This document shows, one piece after another, positions 1 to 64,000 of a DNA stretch of 64,000 nt. Origin of the DNA: Phoronis australis (lineage: Eukaryota > Animalia > Phoronida); assembly GCA_002633005.1 (NCBI GenBank), contig NMRA01000198.1:373282-437281 (forward strand), read 5' to 3'. Below the pieces are notes generated by a model. It had not been told where the DNA came from and ran no database searches. It saw nothing but the letters and a program-made list of their open reading frames with translations. The translations under genes were made by a program, and so were the position numbers. Numbering within the stretch: position 1 is the first letter of the stretch; each line of letters begins with the position of its first letter.

Positions 1-183
1 GGTTTAAGATTCGATTTGTCACATGTATGGGATGGTTTTTCTGACGTCAATGCGGTACCGTCTGGTCAAAACGCCACCAATTGGCCAAAATAACAATAAT
101 GTCACAAGCCAAGCTGAAGTCCGTGAGATGCGGACACAACGTCGCTAATTTTTGTAAGCTTTTATTCCTCAAACTTGATCTGT
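1..183 (+). mobile_element. 3' end of a Penelope-like element-derived repeat, truncated by the window edge
   Basis: Closely matches 51497-51688, sharing GGTTTA.GATTCGATTTGTCACA, CACCAATTGGC.AAAATAAC, CACAAGCCAAGCTGAAG.CCGTGAGATGCGGA and CAACGTCGCTAATTTTTGTAAG. Confidence 0.75.
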
Positions 184-638
184 ACACAGAAAGTGTAAGC
201 TGAATAAGGGTCATCCCATTACAAAAATAAACAAAACAAGCAAAGACAAAGTTTGCCAAAGGCTTTCACAATTGAAATCAAGAAAATTACATATGTTGTG
301 AGCAAGATGTAAAAACTTATAATATATGGCTAAACAAAATTTGTCATGAAAAGAATCACTACCATTAATACATTTTATTTTCTCAAGGCCGTTGTTACAA
401 TTAGTTAAGAGTAGTATACATCTGTTGATTTCCCTCGAGTCTCCTCAAAAGTATGATTGTCCTTTTGATTTACATGATTGCCCGGTTGGAAAATATGAGC
501 ACAAGATTGGAGGTGACTACCTTAATTGCAATATGGGGAGTTGTTATTGAAACTATGATCTGTACAAAGCAATAACAATGTTATGTTTCCAACTATCACC
601 ATTAATGATTTTATACATGTGATGATGTTCTGTTTCAG

Positions 639-690
639 ATCACCAATAGAATTGTGGAAGCAAGCATATACTGCGTATTTCCCTCAAGAG
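639..690 (+). CDS. DYNC2LI1: Cytoplasmic dynein 2 light intermediate chain 1, penultimate coding exon (SPIELWKQAYTAYFPQE)
   Basis: Acceptor tgtttcag|A at 638/639 and donor GAG|gtgaga at 690/691; 52 nt (1 nt + 17 codons). The peptide resembles the SPMELWKK...FP segment of vertebrate DYNC2LI1 as recalled, and it splices in phase 0 to the next exon. Confidence 0.8.
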
Positions 691-1267
691 GTGAGAAACG
701 TCGTGATTTTTACCTCGTTTGGGTTATGGAAATAGGTTTTTAAATTTTCTGAATGAATTTCTTACTGCTGTCATTTGTTTGACCATGATATATTCATCTC
801 AGCAACAATTTTAATAAAAAGTTATAGGAGACTTTTGAGGAAATTTGCAGCACAGGTTTCAATCAGTTAGACTCTGCTGAAGATTTGTCATCATACCTGG
901 ACAGCATGCATGCGCAGTGAGGACATTTCAGAAAGTGTGCAATTGTTTGAATTCAATAGGTGTTTGCATCAGTGAACAGGAAGCTTTTGGGGGATTCTTC
1001 TTTCTGGTTGTGCAGTGTGCTATACAGTTGGTGTCAACCAACTCTTTGTAAAATTTTGACTACTTTTCGCATGGCGATCGCCTTTGAAAACTGGACAAAT
1101 AGTGATGTTGCTGTAATTATTTTGTGCAAAATGACTGAAAAGTTACCGTGGTATTGTACCCTCTAAAGTCGTCAGTAATGAGGTAAAACGAATTATGTAT
1201 CAATTCAATTGTGCTCATTATATACATTTTCTTCCCAAATTCAACGAATGATAACTATTTCTTACAG

Positions 1268-1441
1268 ACCCTGAATGACCCTTCTATGGTCGATGACCCC
1301 AGTAAAGACATACAGTTTGCTGAGCCGGCCATTGATGCAATGAGAGTACAGAAGAATGAAGAGTTGGAAAGATATCGACGAGCGTGCGAACGGAAAATGC
1401 ACGAGGCACAACAACGAGCCATGATGGAAGGAGTGGCATAG
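1268..1441 (+). CDS. DYNC2LI1: Cytoplasmic dynein 2 light intermediate chain 1, last coding exon (TLNDPSMVDDPSKDIQFAEPAIDAMRVQKNEELERYRR...GVA*)
   Basis: Acceptor ttcttacag|ACC; stop TAG at 1439-1441. DP.KD.Q[FY]AE..[IV]D.MR.QK..ELE.Y matches the DYNC2LI1 C-terminal signature. Upstream exons lie outside the window. Confidence 0.85.
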   Translation, partial: TLNDPSMVDDPSKDIQFAEPAIDAMRVQKNEELERYRRACERKMHEAQQRAMMEGVA

Positions 1442-4403
1442 GGATCATTTATTGTGCACTGTTATTTATGGACATAAAATTTTAAAGAATTAAAGATTTA
1501 TTTGATACAGCACACAGCAAAACTGGCGTGAGTCAGATCTTTGCTGAACACGGCAAAAGTTTTTGATACCGTTGTTCTTAATTAGTTTCTTGAGAAAAGT
1601 TGGATTTCACCACTCTGGTTAAAGTGACTTTTTCACGTTTTAATTGTGCTACTTAGTTACGGTTCAAAATTATAGCCAAAAAGTGACCATTTAGGCCCAG
1701 TTGCAGGAATGCAGTGGCAGGTTTAGGGGGTTCTCCCAGCATGAGCCCAAAACATTGCTGACATGCTGTTTTAGGCACTGCAAAAATGTTTGCTTAAGAT
1801 TGGCTGATGTAACTGTATGAATTACATAACAGCAATGCCGCAAGTTTTCCGGTGAATTTTTATGCAATCCAGCCTAAAACTGTCTTTAGTTCCAGTGAAT
1901 TTCATTCAGTATTTCAATGTGGCTTACCAGTCTGGCTTGCTCCAGTGCAAAGTGTTCTTTGAACAAGCATAATGGCCAAACTGCTTTATGTCTTCATACA
2001 AACGAGATGCTTTGATTCCCGGATGTTCCTAAGATTTTTTAGTTACTGTTAAATTGTTGAATTAGTCAAGGTGACCATTCTCTGCGAAATACGTCGTTTG
2101 GGGTAGTGTTGATGTGAAGCCTATTTTGTTTTGTTACATTTTTATTGACTCGTTGCTAAGCAACTGAATGAGCACATTTTGCCAAATCTAATTCCATATT
2201 TTATCCTATATGTCAAACAGATTTCAATGAATATTTTAATAAACTATGGTAATATACACGATGGCAGTGGTAAAATTACCCTTTGACTATTCAGGTATAG
2301 AATCTTGGCTTTTTTTAAAAATTACTGCTGTCAGTGGCCATCAAGACTAATGATACGTCATATTTGATGTGGATGACATGGATCTAGTACTTCTTTTATT
2401 TCACCACCACCACCACCGTCACCACCACCCTGTTACCGACAAAATGCCGCTAGCATGCTGTGTTCAAGGTTTGCAGGTCAAACCTTTATTCTTCAAAAAG
2501 TGGTTACCACCCTACCCCTTGATCTATCAGTCTGTTTCAATGGCAATGTGTTATGTGGAGGATAAGTGAAATTATATTTTGTCAAATTTCTCAATAAAAA
2601 TAAATCTTTTCGGAAATTTTACTTTGCTTTTAGCAAGTTTTGTACAGTACAACTCTCACGGTCAACAAATAATATTTGCTGAAATTTCGAGCATTTGAAA
2701 ATAGAAAATTCACATTTTTTTGTCCCAAATGGAAGACTTATTTTCGAAGGAAATTCAAAACTGGCAAAAGACTGTGTATATATAATGAAAATTCCTTAAT
2801 GTCTTTTCGTCAGGACATCTTCAAATAATTACCAATCCTTATCTCAAGAGCAAAAATGAAATTGAGCTGAAAACTGATTTCAAAATTTCGCTCTGCCTTG
2901 TTTGTAAATAAATAAATTTATATTTATATGATATATATGAATATGTATATATGCACACTATCAGCATCAGCTTTATGGTCTAAAACTTTTTTTTAATTAT
3001 TGCTACTTGGGATAAATTTCGTGCAGCTTTGACATGAGCAATAAGACTGAAAAGTGTTGTGTTTCTGTGATTTTTATAGAAAAAAGTTCAGGTTTTTCTT
3101 TGCAAGCATTTTTCTGTCTAAATGTTTTCATAGAATAAACCTGTATCAGATGTCCAGAAAAGTCTACTATAGCTTCAAGTTCACAGATATTAAGGACTGT
3201 AATGAGTTTGTTGGTTTGACAACGAACATTCTCAAGAACACAATAACTGAACATACCAAAGATGCCAACAATACCGTATTCAACCAAACTACTGTGTTAC
3301 ATTTAAAGACAGTGTAAAATGAGCCAACTGCCTTTTAGATATTATGTTAAATACTGTACTTTTGTGCAACATATCTTTGTTTCGTTTTATTCCAGGCAAC
3401 CACTAATTAATTACTACACATTTTATGCCCCCAACATTTTGTGCCCCCAATGGAAATCCCTCTCACTTTCTTGACCTATAACAGTCGACAGGTGAATTGA
3501 ATCATCTTTGTGACCAGCACATTACCACACTAATTGTACAAACCACAGCCTGAACAGCTGATCGCCTACAGGGACAGTAAAAAATTAAGTAGTTTGCTCA
3601 AGAAACGTCACCAATTAGAAACAATTGCCGACTTAAGGCATCACTGTTGGTTGATAGCGCAATTACTAACTAAAACAACTGTCAGGTAAAGCACCCTTCG
3701 AACCCTACTCACTTTACAGCGTAGATCACTGATAGAGCGCTATCGGTTCACTCACAGCGAACCGAGTTTGGTAGTATTTGCACCCATGTAAAACGCCAAA
3801 CAATAGCTACGTTTCGTACTAAATCTGACAACGACGATCGTGACTCAGAAATATGGTCAATTAACGGTGTGTGTGAATTTACGTCTCGTTTATATCGCAA
3901 AAAACAAACGTGAAGATGACGAACTTTGACCATTACTTGCCAAACGACGGTCATAACGTGTCTTGCAGCAGAGTAATCATAAGTCCTCTTCTCACCTCTA
4001 CCCTCCTCTACATACCTCTACTCACCTCAAAAACAGTTACGCCTGCCTCTATCTGTGGGATTCCTTTGCGGATTTTCATTCAATTTTTAATGACAGTGTT
4101 GTGTTAGCGAGATGACGACGCCTTGCTTTGCATAGTTTCAATGTATTTTGTGCCATCTAATGGCCATCTTTATGATATTAAAAACACTACTGGGATTACA
4201 TTGCAATCGTGGGTACAATTTCAACGTTCCACGTAATCTTGTTTACAGAAAGCAAGCGCAAGCATCAAAAAATTTAGATACCATTTGAGCATTTGTTGCC
4301 ATACTTGATTTGTCCAAGGTTATAGTGTAGGGGGATAGGTTGTTTTTCAAATGAGAATAATTCATTGCACACCACAGATCCCATCGAATCTTCTCATAGA
4401 AAA

Positions 4404-4483
4404 ATTATTACATTATTATTATCATTATTATCATCATCATCATCATCATCATTATTATTATTATCATCATCATTATTATTATT

Positions 4484-4518
<35 letters not shown>

Positions 4519-4551
4519 TATTATTATCATTATTACATGTATTATTATTAC
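4404..4551. repeat. Compound (ATT)n/(ATC)n microsatellite
   Basis: Alternating blocks of ATT and ATC triplets read directly from the sequence. They explain the poly-His/Tyr, poly-Ser/Leu and poly-Asp/Asn ORFs. Confidence 0.97.
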
Positions 4552-5020
4552 ATGTAGCTCCCATTTGATTAATGCAGCAGAACATCTGTGTAAGTCGGGG
4601 TGTTGCGATATTGCAATTTAAAGGTACATGCACCAGATTTCAAAATGTACTAGACAAACTTCAACAGAAGTCTCCGAGACTGCCAAATTTGGAAAAATCT
4701 TTCTAGAATAATTTGTTAGTTTAGTCGATTTTTGTCAGACTTGAATGTGCATTGTGTCTAGTCGCTTATTGTTTGTTTATGAATGGACTTACGTAGTAAC
4801 TTGTGGCAACTTCGGCTACGCGCAAGGAGCAACATCTCCTTAGTTTTTGTTGAGATTTAGCTAGAATTCAGTGAATTGGTTTCTATTCGAAAAGAAACAT
4901 ATTTTATAAGCACAGTATCTTTTATGCTGTATTGTAATTTCTTGGTATGTTGGAGAAAGTAGAAACATAGGCCTGTCCATGCAGATGTCGTTAAGGCAAA
5001 ATTACATACGTATTTTTAAT

Positions 5021-5262
5021 GGAAAGATTCTAGATCATGACATGAATAGAACCACCTTGTTAATCCGTGAAGCCTTGCCGTCAATGAGCAACAAACTGAG
5101 TACAGCTTGAATAGGAACATAAGGGCTTTCAACCTTCAGTTGTGGTAGTTGTTTGTTATAGTGAAGTGATATAGAGCATGACTCATATACCTGATGATGA
5201 TTTAAATCGAAACGTTGATCATGAACTCCGCTGATGATGATTTAAATCGAAACGTTGATCAT
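5021..5262 (+). mobile_element. Decayed 3' end of a Penelope-like element with two tandem minimal hammerhead-like motifs
   Basis: A frameshifted peptide GKILDHDMNRTTLLIREAL...SLNRN resembles the GIY-YIG tail (IL..E.....R.I.EA......LNR). It is followed by CTGATGATGATTTAAATCGAAACGTTGATCAT at 5191-5222 and again at 5231-5262. Confidence 0.6.
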
Positions 5263-6348
5263 TTGCGTCGTTATCTTCCTACCTTACAGATAGAAATGAA
5301 AACTGATCAAAAATGACAAAATTTACTTTCCATGTAGTTTCAATATTTCTCTAATACATCTTCAACGGTTTTACATGATGTGAATCAGTTTGGCCATTTT
5401 GCAATGTTCAAAGGTGGTCAGATTGCAGCTCTGCTGTTTCAGTTGGTCTGTCGGAGTATGACAGAATCATTGGCGCCACTGGACGACCACTAACCAAGTC
5501 GATGTGTATTGCATGTGATATCGTTAACATTGTCATTACAACGTGACCTCGTCAAAAAAGTTAGTTCAAATAAGAAGAATAAACGCAACCGAGTAGGTAT
5601 CCTATCTGTTTCCGAATTTGAAAACTAAGTTAAATAAGAAATGCCCTATGACGTCGTCTCGCTTGTGCGTTTTGTAGCCCTCGTCACCGGAACAAATACA
5701 CCACGGTTTGGATTTCAGTCGTTACTCTGTGCCCCCACCGTGGTGACTGAGTGATAGCCTTGTTTTTACAGCATATAATACAAAAGCAGACCAACACTTT
5801 AGATAACAAGGGTTAATGTTTTATACTGTCGTGAACATTAATAATGATAGTAGATTTTTTTCTGTTGTTGGCTTAACAGGCACTTTATTGTCTGTGGTGG
5901 GTCTTTCCCTCAAACAGGTAAACTTACCTTCCTCAATAACAGATGTTACACCATTTTTTATAAAATAACAAGAAGTGGCAGTAAACTCTTTCGTTTTTTT
6001 GTTCTATAGTTCCTTCGTCGTGTAATTGAAATTTCACTAGTTTCCATGTTCATGATATTTTTCAATTGATTGTCTCATAACTTGCTTAATAAATGGCTTA
6101 CAATAATACACTGTATCATTGTTCAATACCATACCTTCGTGAAAAATTGTGTTAAAAATGATTACGCGTAAAATTTTGCTGAATTCAAAGCTGTCTATAC
6201 GGACCGTACTCATCCAGATTAGCGCCCATGTTCCGATGAACAGTCTTAATTTTCCTTAGTCAACTTGGGGGGTGATTTCAAGGTTCGAAAGAGCTAACAG
6301 TTCATTACTGTTCGACACCAGCGCCTCTACATGTTGGCTTGTCACTGG

Positions 6349-6911
6349 CAGTGGCGGATCTAGGATAACACAAGGGGGGCCCAAAATTTTGTCCGGCTGT
6401 AAGCATTTGCGCAAACCATGATTGTAGATGCGCATAGCACCGAATGGGAGGAGGGCAAACACCCCTCCCGCCCAGGAAATTTTTCTGTTTTTTCCTCTAA
6501 AAATCAAGCATTTTCCTTGATTTCTGATGTATTATCCAAGAAAGGCAAAAAACGACGCGGAGAACGTGTCAGACAGGAAAAACTGCGAGTTCCACAGACT
6601 TGAATTCACAGACTCGAACTCAAGACCAGGCTGATAGGACGCGCGTGCTTTACCACTACACCACCACGATTTCACTAATGACCTTAAACTAAGAGACCTA
6701 CTTCTTTATGGTCCACAGCGTTTGCGCGCGAAACCTACTTCTTTTTTGTAATGCTTATTAAACGTTTTATATTTTGTGCAATCGGTTCTTAACAAATTTG
6801 TTGTATTTAAAGTAGCCTTCAAATGCCCAAAAGACCCGGGCCCCCNNNNNNNNNNNNNNNNNNNNNNNNNNNNNNNNNNNNNNCCCCCCCCCCCCCCTAA
6901 ATCCGCCTATG
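6349..6911. mobile_element. Non-autonomous TIR DNA transposon with 5-bp TSD (contains an N gap)
   Basis: Left TIR CAGTGGCGGATCTAGG vs reverse complement of the right end CATAGGCGGATTTAGG (13/16). Flanking direct repeat ACTGG at 6344-6348 and 6912-6916. Subterminal GGGGGGCCC / GGGCCCCC. Confidence 0.8.
6611..6668 (-). mobile_element. tRNA-derived (SINE head-like) segment inside the TIR element
   Basis: The minus strand reads TGGTGTAGTGG (A box) ... GAGTTCGAGTC (B box) at tRNA-like spacing. No complete cloverleaf is evident. Confidence 0.55.
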
Positions 6912-9204
6912 ACTGGAACGCGAAAAACAGACTAAACTGCAATATTCAATGTCTGTGGTTCTCTGCCACTGAAACACAATTCATCCTGCCCACCAGGTAT
7001 TTTTACGGTTTGTTCCTAAAGATTTTGAATTTCTGTTGATGTCAATGCATTTTTTCGATCCGTCAACTGCTCACCACTTCGTCGAAGGCATCGTAGTATT
7101 CAAATATAGTCTAAAGTGCACGTGGTATTCTTTTTAGACAATTGCTTGCTTCATTGGCTTGCCTAGTACTGTGGTGCCGACCTAAGATCCACAATGCAAT
7201 CACACATGATAATCTGACGTTAATATCCATCTTAACAGTCAGCTGTTTATAAAATGACTCTGAGAGCATGTGCGTATTTATTATAAAAGCGAGGGATGTT
7301 AGAAACTCTGTGGTGACTTCACAGTTTTTTTTTTTGGATGGCGAACGTTGGGACGGAGAAACAGCGGATGGGGATCCAGAGGAGCAGAAGAGTGGGCCCG
7401 GGAATACGAGTACGGACACATTTTAAAGTAACGAGGTTGCATGGGCTGGGCCCAGGATCTCCGAACTCGGGCAGAGATTATCGCTGCGATTTATAATTTA
7501 CGTGGGTATCGGTCACGCTTGAATAGCTACGAGACAATTACGTAGTAATTAGGATAACGTTAGCAATCGCCTAAGTACCTTGTAAGTACTTAGCTCACCT
7601 CACCCCCGTGCTGTGAGGTTTTGGTCACCCGGGTAAAAGAAAACCATCAAGTACGACATCCGCCTCGCTTGCGAGCCAAGAATCAACACGTTTGTTTACC
7701 GCAGACGAGAAATGATAAGGCTGAGCTGATTTGCGTTCGAGGCACGTAACTCTCCGTCTGCGGTAACACTGAGACAAACGCGATTTCCATGAAACTTGGC
7801 AAATTCTATTTTTTACGGTATTATATACAAAAGATTGTCTGGGAATTTCTTTTAAGGCCTTTCATCCTTTGAGTTATTTTTCAAGGAATGTTGACGTCTT
7901 CATTTAAAACATTAGAGTTATCCCTAACATGGCGAAAAGAACTTGAAAAAATCCTACGCTTGTTTACATAATAGAATAAAGAAACAGAATTAGCAAGTTT
8001 CATGCGAAATAATTGGTCGTGGAAATTATCTCTGTGCAAAATCAAGATTTTTAGAAAAAAAAAACAGTCACGCATGATTGCGAAGATCTTATCATTATTT
8101 TCGTGCAAATAATAAGATTCTGTGATCATAAAGAATTTTAAAAATACACTGTTTTATGGGTCAACTATTAATATCTAAACAGTAGGCCTACCTCAACAAA
8201 TTCGACTCTTTGGTAACGAATGTAGTCCATTATCTTAAAACTGGCATGCCACTGGTCCAGTGGTTTTATTACAAGTGTGACCGCTCAGTTTTTTGAAACA
8301 CTTTTCCCCACTCCTGAAAGGCACATCGCTGACTTAGTAAATATTTGAAATAACCTTTTTCGACAACACTGTACTGTAATCGAACGTACATGACCTATTG
8401 CAATAACAAGTCTTAAAAATAAAACGTTAATAGTAGCCCGCATTTTCCGCATCCACCGTCACCCGATCGTTGAACTTTCATGGGGTATTAATTTGCACTC
8501 CTGCACTCCGTCGAAGTTAATATACCATAACGTAGGAAAAACTACAGGCTTACAAGTAGGCCTACGATGCTTTTTGGCTAATCGTGTCATTAAGGAAGCC
8601 CTAATCCGGCGAATGTAAAGGCAAGTTTAGTTGTACGTCTGAGCCACATTCGATCGTAGAGTGTCATGACATGACCTATAGTTGTACATGTGGGTCCGGC
8701 TGATTTCCGTACTGGCAGAACGAGTAGGCCTATACGAGACATGCCAGTTTTTCTACGACGTGCCTTTCCGGAAAAGGCGACTGAAACTTGAAAGCCAGGT
8801 GACGATGAACTGCTTCAGTCAAAAGACCCTTCCGCTGATGACAAAAACCTCGAGAAGGTTCTTCAAATAACATCTACATTTCTATAACTTTACTAGTTGA
8901 AAAGACGTTCACATCTTTGACAATGGTATTCCGGTCTTTTCTTAGGTTTTTGGGTTAGTGCTGAAACGGTGCACTAGGATAGGCCTACGCCGCCGGCCCA
9001 GCTTCCTCGGCCCTGCGTGCATTGAGGCGAAACGCGGCCACGGTCTTTCTGGAGCAAAACTCTACCCTCTATTCATAGGAAATCCCTAAAAATTTCCTTT
9101 TTTAATTCTCTCTCTAAATGGGGGGGTACGGCTTGGGTCTCGGCCACACGGCCGCCGCAAGTCAAGCATGAGGTACGAGCGCCCCCGCACTTTTTGTGCA
9201 CTGT

Positions 9205-9481
9205 CAGTGGCGGACTTACCATAACGGGGGGCCCAACATGTTGCCTCGGGTTATTTGGCAAAGCGCGATTGCATGCGCGCATGCTGTCCAAAAGTTTTGG
9301 GGGACGGGGGCCGCGGATGCGGACTTTTTGTTCTCAGAAAATCTGTCGGTGGACTAAAAAAAAAATAAAAAAACGGGAGCACGATTCCGTCCCCTTTTCC
9401 GCTACCGGTCCCGCTTACTGGACTCAATATTTCCTCACTCTTCACGGGACCCCTGCATGGGCCCCCCTGAATCCGCCTAGG
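9205..9481. mobile_element. MITE of the same TIR family as 6349-6911, with 5-bp TSD
   Basis: Starts CAGTGGCGGACTTACCATAACGGGGGGCCCAA and ends GGGCCCCCCTGAATCCGCCTAGG. Flanking direct repeat ACTGT at 9200-9204 and 9482-9486. Confidence 0.8.
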
Positions 9482-9699
9482 ACTGTGAGAAGATTTTTCA
9501 GTTTTATAGATATGCTAATTTCGGATGGGGCATTAAAACGCCCAATGAGGGTTTTTGGCTTGGGTTTTCCCTTCCGATAGCTTGCACTTCAGAGGTCATA
9601 AGACCGACCCAGCCTGAGTAGTCTACGACTTAGTCACCACTGAGATCACCTGAACAGAAATTCTCGGTGGTATTGTAATTATCTCCCATGTATAAATTT

Positions 9700-10017
9700 C
9701 TCACAGATGGGCCAATACGCATGCGCAGTAGGTAACTTCGTTGCGAAAACCAACGAAAGAGGGCCGTGCACGGGTTTTAGATTTTAATTTTTTACTCTTA
9801 ATTTTGTACTGTACGTTGAACAGTTTTCGCGAACAAAACCGAAGAAACGAACTTCACTGCACGGTGGCACTCTGTGACGTTTAAGAGTCGAATTAAATCT
9901 CAATCCGTCGTGACTTCAAGGTGTTCCCCATTGAACGGAAGCCAAAAAGGCGGAGTAATGATGGTTTGATAACTATCGCAACGAAAACAAGTGGGGGACC
10001 ATCAATTACTTTCTAAG
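9700..10017 (+). promoter_or_regulatory. Probable numb core promoter and non-coding first exon (start uncertain)
   Basis: Lies at the end of a CpG-rich stretch (about 7.4-10.2 kb). CCAAT at 9712-9716, NRF1-like TACGCATGCGCA at 9716-9727, strong donor AAG|gtaaat at 10017/10018. CpG becomes scarce just downstream. Confidence 0.55.
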
Positions 10018-10534
10018 GTAAATGTTTATGTTATCTTATTATGTATTTATCTAGTAACAAAAACACGATTACGGAGAGTTTCCACTGCTTTGGTCTTTGG
10101 AGTTGGTCCAGGTGTTGGATTTAGTCTGGACTGGATGGATTTTGTACAAGTTAGTAAAACTTGTCCTAAAATTTAAAAACTCGTTTTGGACCAGACACGT
10201 AACCTGTCAGTAAATAAGTAGGCCTACTTACTGAGACGGAGCAACAAGCAGAAAATTGTTGTAAGAGTGTATGACACTTTGCTCTAAATTTTGTAAATCA
10301 AAACATTACTTTTGGTGTAGTTGCAATGGCCCAATTAGTTATGCAAAAGATACTTTTTCACCTTGAAATAGATCTATTTGCATTGTCTGTTCACATTGTC
10401 TGACAATTCTGTATTTTTGGCCATCACTCCTGCAAATTGTGACGCCATCATGAGGGGAAACTGCTGAGTGCCTCCTCATTGACTGGGACAGTTGAATGTG
10501 TTACTAATATGTTTTCTTTAAACATGGGGTCAAG

Positions 10535-10607
10535 TAGACAATACCACTGTCTCAACTGGACATCCCATGGGTCCTCCATATGCCAGTTGAGACAGTAGTA
10601 CTGTCTA
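10535..10607. mobile_element. 73-bp MITE with 25-bp TIRs and 9-bp TSD
   Basis: TAGACAATACCACTGTCTCAACTGG vs reverse complement of the right arm TAGACAGTACTACTGTCTCAACTGG (23/25). Perfect flanking repeat GGGGTCAAG at 10526-10534 and 10608-10616. Confidence 0.85.
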
Positions 10608-11035
10608 GGGGTCAAGGGACATGCATAACCGGCACTCACTCACAGGATTTTCAGTTGTGGGTTTTTAAGTGACGTTACTTTGTAACTGATTTCTGTGATT
10701 TGAGATGTGAATTATTTCTAAAGGTCATACGAATAGAATATTTATAATCCAGGAATGTTTCGTAATATTCTGAGACTGTGGCAGGACACAGCTTCAAAAA
10801 TAGTGACATTCCCTCTTGTGGTGGGACAGTTGGCAATTATGGTGTGTATGTCAAAAGTGAAGTACAATATGCAGTGCCTCCACAGTGGTGCTGGACTTTG
10901 ATAACCTGTTCACTGGCTGTTATTCATTGGAAGAAACTGGTTCTCAAAATTTGGACCAAGTTATTAGTGAGGATTACCGTATGCCCTACCTCATTATTTG
11001 TTTGAAGCTAATGTCAGCTGTTGTTTTGTCACCTC

Positions 11036-11704
11036 AAGTTTATTAAAGTTGAAACAAACGTAACATGATGTCACTGGTTAGCATTTGTACAAAGCTGTAT
11101 AAAAATATTGGATAGCGATAAAAACTGATGTAAAAGTAATACCATTAAAAAAGTACACTCTTCCTTTAGGTAGGATTAATGGTTTACCGATACTTGGATA
11201 TGGCTGTTATTCTGTACTAGTAGCTGAATTGTGGAGCGTTCACATGCATCAACTTTGAGCACCATCTGTTGAACAATTTCTGTTTGTCATTCGTTAATTA
11301 CGTTTCTTTTAAATGGTTGTAATGAAAAAGGTAGGTGTCATTTGAGTGTCAGGTGGTTGCAAAAATTTANAAGTTTATTAAAGTTGAAACAAACGTAACA
11401 TGATGTCACTGGTTAGCATTTGTACAAAGCTGTATAAAAATGTTGGATAGCGATAAAAACTGATGTAAAAGTAATGCCATTAAAAAAGTACACTCTTCCT
11501 TTAGGTAGGATTAATGGTTTACCGATACTTGGATATGGCTGTTATTCTGTACTAGTAGCTGAATTGTGGAGCGTTCACATGCATCAACTTTGAGCACCAT
11601 CTGTTGAACAATTTCTGTTTGTCATTCGTTAATTACGTTTCTTTTAAATGGTTGTAATGAAAAAGGTAGGTGTCATTTGAGTGTCAGGTGGTTGCAAAAA
11701 TTTA
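11036..11704. repeat. 334-bp tandem duplication joined by a single N, probably an assembly artefact
   Basis: 11036-11369 and 11371-11704 are identical apart from two A/G differences that I could see. The junction base 11370 is n. Confidence 0.85.
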
Positions 11705-14300
11705 CACTTAGCCAGGCGTGCCAGATTTTGATATAAAGTACGTTTATTGGTGAGAAAGCCGCAAATAAAGTTACGACTCTCTGAAAAAGTGAGCTTAGTT
11801 TTTACTCTTACCAAATCTACTGTGTTTTGCCAATCAGTCATATACAACTAGCTGGAATAGCTGTCGCTAATTCAATTCCAAGTCTAGTCAGTGCATTTAT
11901 GAACAACAAGTACCATTATCTTATCCTATATTTCCTATATGGAGTACTTGGATTGATTTAAAAATAATCACCAGTTCTTTGCATACTTTGGCATTTGTCA
12001 GCATGGTCGCATTAAACCATGGCATTATGTGTTTACACAACAGAAAGATTTTACACTGAATATTTGTTAATCTGTCATTTCATTTTCCTATCACTTTACG
12101 CAAAATAGAACCAGATCTTTCTGAAGCAAGATGCTATGTATGGACTTCCTCATGGGAGGGTATAGGTGGAACATGTCACATTTGACGTGGATGTTGGACC
12201 ATCTGAGGTACTTGAAGCCTTGATTTTGGGGTTGAATATTAGCCCCATTTCTCTATGAACAATATTTGAAAAGTGCACAAAATTACCCTCGTCAGGCCCC
12301 AAAATACCCCTACAATGATTAAAGAATTCCCCTTAAGGTTAGAGTCACTTCTATGCAAAGTGTTAGCTTTGGCTACTTGAGGTATTGACGATGACGGGTG
12401 GCTACTGAGTCTGGGGAATTATTGACCAGAAGGTGTTTTGTCATTCTGGTGCCATTGCGGCGTTGACTTGTGCAAAAGCAATGTTACATGGGTGGAGATA
12501 CTATACTAACTATACTACAAGAGTTGTGTAGATAGCCAAGTCATTGTCAAGTTAATTCCCATCCAAGACTGAATTTAAGTGTTCCCACCAGGACTCAACG
12601 CTTTGCGTAATGTTAACTCTGGCGACGTGGCAAAATTACCAGGTCGCCAAATGGGGAATGAGGTCATCAAACTTCACTGGCAAGAGCTGGAAACGAAATG
12701 TCTGAAGTGAAAATCTGGCGAACTCTGGAAATTTCCACCATTAAACCTTCTTTGACTTAATATCCTTGCGCTCAGACTCGCGTCCTGGGGCAAACAATCA
12801 TGATCGGGCCATTCCGATGTTGCGGAACAGTTCCGGCTTCCATTTGTTTACGATACTGTAATATTTTTAGTGCGTGCTTGGATGTGGAGTGGCGACTTTT
12901 GGCGACGTGGCATTTTTACCAGTCGTCAAACGAAAGCTGAGGTCACATTAGATACTCAGTGACTGACGCTCTCCTGAAAACTTTTTAGCAGTGTACGTTG
13001 GTAGGAAAGAAAAAAGGAGAAACACGTTAGCACTACTGTACTGGAGCCGTCTTGTCGTGTTGGCTCAGATGTGTCAATTTGTTGCCACTTCAGCAACAGT
13101 TTGATAAGGAATTAGTTCCTGTTCTCTTTGTGCCAGGAAATTGATACTCATAGACATAGTTGAGGCATGGTTGACTTGTCATCTTGGTACATTAACCTCT
13201 ACACTATTTCTGGTATTGAGGAAATGACAAATTAAAGACAAGATTATTTGAACTATCCCAAACACCACAGGTTCCTTTCTTGACAGTTCAGTTGTTTCTG
13301 TCATCATGGTATTGCACTCTACTGGTTTAGTCATTACTGTCTGTATACAGGTTGGAAGGGGGAATGCCTGAACATCCACAGCTGTGTTATGGGGACAAAG
13401 ACCTTGGGGCCATATTTGGTTTCCTTCCAAAACAATATACACAATTTCTTCAGGGCAGGTTTTGTGAAGTGGTGGTATTTTAATACCCATGGAAAGATTG
13501 CACTGGTTTCAAATCAGGAAAGAATTAGTGTTTGGAGTATATTCACTGATCTGTGACAGTGATCAGCATCTTTTAAAGGGCTCAGGTGAGTGACAGTGAT
13601 TTTGCACTATGCCTGTTCCACTTGCTTTCATAGCTAGCCTATAGTGTACATAAATGCCGTAAGTTAATTTTTTTGACGCATAACTGACAATTGACGCATA
13701 ACTGACAATTAACGTGAATGGGTGCTGCAGGAATGTCCTCCTCTGCTCCAGAGCAGATGGTTTCTCTGACCAGTCAGTCAGAAGTCACAGTCAACACAGT
13801 TCTGTGGCAAAGACAAAATTAATATCCTGGGCTGTTGCAAATGATTAAAATTGATGCCCTAGACCAGAGACCTTTTCATTGATTGAAATAATTATCACTG
13901 AAGTAAATGTCAAGGTAGTCAACACTTGCTTAGAAAAGTCTAGTCACAAGCGGAAGTGTGGACCTGTGATTTATAGCATTTTCATATGCCCAGTTCGCAC
14001 TAACAGAAATGCTGATGAGTACCTATCCCTGGGTGGAAGAGCATTTCTCTTGGTCATGAGTGCAGCCTTGTGTTTTCCCAAAGATACCCGGCCTATATGC
14101 TTGCAGATCCCGGTTGGTCATTAGGACTGGTCCCTGATATGAATGGAATGTAGTTCTTGCCACAGTCAATGTTCAAACATGTGTGTCCCATTAGCAGGAC
14201 CCGTGCATTAGGTCAGCATCTTGAACAGGCAATTTGAGGATAGTCGGTCTAGGCCTGGACTATCATACTGTTAACCCTGAACCAGCTATGATGTTTAATT

Positions 14301-14644
14301 TACAGTAAAAATTATCCAGTTTGGTACAGCCTAAAATTTGGGATTCTGAAATTCAAGATGAATTTGAATGTTCTTGATTCTAAAGATTGGGATGTGGTCA
14401 GTTTTGACGTTCATCACGGCATTTTGAACAACAGAGTCTGAAAATGGGCTCGAGTCATAAAATCGTAGAAAATAGCTGCCGACAAAATTTTCATGCGGCC
14501 CCATTGTTCTTTACATTGAGGCAAACGGACGTATGCCATTGATGGTCGTTCTTGAATTTGACGCAACCAGTATTGCCTATTTCTAAAATTTGGTACAAGC
14601 TCCAACCTAAGACAAAATAGTTAATTTTTCACTGTCCCAAATCC
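14301..14644 (-). mobile_element. MITE family copy 1 (TIR core CCAGTTTGGGACAG), opposite orientation to copies 2 and 3
   Basis: Begins TACAGTAAAAATTATCCAGTTTGGTACAG and ends CACTGTCCCAAATCC. Internal TTTCTAAAATTTGGTACAAGCTC is the reverse complement of GAGCTTGTACCAAATTTTAGAAA near 27797. Confidence 0.65.
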
Positions 14645-17014
14645 AAGTGCAAGTTACATGATTTTCCATGTTCAAGTTTTGTACCACGGCTACCATCAAA
14701 CATATTTTTGAAAAATTATTGGCGTTCACAACAAAGCCCTAGAAAAATGAACAGGGTCATTTGATGGCAATTATTTTGGTCTGAAATTGGTCAGATTTTA
14801 GCCTTGTTCTCAGGCAACTGTCAGCATTTTGACATGTTATGCTGTGTCATCAGTTAATTAAATGCCTTTCAGCTGTGAAGTGTGGAGTGTCTTGGATGTA
14901 ATCATCTCAACAAGAAAGATTTTCTGCCAAAAGAGTTAATTTTGTAGTGTGTGGCTTGATATGGGGATTATTCAAATCTGACAGTCAGGTATACTTATCC
15001 CCTAATGAGGTAGATATTTGGTTCTTTGGAAGTGTCACCATCTGTCGTCTGTTGTAGTTTCATTTGTACAATTAGGGATATCAATTGAGTTAGCTCTAAG
15101 TTTGTCAGTTTGGGAAATGTTGCCACTTTTAACATAGTTTGTATGGCATAGCTGTCACCAAACAACATTTGGTAAAATTTCAAGGATTCTCAGTGATGTA
15201 ATAAGCCTTTAAAAAACGGAAAATAATTTAAGATTTTACGTTTGTCCCAAATTGAATATTAAGTTGGTGTTAATTGTGTTTTGAATTGGCATGAAACTGA
15301 CAGCCAGGACACGATGAATTCTTGGTGTGGTGCGTGTTCTTTGGAACAATTTCAAAGACCAAAGTTGAATATCTTCCTTAAAAAATTAGAATTCACCTGT
15401 CTTTGCCTTGAAATTCTCATTGTTTTGCTATTACTCAAAAACTGATTCTCCTTCATAAAGTGGCATAGGCAATACATTGCCTGTGGATTCCATACTGGTG
15501 GTCCCTAGTATACTGAAGCCAAGTGATTAGTGAGATCCAGTTGGTTTTCTTGAATAACATTTTCATTTACAAAATGCTGTGAGTTCTCATACTGCCGCTG
15601 TGTCAAAGACTATGTTTATTAGTTCTATTCTTGAAGTAATGCAAAAATGAAGATATTTGCCTCATATATCAGCACATAAATTTGGCAGTATCAGTTGTAG
15701 CGTCTCCATCACCGTTTTTTGTTAAGCCATTAAAGACATTATCACCTTGTCCACAATTCAGGAAATCAGTTTAGAATTTAGTACTTCCTGTACTTGTACA
15801 AAAGTGTGATTACTGTATAGGTGGTTCGTCTAGAATTTCAAAAGTAGTGTGTCCAAGATGGGTCCCCCCTCCCCCCCTGTTTTCGTCCATGACTAATGAC
15901 TAGTGAATGCATATGACTACCGTCAATTGTCAATTTGCTGTTATTGTATGTTCCAGTGGAGTCATTGGTCTGGTGGACAGGCCAATGAGCTCCCAGAGAT
16001 GCTGTTGTCAAGTTATAAGATCCACCAATTCCTACTTGATTACTTTTCTGGGGCATCCTATTGCTAAATGGGGTATTGTCTTAGCGAGAGTGTCTAAATT
16101 TGAACCAGGGTGTCTATTTGGATGTCCTGGACACCCTCTAGATGAAGGCCTGGTACTATACTTGTGGTGTTCATCTTGTTTACTATCTGTGGTGAGAGAA
16201 TCTGTGAAATGACAGAGTGATAATGTTCCTAGTAATTATGTAAACGGAGCTCTCCTAATGGGCTCTATAGGCCAGTTTGTTTTTTCTAATTATAGAAGTG
16301 TGTAATTACTAAACCCATCTGTAATGGAATGATCAAACAGTCTAAGTTAACATAAGCCACAAATGAAATCCAGACTGTCTGTGTTCTGGCAACATTTGGA
16401 GTTCTTGGTAGGAAGATGAAAAGCATATGTGGTCAGTGTGAATGGTAGTTCTTAGGTGCTTACAAATCCTGTGCTCAGAAGTTGTGTGACAATACATTTG
16501 GGTATTTATATGTATTTCACGATGTTCAGTAATGAATCTTGATTTGTTTAATATGATTTTGCGATTTTCAGAAATAGTAATTTAACTTTTGAAATGAGTG
16601 AAGATTATTTTTTCATAGTTACGCTGCAGTATTGCTGACAATGAATTTTTATTTGTTTTTCTTCATTTTGTTTTCCTTCATTTTCACTTTCATAAATGTG
16701 GAGTGGAACCAGCAATGTTCTGCACTAGAGATTATTCGAACATGATGGCAATTATGAAATGTTCAAAAATCCATATTCACACTGTGAGAGTTTGTATATC
16801 TAAAGCCTAGGAATCAATGCACTGGTCTAGTGCCAATTGTTCAAAATGTATTAATTGTATTTAATAAATGACTGTACAGTAAAATCTCACAAATTCGGGA
16901 CAAAAAATTGTCTTGTGATAGTGTGGAACTTGGAATATGGAAATGCACCGGTTCGGTGCTATGTATCTTTCGTGGAAAAATGAGAAAGTAACATTTCACT
17001 TGTTTGCCATATGG

Positions 17015-17195
17015 TGTCTTCATGTGGTGAGATGTTACCAGATATATTTTTACCTCTCTGACACACCAAAAATATATGGGGGTGACCATACATCTTCATG
17101 ATGGGAGTTTACCAAATATCATATTTTTACCTCTCTTGCGCACCAAAAATATATGGAAACGAGTCACCATGCGTCTTTATGATGGGTGTTTGCCC
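17015..17195. repeat. Diverged ~80-bp tandem repeat (about 2 units)
   Basis: ATATTTTTACCTCTCT...CACCAAAAATATATGG...ACCAT...TCTT.ATGATGGG.GTTT occurs twice. Confidence 0.7.
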
Positions 17196-19038
17196 AGTTG
17201 GAATTATGTTCCTAAAAAGGTTTATTTAAACATCTGCTTGACCCAATGATTGACTGTAAAGGTGAACTACGCCTTGTTGCTGACTGACATCTCTAATCAC
17301 TCTTCATTTTGGGAAACCCTACAACTTCTATGGAAGTAAAATTGTGTCTCACAATGAAGGCTCATAGGCCTATTGGGAAAGGTTTCCAAATATAGGCTTA
17401 TGGGAATTGGGAGGGCCTGTTTGCAGAAATTTCCAATGAGTTGTGTTTCCAAAGCAGTACTGATGTGAGTTTGGGCAGGGTTCCCCCTATACCCAAGTTA
17501 CTGCGCGTGTATGCTGACCACATAGGCACTTAAATGACGTTGACCCCAAACTCGTTCTTCCCGGTGTTGTCCGCACCCTTTACCCCTTGAAAAGAAAACC
17601 TGTCAGTGTCAAGTCTCAGTTAATATTCGACATCACAAATTGTGAGCTGAAAATTGGTAAAGTTTGTTCTGAATTAGGAGAGGTTCATTATGAAGATAAA
17701 AATTTAAACCTTGAGTTCATATTGCATGTTTGAGACAGCTCAACTCAATTCAGTTTTATCCCCTGGGTAATTTTTAACGGGTATTAAAATACCGTCGGAC
17801 TGGCTCACGTTATTGAGAGACTGTCGCCTTTGCTGCCGAAAAATATTCTTCTATTCATTGTTTTGACATCGTCACTTGCAGACGATAAGCGGCCGCACCT
17901 CCCCCCTACACAGTTGAACATTTCATTGCGGCAAAAGGGTGATTTCAGAGGGAAGTGACTGACATGAAATGGAACATTGGCTTGTTATTTTTTGGACTCT
18001 GAATCGAAGTACAAAGGTTGTTTTCAATGCGACTTTATTGGAGGTGACTGTGAGTCGACACGCGAGTAGGTGTCTCGAAAGTAATTTTTATTGATAAGTT
18101 GCAAAAGCATGTGCCTAGTTGGCGAATGGACTTAGCTATGCCATCACCAGTGCCACTCAGAATTTGCCAATGGTAAGCTGGGAGCTGCTACGAGTCTAGA
18201 TAAGTATTTGCTAAACCAAAGGTCATTTGCTTCAAGTAATTGGAGTTTAAAGAGATTCATTGAATGTCACTCTTTTGTCAGTACTATGTTGTTATTACTG
18301 CCTCAACTGAACACCTTCAACAAGGATCTATTGATTCCTTCCTATATACATTCCAGGCATCTCAATGTTATACAATGTTCCTATGGGTAAATATGACTAC
18401 CTTCCATATAAGGGCATATGATGTCACTGGGGTCAGGTTAACAGGTAGGCCAGGTTGGGGTCAGACTTTCCTGGGTGATCCACTGTGACTAATCCTTTTA
18501 TGACTAATAGTTCAGAAGTTAGAGCTACTGTAGTTAAGTCTTGTGTATTGGAGTTGGATCAAGTTTCTCTAATTTTTTGGTTTTATAATCTGTTGATGGT
18601 TAGTCCTAATCTAGTGAAGTGTTTGGCACATGGATGTGATTAGAGGTATGGCTAATGGTTTGTTTACAATAAATTACTTGGCAGGTGTCTAGGTTTTTGT
18701 TTGCGATGTCTTCAATTGTTTTGAAGTTTGCCAGAAGGTGTGAACAGAACAGTACTTAGGATTTCAAAGTTTAACTGTACTTACCACAATACATTGGGCA
18801 AATTGTCTGCTATTTTCAACCTGGGAAATTCACAGATGGTTGAACCTATTGAAATCGTGCAAACCTTTTAAGATTTTAGATTGAGTGTCAGGTTTCTGGA
18901 TGTAGTGATGATGACCAGTAGTGATGTTTATTAGCTAATTGTATAATATGTAATGTTTCCCATGGTTTCATTTATGCCAGACAGCTGCTACCAGAAACCA
19001 TGCATGTGCGGTAAATAACAGAACTTGCCATGTTATCA

Positions 19039-19183
19039 CATGGATGGCGCAGCTCTGAAAAAAGTGGGGGGCTAAAGCCCATTCAGTCGCCCTATGGTGC
19101 ATCACCTATAGACCATGTGCGGCATAGCACTGAAAAAAGTGGGGGGCTATAGCCCCCCAGCCCCCTATGGTGCGCTGCCCATG
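19039..19183. repeat. Head-to-tail pair of ~70-bp MITE-like units
   Basis: CTGAAAAAAGTGGGGGGCTA.AGCCC...CCCTATGGTGC occurs twice. The second unit has CATG..CGGC / GCTGCCCATG inverted ends. Confidence 0.65.
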
Positions 19184-22100
19184 TATTATGCCTCTATTTA
19201 TTGTTACGGTGATATGAAGGGGAAAATATAACTTTCGCACTGGAACAGTTACATGGATTGAATAACAGTCTCAAGTATTTCCGTCCAATGTGAAAGTTGA
19301 TTTAGACTGGTCATAGGACTGTAATAAAGTGTGAGTGCAAGTGGACCGAACTTGTTCCGACTACCGTACATAAATGCAGTGCAAAAGCTTTAGACCAGAT
19401 TATTTTCTCTACCATCTTTAATTATTTAATCAAACCCTCCGTGGTCTGCCTTTCAGTTTGCTATGGTTCAGTTTCTGGACTTAACAGTTGTAATCGGAAC
19501 GAACATGAAAGCGTTGTACCGTACAAACTTAGCATACCGTATAAAAAGGTTGACCCATTTTGAAATTAGAATTCCACGTAACTTAAATAAGAGGCGACTA
19601 AAGTCACCTACAGCCAACTTACACCCCATGTTTATCTAAAATAGTATACAGGATTGTCCAACAATCTCAGTGTATGTTAATTTTGGAGTTTTGTCTGAGG
19701 GGTAAAGTTGGTGACTGTTTCATAGTCTGAAGATGAATCAGTTCAGGCAGCACCGCATAACAAGTCTATGACAACTAGTTTACAAACAATTTTGGTCTAA
19801 CTGAAAACATGTGGAAAAGTCAGATCTCAGGTGGAGGCATTGTCTAAAAGTCCTGGTATGTAGGCCACTCTGACCTCCCATAACCAGTCATAGTTACTGT
19901 ATTCCCTGTCTGCTCAGTACTGCCCTGACCTTTTGCTGACTGGCTGTGGTTTGTTCTGGCATTCATTATGTTTGGTGTGTATTGGATCAAAATGCACCCT
20001 GTATTGATTACAGGACATGATCTTTTTTCATGTAGTGAACATTGATTGCTTCATTAGTCCAAGCTTGTTGATTTTTTAATCAGCTTTTATGTGGTGGTAA
20101 CTGTGTTTTATTGAGGTTTTCTATTGAAGGGGTTGGTCGGGGACTTGTCCATAACTCGGCTGTGGATTTTGGCTCCTTGGGTATGGGTTTCGCATTCATC
20201 TTGCGTCTTCCGCATCTGTAAAACTTGTATGGCAATTCTTTACTACTTTTGTCAATCGTCGCCACAGAAATAGATATTAGAAAAATCCAGTCTATTAGTA
20301 GAAGGGTTTGTGCAGTGTAGATGTCATAGAAAGATCAAAACATTTAGTACAATTTCTGTGACTTGTAACAAGGTAATTTGAAAAATGGAAACTTGCAATT
20401 TTGAAAAATTTTATTTTTGTATGAAGTAAGTGGAGACTTACAGAATGGTCAAGGGTTTTTCATCATTTGGTAATGTCTAAGGTATCCGTGTGGTCTAGGT
20501 TTTGAATAGGTGTGGTGCACACCTAGACCCCTTCTGTCTAATATGTGCAAGCGGACAATATACTGTGTCTAATTTTGTTTTTTATGTTTCCACGGTTTCA
20601 AATTTTAGTTTTAACTCCACAATGTTATTGGTACTACCTTGTTGATGTTAATCTAATCTATGTTGTGCCTAACTTCTTATGGTGGTTCTATTCTTTGGAA
20701 GGTGGTGATATCTTGGGTTTATACTTTTATCCTAGGGTTAGGCTAGCACTATTGAGAAGATTGCTTCCACCGTGACTAGATGGCAGTTGATACTGAACAC
20801 AATGATGCAGCATGAGTGAGGAAGAATTTATAACAAACTGATATCACCAAGTCAAGTTGGACCATGTCAAATTTTCTTTCCATGCACTTTTGTGCCACCA
20901 TGTATTGGATTCTCAAACACTTTAGTTGTCCCCCCATTTCTGTTCAATTTCAGTTTGGCCTGCTTTCCACATTTAACACACTGTATTCTCCAGTCACTGA
21001 TTTGCTTCAGTGAGTCACTAATGCTGTTTGTCTTAGAAGGATGTGGGTGGGTGAGCATCCCTATCCAGGATTGTAAGGAAAATTGAACTTTAGATGTGCA
21101 TGCCAGCACATTGTCATGGCCTTTAAATGTTTATGTATTGGATGTTGATGCACTGACCCTGAGGGTAACTAGCTTAAAAGTACAATGAATTTTATCAGGG
21201 GAACTTATAATTTTCAACCATGGTTTTACATGTGAAAAGAAACATTGAATGTTACTTTGTAACAACTGAATCAGTTTCTAGTACTAATATTACCCTTCTG
21301 TGCAATAACTTCTGTTCAGTAATGTTGAAGATTGGAAATTTTATTGGTTGTCATCAATGACCAAACAGGCACATCATGGTTTTGATGACATGTCTCTAAT
21401 CTCACAATTGGTTTTTAAAAACTTGTCACGTTTTGAGCATCTGGGAATAATCACCATAGCTATTGAAGCAAATTGCCAGGTTGTGGGGAGGGGGGGAGGG
21501 GCTATTTCTGGACTGAATAATCACCAGGCAGTCATAGGTGTGGGATAATTCTTTATTAATCCTTAAACAAATAAAAATGTATTATTTTTGTTTATGAACA
21601 GGTGTACACAAAAATACACTAGATTTAAGGTGCAGTAAAAAGCTCTTAAAGGGAATCTCTCACTGCGCAGTAGTAGCCCAACACTCTTATCACTGAGCCA
21701 AATCCCATGCGTTAATTAGCTGCTGACTATTAAGTGTATTTAAATGGCAAAGACACTAACCTTGATTTTAGTGACTGGCAGACTGGCAAGAATTGTCAAT
21801 TTGTATTTCAGTCACAAAAACGTCTGATTTTGTTGTTTTATAACTCTGCTCAAGGTTAAAATAACATAAAGATGTCTATCCCATCCAACAATAGTCACAA
21901 AACTATGTTCTTTGGTTGTAAAATCGATAATATCCCTTTGACTTCTTAGTTTTCCTTGAAATTTCAGAAGTTAGAGGCAAGCAAAAGTACGGTTGCAGGT
22001 AAAATTAAAGTTCTATCCCTGTTAGCTCTTTGTGTCAGAATTCTTGGAATTCGTTGGATCTGTGTCTTAAAGACGATGACTTTGTTCCTTGTGGCCACTA

Positions 22101-23329
22101 GAAAATATTTTTGAGCGTAGTGTTGTTATTGGAATGGTATTATGTTTATTTGGCATGACATCACTTAGTTCAGTTGGAAAGTAATAAAACCCTTGATAAA
22201 ATCTAAAGGCATTGTTATGTTGGTGGGCCAGCACACTCAAAAAGGCTGATGAGAACTCTGATGATGTATAAAGTTGTTATATAAGCCATGTTCTGGCGTC
22301 AAAAAACTACTATCGTCACAAGCATACAGTGCAGGATGAAGATTATCATTTGAAAATACATTTTCTCTGTCATGACAGTTTATTCTGGTAACTGTAGAAA
22401 TGACTGCTAATGACTGTTGGGGCAAAAATCCAATTATGGTTTAGTCAACTGTCAAACTTTCTCTTTGTTGAGGTAATTTCCCTTCATTCTCCATCGATAG
22501 GGACAGGTACTATATAATGACAATGAATTTGGCGTCTGCTCTGCTATCATGACGCAGAATTCTGGGTCACTTTGTCTGAATAGTTTTGGCGTGTACTGTA
22601 TTTGCATTTCTGCAGCAGCGTCACCATATTCTTATCCTGTGTTTGAACTAAGGTTATAACAAAAGGCCAAGAATTCCAGCGACAGTGCATTACTTCAGCA
22701 GCTGAAACTATTAACTGCCATGATAAGTATTGGTAATGACCCAGGTCAGAAGCTATATAACAAACTCTCAGCACTTCTCAAGCCTAGAAACCATTTTTAA
22801 TGTGAGTTACAAAAAAGATTAAACACGTGTTATAACTGAATTGTGAGTTGTTTTTTGACACAGCGTTTGGTTGCACCTTTAACAGCAGTGTGTATTCTTT
22901 ACCTCATAGTCTCATTAATTTTTAATTCTCATGAACTGAAGTGCTGCACTAAATTAGCCATTACCTTTGTAGACCTTGAAAAGGGCAATGAATGCCTCAC
23001 TATCTAATATATCTTGTAAACACCATTCTGTTGACATTGTGGAATGCGTAATTGGTTATCTTACACAAAAATAACCAAAATCCTGGACTTTGGGGTGGCA
23101 ACTCCCACCTGCAATTTTAATTAATAGGTGGCTCTAAAATGCAGAGATATCTAAACCCCTCAGTAGGGGTTGGTGCTAACGTCCCGCAAATTAAGGCAGT
23201 TGTTTCGCAATTTTGCCATTGATATAAATTGACTTTTCATCAATTTTCGGTGACATGAGTAATTCGTTTTTAACAACCGGGTATCAAAATGGGTTATATT
23301 TTCAAACTGGGATGTCTTTATTAGTCTAC

Positions 23330-23660
23330 ATTTGAGCAAACCAGGTATTGGTATGTCTGCCGCTCTGTGCCAACATAATGTATGGATGTATCATCAACCA
23401 TGGGTAGGGAAGTATAAATGTTTGTCACATTCTTAAATGATGGACTACTCCTCTTATCCTTGTATGATTTATTAAGGCCTCCCAGGTCAAGTGTGACTGC
23501 CTCAGTGGGGATTATCTTCACACTGTGTTCACCTTTATTTGTCCTGAACTCTATTGTTATCAGTGGTGATTTCGTATGGAACAGCAGGTTGACCTGGTGG
23601 TTTTCAATGAATCACTTTGTTTTGCAAAAGTATTGTTAATTTGTTGTGGAACATTGACAG
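23330..23660 (-). mobile_element. Possible highly decayed retroelement reverse-transcriptase fragment
   Basis: The minus-strand peptide SFKNVTNIYTSLP resembles RT motif A of Penelope-like elements (SFDV..LYTSIP). The rest is weak. Confidence 0.3.
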
Positions 23661-25837
23661 CCATGCTGAAGTGTCACCTTGTGCGATGGCAATTGTTTGA
23701 TCGAGAACCACTTTTTCAAACCATAAATGGAGCTTGTTAATCACATCCCCAAATACCATGGCTCCTCTCTGATTCTATGATATTTACCCAAAATACTGTA
23801 TACTCTGTTTTAATGACTTCATGCAGTTAGGCATGCATGTAGGGTTCATGAGGTTTAACCCACCTTAGATTACTTAATTTTATCTAACCCACACTTGTGT
23901 GTGAATCTCAATGAATTTCTCAATACAAAAATTCTTTGTCTGTATCTGCACTTTTAGTTTGCATGTTTTTGACTGGTTTTGATAGCGTGGTCTCCGCCTT
24001 CATCCAAAATATGTCCAGAGCTCTAAACAGGCACCTCGACTCAAATTTAGACATCTTAGTTGGGATTCCCTGTTCAGCATTTGGATGCCGAAGTGAAGTT
24101 TAGCAAGTAGGCATTGGTGTCTCTTTACTTGCTGACAACAGCTGTTTGAGCTCCGTGGCCTGTTCAGAGTAAAAAAATTAGGTATGATAAGGCACAACGT
24201 CTCCATAGTTTTGACTGGTAGGGACACTTTACTTCAGTCTTGGATCGAAGTTAACCGCGCGAGTTTACTGCAAAGTAAATAGGTGAATTAACAGTGAAGT
24301 GTTGATGCATTCGCTAAAGTGGGAAACGCTTAACTTTGATGCCACCAAATTTATCAGCATGGGTCGGGTCAGTACGTTTGCCAAAAAGTGGTCGGTTGTT
24401 AATATTTGGTAATACTTTGTAATTTTGTCAGTGTAGCAGTATTTTTTACGGTTTCCAAAAAAATCACTGAATGTACGCAAGATGAGTTCCCGCCATGTTA
24501 CCTTCGCTCATATCAGCTGTTACTCGAGCTTCTTTGACATGTCTTCTGCTTCATCGTCGTCATCATTCCAACATGGCATCTGTTAGCTGCCCTGTGAAAT
24601 TGACGATCTGTTGTCCATATGGATAGAAGGCTAGGTACTTGCCATTATTATCGCCAGTTACGCTGCTGAATTACTGATGTTACTCGTAATGCTTAACTTT
24701 TTGGTTAACCACCTTTAACATCGAATCTTTGATAGTAGTGGAGTTAACTTTATAGGAATGGATCATATAACAGCAATTTTTACTTGAATGCATCAAATGC
24801 AGTCACGTGTCATTGATCTCGGACTCTTTGAAAAAATAGGAACCCCATTTCGGATGTCCTGTTTTTGAAATCTTGAATGAACTCTTGGTGGTCTCACTTT
24901 CGTAGTATCCTGTCTTTTTGCAAATGCTTAATTAATGTAAATATTTTCTTGATTAATAAACTAGCTGTCCATCCACAGTGTTCAAAGCAGTTTGTGTTGC
25001 TCTAACAAATTTCTTATCTCCAAGTTATTCACTGTTTCTTCACAGTGCATGCATGGTTAACAGCCTTTGTCTCTATTTGAGTTTCTGTAAAAGAATAGCC
25101 AAAGGGATTCCTTATAGTTAATGGTGATCAGTCAGCCTTGTCTTTGAGTTGTTGTGTAAGGTGCTAATGGAAGTGAATGAAGTTAGCCTGGTCAAAGGTT
25201 CAGCCTTGTAAAACTAACACACTCTGTAAACAGCTGTTATTCAGTAAATTGGATCACATCTGCGAAGGCTGCACATTCTGTTTTATGTGTTGCAAATTTG
25301 TTTTAAAATTTCAGTTCTTGAAGTTGTAATGGCATACATATTCTGCAAAGCAAATTAAAAACTGGGAACTCCTGATAACCTACATTTTGGAAAGACAAAA
25401 ATAAGGCCTGTAACTTGTCATTCATAGAGCAGAGAATGAATTCCCTTTGACATGGTGTCATTCTGTGGCAAAGCGTGCTTGCCTGAAATTCTGTGACATT
25501 TTGAAAATTCTATCAGGCATTTATTGTTATCTGCTGAACCAAGTAAAATAGGATTTTAGGTTTTGTTGGATTTACAATTATTTCATACTGCATCACGTGG
25601 TTCTTTTTTCCTCAAATTGTAAAGTTATGGGCTTCATCATTATCAGTGACAAAATATTTAGTCTCGCATATGTGACAAAAGCAAAGTTGATGTGACTTAT
25701 ACTTGCAAGAACCACCAAAAAGCTGTCGTGACAATTTTGGATGTTTTGAAAATTTTGATATGTGACAAATTGTTACTTGCCATTAAATGCGAGTCCATTC
25801 ACTTTGTGTTGTTTTAGACTCTCATTCCGTCCCATCA

Positions 25838-25984
25838 ATGGTCATGGAGCGGTTGAAGAGGACATTTAGCTTTCGCAAGTCCAAACGGAAGGACAAAAAC
25901 AAGGTGCCAGAAAGCAGCAAGCCTCATCAGTGGCAGGAGGATGAACGTAAAGTGCGTGACGGAACGTGCAGCTTCCAAGTGTGG
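25838..25984 (+). CDS. numb: Numb coding exon 1 (MVMERLKRTFSFRKSKRKDKNKVPESSKPHQWQEDERKVRDGTCSFQVW)
   Basis: Acceptor gttttag| at 25817/25818; ATG at 25838 (or 25844); donor TGG|gtgagt; 147 nt, phase 0. VPESSKPHQWQ.DE..VR.G.CSF is the Numb N-terminal signature. Confidence 0.95.
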
Positions 25985-26480
25985 GTGAGTACAGAGTGTG
26001 GGGTGTGTGCTGATGGGTTGATGGTGCACTATCTGTGCCTCATCTACAGTAACCTGCAGTAGTGGTGGGAAGACTGTGGTGGGTCACCGGGTGCACTCTC
26101 AGGAAGACGTTTACGGGACGTTCTGCTCGGCTGGGTGATTTGCTCACGCCTGTTCCCTGTGAAGGAGCATACTAATTCGGGTCTATTTTTGCTGCAATTC
26201 TATAGGTTTTGTATTTTATTGCAGTTGTTGTGTTCAGGGCTTGGAATTTTCCGCGGAAACGCAGATTTCCGCTTTTTTCAAATGCTCTGTCCGCGCATTT
26301 TATTATATTTCGCGTAAAAAAAAATCGGATTTGATATAAAATTTCCACGGCAAATTCCTTTCTTACCGTGGCGTTGCAGACGACGTTCACCTTGAAAAGC
26401 GGAAGTTGCTCTTTATGTTTCGGAGGAACGTAAAATGTCAACATTGCCGGGGCATCTGGGTAAGCGTGGTGGGATTTTCA

Positions 26481-26546
26481 ATGGCGTCTCGTGTTATTGT
26501 AAATCGCGGCGACAAATACTATGGCTCTGCAGCCAAAAATGTGTGG
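26481..26546 (+). CDS. numb: Candidate alternative first coding exon of numb (MASRVIVNRGDKYYGSAAKNVW)
   Basis: Within an intronic CpG-rich patch (about 26.25-26.72 kb). Start context tcaATGGCG, 22 codons, ends GTG TGG|gttagg in phase 0, the same VW ending as coding exon 1. Confidence 0.5.
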
Positions 26547-27257
26547 GTTAGGAGTGGACGGAGGAGCTAAAAGGACGTAGACGCATGCGACTGATGGTGG
26601 TAACGTTTTTTTTAAAATTTTTAATCCTCTGGATTTTTGTCGGGGAAAGGTTCACATCGACCATTTCAAGGCTGGGTAGCGCGCATGATTTGGGCCGTAA
26701 AAGTTTCCGCGTTTTTTTGTCATTGGTCATTCCAAGGCCTGTGTGTTGAAAAGAGTGGGGACTTAGTGGTTGTTTGTTCAAAATTTATCCAATTAAAAAG
26801 CCATTTTGTATTGTTTAAAACTCCAACAAAAGGTTTATGTTATTGGAAAATCCTGTATGAAAGGGGTACATTTTCATTGAAGCGACCAACAAGTGGGCCC
26901 CTTTTATTCTTGCCAACTCTACTAAAAGGAATGGGTATCCTAATATCTTATTAGCACACTTCGTCAAAATTACAGCCGAGTATCCCCCAGGGGAGAAAGG
27001 CTCAGCTTCCATTGAGTACTTGGAGGGAGGTGCATGCTGTGGTCCCAGTGGTAGGGTCCTTGTGCTTGACTTGATACTGATCGCTTATCATGTTTTTAAT
27101 AGAAAAATGATGTTCACATAAACTTCCAAGGATTATAGCTGTTACATTGACAGAAAACTTGACATTCATTTGCGCGCGCAGCAATTCTGAGAATTTCTTT
27201 CAAGTTTTGTGCAATTTTATAGGAATTATTGGTTATAGGGAACTTTGGTCGAATCAA

Positions 27258-27387
27258 TGTTAATGTTGTCGTCTTAACTTTTTCACAATTTAAAGCTGCT
27301 TGCAGTGGTGATAGCATATTGTTAATGTTGTCGTCTTAACTTTTTCACAATTTAAGGCTGCTTGTAGTGGAGATAGCATATTGTTAA
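27258..27387. repeat. 62-bp tandem duplication
   Basis: TGTTAATGTTGTCGTCTTAACTTTTTCACAATTTAA.GCTGCTTG.AGTGG.GATAGCATAT starts at 27258 and again at 27320. Confidence 0.9.
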
Positions 27388-27623
27388 ATAAAGTCAATTT
27401 CAAACTAGGATTTTAAAACTACAGTAACATTCAGAAATATTCTGTAATCCAGTTATAATCACAGATATTTAAGGCATAGCACTGTTTGGGGCTTTACTAA
27501 AGTAGGTCCAACTACTATTGTTAGGTAAATGCAAAAAAATCGATTCTGGCATCTCTTAAAAAGGTCTAACAGTTGGCGTTCTGTAAACTCTCATTTTCCT
27601 CATTGTTTGCTGTTTTCTTCTAG

Positions 27624-27698
27624 TACCTTGGTGGTATTGAGGTTTTCGAATCCAGGGGTATGCAAGTCTGCGAGGAGGCGTCCAAAGTTTTAAAAACA
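27624..27698 (+). CDS. numb: Numb coding exon 2, PTB domain (YLGGIEVFESRGMQVCEEASKVLKT)
   Basis: ttcttctag|TAC ... ACA|gtaagt; 75 nt, phase 0-0. YLG..EV.ESRGM..CE.A is the Numb PTB motif. Too short for the ORF track. Confidence 0.95.
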
Positions 27699-27759
27699 GT
27701 AAGTGAACTGGTTAATACGAATAGATCAAGTAGATCAGATGTTAGGACAAAAATTCTAG

Positions 27760-28028
27760 TTTGGGATTGTGAAACTGATTACTTTCCTTGAGGTCAGAGC
27801 TTGTACCAAATTTTAGAAATGAACACTATTGGCCAATGTGGTTTCATGAACTGCCAAATCTAGTTTCAGTTCAGACAAAACACAACTGTTCTATATATGA
27901 GAAGCATGATGAACACCAATATCGCCCACGTCCCAATCTTCAGAATCAAGAAGAATTTCATATTCGGCCTGAATTTCAGTGTACCAAATTTTAAGGACTG
28001 TCCCAAACTGGAGAATTTTCTCTGCAGT
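27760..28028 (+). mobile_element. MITE family copy 2
   Basis: GTTTGGGATTGTGAAA at the left and GGACTGTCCCAAACTGGAGAATTTT at the right, shared with 32529-32874 and, inverted, with 14301-14644. Confidence 0.65.
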
Positions 28029-29114
28029 TATCTTTATTGCATTTAGTGTTTGGATTCCTAAGGGCTTGGTAGACTAAATACCAATTATTTGTATAGATTT
28101 TTCACTTTGAAAGAAAGTAGCAGTCTGATCAGTTTGGTTTGATTTTGCGTAAAGTGGATGGAAATGAATATATAAGCAGTCTTTTGTTGTGCTTGATTTT
28201 CTACCAAAATGTGTCTTATTTTCCACGTGAAATCTTAACTGGTAGTGGATTTCATAGTTTGAATATGTTAGCTCTTTTGCTCAGCACTGTTTGTGTGTTC
28301 AAGTGTTTGCTAAATTGTTGCCACCTTTTGAATTTCCACAACTGGTAGTATGTTGGTGCTTGTAAGTGCATCGTGTTTGTACCAGTGAGGCTTGATTTCA
28401 TTATAATGTTCCATCATCTGCACAACTGAACTAACTGCCTGGAAATGAGATGATTATTTTACCCCCTTCCCTTTTAAAGCGTGCTTGAACCTGGCTACAA
28501 CTAACGTGCATCAGGTTTTGTCCTCCAGTTGGGAATGCTACGTGGGTTTGGATCTGTGTTTGACATTTTTCACCTGACAGCCAATGGAGATGAAGGGTTT
28601 TAAACTTGTGTGCGTTGATTGTTTTAATCGCCTGAAATTAGATTGCCGTCTGCAGCTTTCCTGTTTCTTATTTGTTGAAATTAAAGAACCAAGTATCCTA
28701 ATTTCGTGCATTATCATTCGCTTATATGTAATAAATTACCGCTTGTCATTTATTCCATTTCTCCAAACAGAATCATTGTCTATTCTTTAAAACTGCAGTT
28801 TTTGTAAGAAATTCGAAGTCTTTTTCATTAATTGCAATAATTAACATGGCTTAGAACACACTGTCTGAGAGGCTCTGATTGAGGGTCATTAACAGAGGGT
28901 GTTCTGGCAATGAATAGACATAGGAGTCGTCTTACATTTCTATAGTCTTCCATTGCAACTATGCAAAAGTTACTTAGCTTGGGACCTGAGCCCCTTGATC
29001 TTCACCTGGGGATAGCTTGTTTATCGCATGGGGATCTCACAGGTTCTCTTGGCATGTAGACTAGTCCCCCTCTCCTCTTTGTCTCATCTCTTGTTTGGTC
29101 TTCTTACCTTACAG

Positions 29115-29192
29115 CAGTGCAAAGGAAAATATCAACGAGCTGTTCTGTATGTGTCCGGCGACGCACTGCGCGTCGTCGACGAAATCAGCAAG
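29115..29192 (+). CDS. numb: Numb coding exon 3A, PTB domain short form (QCKGKYQRAVLYVSGDALRVVDEISK)
   Basis: ccttacag|CAG|TGC tandem acceptor; donor AAG|gtttgt; 78 nt (or 75), phase 0-0. Matches the Numb AVL[WY]VS.D.LRVVD motif. Confidence 0.92.
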
Positions 29193-29581
29193 GTTTGTCT
29201 ATCTGTATGTGCATTTCACCTGTGTCTATGAGCGCAGCTTGACTTTTTTGGCCAAACCATGCTCAGGTTACAGCCAGGGGAAAAGACAATGTCAATGCCA
29301 CCTGCCATTGCACTCCACAAAATACTAAATGCTTGCCATCTATCTACGCCCGACATTTTGCACTTGGGTAGTTTTCGCACTGCTTGTGTTTATTTCCTGC
29401 ATGCTTCCTCATCCACCCAAGAGCATTATGTCTGGCTGGGAGTTAGGCTTGGTCCTGACCAAGCTGCGCTTTCATGGCCACAACACGGTACTTTGTTTGC
29501 TGGTGTGCATTCTCTGTGTGCCTTTTGTTTTTGTTGTGTTCAGTTGTTCAGTTCTCCCGTGTAGTCGTTGGCATTTTTCAG

Positions 29582-29740
29582 AACTGTAAAAAGGCCAAGC
29601 GGCTATCTTTCCGGAAGAAGCGTAAAGGGCATCGAGCAGTGCCCGCCATTTTGTACATATCGGGTGATTCGTTACGAGTCGCCGAGGACCGTCCAGGCAC
29701 CGAGTTGTCCTTCATGGGCGGAGGTGACGACCAGGCAAAG
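29582..29740 (+). CDS. numb: Numb coding exon 3B, duplicated alternative exon, long form (NCKKAKRLSFRKKRKGHRAVPAILYISGDSLRVAEDRPGTELSFMGGGDDQAK)
   Basis: atttttcag|AAC ... AAG|gtatca; 159 nt, phase 0-0, no stop, GC/CpG-rich like the other exons. Core AILYISGDSLRV is 9/12 identical to exon 3A AVLYVSGDALRV. Confidence 0.85.
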
Positions 29741-32528
29741 GTATCAGTGTAGAGTACTGCCTACTGTGAAGTCCACTGTGGCGGTATCCAATTTTGTGAT
29801 AAAGATTCGGACAACCCGTGTGTCACACTGCATTTTTAGTGGCACTTTTGGGCGCTTTAGATCTTTATGTCTAGGCATTAATGTCATGCTTTTGGTGAGA
29901 GGTCTTATATGGCATCTAAACTTGGAGGTCATCTTTGTGGATATTGGAGGCAGCAAGTGTTGAAGTTAGTGTTCTGTCATCTGTTCAAATGTTATTTGAT
30001 GTCTGTTATAACCCTTAGCTTGCTCATGTTGTTATCATTTTACATACCTGTTTCTAGTTCTCATGTCTGGTGTCTTTTGATGGATGTTGAAAATGTCTTT
30101 AATCTTGTGGATGCATTAGTCTTTTTTAATTTTTAAAATGTCAAGTGTATTAAAACATGCCTCTAGTTTTCTGGTCTCTACAGGTCTTGTTTTGTTGAAT
30201 TAAAGGTATAGTCCCTAGGTTAAACATTCGCAAATTACGACATGGGAGATTGTGTCTTTGGAATACTGCTTTACAACACCGCATCACAGAGTTCCTGTAG
30301 TGTGGATTTGTGACAGTTGCTCTCGACTCGCATACTCTCTGACATCATTCCCAGACAATCTCTGCAATAAACTGTTGGAGAATGGCAAATAGATAGGTTA
30401 GGTCATGTTGACTACATACAGGGACGTCAGATTGACTATAGCCGTGCTCAGGTTATCTAAATCTGGTTGTAACTCTTTCTAATGTTGTAACTGTTACGTA
30501 ATTGTTACCGTTTACAGCGTTGACTCAAGTTCAATAGTTTGAGCCTTGGTGCGCCATTGATTCGAATGAGTTTTGACAGCAGCGCCACCTACTGAGTGAT
30601 AACTTGCAACTGCCTTGTTCACACAGAGTTACAACGGTTGTAAACTTTTGCTAAACCACCCTCGCAGAGGGTTGTTACAGTATTCAGACCAAGAGCTTTA
30701 AAAGTCATAGCCGCTTTGGTGTGAGCAGGGTGTAAATTTTTTGTCTGGGAATAGTGCGGACGTATTTGGATTTATGCCAAGATTGTAATGGTCAGTGAGT
30801 AAGTGAGTGGAAGGTGTTTTTGATACAAGTGTACCTGGAAGCTTATGAAGTAGATAAAAGTCCAAGACTATGCCTTTAATAGTATCCTTTCGTCACAAGT
30901 TGTGGGTCAGACGTTTAGTCATGAGTTGTGGCGTTTCTTTTCTCGTCTAATTTACTCATACTTGTCCTTTATTACCTGCATGTAACCAGTTCTGGAAAAA
31001 AGAGCGGGAAAAGGTGAATTTAAATGGAGTTACTCTGTTCACTGACAACTTTCCTGTTTAAAAGTTAACACCGATTTTCACTAAAAGCTTTCTTATTTTT
31101 CATGTCTCATTTAGTTTTCTCTTGACCTCAAAAGTCACTGCAGACCTGCTTTTGGTTTGCTCATTCACATGCACTATTATGTCTCATTGTTGGATGTCAC
31201 AGCACATCATTTCTTCCAGTGGTATTTGTGTGTTCTAAGGCGTCCTCAAAAAGCTCACTGCTAGTTATTCATAATCTAAAGCACTGATAACAAGCTTGCT
31301 TTTAAGATCCCAAGTATTTACATTTCTGATAACAAATTGTCAGGTTTTGTTAAAGATACATGTAGCACCATCACTGTCCTGGTAGGGAAGCCTTATTATT
31401 TTTTAATATGGTGGATAAGTGTTACCAATTTTATACAATTATTCTATGGACTGTTGACTCAAGTTCAATGGTTGTGGTAAAATCTAGTCAATTTCGGACA
31501 ATGGTGATTGCCAAAACTTCCGTTTTCTATTTTCCGAAGGGTTTTAACATTGTTGTGAATGTTTACAAGTTTTTATAATATTGTCTCATGGTGCATTACA
31601 GCTTTAGTACTGAACTTGAAAGCAGTGATGTATTGAATGGTTGCTGCTGGTGTCTTAGGAAATAATCGAATTATAAGTGTTCACTTGTCCACCATTTCAT
31701 GTCTTGGTACGTGAGATTTTTATTTAATTTACCAAACTTCAGTGGCAATATTCACTACTACAAGCTTAATGTATTCTATCTTAAAATTTTATTTAATTCT
31801 GGGTGAGTGTGCCGTAAGTGTTAAAAATGTCTCAACTTTTGCAAATGATCGATTGACTGATGAAACAGTTTGCCTATAAGCCATTATTATTAATCTGCAG
31901 TACTTTCTAGTGTAAATCTCACACTGGAACTTGAGTTTGCTATAATTGCGGGAATATCTGGGAAGAATAACATAAAACCAGCTTTATACTGGGAGCAAAA
32001 AATAAAGTGTCCAAAATGAATTTCTCAATTTCTAAGAGTGTCCAGTACTGGTGACGTCCGAAGTCAAATAGCCCTTATAGTGAAATGTGCTACTGCGGAG
32101 AATTGGCTCTACAATAAATTTTTTTTCGTGTCTTAGGTAATTTCAGGCCTATGAGCCCTCAGACCTGCTGCTTGCAATTTAAAGGAGACAACTGTGGTTA
32201 CCACACTTGTAGGTCACTTAGGCGTCCTAGTTAGGGTTTCTAAATGTGATTCAATTAGACAATGACACCCCCTAAATGAAGACCTGATGAGTAAGTCAGT
32301 TTTGGAAAAAAAAACACAAATTAGTGTTTTGGACTTTCTAGATGTATTTACTTTATTCCGTTTTTTGTAAAGAGGATGTATAACATAATTCATTTTCTGA
32401 TTTCATGCTACTTTCCTACGTTGTCCAAGTAGCGAGTGGTACAGTGATCTCGAGGCAAATGGACTGAAGTAATAGAATAATGGGTAGCATCAACATCTGC
32501 GTGTCCCACTACGCTTTGGGACTTTACC

Positions 32529-32874
32529 TACGGTCCAGTTTGGGATAGTGAAATTTTAATTATTTAGCTCAAGGTGGGACTTAAGGCAATATTGAGCATC
32601 TCAAATTCAAGAATTAGGATAAACTAACCACCATTGATCTTGGTGACTCCAATATGGGGACACGTTGAGAAGTTGCCTTGGCAACGAGTTTCAAAAATTT
32701 TATGTATGTTTACTGCTCTGTGGATATGAAACACGGTGTTCAATATTTAAGAAATATAATGAACATCAAAATTGCCCTTGTCTCTATCTTTAAAATCATG
32801 AACTTTAAATTGTGGCTTGAATGAGGGTGTCCCAAAGTTTAGGGACTGTTCCAAACTGGAGAATTTTTACCATA
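32529..32874 (+). mobile_element. MITE family copy 3
   Basis: Inverted ends TACGGTCCAGTTTGGGATAGT ... ACTGTTCCAAACTGGAGAATTTTTACCATA. Confidence 0.65.
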
Positions 32875-34639
32875 TTTTCTGAGGATAATGACAATAGTTG
32901 AACTAAAATGAGTGAGACTGTACTGAGTGCAACACTTCTAGTGTAGCCGTTTAACTTGGAAACCACGATCTGCAAACCACAGTTGATTTACTTTTTTAAA
33001 GCTAGTCATCGGCATTGAGTGCCATTTTAATCCTTTCACATCTATATCACTCTTGCTAGATCTAATTATAGTGAATATGACACTATTGTCACTCGGGAGT
33101 TTGTAATTAAGGTCCTAAAACATGTCTGGATTGTGAAACATTTTCTGTAAGTACAAGTTTTATTGCACCCTTGAGTCTCTTAGTCAAGATCAAAGTATTC
33201 GTATAACCATTGTTTTACTTATTTATATTTAATCTTTTAATAGGGTCGATTGTGTTAACATATGTAGCCAAACCTACACATAAAAAAATGTCAACATACT
33301 TATCTGTCCACTTAGAAGATTTGTTTTCAGTTTATCGACAGATTCTTTCCAAATGCAGTAATTTGTTGTTTGGCACTCCTGCAAAAGACTGTGTGACTGA
33401 CTGTTGCAGAAAATCAATGTCTTAAGACTGATGGTGAAGGGAGTCAAGCTTATATATATCTGTCTTCAAGCAGTTGCCTCGCAGCTTGTCTTAATTGGTA
33501 GTTAATTGTCTGCTTTTGTCTGGTTCTTGAAAATGTACCTTTCTGTCATGTTTCACCATTAGACATTTTTCGTATAACAATGACATTCTCCAGTAGAGCA
33601 ATTGTCACAGTAGTAATCTTCATGTCTTTGAATAGTTAGAAGCTGTGTGTAGCTCCCAAACTCCCACGTTATTGATCACCTTTCTTATTATCTTCACTGC
33701 TCATCGTTTTTGTTGTGTGCTTTTATATTGTTTTCTCATATTTTGTTTTAACCTAACATTTTGAAATTTCAGTGCTTGAAATTGTGTTCGTTTTTGTGTA
33801 ATGTTTTTGCAGAGAAAGTATTTGAAGCTACTCCTCTTTCTATTATGTAAATGATGTCTTCTCAGAAATTGAGTAAATGTGCAGAAATTCTCCTATTTCC
33901 CACAAAAATACTGTCTATCATTCCTTTATAGGCAGGTAGTTGTCTTGCTGCAAATGATTGAAACTTTACCAAATGTCGTTTAACTACGTCAACGTAATAC
34001 ACTCAAGTTAACAATAGGTTTAAAATTTCCAAGTGTTTGTTTTTGTCTGGTATTCTGTGGTAAATAGGTCAAGAATTACTGTATTCCTCTAAAGTTGTTT
34101 AGAAACACTTTGTTTTCTCAAATGTTAATTGATATTTGAATAACTTTTTTTCATAAAATTCCGATTCTTACATGTTTTCGTCAAAAAGGGTGAAAACTGA
34201 AAAATTAAACTTTGCATTTCATTACCTTACTTTCTAATTTTGAACACCAATAACTTCAACCCAGATTCCACTCTAAAAGTCCAGTCAGTCATCCGTTATT
34301 TGTGAGTTGCACTGAAATTGTCCCAGTAAGCTGGAAAGGTCATAGCCCCCCAGTATATACAGAGTTTGGTGTGGTTTTGTAATTGTCATACACATTGATC
34401 ACGAGACGGGCCATTTGGCCATTACAAGTGAGTCAAAGATTGTGTAAGTTCTTGTTTAGTTGAATAACAAAATTATATGCCAGTTTAAATATAGTAAGGT
34501 ATTCTCTTCTCAAAATTCCCAAATAAGAGATTTGTACTTTCAATTGTCGGGCCAATCATTGTTGTAATGGTTACAAAAGAGACCTTAACACATACTGTTT
34601 CGTCTTCTCAACATTCAACCTGCCGATTTTATCCTGCAG

Positions 34640-34780
34640 GGTCTTATTGTGGACCAGACGGTGGAGAAAGTGTCTTTCTGTGCACCAGACCGCAACCATG
34701 AGAAGGGGTTTGCGTACATCTGCCGCGACGGGACCACAAGGCGTTGGATGTGTCACGGGTTCCTTGCCCTCAAGGAATCA
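34640..34780 (+). CDS. numb: Numb coding exon 4, PTB domain ([47 protein letters not shown])
   Basis: cctgcag|GGT ... TCA|gtaagt; 141 nt, phase 0-0. [13 protein letters not shown]...[14 protein letters not shown] is near-invariant in Numb. Confidence 0.98.
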
Positions 34781-37476
34781 GTAAGTGGTGTCAGTATAAC
34801 ATTTTCAGTTTTTATCGTCGTCGTTGCCGTTGTTGCAGTCATGGTGACCGTCATAGTCACCACCTCTGCTGCCGTTCACACTTAAACCTCTCATGCATGT
34901 GCCTTATGTTGTCGGCACTCCTCTACTTTTATATCATTTGGCCAAAAAAAACCCCGTTCGATGTACCTAAGTTATAGTGCATAAATTATATGTGTTGCGC
35001 TGAGGTGTGCGGCACACTTGAGCATAATTGGTCAAGCGGTTGTAAACCCACAGTTCCGTCCAAGAAGCGAACTTTTGATTTCAACCACTTTCCGTCCTAA
35101 AATTTGTCTTCTGTTGTGCCTTACTTTGGTAAGGGGTAATTTCCGGGGTTGTAAAAAAGTGACTGTGTGATATTCCTTGAGGCCGTGTTCAGCGCACACA
35201 TTATGTGGCGTGAGATAATGCTTTACTGAGCCTGGTCTTGACCAATAACGGACTGTCAAATCCTTTGAAGCTCTGAAATCACCTGACTAAGGAAGAATTT
35301 GAGACCATTTCATTACTGTAAGTAATCGTAATCAAAAATTGTATTTTTGTGATGGAAAACAGGTTTATTGCCTCTGCAACTCGAAATTTTTTTCAAATGT
35401 TTATCGATCTCGATAGCCTGAAAATCCTAAGTGAATAGGTCCCCAACGATTTTTATAAGAAACATTAAAGTAGCACTTCAAGACAATCTTTTGTTTTCGC
35501 CAACTGGAAACAGAATGAGTGAGTCTCACCAGTTTGAAATTTATCCGGAAAAGTAAAGACATTTGATAAACTACAGGCTTTTTGTTATTTGCATTTTCGC
35601 TATGAATGTTTAATGTTTATAGAAACTGACGGGAAGTTAAGTTGGTGGCATTGAATTTTTATGACGATTTTTGTTTTTTCATAAAAAATAAATTTAAATA
35701 AGTTCTGTTCTGTTTTGGAAAAAGGTGAAGCGTTTAACTAATTTTGTTTCATTAATTTTTTTATCTAAAACAGAGTTGAAAGAACGTCTTTTATTAAGAT
35801 GACTTGACAAACTGGTTATAGACCTGCTGAGTTGCCTCTTTATGTTCGTCCAACCATGACACCATTTACTGTCCATTTGCAATTGAATGCCTATTTTCAT
35901 GTATTATTTTTACTTGTCAAAAAGTCCAAGGAAGTAAAGTATTTCTCATTTGGTATGACGGCATGTTACATATGGAGGCCTGTAATATCCGTGAGATGTT
36001 CACAGGTATGCCTCAGTACTTGTAACAACACTTTGAGCCGACTCATGGCTAGAGGGAATTAAACACATCTTGGCAAGTGATTTGTTTAAAACAAGGTTAT
36101 TAAAAGTGCTGGCTATTGATTGGTTTTACGCGTCGATGGACATAGTGTTGTCTGTGCTCTCGGGAATGCTATCGTCTGGTCTAGTGTAGGGCTGGGTGAT
36201 GAATGAATCATTCGGTCACTAGTTCTCGTTGCGTAGAGAATAACTATCGCTTTCTGCGATTTCATTACTGGTGTAGCAGCAATCAAAGCAATGGACGTGG
36301 CAACAACATTTCTGAACATAGCATGAATAGAACTCTTTATATTGCAAAACTGGTTGAAATAATCATATTTTTTCATACATTTATGAGACCTTTCACAATG
36401 GTTCAAAATCTTTTTACAAACTGTTCTTTTAGGAACGTTTGTGGCTGGCTTCATAAATTGACTATTAGACACCATACCCTACTAGCCCTCATGGGTCTCA
36501 TCAAAAGTACAAGCCTCTTTTCATGGACTTGTGTGTATTTTTCTTTGTTTTTACCCTATATGACATCCTATTTTCCTGGCATGTTTGTCGTCACCTTGAA
36601 GTTGTTGGAATTTCACAACACAACGTATGGTTTGTTCATTGATACATCCAGTGACTACATTACCTCTGTCAAGCAGTTTTCAGAACAGACTGACTTCAAC
36701 AAGTTTCCAACTGATTTTGAGACTGTGATTGACAAGATATTGATTTTTTCAATATTGCTTCTTGCCCTCAGCCTGGAATTCAATCACAAGAAACGTATTT
36801 CCTTAGGTCTGTTGCCGTGTTTGTGGCTAAGATTGGATTTGGAATCAGAATTCAGTTAAAATTTATTGGATATATCCACGCACTGTTTTCCTCTCCAGTT
36901 TATTGAAGATACCTTGAGATGGTTCTGTTATTCATCTTTTGAACAATATAAGGCTTACAATAAATCAGTTGCTCAAAATGTTTGGTATATTAAAATACTT
37001 GATACAGGTGGTGAAGTGCGTTTATTACACAAACAATTGATATTAACTGGTGATGGTGCTGATGGGCACGAGTGCTTTTAAGACAATTCAGGCCATGTTA
37101 GCGGCTAGCCTTTGTCGTCGAGCAATGTAAACCTTGAACATGACACAGTGTAGTAGGTGCATTTATGAGGCAAAAGTCCTACCCCTGCTTTGTATTTCTA
37201 AATTTACAGTGCGGTAATACTTGTGTTGTTCATGTCAATGTAAAAATGTCATTTTTGTTGTCAAATCTTTACAAGTGTTGTCTATTAACAGTTGTATGGT
37301 AGACAGTGTGGTATTTTAATTGACTAAATTGTCTTAATGTTTAGGCTGTTGTTGAGAAATTCGCTGAAAATACAATCCATTGGGCTGCACATTGTGCACA
37401 TGTGAGGAGTTACTGTAGATGGTCATTACGTTGCTTTTAACTCATGTGACCCGTTTACCTGGTTTCCCGTTTGCAG

Positions 37477-37666
37477 GGTGAGCGCCTGAGTCATGCTGTT
37501 GGTTGTGCTTTCGCTATCTGTCTGGAGCGTAAACAGAAACGTGATAAGGAGTCGGGCGTCACTGTGCAGTACAGCGAGGACAAGACGAGCTTCACAAGGA
37601 CTGGCTCATTCCGTCAGACGACGTTGACAGAGAGGCTGGCTGACCCACAGTCTGCCATCGTACCAG
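37477..37666 (+). CDS. numb: Numb coding exon 5, end of PTB domain ([25 protein letters not shown]...FTRTGSFR...IVP)
   Basis: tttgcag|GGT ... CCAG|gtacgg; 190 nt, phase 0-1. [22 protein letters not shown] is a Numb signature. Confidence 0.97.
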
Positions 37667-38379
37667 GTACGGGTGCAAGGATTCGATTACTTGTCGCTGA
37701 AGAAAGGCATGGAATCAAAGTCAATTGCAAGACATTAAAATAGATTTTGTCGTCTTGCTAAAAATATAAATTCATGTAAATGAATATTTTATCACATTGA
37801 AAGGGTGTAGTCACTTAGGCTGAACTCGATTCTAAACATTTCCCAGCATGTGGAAGGATTGTTCATGTTTGCTCATGTCTTGATTAATTTAGTTGCTAGT
37901 CAACTTTTATTCAAAAACACTTCATCCGAAGTAAAACTAGCATGGGCATCACAGCTTTCTGAGACCTTTTTGAGACGGTGATGCCGTAACGACTCTTCTA
38001 GAATCTATTGGTCTATTTACGCCATCCACTGATTGGGGGGATGTGACAAGTCTTGTATTAGTGAAAAAATAGTGCAGGTGGTCTGATGCACATTGCTTCA
38101 GACCACTCTGCCAGGTCAATTAAATCAGATAGCTGAGTCGTTTCCCATCCATTTATTAATATATACATTTACACAAATTAAGACGAGAGGTGAGGAGATA
38201 CAGGCCTGTCTCAAGGGTCTAGCAGTGGAGTCTAGTGGGATTTGAACATGCGGTTATATTGGTGAAACCAGGATTTCTGAACGTACAAAGTGTCATAAGT
38301 GCCGTCCACACACAGACGTTCCCTAAAACAAGTTACTCCTGGAATGAGTGGTGGCTAGGTTTGAGTGTCGTCTGGACAC

Positions 38380-38700
38380 TATTTAAACTAGCGCAGCTTA
38401 CCCTAATTGTGACAACTTACTTCACTTTATCGAGGTGGGATAATTTGTTCTAGTGTAACTTGCATCACTTGTAATTGCTGTGAGCTGACGAAGTGGGGTA
38501 AGGCGGAAGTAATTATCAGCTGCGCTTACATGTAGACGGGTTTTCTTCTGCGCGCCATACTCTCATTAAGTGTTCAATGTCATGCATAGAGTGACAACTT
38601 CCGCCTCACCCTAGTTATCAGACATGTGTGTGTGGACACTCCACTTAAAAGTGGGTTAAGTTGAGCTAATGCAAGTTGTTCCAGGGTAGGCTGTGTGTGC
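38380..38700. repeat. Degenerate palindromic (MITE-like) element
   Basis: GGGGTAAGGCGGAAGT near 38494 is inverted as ACTTCCGCCTCACCC near 38597. Outer arms CAGCTTACCCT / AGGGTAGGCTG. Confidence 0.4.
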
Positions 38701-39290
38701 GCGGGACTGTTGAGGTGGCTGTTGCTCGCCGGGTGTAGCAGAGCTCATCTGATAACAAAATCAAGTCCAATGGGATACCATTCATTTTCAGAATTTAGTG
38801 ATGACGTGTCTGTCACTATTATGACCAACAAACAGGAATAGAAATGCCTATCACATTTTCAAAGTGTTTGCTAGTCTTGGATTTTTTCTCTACGAAATTA
38901 TATGTTTGGAATAATCAGTGTGCTTTGACATCGGTTGGACCCATTGTAGTCTCTGGGAGGTTCAGAAGGATTAAGATAGACCAGGGGCCTAGCCAGGTAA
39001 TATTTTTCGAAGTGTTTAGCAATTTGCAGCACCATGTAAATCTGGCCTGATTATTATTATTTTTATTGTTTTGATTTTGGAATTTTAATATATGTGAGTG
39101 GGTCCAAAACGTCATATTAAACGAGTGAATATTTGACAGTTGAGGAGGTTGGATTAAAAAGTATTAAAGGAAGCCATGTACATGAAGTTGAACGCCAGTG
39201 TGTTCACTTTACCTAGAAAGCAGCTACGCAACACCTTACTGCCTCTCTGAGGAATATACGAGTATAGCTAAATACTCCAAATAAATGGAT

Positions 39291-39555
39291 GACTCAGTGA
39301 TCTAGTGGTGAGAGTGCTGGACTGACAAGCAAAAGATATTTGGTTAATTCCCACGTGCGCTAAGAAATATTTTCAAGAAAGTGCTCATCAATGACCATCC
39401 TTAGTTTACTACATACCCGCGCTTGTTCTAAGAACACTATGCCACGTGAAGATGGCTGGATATATGATTGTCTGAAACATGGTGCCAGTGTAAATAGTCT
39501 AGAGGTGGTGTATACTGACCAATAGATTTTAGAAATGTGATGTCGGGCTTAAATA
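39291..39555 (+). mobile_element. Decayed tRNA-derived SINE
   Basis: A-box-like TGATCTAGTGG (39298) and B-box-like GGTTAATTCCC (39342) at tRNA spacing. The 3' end is approximate. Confidence 0.45.
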
Positions 39556-39733
39556 TTTCATTTGAATTGAAAAATATGCTTCTTTGTTGCACTGCTCTTT
39601 TATTTTCTGTGTGTTATCTCTGGGTATCCAAGAGAATTGGTTGTTAACATGGGCTGGTGTGTGGCTTCCTGAAACAGAACATGAAATAAATCAAATTGCA
39701 CACATTGTTCTTAACATCAGCATTTTTCCACAG

Positions 39734-39979
39734 AACCAGTCAGCCCTGTGGCTGCGGTGGGCGTGACCCAGGCAGCGGTGGAGACCAAGCCCGTGCAGCG
39801 GCCGCACGCCACCCAAGACATGCTCTACCGCCAGGGGTCATTCCGCGGATTCTCCAAGCTGCAGGAGGCAGCGTCACCATTCAAGCGCCAGCTCTCACTC
39901 CGCCTTAATGAGTTGCCGTCTACGCTGCAACGACAGAGTGACTGTGGTGGTGTGGAGGGTCCTGGTGCCAATGGGCCAG
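39734..39979 (+). CDS. numb: Numb coding exon 6, NumbF region (RPHA...RQGSFRGF...[20 protein letters not shown])
   Basis: ttccacag|AA ... CCAG|gtgggt; 246 nt, phase 1-1. Carries the conserved RQGSFRGF and [16 protein letters not shown] phospho-motifs. Confidence 0.96.
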
Positions 39980-40123
39980 GTGGGTTATCAGAAATTTCTG
40001 TTGAATAGTATGGAATTGATGTGAAATTAATAGTGACAGCTTAGTAAAGATCTGTCACAGATCAAGCTCTCGTCAACCGTTTACAGCTTCTTGACAACAC
40101 TCGTACTCGTGCCTGGTGATACA

Positions 40124-41408
40124 TTTTTATGCGCCCACATATTTATATGTGGACGCATTATGCCGTCATCTCCGTCCGTCCGGGTGGCGTCCGTCCGCCG
40201 TCCGCAGCTTTATCTCCAAAACCCTTTGACATACGTTCATGAAATTTGGCACATATGTTTCATTCATGAATGGGACAGCATGTGCGAACTTTCAGACGAT
40301 TCCGACTACGGGTGTGCCCCCTAGTGGCAATTTAGTTTTTTACACTTACCTTTGTATCTTCAGAAGTCCTGAACGGATTTTCATGAAATTTGGAATGTAG
40401 GCACCTATTACACCTATTAGTGAGATGACGCTATCCTCCCGATTTCAGATGGATTCGACATAGTTTACGCCACCTAGTGGCCATTTTTAGTGTTTTCGAG
40501 TTGTTTTTTGTGCGTCCACCCCTCTATCAACCAAACCGCTCAAAGAATGATTGTGAAAATTGGCATGTATATGCTTACTATGTAGAGGACGGTTGACGAT
40601 GATTTTCAGACGATTTCGACTACTGTTGCGCCTCCTAGTGGCAGTTTTTTTTTTGCGCCTATGGCTGTATCTTCTAAACCGTTAGCAGGATCTTTACGAA
40701 ATTATGTATATTTATATGATGTTAACAATGGAAGATGACGAATTTTAGACGGATCCGACTACCGGTGTGCCCCCTAATGGCAATTTTAGTTTTTTATGCT
40801 TACCTTTGTATCTTCAAAAGTCCTGAACGGATTTTCATGAAATTTGGTATGTAGGCACCTATTAGTGAGATGACGCTATCCTTCCATTTTCAGATGGATT
40901 TGACATAGTTTGCGCCACCTAGTGGCCATTTTTACTGTTTTCGAGTCTGTTTTTGTGCGTCCACCCCTCTATCAACCAAACTGCTCAAAGGATGATTGTG
41001 AAAATTGGCATGTATGTGCTTACTATAAAGAGGACACCTGACAATGATTTTCAGACGATTTGGACTACTATGGCGCCTCCTAGTGGCAGGTTTTTTTTTG
41101 CGCCTATGGCTGTATCTCCTAATCCGTTCGCTGGATCTTTACGAAATTTAATAAGTGTANTTCAACGCTCCGCGTTGCTCTTGTTACTGTTTTTGAGTCT
41201 ATTTTTTGGCGTCCACCCCTCTATCAACCAAACGTTTTGCCCCTAGCCTATTGAGGACACAATGACCATGCCTTTCCATTTTGCAAAGTACAACATACTA
41301 CATATATGCCCTCTACTGGCCACTTGATGGTACCAATAAACAACCCTAGAAGGATACTGTATACGGTGCAATTGTGGGCGCATTTCAATGCTCTGCGTTG
41401 CTCTTGTT
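40124..41408 (+). mobile_element. Non-autonomous Helentron-like element (HINE/DINE-1/pearl-type), copy 1, with internal higher-order tandem repeat
   Basis: 5' TTTTTATGCGCCCACAT...ATGTGGACGCAT hairpin, then (CCGT)n microsatellite and ~150-bp monomers. 3' subterminal inverted repeat GTGGGCGCAT, short hairpin CAATGCtctGCGTTG and CTCTTGTT end. A single n at 41160 marks a join. Confidence 0.8.
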
Positions 41409-41735
41409 CCTTTGGTTACTAGTTTCTTGTTTCTTTCTATTAGTAGTTCATGCTTGGGTGTTATCAACCAGCAACTAACTAATACAGTTCGACTCAGTGC
41501 TTTTGGAAAGCAAAACTTAGTTCTACCAAATATTCTTGGGGGTGTTCTAGTATGACTCAATGTTAAAAGAAGGAGAGTAATTATTGAACTTCAATGGGCT
41601 TGATAAAACAACTATATAAGTAAATTTAGTCATTGCTAAAATAAGCACTGTGTGTGTGTTTAGTGTAAAATACAAGGTTAAAACTTTGTAGCTGTCAGGT
41701 TTCCCAGTACTGACCACCACTGTCTTTGTTTACAG

Positions 41736-41906
41736 CGAGTCCAATAGCAGAAGTGTCACCATCAAAAGAGCGAGCGGAAGAAAATGCTGACAGCATAGCG
41801 GCCCTGTGTCAGGAGTTGACTTCTGGGCTGTCGGCTCTATCCTCTGATGACCCTTTCGCCACAGTGCCGAAGTCTCCAACGACAACACCACAGCACACCC
41901 ATCAAA
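41736..41906 (+). CDS. numb: Numb coding exon 7 (ASPIAEVSP...DSIAALCQELTSGLSALSSDDPF...HQ)
   Basis: tgtttacag|CG; weak donor AAA|gtatat in the phase required by the next exon; 171 nt, phase 1-1. DSI..LC.[EQ] and DPF motifs occur in Numb proteins. Confidence 0.85.
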
Positions 41907-42119
41907 GTATATATAAACCTTTTGCAATATATCATTACAATAAAAACAACAAGATGTTTTAACCATGACTTGTTTTAGCGGGTATGTCCACTATTCTTAA
42001 GCTGCAATTTAAGACTGACGAGCCCAGGATGTAGGTTTTATACCATTTTTGTACACAACAGCATCATTGATTAAACCAAGATAAATCGTAGCTGGCCAGG
42101 GTCTGATCTTTTTACTAGA

Positions 42120-42347
42120 AATCAAACTCAAACTCATTTTGGGAATTTCGCACTCAAGATAAGTATCAGTCTGTGCTCTAGTACATTGTGGTTTATGTAC
42201 ATGAGTTTCTAGTTCATGTTCACACTTGATGACCTCTACAAACAAACTAAAGTAAGAACTTGGAATTTCGAGTAAAAATGCAGAATTTCCAATCCAGACC
42301 CGAACTTTTAGCGTTAATGCTGGGGTCATCAAATGCGAACTATGACT
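42120..42347. mobile_element. MITE-like repeat, copy in the last numb intron
   Basis: TTAATGCTGGGGTCATCAAATGCGAACTATGA matches the reverse complement of TCATAGTTTGCACTTGATGACACTAGCATTAA at 44728. Internal inverted CACTTGATGACC / GGTCATCAAATG. Confidence 0.6.
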
Positions 42348-42977
42348 TGACGGTTATCCGTAGGAGTCAGTATGTGCTCAAGCATGGAATAATAGACACT
42401 TCTCTTGCAGTAGCACAAAAATAGAATCGGAAATGCAGAAAATTGTTTCGATTTTGAGAAAAAAAGGTTTGACCTGGGTCCTGTTTTTTTGAAAGTAGTC
42501 AGTGGTACAGTATTTTTTAGTTTATCACTTTTTAAACAAAGATAATCTGAGATGGACAAAAATGATGCAAGATGTGTTTTTTTACTCATCGCTTGGCACA
42601 ACATGGTGTTTCAAACCTTGCTTGCCCTTTATTATGTTCCTTTGTGGAGCTTTTCAAGAAAAAAACCAGTCTTTGGCAGGAATTGACGGTCCTGGGCGTT
42701 TTGTTTAGTTCAGTTGGTGAGCGTAGATACAGATCAGCACCACCTATGTTCTTTGGCATTAATCATGTTCAGTTTTTTTTTGACTACAGTACTCCATCAA
42801 AATGGAGTTAACTAGTTGTGTTAACTGTGTTAAGATCACCATCGTATTGGTTCTAAGTGGTATCAATGTTTCAACACAGCCGTTTGTTGAGGGTCATATT
42901 CTTCAGTGGGTGTATATCCTGTTCTCTTCACATTCATTCTTTTTTATACCTTATTGATATTTTGTATTGCTTTGTAG

Positions 42978-43543
42978 CCATTTCCTCCGTTCATTCCACA
43001 CCAGTCCACCAGCAGCAGCAACAGCAGAACATCAACCCGTGGGCACAGCACTCAGCGACACCTAGTGCAGACTTTTGGCTCAGCACGTCACTGACTCAGA
43101 CAGCCAGCCCGACACCCGCCACCCAGCCAACGTCATTCGTCAATGGCAACTCTTCGTTCATGGGAGCTGCGGTGCCGGCAGGATTCCATGGCTCTCCGCA
43201 GCCTCACCATTATCATCACCACCAGATGGCCGTTGGCCACGCCCGAAGTCATTCCATCGATAGCAGCGACTTGTTCTCATCGCAGCGGAAGCCAACGCTG
43301 TCTGAGCTCGCCCGGCAGAACACGGTACAAAATGGAACGAGCGCTTTTGGCCCATCTACTAACCAGTGGCAGACGTTGTCTGCTAGTCATAGTCAGACAG
43401 CAACTGCATTCGATCCGTTTGATGCTGCCTGGGCAACACGAAAAACAAACACGACAAGCAGTGTGGGAGGTGGCTCAACTACGAATCCCACGAACCCTTT
43501 TGCCAGTCCAGGATCAACCAAGGCGTTTGAGGTCAAGCTTTAA
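42978..43543 (+). CDS. numb: Numb last coding exon (poly-Q, NPW, RSHSID, DPF, NPF, C-terminal KAFEVKL*)
   Basis: tttgtag|CC in phase 1; stop TAA at 43541-43543. DPF (alpha-adaptin), NPF (EH-domain) and the terminal FE.[KE]L are Numb hallmarks. The summed CDS is 1614 nt with exon 3A (537 aa) or 1695 nt with exon 3B (564 aa). Confidence 0.95.
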
Positions 43544-44727
43544 CCTTTGACCCCTGACTTGATGATGACACTGACATTTTTGGAAATATTATTTCTACGG
43601 CAGTGAAAATGGAAAGAAATAAAAGAAACTGTTTTATTTACTAATTGAAGTGATTACTTCATCTAAGTGCTCGTCTGCATAAATTTTTAAGTGCAGACGT
43701 GTGGATTCAACATATCAGTTTATGCGCTTGTTTTATGTTAGCAGAACTCATAATGTGTAGTCAGATTTTAGATTGTTACCACTGGTCCTTTTTATTCATT
43801 TATATATGTCTANNNNNNNNNNNNNNNNNNNNNNNNNNNNNNNNNNNNNNNNNNNNNNNNNNNNNNNNNNNNNNNNNNNNNNNNNNNNNNNNNNNNNNNN
43901 NNNNNNGTGCATTTGTTGTAGGTTTCACTGGAGTGAATGGTCAATGTTTTGCAAGTTAGTGTTGTGATAGAAATGATATGTATGTATGAGAAGTATAAAC
44001 AATAACATTGTTAAACCGTGCTTGTTCTTTTATCTACTGAAGTCTAAATGTTCCAAAGGATGTTTGTAGTGCGTAGTCGTGCGGTGTGATACTGCAGTGT
44101 CCTCCTGTTCCACCACCGCTTGGTGATTGGTCACTGATTTGATGACGAATGGTATCTGAATAGTTACTTGGAAATGTTTTAAATTGAAGTGGAAATGTGT
44201 TCATTTTTCTTAAACTACCATGTTTGTTAGGACACACTCTTTGCCTATGTGCTCAATAGAAAAGCTGAAACGCTCTTGGCACACATTTCATATTGAATAA
44301 CCTGTTAATAGCTATTTTGGTGTGGGATTGTAGTTAGCTCAAATTGTTTTAACACTAAAGAAATGTCATTAAAATCAGATTTCTGTGAAAGTTGTGTTCT
44401 TTAGGCATTAGTCATTCTAAGTTGTGTGGTAATTAAAATCACATATTTATATAGGGAATTGCAAACTTTTCAAAGTGTCCTGAGAATTGCCAAGGTGTAT
44501 CAGCGTTTCAAGGAGGATGTTCGTTCTACTAGTCTTTTGGTAATGTATGACAACTAACACCATGGTGTAAGACAGCCATTTTATTGTCCTGTTTTGCAGT
44601 GGACAATGTAGGACATGGCCTGGACTCAAGTTACCTGTTTGCAAAAATGTCCTGTACTCTAAATACATCTAAAAAGTGTACTTTTCTCTGCTTGAGAACA
44701 TTATGGTGTATGGGGATGGCTGCCTTA

Positions 44728-44895
44728 TCATAGTTTGCACTTGATGACACTAGCATTAAAACTCTTACAATCCTGAACTTGAAATCTTGAGTTTTTACTC
44801 GAGTTCGCTCAGATCTAGGGGTCATCAAGTACAAACTCAAACTAGAAACTTTTCTGTGTACACCCAAAAGCGGAATTTTATTTTGAGTTTGTGCT
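44728..44895. mobile_element. MITE-like repeat, inverted copy of 42120-42347, in the probable numb 3' UTR
   Basis: Reverse-complement similarity to 42120-42347 across several blocks (TTTTTACTCGA, GGTCATCAAGT, ACTAGAAACT). Confidence 0.6.
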
Positions 44896-47813
44896 AAAGT
44901 AGAACTAAAAGTGTTGCAAATAATTTTATTGTCAAGAACAGCAACATGCGATCTCCATACCTGGGTACGTACCAGCTGGAATAACAAGCATACCTGGCTA
45001 TATATCATCCATCTGGCATGTCTGGTTCTATACTATCTAGCATAAATGTCTGGCTTTTTCTAGTGGTGATAACATCCATATCGGACTTTATACTGTCTGG
45101 GATACCCTCCTTGTGTAGGATAACACCCACGTCTAGTTTTATACCAGTTAGGATAATGCCCATGTCCAACTATACCAGCTAGAATAACGCCATGTTTGAC
45201 TCTCTTGTATCATAGATTGAGGCTAAACACTTTCGAGTTCTACTTATCAAAAATATTGCAATTTCGTGATTGTTGCCTAAGTGACGATAACATGATACAG
45301 GGAAATTAACTATGATTTTTCTGGCTCTAGAGTATTATTTGATTTTTTTTTGCATTTTTGTCATGGTTGTCATTTTTTTCAGGAAACTGCTTGTGAATTA
45401 ACTTTTTAGGGAACAAATGTCTCAGTTTCTTTGATTTAGTGTTGGATGCATTTCATAAGTCAAAAGATGGGATCCTTTTTATGTGTAAAACAGTCTGTAA
45501 ATATTCCAGTGTGTGCTTAGTCATTTGAAGACGTGTTCGCCTAAACTGTGCAACACAGTAATCAGTCATCATTCTACTCTATTTACCTGTAGTTCTGTGA
45601 TGTAGATTTTGATTTTATGCACTCTTATACTTTTACACAAATTTCCATCCATTTTTTTGCATCCAGTGTTTCTGTAGACACTAACATGCGAGTGTTTATG
45701 GATTACATTATTTTACTTGCATTCATTTTATCCGTTGTAGATTATTCTGTGTTTCTTTATGTTGATTTTATGTATTGTTAGGTAGGTTTTGGGCCTGCAG
45801 GTGGCTGTTCAGTTTTTGAACGGTGTAGGTAGAATTTGATCAATTCATCAATGCTATTGAGTATTAAGGATGTGGTATTTCATATTCGTTCGCCTTTGTG
45901 GTGTGTCCATACTAAATATCACTTATTGGTATCTGCTAAGTTGTTTGACATTCATTTCTTCTTGCATATTTCAGTTGGCAAAATCATACCTAATTGTTTT
46001 TGATGTATATATTTTCAAGATTTTAAAATATATGGACAGGCTCTGACGAAAACTAATATTGCCTGTGTTCTTGCATTGGAAAGGTACAAGGAAGCCTAAG
46101 CACAGGTGTAACCAATCAAGATTTGTGGTCAGTGTGTAACTTGTAAATGTGGCATGACGGGCATTATTTGTTACGTAATGACAGAGCCTGGCCATGTATT
46201 TTATTGGCGTGATAAGTGAAAGTCTCGCGTTTTGAGGACCAGTATTAATTACAGTTGGGTTTAATGGGTTTTGGCCGTTCCTGTTTTGTATTCAGGTATA
46301 TTCACTTGTATAGGTATCAGCTTAATGCTTACTGCTCAGCATGGAAATTGGCCATTATTTCTCGCACTGTTGAATTGTTTCAGTCAGTGTGTGTATCAAC
46401 ATTCAGAGCAAAGGATCAACGCAGTATCGCCTTGGTTGTCGTTAGCAGCACTAATGTGTGAAGGTGTGTCAGTGCTTTTGTAGCTATTGGGTAGTGTTGT
46501 ATTCAATATGTTAAACTGTAATCAGTTGCAATATACTCTTTTCATCAATTTATGCAAAATGAATGTATGGTTTTCAGTAAAAATCCCGTGCATTTTCGTG
46601 TCAAATGAGGTTCATTTAGGTTTTTTCATCCTTGTTGATTCACATGTAATTATATGATACTATTTAGGATAATAGTTGAATATAACGTACCCACATTTTG
46701 AGAACCAGTTTGATGCCAATTATTCAGTAGAGGAAAGTGGTTATCAAAATGCAGGCACATTATATTAGCCTGTTTTGTTCAAACTGATTTATGCTTGTTG
46801 GATGTTTTACTCTGTGATGGCCACCGACGCTGTTTTGTTCCTCTCCAAATTCAGGATGTGCTAATGAAAGATAGTTGTTGTCTAATGCATTATGCTTACA
46901 AGGACATGTTGCACACATGCCTTTATTGTGTATATTTGTGTATCAATATCAGTTACTGATTGAATTAAAATGGCGGTGCAGTTCGTGAAACATGTAAATA
47001 CAGGAATTAAGAGACCATAAAATAATTTTGTTATAATGTGAACATTAGCTGACAAGAGATGACTGTTTGTGTAATATGTCAGATTGGAAATAGAGACATT
47101 TCTCAGCTATGTTGTGTGCTTGTATTGATTGACCTAACCATGTGGCACCTAAGACCACCAAGCTTTATTCAAGATTGACTTGAAAATTGACCACCAATCA
47201 TTTGGCATACTTAAAGTTGATCTTTAAATTTCCTGCTATGTGAAGTGGTCAATTTTTGAGTTGATTAATGTTTGATCATGTGTGCTTATGAAAAAGTGAC
47301 ACTCGTTGCGTTGCAATTTTCAGTTATAGGTTGAATGAAGCTAGTTCACACCAAGTGAAGCATAACCTTGGTGCAGTGCATTGAATATTTCAAGCAGTTT
47401 TGCTGATGCATAAATGCTTCATTCCGCTCGAGGTACCTTTGCTATGGACGGCCACATTACGAGTACGCAGTGTTTACATTTCAGCTTTCTGTTTGACTTG
47501 GATCACAGTGACAAGCACTGTGTGGAAAGTGCCACAACTTTCAATTATTTAAACTTCTGCATTAAGTTTCTGTACCAGCGTCTTAATTGATGTACCCTAT
47601 TTGAAGCGAGTTCAGTGACCGAGTGAAATGTCAAGCAACCACTTAACACCAATCAACTCATCAGGGACTATTCCTTTGAGAAATTGGATGTTTGTGGCAG
47701 GAGTATACATTGATGGGTACTTACAGCAAGTATTTTTTGCGGATAGGATGAAAAACGAAAGCAACCACAAAATGACTTTCTTCTCACTGGTTGGCAGTGG
47801 TAAAGGCTTTTTA

Positions 47814-49139
47814 TTATGCGCCCACATATTTATATGTGGACGCATTATGCCGTCATCTCTGTCTGTCCGTCCGTCCGGGTGGCGTCCGTCCGGCGTCCAG
47901 TGCTCTATCTCCAAAACCCTTTGACATATGTTCATGAAATGTGGCACATATGTTCCATTCATGAATGGGACGGCACGTGCGAACTTTCGGACGGATCCGA
48001 CTACCGGTGTGCCTCCTAGTGGCAATTTTAGTTTTTTACGCTTACCTTTGTATCTTCAAAAGTCCTGAATGGATTTTCATGAAATTTTGGTATTTAGGCA
48101 CCTATTAGTGAGGTGACGCTATCCTCCTGTTTTCAGATGGATTCGACATAGTTTGCGCCACCTAGTGACCATTTTTAGTGTTTTTGAGTCTGTTTTTGTG
48201 CGTCCACCTCTCTATCAACCAAACCGCTCAAAAGATGATTGTGAAAATTGGCATGTATATGCTTACCATGTAGAGGACGGTTGACGATTTTCCAACGATT
48301 TCGACTTCTGTGGCACCTCTTAGTGGCAGTTTTGTTTTTTTTGCGCCTATGGCTGTATCTCTTAAACCGTTCGCAGGATCTTTACGAAATTGTGTAAGTA
48401 TATTTATATGATGTTAACAACGGAAGATGACGACTTTTGGACGGATCGGACTGCCGGTGTGCCCCCTAGTGGCAATTTTAATTTTTTTACGCTTTGTATC
48501 TTCACAAGTCCTTAACGGATTTTCATGAAATTTGGTATGTAGGCACCTATTAGTGAGGTGACGCTATCCTCCCGTTTTCAGATGGATTCGACATAGTTTG
48601 CGTCACCTAGTGGCCATTTTTAGTGTTTTTGAGTCTGTTTTTGTGNNNNNNNNNNNNNNNNNNNNNNNNNNNNNNNNNNNNNNNNNNNNNNNNNNNNNNN
48701 NNNNNNNNNNNNNNNNNNNNNNNNNNNNNNNNNNNNNNNNNNNNNNNNNNNNNNNNNNNNNNNNNNNNNNNNNNNNNNNNNNNNNNNNNNNNNNNNNNNN
48801 NNNNNNNNNNNNNNNNNNNNNNNNNNNNNNNNNNNNNNNNNNNNNNNNNNNNNNNNNNNNNNNNNNNNNNNNNNNNNNNNNNNNNNNNNNNNNNNNNNNN
48901 NNNNNNNNNNNNNNNNNNNNNNNNNNNNNNNNNNNNNNNNNNNNNNNNNNNNNNNNNNNNNNNNNNNNNNNNNNNNNNNNNNNNNNGAGACAATGACCAT
49001 GCCTTTCCATTTTGCAAAGTACAACATACTACATATATGCCCTCTACTGGCCACTTTATGGTACCAATAAACAACCCTAGAAGGATACCGTATGCGGTGC
49101 AATTGTGGGCGCATTTCAACGCTCTGCGTTGCTCTTGTT
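47814..49139 (+). mobile_element. Non-autonomous Helentron-like element, copy 2 (N gap 48646-48986)
   Basis: Same 5' hairpin, (GTCC)n tract and monomers as 40124-41408, and the same 3' end GTGGGCGCATTTCAACGCTCTGCGTTGCTCTTGTT. Confidence 0.82.
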
Positions 49140-51295
49140 TTATTTATTTCGACTCATTGTGTATTACCGTAGCAGAGTGTAATATTACTGAAGTTGTTAA
49201 AACATCAAATGGAAAAATGTTAAGGAGATAAAGCAACCAGAGTTCTACATTTTGAAAAACGGCAACTCTTTTAAAACGAGATGAAACAAGACTGTTCCTG
49301 TTTTAAGAATATACATATATTTTAGTATTCAGCACAATTGATATATTGTGTATCACACTGGGATACTCCCAGTTGAAAGAGTTTTCTTGAAACCTTCACC
49401 CAAATACATGGTGCTCTGGCCCACACAAAGCTTTCTGTTAAAAAACGACACTATTGATTCTTGAATTTCTGTACATTTACGTGAATTAGATTATCCAAGA
49501 GATATGTCATTACATGAGCATTTTTCAGAACTTGAGAACTGAACCATGATGCAATGCATTCTAAATGAACAGAAATCACAACAAATCCTCGCCCATGGAA
49601 TGTTTTAGAACAAATTGTAATACAGTGGAAACATTACTGACCACTTCAAACATCACACTTCTGGGTATTCAGGGCAAATCTGTAACATTTTGGCTATTTT
49701 TCAGGCATCTATGAACAGCAGTTATTCGATATACAAAAGCAACATAAAATCAAACCACAGAATACCTCAAAGTTGGAAATAATGCACCAAGAAAATTTTA
49801 AGAAACTGTAAGAAGGGAACTTAAATAGTAATTTCTAAAGCTCAGGAATGTTACAATGCCTTCACAAAATGACTTAACCAAATAAACAATAACAAAAACG
49901 TGTCAACATACTTTTATATCAAGACCATTCAGAACGTCACCTGTCTCGTAACAAAACCAACATCAAAGAAATATGACGTATGGTTTCAATAGCTCAGGAA
50001 TGCTTATGCCTCTCCACAAAGTATTCATTATAACCAATATCAGGAAGTCATTGGTAATGACTGATATATTTCTACATTTAGCATTGGCATAGATTTTGAC
50101 CTCGTAGGTTTTTGGTGGCAATTCTGACCACAGAAAAAATACCCCATAAAACAATAGTCGGGACATACTGGCAGCAGAGCAAAAACAACCAAAAGCAATG
50201 GCTAGGATTGGAAGTGGTGGAAAATAGCCAACAGTCCACTCCAAGTTTAAAAAATAATTGTAAGCGGTCTGATACACGTTGTACCAGACGTGCACAGGCC
50301 GCGCATGTGGGCCCATTGCACTGATCACCTGGAACCATTTTTATGCTTTATTAATATTTAGTTAAAACCGAGCTGAGAAGCTCAAAACCTGACTCAAGGG
50401 TTTTGCAGTGTGACAAGTTCATGTGAGATTACACAGTAACACCCCAAAATACCAAAGCACCACTATTCTGTGGTATCTACCCATAATGCAATGCACCTGT
50501 AAGGCTTTTTTCACACTGACATTGACATTGACAGCTGGAGTTCACTTTGTACATCAAACTGACTGCATCACTCATCACTCTAATGCCAATTCAATTTAAC
50601 TGCTAGACCATGAATTGCTATGCCGACATAAAATTTAATAAGCTGTGTGTGTGGGATGGAGGTGGAGGGAATGTTATGTTGTTCTCTACCTCTTCAACAC
50701 AACCAAGAAGTGTGTTGGTGGCTTTAACTAAATTACTTGTACATTTACTGACAATTATATTCCACATTCAAATTCAAGGCTATCAAAATTAAAATAAAAT
50801 TTATACTGATTCAGTTTTAAAAACGTACGCAAAAACAAAATGATCCCTGATTACGATCTCTTGAATACCGATTCAATGAAACCTCTCACGAACAGTAAAC
50901 TCACAGAAGTTGGATTGTTTCCTTAACTCTGACAAAGTTCTGTAGTACGACAGTTCTAGTTCCTACACTTGGCCCTTCACATGAAGTCAGATTTTGCCTT
51001 ACTCAAGACTTTATCCGAAAATTATTATCAAAAATAATAAAATAAAGTGAAATAAAATCTCCCAGTTCAACTAGATTTGAATTATGTGATGTTTACTGCA
51101 AATAATCGTTCTAAGTACATTCACTTCTCAGTCTCCGTGTTCATTCCAGAACATTTCTTCACGAGCTTAACATACTTAATCCAAAAATCCATGCAAAGTT
51201 CCATACACTAGAGGGCGGTACAAGTGCCTACATATATTCATCAAGTCTCCAAGCTATGAAAGCATGGAAATTTTGAGACATCCAGTTGAGAAAAC

Positions 51296-51688
51296 AGATC
51301 ACGTTTGAGTCTAATGCGGGAATTAAAACTTACAAAAATTAGCGACGTTGCGTCCACATCTCACTTGTGCGCTACTGGACATGATTTCAATACGAATGAT
51401 GTCACTATCTTAGACTGTGAGGAAGACTTGTTCAAAAGGGGTGTAAAGGAAGCTCTCCATGAGCGAATTGAGAGTCCATCTTTACATAAAAGAGACGGTT
51501 TACGATTCGATTTGTCACACCTATGAGTTTGTGTACTGACGTCAATGCCGCGCCGTTTAGCCAAAATGCCACCAATTGGCTAAAATAACGATAACGTCAC
51601 AAGCCAAGCTGAAGCCCGTGAGATGCGGATGCAACGTCGCTAATTTTTGTAAGTTTTAATTCCAGTATTAGACTCAAACTTGATCTGT
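51296..51688 (+). mobile_element. Penelope-like element fragment (GIY-YIG endonuclease tail) enclosed by ~70-bp inverted repeats
   Basis: Peptide SHLCATGHDFNTNDVTILDCEEDLFKRGVKEALHERIESPSLHKRDGLRFDLS is typical of PLE C-termini. 51296-51364 is the approximate reverse complement of 51618-51687. Confidence 0.8.
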
Positions 51689-52482
51689 CTCCAAGCTACG
51701 TTAAGTAGAAGTCTTTCACCGTCTTTTGACAAAATCTTTTTACCTCTAACTGGGTTGTAATTCTGAAATACGGCTGTGGCAAATTGCTTGGGAATCAATT
51801 GACTGCTCATCTCAGGGCTAGTCGTATGGAAGATATCATTAGGAGTTATATTCGTCAACTGCCTAGTTGTAACGTATGAAGGTCTACTAGTGGGTCACAG
51901 TCGAACTTTGTGATTTGCAACTAGCCAAGTTGAGGTTGTCAGCAAAGCACGAGCCTTAATCAATCCTGCTATCAAACAAAAACTAGGAATAAAAATGAGT
52001 TAGGTGACGATTCACAGCCAAGTTCACTGTTCTGTTGTCGTAAATCTCAGGCCAATCACTCCGACAAGTTGGTTTTAAGTCCGGCTGAGACTATTAATAT
52101 CATTGATAAAGTTACTGACACCAATTTGTGTTTTTTAAAATGGATAATGGTAAGAACACCGTTTTCCAGTATTTAGTGTTTTTTATCACAAATACTTCTT
52201 GCATCACACAATTAATTATCATGGTGACATATAATAATATTAGCATGAAATAATCCATGGAATCTATTTTGTTCTGCAGCAGGGCCACTTGGCCCAAAAA
52301 ATGGAAATTCTTGAATGAACACAGCACCCTCAAAGTAAAAACATTTAAATATTACTGTGAGGTGTGAATAACACTGAGCAACAACACCCCAGTCTAAACC
52401 TGACACAAAAATATTTGTCTAAAATTCTCTAATCAATAGCAGATTCAAATTCTTAAAACTAAACTAAAATGAAACTACGTCG

Positions 52483-52606
52483 TTAACGCGTGAGTGTTAG
52501 AAACTCCTCCCTTGTCTTTGGATCTTCTCGGAAGACTCCCAGCATTGTACTCGTTGTCGTCTTGGCGCTGACCTTTTGAACTCCGCGCATTACCATGCAC
52601 ATATGT
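52483..52606 (-). CDS. GCH1: GTP cyclohydrolase I, last coding exon ([40 protein letters not shown])
   Basis: Minus strand cctttttgcag|A, 124 nt including [14 protein letters not shown] and [19 protein letters not shown] are GCH1 signatures. Confidence 0.97.
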
Positions 52607-53932
52607 CTGCAAAAAGGAACAGCCCGTGTTAATTACCTAAATCTAATAAACAAATAACTTAAAGCGGCCCTATACACCCACCTTCCGTCTCAAAGCTAAT
52701 CTCGATTTAGACCCCTTAACATATTGAACAGTTTGATTGTTGAGATGTAACAAGCTGTGAACTGCTTTCCTTAAAACATAAAAGCAACATGCCATGCCAC
52801 AGAGATGGCTGAATAGCATCAACTTCAAACTTTAGCTGGAGTAAAACAAGTTTGAATATTGTGGCAATTACATTTGTCAGATTTAGAATTCAATACCACT
52901 TCATGATTCATGTAATCAGTCATATTTCCGTTAAATATTTGTGCACTGACTTTTCTTTGCTAGGACTCTCGTTATACTGACGAGCCTTTTTCATAAATAC
53001 AAACACTACCAATGAATCTGGTAAGACACGACAATTTATGTAAAGCCATACAGCTCTTTGAGTGTATAAAATAATGATAACAAGAAGAACAGTTAATCTG
53101 TACCCCTTGAGGACAGCAGTACGAGCTAAAAGTAACAGGACAAGATACTGTTTCCCAGTCACGGCCACTAATTTGGCTTACAAAGCTGAAATGACCAATC
53201 ACTGCTAGTAATTTCAACAAAGTCCTAACTAGTCTAGAATTATGTTTTTACCTTCTCAAGCTTCTGGTGAACTAGTTATTTCTGATCATGATAGAATGGT
53301 ATGTAAACATGATGGCCAGTGACATAGAGTACAGTGGCTGGTGGGTACAGGGGACATGCCACTGAAATGGTAACTGCAGTTTTCATAATTTTGATATAAG
53401 GAGTGGTCATACTTATTAACCGCACTGTGCATATAAATATGATACATATTCTGCACATTTGAAGCTTTGATATTCCAAGTGGTTAGCAATTTTCATTTTT
53501 GGATGCCAATTTGGTGGCGCCCTTTCTGAAATATAGGACTGTGCACCACCGGCATGACGGCAGAATCTGTTTGTGCTCAGCTGTAAATTTACAGTCAATT
53601 AGTCAAATTTCTTTGACGTATTCTGAATCAACAGAGAAATCATATCCTTCTCACCTTCAGGAACAGGGAGTAAAAACCACCAATAAATTTTTGATCAACA
53701 GAGCACACATGATGATAACACTTGACTACAAAATTTATTTTCGGAAGGTCCCATTTGTCACTAGCAGACCGTGACAGCACCTATGGCATGATTATGGTAA
53801 AAACTATTTAGCATAAAACATTTCAGCCAGTTGTCTCACTGATAAAGATTGCCCATCAAAGAACAGACCCGAACCTCGGAATATTTTCGAAAAACATCAT
53901 TTTCAGGCAGAAGCACCGTATTTCATACTTAC

Positions 53933-54017
53933 GTGGCCTCAATCACCACGGCAACCCCAGCTGGCTGCACTGCTTCAGTCAAAGCCAATGCAATCTGCTT
54001 GGTGAGACGCTCTTGAA
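53933..54017 (-). CDS. GCH1: GTP cyclohydrolase I exon ([29 protein letters not shown])
   Basis: Minus strand gttaccag|TT ... AC|gtaagt; 85 nt, phase 1-2; QERLT.QIA motif. Confidence 0.97.
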
Positions 54018-55989
54018 CTGGTAACAAAGTAATAACAAAGAGTTAACTTGAGCAACATTACAATACTGTAAAATGTAACCAGTTTTGAACAAAAATAATT
54101 GCCAAAATTGATCTTTCATTTTTCAATGACTTTTAATGTTGTTGATAACGCCCAAAAACATTGTCAGCTATGGTATAGATCAAACAATTATTTGGTGCTA
54201 TTTATCTTTTACGAATAGTGTGAAAAACACGTTTCACCTGTTTACCTGCAAAACTGTCAAAATTTTACCGTACAGCACCACATTCATGAGTATAACCCCA
54301 CCTATGGGTACAGGCCCAACCCCAAATTTAGCTCACTTTAATTTAAGTCACGGATCCACTAAAAAGCTTTGAAGTCTTCGGGTACTTTAAAACACCAGAC
54401 ACTATTGCACTCGACTACGATAACTAAATTAGTGTTTTATATGTACATGTGCATGCACGGATATGCATAGTTATTACAGTGGACTAGAGCGTCTATATGG
54501 TTAGCAGAAACTTAAGGGCTCCAATCCCAGTCGGGACAGAGACATTTCACATTTAATTATAGGTCATGCGATGTGACCTAAATATGCCGTGTATAAGACC
54601 ATTGATTCTTACTTATTATTATTACAGCATTTGCTCTAAATTGCATCTTTTGCCCATTTAATTAAGTATACTAAAGAATATGAATACTGAGATTGCTACA
54701 AGTTCTCCAATTCAGAGCTTGTGTCTATCATGGAGCAAAATAAAACAAAATAAAATAAAATAAAATAAAATTTCACTTGTCAGTCATATTACGTCTTGGT
54801 GCAGTTTTACCGTGAATGAAAAATATAGGTTTCAGGACATTTTTTTTCTTTAAAATTAAAGTCATTTTTGATATTCAAAAGGTTATAGTTTGATAATCAT
54901 TCAAAATACTATTAATTGAAAATTGCTAAAGAAAAGTATGTGCAAATCTTGTTGATTGAAAGAAGATGGAACTACATAAAATGGGTCTTATGGCTTTAAG
55001 CATGATGAACATTGAGATTTACTATTTTGAACAGTGACATTGTATGTATGTATGTGTACACATTTAGTGCAATTTGCAATACAGCGGGACAGTCTTATCA
55101 TGGACGACAGCCCTTGACGATATGAAAATTGGCAGGTTGTTATTTGCGACTTGGACAAAATCCCAGGCCGTACTTCCAGAAACCAGGACGCATTTACAGG
55201 TTCTAGATTGTCACATGTTGTGGTTTAAAAAAATAAAAGCCCAACAAGAATTAAATGTTTGCTCACATTTGATTTGGCGATAGTACGTTAATTGATTCTG
55301 TTCAGGTATTTTAAAATATTCGGCAGATGAGATTCAGACGAATTGCCGATATTTGAATCGATTATAGAGGGAAGCGTATTGAACTTGATCCGCATGAGTT
55401 GGAATTCCCATGTCGCACCTGCGGAACTAATGCGAGTTGGACAAAGCCCAGAAACTCAGTCCATTTCACGACACCTTATACTTTGTCAATAGATTTGTAC
55501 AGTTCTCACTGCTGCTGTCAAGATGCCGGCTTATCAGGAAATTTGATCTAAGGTTTTGTAGAATGGAGTAGAGCAACTATCGCCATGGTTTCAAGGCCAA
55601 AATAAATTGATATATCGTGGACTAAAACTGGTGATCTTTGGAACTGTTTGGCTTCTGAAATTGAATTCCTCTAAAAAGTTAAAATAAGATCAGTTTTACC
55701 CTAAGAAATACAATAAAAATAAGAAGACATAGATGCAATAGGTCTTGGTTCTCTGGTACCTGTTGATGAATGGTGGTAGATAATTGACCTGCGACTAGTG
55801 ACACCAGACAAAAGAGCACTGGTCACTAAGCAACGGACTAGAATATCTGAACTAACCTCAATTTGGAAACTGCTGGAGCTGAAACCAAATGGAACTTGTT
55901 CGCAATATCAGGTCGCATTTGCCATGTCTAGCCTTGGAAGCTCAATTTCACTATAAAACAGCACGGTATTACTTTTGAAAATTAATTAC

Positions 55990-56077
55990 CTTGTAATCTT
56001 CTACTATACATCTCTACTATCCTGGCCAGTTTGCTGAGACCAACGACTCTCTTGTTTGGAAGATATCCAATGTGCAC
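55990..56077 (-). CDS. GCH1: GTP cyclohydrolase I exon ([29 protein letters not shown])
   Basis: Minus strand ttccatcag|GTG ... CAAG|gtaatt; 88 nt, phase 0-1; [15 protein letters not shown] motif. Confidence 0.97.
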
Positions 56078-56960
56078 CTGATGGAAGAAGAATTGAAGTT
56101 TTTATTTGAAAATGATCTCACAAACTTCTGTAAATAAGCAGGACCTCAGGTTTGTCCAAAGGCGTAATCTCTTGAAAGTACTCAAATAAGCACATACAGG
56201 CTATTATTTTTATACCAAGCTTGAATTTAAGAGGTACGCAGGTATATTAACTTAGGAAAAACAAGATATTCCAAAAAGCGTTCATTTACTGAAGATAAGC
56301 AAGTAATCAAAAACTCTATCAGGCCTAAGAGAAATGAAATTTTCATTGAGAAACATTTAAATAAGGTTAGTCCAAAAATTGTTTTGTTATGAACGGACTT
56401 ATCAAAATGCAAAAAATTGACTTAAATGGTTTAATAAAGACTATAACTCTAAGCAACTGGTTAGAAACAAATTTACAAAATCCTTTATCTTCAGGACATA
56501 CTCACCATTACTTGTCAAAACTACTAATATTTCATCACTGACTTAAGAGTTGAGATTTCACTACATGAGCTTGCTCACAGCACTGACCATTACTCAGGAT
56601 TATAAGGTCCACTTCAAGGGTCAAAGTTCACCCTCAATGTATTCAAGCACGATGCTCCACCATGTTTGAAATGTTTTGCACCATGTTTCAAAAGCTTTGA
56701 GACATGTTTGAAATCTTGAGCCATGATAGTACGAATCTGTCTGCTTTGAAGCCAAATGATTGAAATTGTGTTCCAAAGTAGTGCATTTTTCAGTACTTAG
56801 CACTAAAAACGACAGTGTCATCTTCAGTAAGTGAAAACAGTGTGTAACTATAGTTGTTTTCATTAATTAACGAAAAGAAAGACAACTATGTGAGAACATG
56901 ACACACAATTTACACCTTGTTCGGGGGTATTGTTTACCTAGGGAAACCAGTGGTACGTAC

Positions 56961-57070
56961 TTTGCCAATAAATGGAACCAAATGATGTTCGCACATAGAG
57001 AACATTTCGATATCACGGACAATAACCATCTCGTCGTGGTCTTCATCGAATATGGCATCATTCAAGATAT
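56961..57070 (-). CDS. GCH1: GTP cyclohydrolase I exon ([36 protein letters not shown])
   Basis: Minus strand ctttttcag|AT ... AAA|gtacgt; 110 nt, phase 1-0; zinc-binding CEHH motif. The upstream exon was not found in 57071-64000. Confidence 0.97.
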
Positions 57071-60000
57071 CTGAAAAAGTCAAAAATAAAATTGATTTAG
57101 TGGTTCAAATTGTAATCACAGAACGACACTGTTATACCACAAGGCATACAGGAACTATTTTCCCAGTCCAGGTTTTAGCTAAGATGGTCATACGTATACA
57201 ATTTAAATTTGCGCACAATTCATTAACAATACTCGTGAAGGTCTTTGTTAGTCTCAAATTATCAATTTTTCTTTAGTTGTAACGTTTTCACGCTCTTAAA
57301 AAACACAGCACCATCATGCTTACGGCCATCTTGAGACTAGACTTATGACTTTCGATAAAACTGGTCCCTAGAGTCATTATTTTAAAGCATGTGCTATGTC
57401 ATAAGATTTGATGTGATTAAAATCAAATCACGTCATAGTTACTTAGAACTGTTTCAGACATTCTATAAAAAAATAAAAATACATGCAATATGAGTAACGT
57501 TGACATGTGCCCGATTTGTGAACCCTGAAGATCAATCATAAGTTATCATACTCAACTGGATTCATGCCTAGAATACTTAAATTGGGCAACTAAAAAATCA
57601 GTAGGTGGCGTTAAGGCGAGTACGGATGTCTAAAACCAAAATTTTTGAGGGTGGACCCCAGGTCTCTGTTTAGATGGTGTTCAGGCTGTCTAAATGGACA
57701 TAACCAAACTTGGACATATTTGGATGCCCAAGAACAATAAGCAAGCAACCATTGGTGTCACTTTTTACATGCAAACAGCAACTCTGAGAGTGCATTAGCC
57801 CCTCATGAATAATAAAGTTAGTCAAGATATGATGCGAGATACAATAAACTTTATCACAGACCCATATGTCTCTACCTTAAAATGCTACTTGGCAACACTG
57901 AGTGCAGGATGTGAATATTTGCGGAACTCACGTTTTATACCATTAGCTGGTACAGAAATAACTAAGCCATGAGTGAATCACTCATTTGCATTCTGAAACT
58001 CAAGCTCTGTGTATGGTTCTATATCATTTGCTCACACAGAAATAGCTTGTTCTGGCTGGGAACACGGTGTATAGATTACTTACATTAAAATATTGACTTA
58101 TTCCAAGGCAAAAATTATGTTTAAGAAATGTAAGTGCATACTGACTTGTTACCAATGAGCTGTCAATTAAGCTCTGTCCCACCCCAGCCAGTCAGCATGG
58201 CTGAGATCCAGAGTGCATTATTTTCCAAGAAATTGGATTATATTCAAGAGTGGGGAAAAGGATTTCACCCCTCTTATTATGTTTATGATGTCGCTCTGAC
58301 TTTAGCATTTAGAACATGCCCATGCAACATCAACATTACAATGGTAAATGTCCACCAACTTCGCACAAAAATAATAATCAAAATGGTCGTTTTTGCCATT
58401 TTTCAAAGGCTGATTACATTGTTGCAAATAAGAGAAATTTAACAAAATGTTGTTTTATATCTGCACACTAACAAACCATGCTGATAAAAGACTAAAATGT
58501 TCTTAATCTCAACTTTTGTCGAAAAATGTGTTGTCGGTACGCTGTTGGCATCAACATGGAATGGAAAGTAAAAAAATAATTATTGTGATGAGGTGATAAG
58601 GTGATCAATTTGTGCCCTTATTGATGAAGCCAGCCTTCATTACTAAGTTACGAGGACTCATTTTTGGGACCAATCATGAGCAAGAATAGAATGGAGCCGT
58701 TTAACCTCTGGGAAGGTATGGCATATGTAGATTGCCTCACTATGTCAGAGAGCAATGTAAACATTATTTTATGCGTTGACCCAATGGCTATGAAACCACC
58801 AGCATTCTGTTCTCCCTGTGAACACTTCACATCTTGCAAATGGTTTTTTGACGCTTACGACCTGGTTAATATGAACAGTACTGGTATGGCCACCAAGAAA
58901 CTGTGGTACAGAAGAAATTTAACATAGCAACAATGTGACCACTGCTAGATAAAAAATTACGATGCACAACTAAATTTCACATGCCAGGAACATGTGACTA
59001 CAAAAAATTTGATGGCAGCATTCACTTGAAGCAAGATGGCAGAGGCAGATGACGAATGTGCGAGTGGCGATCTGAGCTGTAGTGTGTCTATAATAGTCAA
59101 CCATCCACATCTCACTTTGAGGGGCACATGCTGCTGGATGGCTGCATGCTCCTGAATGGTCATGTGCTCCTTGCATGGTTGATTATATAGCTGACACGAT
59201 TTGGTACTAGTGACATGGTACAAAATATTTTTGAAGAGTTTTTTGTATGAGTATAAAAAGTCCTACTGCATGTGTTAGTCCAATATGAGGTGAAAATGCT
59301 CGTTTTGAATCATTATTTGTTTAGTCCCAAAACCAGAGTGAAAATAATGTTTTGGCTTTCCCACTTTGGCTTTCTATAGTTTTGAGGCCTAGGTATGTCC
59401 GTGGCATAACTTGGAGGACAGACGCCCCCAGATAGACATTTACGACCGGATCCACTGCGATGGCCAGAGGTCGCACTAGCCCGACAAGTCACGCGTGAAC
59501 GCCGTGGAGGAGCATTATGATATTACAAAATCATGGCCAGATTGGAATACAAAACTGAAGAAAGTGAAATCCACAAGCATTGAATTTTGAAAACAATACC
59601 AAAGCATTTTAGTTTAAAACTGTTCACTATTCACTTATATTTGAACTCCAATTCTGCTATTTTAAACCCTTACTCAACTGCATTTCATTTGCCGTAAAAC
59701 ATAATATATAAATTTTGACTGTACTTCAACTGTTGTCCTACCATATTTCAACCAAAATTCAAATGTTAAAATTGCCCTTGGGACAGTCTTCATGGTATTC
59801 CACGGTAAAATACCAATGTAGGCCATAATATGGCCGACAGCTGAAATTTTACTTCCTCAATTTATTCATACAAGATATACAGCATTATTTGATGTTTTAC
59901 AATGATCAGTTGCATGATATCTGCCATCACACAAAATTTTGAAAACTTCTGGCCACTCACAATAATGTAAAGATTTTGAAAAATAAGAAAATGGCAATTT

Positions 60001-61207
60001 TGGCAAAAGTTTTTGTTTGAAATTTGTGTGATTTTAACGTAATCTTGCGAACAGACCTTAGAAAAACATTTTTTTAAAATTAATTTTTAGAGTCAATCTA
60101 CCATTCAGTTTTCTGGTCTGTTTCATTCTTTGTATTAAACTACATAAGAACCCTAATGGGAGAGCCAGCTTTGCTGAACTATTGTTGGACTGTGAAGATT
60201 AATCTTATTTGCCATACAACTGCAATCATTCCAATTCAATAAATTCAAAAATATAAAATAAATTTAAGATCAGCACTACAGAGCGGCGAAAGCTTTAATG
60301 AGAGTAATCCCTTTTTTTCTTAAATTCATACTTTTTATTGACTAATTCTTAACAGTAAGTGGCATGAGTGACAATTTGTTTTTTGAAAGGGGCGAGTTTG
60401 TCGCCCCTTTAAGTATCACCTCACCACAATCTAAGAATATTCTTAAACCCTATCCACACACTATCACATACGGCTTTGCAACAAACGAACGTTAATGACT
60501 TATCATAATGTATAGAGAGATGTTTTGACTCCACCTTTGGAGCTGAAAATCCATATATGACTAGTTCATTGAAATAAAGCAAGATTGTCCGATTTTGTAT
60601 TGATTTTCATACACCACATTTGGACAACTGTCCTCACACTCCACTTGCTTTTTATGAAGTTGATACAAAGTCACAAATTGTACTTGAACTTGAAATCCCA
60701 CTTGATCTTAAGATCACGTATGCATGAACTTGGAATACTTAAGTAAGTTCACTTAAATAATCATGTTCACATTGAAAAAATTTGCATTGCAAACCACAGA
60801 TGTAAATTTCAACCAACGTTGATTGGCTTTTTCAACCATTGGCGTTCTTAAAATCACCAAACAATAATTCATTAATCATTCACAAATCCTCTGATTTAGC
60901 GAAACAAATTTCGAAAAGGAGAAAATGAGTGACTGTTGGGCCAACAATAACAAAAATTCGTTATACTGAACAAGTTTCACCTGGTTCCTATAACGAAAAT
61001 GTAATTTCACGTTCACGCAAAACCAATCTTGAAATTAATCGTAATTTCATAAAAAAGCGCAATGCACATAAAATCAGTGAGTAGACGGGGCTTTGCTATT
61101 CAGTAATGTCACCAGGCAGTCCAGAAACATGTGTACAAATGTTACAGCTCTCATTTCCATGCAAGTAGTTTCAGTGACATTAGAGGGTAAACTTATTTTC
61201 TGACATC

Positions 61208-61277
61208 ACCCCCAGCGTGATTCGAACTGGGAACGTTCTCGCTTGCAGCAAAACGTTATGCTGAGCTAAATCTCCCT
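61208..61277 (-). mobile_element. tRNA-derived SINE head or tRNA relic
   Basis: The minus strand reads GGGAGATTTAGCTCAG (A-box-like) ... CCCAGTTCGAATC (B box). The D and anticodon arms are degenerate. Confidence 0.5.
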
Positions 61278-64000
61278 CAGTAATTATCAAGAGTACCGGC
61301 CTTAATGTCATCGAATGTCTGGCAGACAACGGCGACAAATGGTGATTTGTAATGAAACCACAAAACAATACATATGTTATTGTTTTATAGCTCTTGTCAA
61401 AGCTAAAAACTTCAAGAAGTCTATCTTATTTAACAATAATCCCAGAAATGTGTATTTCGTCCCTAAAAATGATACTTTGTGAAAATGATAAGTTGTTGTT
61501 TCAGTAACGATCAGAAACCATTAATGCACAAAAGAACACAAATCATAATCCATATAATGTCATAGTAACTTATCATATATTGATTTTCAGTAGACATCAA
61601 CAAATGGCCATTCTGAGAGACTGCAGAGATAAATATTGGTAAGCTCCAGAACAGCATAGGAAATACAAGAATTAAGCACGTCACAGGGTGGGAGAAGCGA
61701 TGTACGAAATGTTGACTATTGTTGGGGCGTATTGATTGTGTGGTAACTATCACTCGCGCATCACCATGTCTCCTCGTTAGTCCACAGGGAGCAGTGATTT
61801 TCCAACGGAACAAGATATTAAACGGAAATTAGTCCTTTTCAGTAGGTTGCATGAGAGATTAACGATGTAACATCATTTAATATATGCTTGGTGAATAAAG
61901 AGGTTTATGAAAAATGCATGATGTTCCTTCTGAAGCCGACATAGTGGTTGGCAATACACAAAACTGGCAATTTATCCAAATTAAATAACGGAAACTTATC
62001 ACTAATTTATTAAACACTTACCTTAATGGTTTATAAATCTGCATCAGTAATTTCAGAACGTGAATTTTGTTTAGATTTTCCCACACGTTAATTAAGAAAA
62101 CAATCTCTTTAGTCAGACGACAAAATTTAATTTATATTTCTATTGCATCATTTGCAAGCAAAATTTATTCACAATTTTAAATTAGATACTAAATTTGGGT
62201 AATCAGGGGTTTCTACCCTGCAGTTTCTTACGTAATGTGCAAATGACAATGATTAAAAGCCGTTCAATTTTAAACAAACTGAGGCAGACAAGTGGATTTT
62301 TACTTCTAGCCAAATCTGTGGACAAACACAATTACTTAGAAATTTTTACTTAATTAGCAGCATGGACTGTACCATATAGCTATGTTGAAACAAAAACTTA
62401 GAAAAACTTTCAGTCAGTATTTGCATGTAATCCAATCAACCTTTCAACAATGCAATGTGCCTGGGCAATTTTGGCAATTACTTTTATGCGAAATCAAAAC
62501 CCAAATTACAGTAAACTAGTAAATACATATAATTCATCAAGATAGAAATGAGCAATATTTTTCAAATATCGAATTCTTTTTAAAAGTCTATGCACAGTAC
62601 TACACTCACTAAGGAACAGCACACCATAACTCAAAATTGCTATCAGAAAAAGTTCATGTTCTGTTATCTCTTGCAACTGTTATCTGTCACACTAATGCTG
62701 CAGCAGATTCAAAGGGGGCGTGATCCATGTTAAGCTAATTTGTGGACCATTGCCAATTTTAAAATATTTTATGGAATGTGGGATTTGTCTTCAGCCAAAT
62801 CATAGCCATGGACTGAAATTAGAAAGAAGCTGAAGCTTTGATAACTTACCAGCTTCAGAAGGGATGTAGTGTTAAGAAACTTGTCAGTCACAAAAACAGG
62901 AACAGTATCACGTTTAGAAAAATTCCCAACCATGACGGAATCTGAGCGATGTAGGAACATTCCTACATCTCACAGAACAATGCAAGAATTCCAAAATAGC
63001 GCAAAAATGTAGGAGTTATAACACTGTTAATGGAGGTGGTATCAAAATCATTTTAAACACATTTTAGAATTAAACTTGTTTGTACGTTCTCATTTTTAGA
63101 CAGAAATGCTATGTTACACCTTATCATAAATCAACACAAATCTAGATCTAGGGTGACTGTGGGTGCAAAGAGAAAGATGCCTTGAAGGGGAATGTTACGT
63201 ACCTTTTTGAAAGCGTTTTTGGTCCCTATGGGATATTTTGCTTATTCTGAAAGGTGTATTGGACCCCTTTAGTTGTTCTTATAAATACAAGGCTCAAACA
63301 ACAATGGACTATAGACTAGTGATAAAGCACAAGGCAGAACTTAAATGTTTTAAAAAAAATCGGGATTTAACCAAATTTGGGTCTTGATACCCATACTTCA
63401 GGATCAAATACTACCATTTATAGACATACATGTGATTTTTAAACCCGTAAAGGCAAACATTGGATTCGCACTTACATTGTCCTGCTTGAAGTAGGAACAG
63501 ATGTATTACTCTCCATAGTTATGACGTGCAGTTAGTTTTGAATTATATGGAAATTGTACAGCATTGAAACAATGGGACAATACTTGAATTTTCCACAGCA
63601 AAGAAGTGCTCTGTGCCTGCTAGATTGCTCAGCCTCGAGTCCAATTCAGTTGAGTTTTTGAGAGCCAGTGCTTTTTACATCACAACAGAAATGACCTGAA
63701 TCATTATCTGAAATCCATGGATCCAGGAATTTTTTCAGGGGGTCAGACATGGGTCAAACATGGGAGGTGTTGGACATTCTTCTATCACAACAAGGTAAAA
63801 GTGATCAGGAGTCCAGAGACCAGACACCCCGTTTGGATCTGCACCCGGAGATGTGTCTAAAGGTTTTGAAAATGCCTTCATTTCTGTCGCCATGGTCTAA
63901 GAGCTTTCAGAATGTAGGATCTGTAAAGCAGAGTGCTGCACTGATTACAGGAGTCCAAAAATTGAAACATTCCAGCTGGAACATAAGTCAAGGAGAGGCA

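What the first reader, a model, noticed from the sequence alone, without database searches (positions are those of the whole stretch)
29115..29740. Tandem duplicated, probably mutually exclusive exons give two versions of the Numb PTB domain
Seen: two phase 0-0 exons 389 nt apart, each with intact AG/GT sites and an open frame, encode the same PTB segment. 3A is QCKGKYQR-AVLYVSGDALRV-VDEISK (26 aa). 3B is NCKKAKRLSFRKKRKGHRAVP-AILYISGDSLRV-AEDRPGTELSFMGGGDDQAK (53 aa). The core is 9/12 identical with conservative changes, while the codons have diverged widely, which points to an old duplication kept under selection. 3B adds 13 residues before the core and 14 after it. Established: vertebrate Numb makes PTB-long and PTB-short forms with an 11-aa basic/aromatic cassette at this same point, after the helix and before AVLWVS, and the cassette affects membrane association. 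Inference: this lineage reached a similar switch by a different route, exon duplication. Including both exons would keep the frame but repeat two beta strands, so exclusive use is expected. I do not know of a description of this arrangement but cannot search for one.
Basis: partly seen in the sequence, partly recalled or inferred. Interest (0 to 1): 0.88.

Follow-up and report, generated by a model that had tools for sequence, protein, structure and literature searches.

The report
Swappable duplicated exons in invertebrate Numb
In this invertebrate the cell-fate protein Numb is made in two forms from two duplicated exons that are both spliced into its RNA, apparently one or the other, and the longer exon, also kept in lamp shells and moss animals, adds a positively charged loop that likely acts as a membrane-binding switch like the Numb insert published as a chordate invention.

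Summary
Real and conserved. Exons 3A (29115-29192) and 3B (29582-29740) encode the same two PTB strands. In three RNA runs each is spliced to both neighbours (E2>3A 19 reads, 3A>E4 8, E2>3B 23, 3B>E4 23). No 3A>3B or skip-both join was listed, but depth is low, so strict exclusion is likely, not proven. Lingula RefSeq isoforms swap the same pair; two bryozoan-type loci carry 3A-3B in tandem; Watersipora and Bugula proteins use 3B. 3B always adds a basic loop (+7 to +10, motif RxSFR[RK]K) at the alpha2-beta2 site of chordate exon 3, plus a weakly acidic beta3-beta4 loop. The motif resembles Numb's N-terminal Ser7 kinase site, so I infer a phosphorylation-sensitive membrane-binding switch (untested). 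A 2019 paper calls PTB-long a chordate invention, absent in invertebrates; nine literature searches found no description of either arrangement, and the scan's index showed no earlier finding. New variant of a known kind.

The parts
25844..25984 (+). Coding exon E1 of numb (N-terminal basic motif RTFSFRK, start of PTB); start codon chosen by homology, upstream exons not defined
   Evidence: tblastn to Lingula Numb; junction to 27624 in 9/14/24 reads
27624..27698 (+). Exon E2 (PTB strand 1 and helix alpha2), common upstream exon
29115..29192 (+). Exon 3A, 78 nt, phase 0-0: short form of the beta2-beta3 segment; tandem acceptor NAGCAG, only 29115 listed in reads
   Evidence: E2>3A 3/6/10 reads; 3A>E4 2/4/2
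29193..29581 (+). 389-nt intron between the two exons; no 3A>3B join listed
29398..29403 (+). TGCATG (Rbfox-type motif, label recalled); only GCATG in L066, absent in L042; about 0.14 expected by chance in 389 nt; weak lead
29482..29566 (+). UG-rich tract before the 3B acceptor; candidate regulatory element; also in L066, not in L042/L045
   Evidence: 29 UG trimers, reached by 1 of 571 background windows (probably the tract itself); measure chosen after seeing the tract
29582..29740 (+). Exon 3B, 159 nt, phase 0-0: long form of the same segment
   Evidence: E2>3B 2/4/17 reads, 3B>E4 3/4/16, one contig E2-3B-E4
29582..29644 (+). 3B basic extension, 21 aa, net charge +10, predicted disordered alpha2-beta2 loop
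   Evidence: model of the Lingula 3B form
29600..29620 (+). RLSFRKK motif (Ser codon 29606-29608), conserved as RxSFR[RK]K in 3B of all five named proteins and three loci; resembles the N-terminal Ser7 context of vertebrate-type Numb
   Evidence: Ser7 as kinase site from PMC11889595 passages
29645..29680 (+). 3B core, paralogous to 29139-29174 of 3A (strands beta2-beta3)
29681..29740 (+). 3B tail, 20 aa, net charge -3, predicted beta3-beta4 loop; length and sequence variable across species (13-20 aa, -1 to -3)
34640..34780 (+). Exon E4 (PTB beta4 onward), common downstream exon
37477..37666 (+). Exon E5 (PTB C-terminal helix); acceptor read-supported, donor predicted
39734..39979 (+). Exon E6 (NumbF region), predicted
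41736..41906 (+). Exon E7, predicted
42978..43543 (+). Last coding exon with DPF and NPF motifs and stop, predicted; 3A model gives 535 aa, all introns GT-AG

Best explanation
3A and 3B are old duplicated exons of numb that are each spliced between E2 and E4, likely one or the other, giving a short and a long PTB domain; the long form adds a basic loop after helix alpha2 that likely binds acidic membrane lipids and would be switched off by phosphorylation of its RxSFR[RK]K serine. Shown: both exons, their four junctions, their conservation, and the insert's position and charge. Predicted: both cores supply the same two beta strands and the insert is a disordered surface loop (model of the Lingula form). 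Inferred: strict exclusion (about 0.85), regulated choice between samples (about 0.6), lipid binding (about 0.6), kinase control by aPKC/PKC (about 0.4). Exclusion is likely enforced by RNA-binding proteins acting on the 3A-3B intron and 3B acceptor (about 0.5), because frame-based decay, U12 sites, a long AG-free zone and strong intronic pairings were not found.
For: Junction reads in three raw-read runs and one contig; no 3A>3B or E2>E4 row in a table with no hidden rows. Lingula RefSeq X1/X2 carry 3B, X3 carries 3A in the same slot. Tandem 3A-3B-E4 with AG/GT and open phase 0-0 frames in L042 and L066, L066 grouping with Watersipora 100/98; 3B in Watersipora and Bugula proteins. 0 of 209 stored proteins with a recognisable core have two cores (290 examined). 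L042 vs L045 3B: 2 silent, 0 replacement changes, introns about 6% apart. AlphaFold2 of Lingula X1: core = strands 90-97 and 100-105, insert 75-87 pLDDT under 50, fold matches Numb PTB structures. Insert lies where human exon 3 lies (PMC5800818 passages). Basic-hydrophobic score 0.54-0.61 for 3B forms against 0.34 for 3A forms (scale recalled). Human exon 3 gives PIP2-liposome and plasma-membrane binding (PMC13248759; PMC11889595); phosphorylation of S7 and other sites releases Numb from membranes. 3B share 5/10, 8/18, 33/45 junction reads in X1, X2, X3; Fisher p 0.003 on distinct starts.
Against: Depth is low (about 18-19% of each run read): the tool lists a joint only from 3 reads at 2 starts, so up to 2 reads per run of 3A>3B could be hidden; upper 95% bounds are 12% of 3B-containing transcripts if truly zero and 37% in the worst hidden case. 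In X3, E2>3A has 10 reads but 3A>E4 only 2 (5 reads begin at 29193, probably one fragment). The sample difference was pooled after seeing the data, reads may span both junctions, tissues are unknown, and on raw upstream reads alone p = 0.20. Only the window's 3B passes the recalled 0.6 BH threshold; homologues score 0.54-0.59. 3B has one aromatic residue against the aromatic-rich human insert. The window's N-terminus already carries a similar basic motif (score 0.56), so both forms may reach the membrane. Model confidence is moderate (mean pLDDT 50.7, PTB blocks 54-80, 20 sequences) and is for Lingula, not the window. Candidate splicing elements are not shared by L042/L045. No binding or phosphorylation was tested.
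Confidence: 0.6

Rival explanations
1. The exons are exclusive, but the 3B loop is mainly a fuzzy protein-binding surface for acidic partners (as human exon 3 is for MDM2, SNX9 and LNX), not a lipid anchor.
For: Human exon 3 binds MDM2's acidic region through basic and aromatic residues, and Ciona exon 3 can replace it. Same loop, same charge here. Not exclusive of lipid binding.
Against: 3B is poor in aromatics, which drive the MDM2 contact; its conserved element is a kinase-like Ser motif absent from the human insert. No partner sequences from these animals were at hand.
Confidence: 0.2
2. The 3B basic stretch is a nuclear localisation signal, so exon choice sets nuclear versus cytoplasmic Numb.
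For: Two basic clusters (KKAK...RKKRK) fit a bipartite NLS pattern (pattern recalled; sequence).
Against: Cluster spacing is not kept in L066 or Lingula, whereas the Ser-Phe motif is; the loop sits at a known lipid-facing basic patch.
Confidence: 0.07
3. 3A and 3B are independent in-frame cassettes; some mRNAs carry both, giving a PTB with a spare hairpin, and exclusion is only a tendency.
For: Both lengths are multiples of 3, the 389-nt intron is spliceable, no hard enforcing mechanism was found; listing threshold and depth leave room.
Against: No such join listed; 3B upstream and downstream junction counts match (23 and 23); 0 of 209 proteins with two cores; Lingula isoforms swap (3 of 4 cluster members read).
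Confidence: 0.1
4. 3B is a decaying or neutral duplicate that is spliced by accident.
For: Tail of 3B is variable; 3B is absent from 27 of 29 loci that span 3A to E4.
Against: About half or more of junction reads use it; open frame and invariant motif across brachiopod and bryozoans; silent-only changes.
Confidence: 0.02

Closest known systems
Chordate NUMB exon 3 (PTB-long/PTBi; 33 nt in vertebrates, 36-39 nt in Ciona and Branchiostoma; PMC6778778, PMC5800818, PMC11889595, PMC13248759)
   Same: Optional basic, flexible insert between helix alpha2 and strand beta2 of the Numb PTB domain, set by alternative splicing at the same intron position.
   Different: Here the insert comes fused to a duplicate of the next exon, chosen instead of the short exon; it also lengthens the beta3-beta4 loop and changes core residues; it carries an RxSFR[RK]K serine motif and few aromatics. 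No sequence homology to chordate exon 3 was shown.
Tandem-duplicated mutually exclusive exons as a class (e.g. FGFR2 IIIb/IIIc, alpha-tropomyosin, Dscam1: recalled; class papers PMC5740500, PMC9741552, PMC9013439 seen only as search listings)
   Same: Adjacent homologous exons, same phase, swapped to give two versions of one structural element; ancient and conserved.
   Different: Copies differ twofold in length (78 vs 141-159 nt), the swap mainly delivers inserted loops, and none of the four classic enforcing mechanisms was found.
Drosophila Numb N-terminal basic-hydrophobic motif and vertebrate Ser7/aPKC control (PMC11889595 passages)
   Same: Basic stretch with an embedded Ser in an RxSFRRK-like context.
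   Different: There constitutive and outside the PTB; here a second copy inside the PTB, switched by splicing; activity untested.
Lingula anatina RefSeq 'protein numb isoform X1/X2/X3' (XP_013414276, XP_013414278, XP_023931694)
   Same: The same 3A/3B swap is present as automated isoform annotation.
   Different: A database entry only; I found no paper that notes it.

Membership tests
Numb family | N-terminal Dab-like PTB, NumbF region, C-terminal DPF/NPF motifs | tested here: met
   E4 hits are Numb with PF00640 and PF06311; whole gene aligns to Lingula Numb, DPF and NPF in the last exon; 535-aa open model
Tandem-duplicated mutually exclusive exons | Adjacent homologous exons encoding the same structural segment, same phase | tested here: met
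Tandem-duplicated mutually exclusive exons | Each exon spliced to both common flanking exons | tested here: met
   four junctions in 3 of 3 raw-read runs
Tandem-duplicated mutually exclusive exons | The two exons are not joined to each other and not both skipped | tested here: inconclusive
   neither join listed, but threshold and depth allow 12-37%; 0 of 209 proteins with two cores; Lingula swap
Tandem-duplicated mutually exclusive exons | Similar exon length (usual prediction criterion, recalled; not strictly defining) | tested here: not met
   78 vs 159, 141, 150 nt
Tandem-duplicated mutually exclusive exons | A known enforcing mechanism: frameshift/NMD, U2/U12 mismatch, steric block by a distant branch point, or docking-selector pairing | tested here: inconclusive
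   Lengths divisible by 3; no U12 donors; AGs at -19, -32, -40 before 3B; introns 184-1634 nt; duplexes no better than 12 crude shuffles in 15 tests, best 1 of 12. Protein-mediated exclusion cannot be tested here
Chordate NUMB exon 3 (PTB-long) | Insert between helix alpha2 and strand beta2 | tested here: met
Chordate NUMB exon 3 (PTB-long) | Encoded by a separate short cassette exon (33-39 nt) added to an unchanged next exon | tested here: not met
   3B is a 159-nt replacement exon; no cassette between E2 and 3A in the window. The annelid-type exon of 54-60 nt does have this layout
Chordate NUMB exon 3 (PTB-long) | Basic and aromatic composition | tested here: inconclusive
   basic +7 to +10, but a single Phe against the human insert
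Chordate NUMB exon 3 (PTB-long) | Confers PIP2/plasma-membrane binding and MDM2, SNX9, LNX binding | not testable with these tools
   needs liposome, localisation and pull-down assays

The most novel reading that the evidence does not exclude
The PTB-long switch of Numb is not a chordate invention but an ancestral bilaterian feature: one basic insert at the alpha2-beta2 intron, kept as a cassette in chordates and annelids and fused into a duplicated, mutually exclusive exon in lophophorates, where a splice choice adds a second kinase-controlled membrane anchor to a cell-fate determinant. The alternative, three independent inventions at one loop (two if the annelid cassette and the 5' part of 3B share an origin), is more likely and still notable.
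Probability: 0.15. Interest if true: 0.82.

Novelty: new variant of a known kind. Interest (0 to 1): 0.63.

Why it matters
The field treats the long PTB form of Numb as a chordate novelty tied to MDM2/p53 control (PMC6778778; repeated in PMC13248759, 2026), based on one mollusc and one annelid among lophotrochozoans. Here two lophotrochozoan groups build a basic insert in the same loop, by an exclusive duplicated exon (brachiopod, bryozoans, this animal) and by a cassette (annelids). That makes the loop a repeatedly used, or very old, regulatory site and allows a direct test of whether membrane targeting or MDM2 binding came first. The exon pair is also a candidate rare genomic character for the debated brachiopod-phoronid-bryozoan grouping, though it may be a retained older state.

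Tried and rejected
No whole genome is held for this window, so no second numb copy or assembly check was possible. 3B alone against the 5.8-billion set found nothing (9 candidates) and a region search with Lingula 60-124 found only itself (41 candidates): short queries lack power, as Lingula and Watersipora 3B were missed, so these blanks say nothing. The look-up of sequencing runs listed no indexed RNA holder; the runs came by species label. 3A was too short for a locus search. The ESM Atlas gave no answer. Enforcing mechanisms not found: NMD frame rule, U12 sites, long AG-exclusion zone, docking-selector pairing. TGCATG and UG tract are not shared by L042/L045. No relic cassette between E2 and 3A in the window. 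Timing: 22-column exon trees put all 3A copies together (99/98; 91/83 with more taxa) and with flatworm exons (98/92), apart from 3B, but AU tests do not reject a lophophorate-only duplication (p 0.119, 0.188). The first gene tree lacked exon E6 in the window row through my error; redone. PMC2831892 and PMC10970066 were irrelevant. No complex prediction was sent: no partner sequences. Scan index: nothing on this locus or arrangement.

Full report
Observation. The window holds a numb gene on the + strand, coding from 25844 to 43543; the 3A model is an open 535-aa frame with GT-AG introns and aligns to Lingula Numb throughout. Between E2 (27624-27698) and E4 (34640-34780) lie 3A (29115-29192, 78 nt) and 3B (29582-29740, 159 nt), both AG/GT and phase 0-0, 389 nt apart. 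Their 12-residue cores are 9/12 identical, with 8 of the 9 shared residues on different codons. The 3A core scores 51 on 3B and 25 on the next-best place in six frames of the window.

Expression. Four runs were offered by species label; three are stranded raw reads, of which 18-19% was read, one is contigs. Junction reads in X1/X2/X3: E2>3A 3/6/10, E2>3B 2/4/17, 3A>E4 2/4/2, 3B>E4 3/4/16; one X4 contig runs E2-3B-E4. In one search no joint rows are hidden and neither 3A>3B nor E2>E4 appears. The tool lists a joint only from 3 reads at 2 starts, so this is not a zero: upper 95% bounds for double inclusion among 3B transcripts are 12% (if truly none) to 37% (if 2 hidden per run). In X3, E2>3A (10 reads, 5 starts) exceeds 3A>E4 (2); five reads begin at 29193, whose G fits the first base of E4 or the intron but not of 3B (my reading). 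The 3B share is 5/10, 8/18 and 33/45; X1+X2 against X3 gives p 0.003 on distinct starts, 0.014 on the upstream junction alone and 0.20 on raw upstream reads (pooling chosen afterwards, tissues unknown). Regulation is suggested, not shown.

Conservation. Lingula anatina RefSeq X1 and X2 carry a 3B-type segment and X3 a 3A-type segment in the same slot (3 of 4 cluster members read). Watersipora X1 and X2 and Bugula neritina carry 3B. Of 80 metagenome loci (best 80 of 116 found), 29 span 3A to E4 as genomic DNA; 2 of 29 (L042, L066) have 3B between them with intact sites (141 and 150 nt), and L045 has 3B-E4. L042 3B is 85% identical to Watersipora and L066 groups with Watersipora 100/98. The 27 without 3B are 24 clitellate-type loci (many near-copies; L057 groups with Helobdella 100/97), L033, L065 and one bivalve-type locus, L061. 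Six Saccostrea isoforms, Aplysia and Tegillarca show only 3A; these are proteins, not genome checks. 26 ecdysozoan-type loci have one core each. L042 and L045 differ in 3B by 2 silent and 0 replacement changes while introns differ by about 6%. Among 290 stored proteins, 209 have one core and none has two. The window's own protein is nearest to Lingula (65%, branch support only 82/84), so it is a lophotrochozoan and probably a lophophorate; not proven.

A second arrangement. Annelid-type loci lack 3B but 11 of 11 that span E2 to 3A hold a separate phase 0-0 exon with R[LM]S[LFM]R[RK]K; 11 measured copies are 54-60 nt. It is spliced in front of 3A in L001/P0031, P0137 and the Paralvinella model. 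This is the layout of chordate exon 3. Capitella, Helobdella, P0036 and P0086 proteins lack it, but I saw no included/skipped pair within one species, so its alternative status is unshown. The window has no such exon.

Structure and motif. An AlphaFold2 model of Lingula X1 (20 sequences, mean pLDDT 50.7) ends helix alpha2 at 67, leaves 75-87 below pLDDT 50, places the 3B core as strands 90-97 and 100-105 and the tail before strand 120-125; it matches Numb PTB structures best. The human insert aligns to the same place and is described as a flexible alpha2-beta2 loop in a basic patch (PMC5800818 passages). The 3B extension is 21-23 aa, +7 to +10; the tail 13-20 aa, -1 to -3; a basic-hydrophobic score (scale and 0.6 threshold recalled) is 0.54-0.61 for 3B forms, 0.53-0.57 for cassette forms and 0.34-0.35 for 3A forms. 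The invariant part is RxSFR[RK]K, which matches the context of Ser7 in vertebrate-type Numb (P0176); S7 phosphorylation by aPKC helps release Numb from membranes (PMC11889595 passages). Human exon 3 confers PIP2-liposome and plasma-membrane binding (PMC13248759 passages). Hence the inferred mechanism: exon choice adds a second, phosphorylation-sensitive membrane anchor inside the PTB. No binding or phosphorylation was tested; a protein-binding role is the main rival.

How exclusion is kept. Both exons keep frame, donors are not U12-type, AGs lie at -19, -32 and -40 before 3B, the intron is 184-1634 nt in three species, and intronic duplexes are no better than crude shuffles. A TGCATG at 29398 and a UG-rich tract before 3B (shared with L066, not L042/L045) point weakly to RNA-binding proteins.

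Age. 3B shares V at -2, E at +13 and D at +14 with ecdysozoan exons, where 3A has derived residues. On 22 columns all 3A copies form one group (99/98) and join flatworm exons (98/92) apart from 3B, which favours an old duplication with losses; a lophophorate-only origin is not rejected (AU p 0.119 and 0.188). The pair is at least as old as the brachiopod-bryozoan split. Its use as a marker for Lophophorata (recovered in PMC13674499, abstract seen; disputed in PMC10883361, listing only) needs wider sampling.

Literature. PMC6778778 (main text read, parts 1-4 of 6; figures and FigShare supplements not seen, and its alignments might bear on this) concludes that PTB-long is a chordate invention, absent in invertebrate proteins, with Lottia and Capitella as its only lophotrochozoans. 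The 2025 review has 0 hits for 'mutually exclusive', 'mollus' and 'lophotroch'. Nine searches (in 11 and 66 'numb' also matched 'number') found no description of duplicated or cassette PTB exons in invertebrate numb; subscription journals are mostly not covered. The arrangement exists as automated RefSeq isoforms for Lingula.

Verdict. A real, expressed, anciently conserved exon pair, very likely mutually exclusive, that gives invertebrate Numb a long PTB form at the site of chordate exon 3. It works like PTB-long in position and charge but is not shown to be a member of that family. New variant of a known kind; interest 0.63.

Noticed in passing
L027, L029, L031, L032, L036, L038, L048, L049, L054-L056, L058, L060, L078; P0031, P0104, P0137: Annelid-type numb has a separate 54-60-nt basic cassette-like exon between E2 and 3A, at the position of chordate exon 3; skipping within one species not seen.
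   Followed up: partly
window 29112-29117: Tandem acceptor (CAGCAG) at 3A; only the first AG (29115) is listed in reads; the second would drop one Gln.
   Followed up: partly
window 25982-25984 and 27633-27635: At the E1/E2 join the protein reads FQVW-YLGG where relatives have R/K and C; the junction is read-supported.
   Followed up: no
window 26234-26741: Abundantly transcribed, polymorphic repeat in intron 1, far deeper in RNA than numb, mostly one strand, with loose ends at both borders; looks like a short interspersed element.
   Followed up: no
window 27787-27821, 27997-28019, 32600-32870: Short repeat fragments matching abundant transcripts on both strands.
   Followed up: no
window 11036-11704: Two 335-nt tandem copies, 99% alike; recent duplication or assembly artefact.
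   Followed up: no
window 40037-41590 and 47612-49231: Related repeat-derived ORF text occurs in both regions, the second beside an N gap.
   Followed up: no
P0168 (Macrostomum), P0214 (Paragonimus): Flatworm Numb models lacking part or all of the exon 3 segment; probably gene-model errors, possibly skipping.
   Followed up: no
L042 about 1865-1895; L066 789-845 and 1077-1131: A hairpin-forming stretch before 3B in L042 (seen by eye, weaker in L045) and nested inverted repeats after 3B in L066; not shared with the window.
   Followed up: partly

Follow-up and report, generated by a model that had tools for sequence, protein, structure and literature searches.

The element and its host gene

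The window analyzed here is a 64-kb stretch of the Phoronis australis contig NMRA01000198.1. Positions 40124 to 41408 of its + strand are occupied by a non-coding, non-autonomous Helentron (HINE), here called copy 1, which is intronic. The GT..AG intron that houses it (39977-41732, + strand) belongs to a Numb-like host gene, with one exon ending at 39976 and the next starting at 41733. A 2,063-nt contig from one of the source organism's public runs (X4) joins 39976 to 41733, and the joined exons keep one open frame. These exons match P0001, a Numb-like protein containing PF06311, and the best protein match of the gene is a Numb-like protein with 42% identity.

Both ends of copy 1, the 5' edge being placed to within about 5 bases, are common to a second copy in the window, and they are also the edges of the family as a whole. 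In run X1, loose contig ends lie before 40124 (182 contigs) and 40127 (53 contigs) on the left and behind 41408 (335 contigs) on the right. The summed word depth is 4e4 to 4e5 inside copy 1 versus 8 to 13 in its flanks, and contigs on the element number 23,900 in X1 and 8,602 in X4. The HINE family is very abundant, with many dispersed copies that have the same sharp ends. Searches for further copies gave no match to a left-flank 26-mer or a repeat-A 24-mer in metagenome contigs, and none to a repeat-B 23-mer in genome contigs and viral contigs.

Copy 2 (about 47811-49139, + strand) has the same orientation as copy 1 and consists of repeats in the order A-B-C-A-B, an assembly gap (N at 48646-48986), and the right flank. 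A third HINE relative, a 3' part that is much more diverged, lies at 3890-4245 (+ strand), and its right flank keeps GTGCCATCTAATGGCCA. No direct repeat flanks copy 1 or copy 2, and no empty site is present among the joints listed. The 64-kb window contains no long open frame that might belong to an autonomous partner.

Architecture of the element

The original prediction called the element Helentron-like, and every structural hallmark of a HINE that is open to testing here is indeed present. The left end contains a 5' subterminal inverted repeat, ATGCGCCCACA (40129-40139), together with an adjacent complementary repeat (40146-40158), forming a hairpin at 40129-40158 (+ strand) with a single-stranded DNA folding energy of -10.1 kcal/mol (z -5.35; equaled by none of 200 shuffles). 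ATGCGCCCACA is also the exact reverse complement of positions 41373-41383 near the opposite end. The left flank continues with a GTCC/GTCY-type microsatellite-like stretch (40172-40205, + strand), in which TRF reports 2.1 units of CCGTCCG at 40191-40205; copy 2 has a GTCC-type stretch in its left flank as well. A partial first repeat, corresponding to the second half of a monomer of the direct-repeat family (40206-40295, + strand), then bridges the left flank and the array.

The array itself (40296-41159, + strand) is composed of six repeats which, according to the repeat alignment, follow the fixed order A-B-C-A-B-C: A1 (40296-40448), B1 (40449-40609), C1 (40610-40748), A2 (40749-40893), B2 (40894-41054), and C2 (41055-41159), all on the + strand, with C2 ending at an N at 41160. 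Monomers are 139-161 bp long and the higher-order period is 445-454 bp, and the array contains a direct repeat of 293 nt at 91% identity and a spacing of 445. TRF does not report the ~150-bp array in copy 1, because identity among its A, B, and C types is only about one half. Other origins for this sequence were considered and dropped. Open frames within the array reach at most 107 codons, five frames gave no Pfam match, and a recurring FQTI..TT..PPSG reading is interrupted by a stop in type B; thus, a coding origin was abandoned. An origin from an RNA gene (tRNA, 5S, or SINE) was likewise rejected: an Rfam search of 40000-41500 at E values up to 10 returned four chance-level matches, far below the gathering scores.

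Downstream of the array, the single N is followed by an extra internal 3' terminus (41160-41185, + strand) consisting of the hairpin CAACGC TCC GCGTTG (-5.6 kcal/mol, z -3.46) and CTCTTGTT. This terminus comes either from an insertion, nested or adjacent, or from a join made in the assembly; contigs of relatives, seen as loose ends in run X6, continue past 41159 into the remainder of a C repeat. The right flank (41186-41408, + strand) proceeds from a B-like repeat tail through a diverged last repeat to the 3' end. There, a 3' subterminal inverted repeat, TGTGGGCGCAT (41373-41383), and a terminal hairpin (41386-41400) together make up positions 41373-41400 (+ strand), following the plan TGTGGGCGCAT, then CAAYGC TCT GCGTTG. 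The terminal hairpin of copy 1 has one mutated stem base and folds no better than shuffles (z -0.17); that of copy 2 folds at -5.6 kcal/mol (z -2.18). In both copies a T-rich run precedes the element, which ends in ...CTCTTGTT, and the 3' flanks beyond it differ (CCTTTGG and TTATTTA).

The CTCF-like blocks

The element had been proposed to carry an array of co-oriented CTCF-type motifs. Its TAGTGG/TAATGG cores do start at 40322, 40475, 40636, 40775, 40920, and 41081, and TGCCCTCTACTGGCCA begins at 41307, as described; all seven blocks, spanning 40314-41319, are on the minus strand, confirming a single orientation. Fit was scored solely by the IUPAC core quoted in that proposal, CCASYAGRKGGCRS, rather than by a position weight matrix, and on this scale the agreement with the quoted consensus is close but incomplete: all seven blocks fit with at most one mismatch, but only two of the seven are perfect. 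The perfect ones are the A1 block CCACTAGGGGGCAC (40314-40327) and the B2 block CCACTAGGTGGCGC (40912-40925), which is also a palindrome with a 5-bp stem. One mismatch each is present in the B1 block CCACTAGGTGGCGT (40467-40480), the A2 block CCATTAGGGGGCAC (40767-40780), and the C1 and C2 blocks, both CCACTAGGAGGCGC (40628-40641 and 41073-41086), where the C type has an A at the K position of the consensus. The right-flank block CCAGTAGAGGGCAT (41306-41319), about 90 nt from the 3' end, also has one mismatch. The blocks of copy 1 are spaced, start to start, by 153, 161, 139, 145, 161, and 233 bp.

Copy 2 has corresponding blocks at 48009, 48155, 48313, 48459, 48600, and 49037, all on the minus strand, and that of its C-type repeat (48313) has three mismatches. 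Taken over both copies, 3 of the 11 repeat blocks are perfect, 7 have one mismatch, and 1 has three; the two right-flank blocks have one mismatch each. In the distant relative a block with one mismatch (4150-4163, minus strand) lies within GTGCCATCTAATGGCCA.

Such matches are far more frequent in the window than in shuffled sequence. Perfect matches to CCASYAGRKGGCRS occur three times in the 64 kb versus not once in 100 shuffles, and matches with at most one mismatch occur 16 times versus 0.34 expected (sd 0.59, largest 2); since the survey behind this window covered very many windows and its sequence-only predictions frequently invoke CTCF, some chance motif matches are expected. The 16 matches are divided among copy 1 (7, at 40314-41319), copy 2 (5, at 48009-49050), position 4150 (1), and elsewhere (3), so that 13 lie within the three HINE-related stretches, every one on the minus strand of the element. 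Two mismatches in copy 1 are departures from the family: in run X1 the majority base of the family is G both at 40777 (A>G; 544,611.9 of 550,249.4 depth, 99%), giving a perfect A2 block, and at 40467 (A>G; 69,685.7 of 71,941.8 depth, 97%), giving a perfect B1 block. The family majority thus fits CCASYAGRKGGCRS perfectly for types A and B. Judging from these matches, the element likely spreads clusters of CTCF-like sites.

Conservation of the block

The motif had also been described as the most conserved block among three monomer types that otherwise differ widely, and an alignment of the 11 repeats from the two copies bears this out: averaged over all columns, the agreement among the A, B, and C consensuses is 0.52, compared with 0.83-0.90 in the block. 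When a 14-column window is slid along the alignment (158 windows), the 12 highest-scoring placements (0.76-0.905) all overlap GYGCCNCCTAGTGGC. The related expectation that the motif should be better kept than the monomer flanks holds between repeat types; within a type, however, about five stretches are invariant, and the block is one of them. These invariant runs are 33 nt (40983-41015), 29 nt (40906-40934), 24, 23, and 19 nt (41071-41089) in length, and the B2 and C2 blocks sit inside the 29-nt and 19-nt runs, respectively. Conservation outside the 14-mer includes A.G..T..GAC, 10-20 nt away, and a T run. When the right flanks of copy 1, copy 2, and the distant relative are aligned, TGCC.TCTA.TGGCCA is among the best-kept stretches, which also include the subterminal repeat and the hairpin region.

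Five lineage versions of the block (A, B, C, right flank, and distant relative) vary at positions 4, 8, 9, 13, and 14. Each of these is one of the 6 positions that are degenerate in CCASYAGRKGGCRS, and the 8 fixed positions are invariant, an arrangement with a chance probability of 0.003, to be read with the caveat that the distant relative came to notice through its motif match. At the degenerate positions, the letters outside the IUPAC sets are T at 4, A at 9, and T at 14. Among family members, none of the 39 listed places with a variant share of at least 20% falls within the B2 and C2 blocks, which together cover 28 positions (3.3 expected, P 0.026), in a comparison that drew on the runs of three organisms and on 40 of 44 rows. 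The inserted copy 1, on its part, shows no sign of protection from mutation: of the 36 listed sites at which it departs from the family majority, 2 lie within the motifs (2.7 expected), and its motifs decay at the background rate.

Could the block be without function, its likeness among repeats being the result of shared descent, of homogenization (gene conversion or unequal exchange seeded where the repeats are most alike), or of a locally low mutation rate? The background-rate decay in copy 1 would be in keeping with this, as would the other repeat stretches that are equally invariant within a type and the small sample of three repeat types, two copies, and one distant relative. Depth also peaks on the block, and partial alignments anchoring there could inflate the contig-based conservation. 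Nevertheless, such an origin is quite improbable. Types that are 0.52 identical overall hold 0.83-0.90 in the block, and the block is retained both in the right flank and in a distantly related family where the neighboring sequence can barely be aligned. In addition, the CpG within the block should speed its decay rather than slow it, and homogenization would not restrict variation to the degenerate positions of a consensus. The block is probably a protein-binding site under constraint at the level of the element. It would be kept through selection on active element lineages, while old single insertions decay.

Candidate readers of the block

The block, which fits the CTCF core consensus, is likely bound by a protein in a sequence-specific manner, and the host CTCF is the predicted reader. 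That CTCF reads the block is a serious possibility, with a likelihood that we place a little short of even. The zinc fingers are the conserved part of CTCF, similar sites are bound across bilaterians, and the CTCF of Crassostrea gigas has been cloned, according to the available text of PMC7021899. CTCF-like motifs are reported at squid TAD borders (PMC10658181) and at cephalopod loop anchors (PMC13652810), and, in the portion of it available, a 2023 review gives motif enrichment at the squid borders as all that was known for spiralians (PMC10658181).

A different type of reader would belong to the transposon. The block might be the element's own cis signal, either a site for the Rep, helicase, or endonuclease of its autonomous partner or a signal for repeat gain and loss, for example a pseudo-3'-end, with its likeness to a CTCF site being coincidental. 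Several aspects of the 3' end are consistent with this idea. In the right-flank alignment the conservation of the block equals that of the subterminal repeat and hairpin region, and in two diverged families its distance from the 3' end is about 82-90 nt. The B block forms a 5-bp stem with a 3-nt loop followed by a T run, resembling the 3' terminal hairpin (6-bp stem, 3-nt loop), and the internal 3' terminus, at 41174-41186, is in register with the B block. However, no such site is present near the 5' end, and pairing is not what has been kept: the B-type block alone folds as a hairpin (z -3.08), the A, C, and right-flank blocks do not fold (z -0.01 to -0.37), and no compensating change that would preserve the stem is found among the repeat types. 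The hairpin was therefore rejected as the conserved feature.

Sequences from related elements also bear on a cis signal. In the bivalve elements, as far as the accessible text of PMC3879986 goes, each repeat ends with another conserved sequence: DTC84 has the palindrome TTGTCCGGACAA near the repeat end and CvA a microsatellite-like conserved motif, whereas the conserved segment of the present HINE fits the CTCF consensus. These repeat-end sequences would fit family-specific element signals. The C. gigas comparison, which used the array sequences of the 13 largest clusters (CL1-13; up to 400 characters per cell), gave counts of 0 for CCTAGTGGC, 1 for GCCACTAGG, 11 for CTAGTGG, and 54 for CCACTAG. 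Membership of the present HINE in the 11 described Cg_HINE elements was rejected, as 9-mers of the block and of both subterminal repeats occur 0 or 1 time in the CL1-13 tables; they have 0 occurrences in the C. gigas satellitome supplement. The sole sequence shared with the Cg_HINE tables is TTGTGAAAA (1,057 occurrences). To judge from these partial tables, the block is missing from the C. gigas families and so is not general to HINEs, which again would agree with a family-specific signal. A cis signal is nonetheless fairly unlikely, since confinement of variation to CTCF-degenerate positions would not be expected of an unrelated protein's site, and neither would a 14 of 14 IUPAC fit in the family majority of two types, given that 100 shuffles of the 64-kb sequence gave 0 matches.

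Some other DNA-binding protein of the host, such as a multi-zinc-finger protein, possibly a silencer, could read the block in place of CTCF. Retention of the sequence rather than of its pairing points to a protein reader, and conservation also reaches beyond the 14-mer (A.G..T..GAC and the T run). Even so, this is a very improbable alternative: all 8 fixed CTCF positions fit in all five lineage versions, and active lineages would be expected to lose a silencer site rather than to keep it.

Possible consequences of CTCF binding

If CTCF is the reader, it would bind up to 5-7 sites in an insertion, about one nucleosome apart. All of these sites have the same direction, which would make an insertion a one-sided CTCF-site cluster. 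The element would plausibly benefit in that its copies would be insulated from, or accessible within, the neighboring chromatin, and the host may use some insertions as boundaries. That HINE insertions in fact insulate is, however, unlikely. CpG is present in the B and C blocks and copy 1 lies in a gene body, where methylation could be an obstacle to CTCF.

A bolder reading, possible though doubtful, is that a rolling-circle transposon family has spread thousands of cassettes, each with 5-7 co-oriented, nucleosome-spaced CTCF sites, through an invertebrate genome. If true, this would be the first case outside mammals in which transposons have expanded the set of CTCF sites. The "conserved boxes" long noted in the satellite-like repeats of pearl elements and HINEs would then be explained as places where a host chromatin protein docks; the element would retain them for its own persistence, and the host could convert them into boundaries.

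The family may bear on how CTCF-based folding evolved outside vertebrates and flies: if bound, it would provide thousands of natural, dated, and partly polymorphic multi-site insertions with which directional CTCF barriers could be tested in an invertebrate. A single transposon family may supply a large share of the CTCF-motif matches in the source genome; motif-based analyses of TAD borders would then need to account for this family. Finally, the bivalve satellite and MITE literature, in the parts available, records conserved motifs without an assigned function in such repeats, and a candidate reader is now proposed for one of them.

Comparison with known elements

The closest known elements are Cg_HINE of C. 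gigas and the "pearl" family (CvA, CvG, and DTC84 of Donax trunculus), non-autonomous Helentrons with satellite-like central repeats (PMC7492417, PMC3879986, PMC5139131). As described in the available text of these papers, they have in common with the present HINE a 5' subterminal repeat with an adjacent complementary repeat, a GTCY-type left-flank microsatellite (known in several Cg_HINE left flanks; PMC7492417), central repeats of 140-180 bp, a 3' subterminal repeat followed by a short palindrome, a lack of coding capacity, and a high copy number. DTC84, in addition, resembles the present HINE in having repeat variants in a fixed order. The repeats of Cg_HINE and pearl elements also contain segments of low variability, whose function is left open by their authors in the text available. 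BIV160/Cg170 is likewise said to have "two conserved motifs". To our knowledge, no CTCF-type block has been described in the central repeats of DINE-1 of Drosophila. DINE-1, the founding HINE (PMC4067079), shares with the present element subterminal repeats, a central region of repeats or microsatellites, and a 3' stem-loop, as summarized in the accessible portion of PMC7492417. CTCF has no occurrence in the available text of any of the three papers on the closest elements (PMC7492417, PMC3879986, PMC5139131). Among the matches listed for Helentron together with CTCF, the only one, as far as its text is available, is an unrelated expression study in Drosophila.

Mobile elements that spread protein-binding sites are familiar from other systems. 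The rodent SINE B2 is a mammalian retrotransposon that spreads CTCF sites: it is present in high copy number, its consensus contains a CTCF site, and each burst of transposition seeds new sites. Retrotransposons of this type provide one site per copy, with binding shown by ChIP; the present HINE, in contrast, is a rolling-circle DNA transposon of an invertebrate with 5-7 co-oriented candidate sites per copy. The Drosophila gypsy insulator is a cluster of Su(Hw) sites inside a retrotransposon, and its insulation has been shown experimentally. As a mobile element with a dense array of insulator-protein sites, gypsy serves as a working model for a "mobile multi-site insulator", although its protein, element class, and spacing differ from those of the present candidate. 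A third parallel, described in the accessible part of a preprint, is given by the PATC insulators of C. elegans, which derive from Helitron minisatellites and in which tandem repeats borne by a rolling-circle element are proposed to insulate chromatin (bioRxiv 10.64898/2026.08.08.743475). Those insulators involve DNA mechanics and a 10-bp periodicity in an animal without CTCF, whereas the present HINE has ~150-bp repeats, each with a discrete motif.

The element and its host intron

The DNA of the window is eukaryotic, and a Numb-like gene is present at 37558-43540 on the plus strand, with four exon matches to a 369-aa Numb-like protein (42-59% identity) and a C-terminal exon that contains DPF and NPF motifs. 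A GT..AG intron of this gene, positions 39977-41732, holds copy 1 of the element, a non-autonomous Helentron (HINE). The exons on either side, once joined, form a single open frame that resembles a Numb-like protein with PF06311, and a 2,063-nt contig of the public sequencing run X4 joins 39976 to 41733. With a depth of 119, compared with 7 in the genomic flanks, this spliced contig is consistent with an origin from mRNA, the alternative being a processed DNA copy; X4 is tentatively classed as a DNA run. Repeat ends within 40296-41159 read TTTTCAG/A, and G/GTATGT-like strings are present in the A and B types of the internal repeats. On the host-gene strand these strings look like splice acceptors and donors, so that exonization is conceivable; the observed spliced contig leaves out the whole intron.

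Read from its sequence, copy 1 extends from ~40124 to 41408 (+). It begins with a 5' subterminal repeat, followed by a GTCC-type microsatellite-like stretch and half a repeat. The array, as assembled with a single N at 41160, contains six repeats of 139-161 bp each in the order A-B-C-A-B-C, with the A-B-C trio recurring every 445-454 bp (91% identity over 293 nt). The right flank has a B-like start, a diverged last repeat, and then the 3' end, composed of TGTGGGCGCAT, a hairpin with a 6-bp stem, and a terminal CTCTTGTT. The 5' subterminal repeat ATGCGCCCACA, to which TGTGGGCGCAT is an exact reverse complement, pairs in folding with a neighbouring complementary repeat (-10.1 kcal/mol, z -5.35). 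At 41160-41186, the single N is followed by an additional, better-kept 3' terminus (hairpin and CTCTTGTT), downstream of which the sequence resumes in register with a B repeat; contigs of relatives pass 41159 into an ordinary C repeat. The extra terminus may stem from an insertion, nested or adjacent, from an end that was bypassed, or from joining during scaffolding.

Copy 2 (~47811-49139), located 7.7 kb downstream, shares the orientation and ends of copy 1 and has different flanks; its order, as assembled, is A-B-C-A-B up to an assembly gap (341 N, 48646-48986). The 3' part of a distant HINE relative was found at ~3890-4245 through a motif match. Other repeats are also present in the window. 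Two 300-nt copies, 99% identical, flank a single N at 11370 (11036-11670), a duplication that is probably an assembly artefact at a contig join, and a 128-nt direct repeat (41-168 and 51536-51663; 88% identity, 51.5 kb apart) belongs to another dispersed family.

Abundance and limits of the family

Logan contigs were aligned to the element at 80% likeness: organism A contributed 23,900 (run X1) and 8,602 (X4), organism B 178 (X6), and organism C 181 (X8). The family is common to the runs of at least two further organisms (B and C), and small shares of the element are also found in two marine metagenome runs. Summed word depth is 4e4-4e5 within the element vs 8-13 in the unique flanks, and loose contig ends accumulate before 40124/40127 and behind 41408. 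Taken together, the contig counts, the depth contrast, and the piled-up ends indicate a family with many copies and sharply defined ends that its members share.

Matches to the CTCF-like block

Each repeat, and the right flank, carries a 14-nt CTCF-like block, which was searched with the IUPAC consensus CCASYAGRKGGCRS rather than a weight matrix. Perfect matches number 3 in the 64-kb window vs 0 in 100 shuffles, and matches with at most one mismatch number 16 vs 0.34 expected; copy 1 holds 7 of these, copy 2 holds 5, and the distant relative 1, with 3 elsewhere. Every core named in the original prediction was found where that prediction had placed it, and the co-orientation it proposed extends to all 13 near-matches in the HINE copies and relative, which lie on the elements' minus strand. 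Copy 2 is more decayed than copy 1, having blocks with 1 and 3 mismatches, the latter a further block beyond the five counted above. At 30540-30600, a lone GCGCCACCTACTGA follows GATTCGA...GTTT, loosely like a B-repeat start, amid GTTGTAAC-type inverted repeats that apparently belong to another small element.

Conservation of the block

The block had been described as the most conserved part of otherwise divergent repeat types, and between types, in what is a small sample, this is the case: of 158 sliding 14-column windows, the 12 with the highest scores (0.76-0.905) each include part of GYGCCNCCTAGTGGC, vs a per-column agreement of 0.52 for the A/B/C consensuses. The block is also retained in the right flank, including that of the distant relative, which otherwise aligns at little besides two boxes (ATGAC and TTTGCA), the subterminal repeat, and the region of the hairpin. 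Five lineage-level versions of the block vary at positions 4, 8, 9, 13 and 14 only, all within the six degenerate consensus positions, and the eight fixed positions are invariant; the chance of this confinement is 0.003, a figure softened by the distant relative having been picked up through a motif match, and 0.16 with types A, B and C alone. At two positions where copy 1 deviates, 40777 (second A repeat) and 40467 (first B repeat), the consensus letter makes up 99% and 97%, respectively, of the aligned X1 depth.

Within a type, the block is one of several invariant stretches of the repeat. A second alignment covered 40749-41159 (13,725 contigs of X1, 117 of X6, 115 of X8), with variant places defined by a share of at least 20%; 40 of the 44 rows were listed, which correspond to 39 separate places in the stretch 40797-41129. 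Among these, none falls in the 28 positions of the second B and C blocks vs 3.3 expected (P 0.026); partial contig alignments anchor on the block, and the second A block is too near the start of the aligned stretch to be covered. Among the rows listed, the invariant stretches are 33, 29 (B block), 24, 23 and 19 (C block) bases long; thus, in each repeat type, sequence outside the block is just as fixed in places. Copy 1 and the family majority differ at 36 listed places, of which 2 are motif positions vs 2.7 expected, so this insertion has no visible protection. Since variants at a share of at least 20% are differences between active lineages, not post-insertion decay, the data address constraint acting on the element rather than on the host.

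Possible functions of the block

Three other readings of the block or element were rejected. For a conserved hairpin, only the B block beats shuffles (z -3.08), whereas z is -0.01, -0.15 and -0.37 for the blocks of A, C and the right flank, respectively, and a stem position that varies among types has no compensating change. For an RNA gene, Rfam gives only 4 chance-level matches, and for a coding function, open frames reach at most 107 codons, with no Pfam matches for five frames.

Each insertion of this high-copy rolling-circle element brings 5-7 co-oriented CTCF-core matches at 139-161-bp spacing, and the element's lineages retain the block. The block is probably a protein-binding site. Alternatively, it may be a signal intrinsic to the element: its distance from the 3' end is similar in two families (~82-90 nt), the B block is built like the terminal hairpin, the array tables (cells of 400 characters) for the 13 largest repeat clusters of C. 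gigas do not contain it, and related elements keep different conserved sequences at repeat ends, such as the palindrome TTGTCCGGACAA in DTC84 (available text of PMC3879986).

CTCF is the predicted reader of the block, at a little short of an even chance. The centre of the insect CTCF motif is CTAG, like that of the block. According to the available portions of the sources, CTCF is conserved in its zinc fingers, which bind similar sites across bilaterians, and oyster CTCF has been cloned (PMC7021899); among motifs in the open chromatin of annelids, that of CTCF ranks first in abundance (PMC7854359), and squid TAD borders and cephalopod loop anchors carry CTCF-like motifs (PMC10658181, PMC13652810). 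The conserved fingers, these occurrences, and the CTAG centre make CTCF plausible. Copies bound by CTCF would form one-sided barriers. The vertebrate convergent rule relates CTCF motif orientation to the stopping of extrusion, and by this rule a copy whose block reads on the minus strand would halt extrusion arriving from lower coordinates. That such putative barriers aid the persistence of the element and sometimes serve the host seems rather unlikely.

Relationship to known elements

By its sequence, the element is not one of the described Cg_HINE families. In the array tables of PMC7492417 (cells of 400 characters), the 9-mers of the block and of the subterminal repeats are absent or present once, and the satellitome supplement for C. 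gigas contains none of them. A literature search covering few subscription journals yielded no description of arrays of the CTCF type in Helentrons or in satellite repeats like those of bivalves. In their available text, papers on such elements leave open the function of the "conserved motifs" or "segments of reduced variability" that they note and suggest chromatin proteins or transposase-like mechanisms, with no mention of CTCF (PMC3879986, PMC5139131, PMC7492417). The 9-mer TTGTGAAAA, from a second conserved B-repeat box (40997-41012), occurs 1,057 times in C. gigas Cg170-like arrays (PMC7492417 supplement 2), a sharing that hints at deep homology of the repeat families outside the CTCF-like block. 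The architecture of copy 1 is that described, in the accessible parts of the sources, for HINEs such as Pacific oyster Cg_HINE (PMC7492417), and the fixed order of its repeat variants is also that of DTC84 (PMC3879986).
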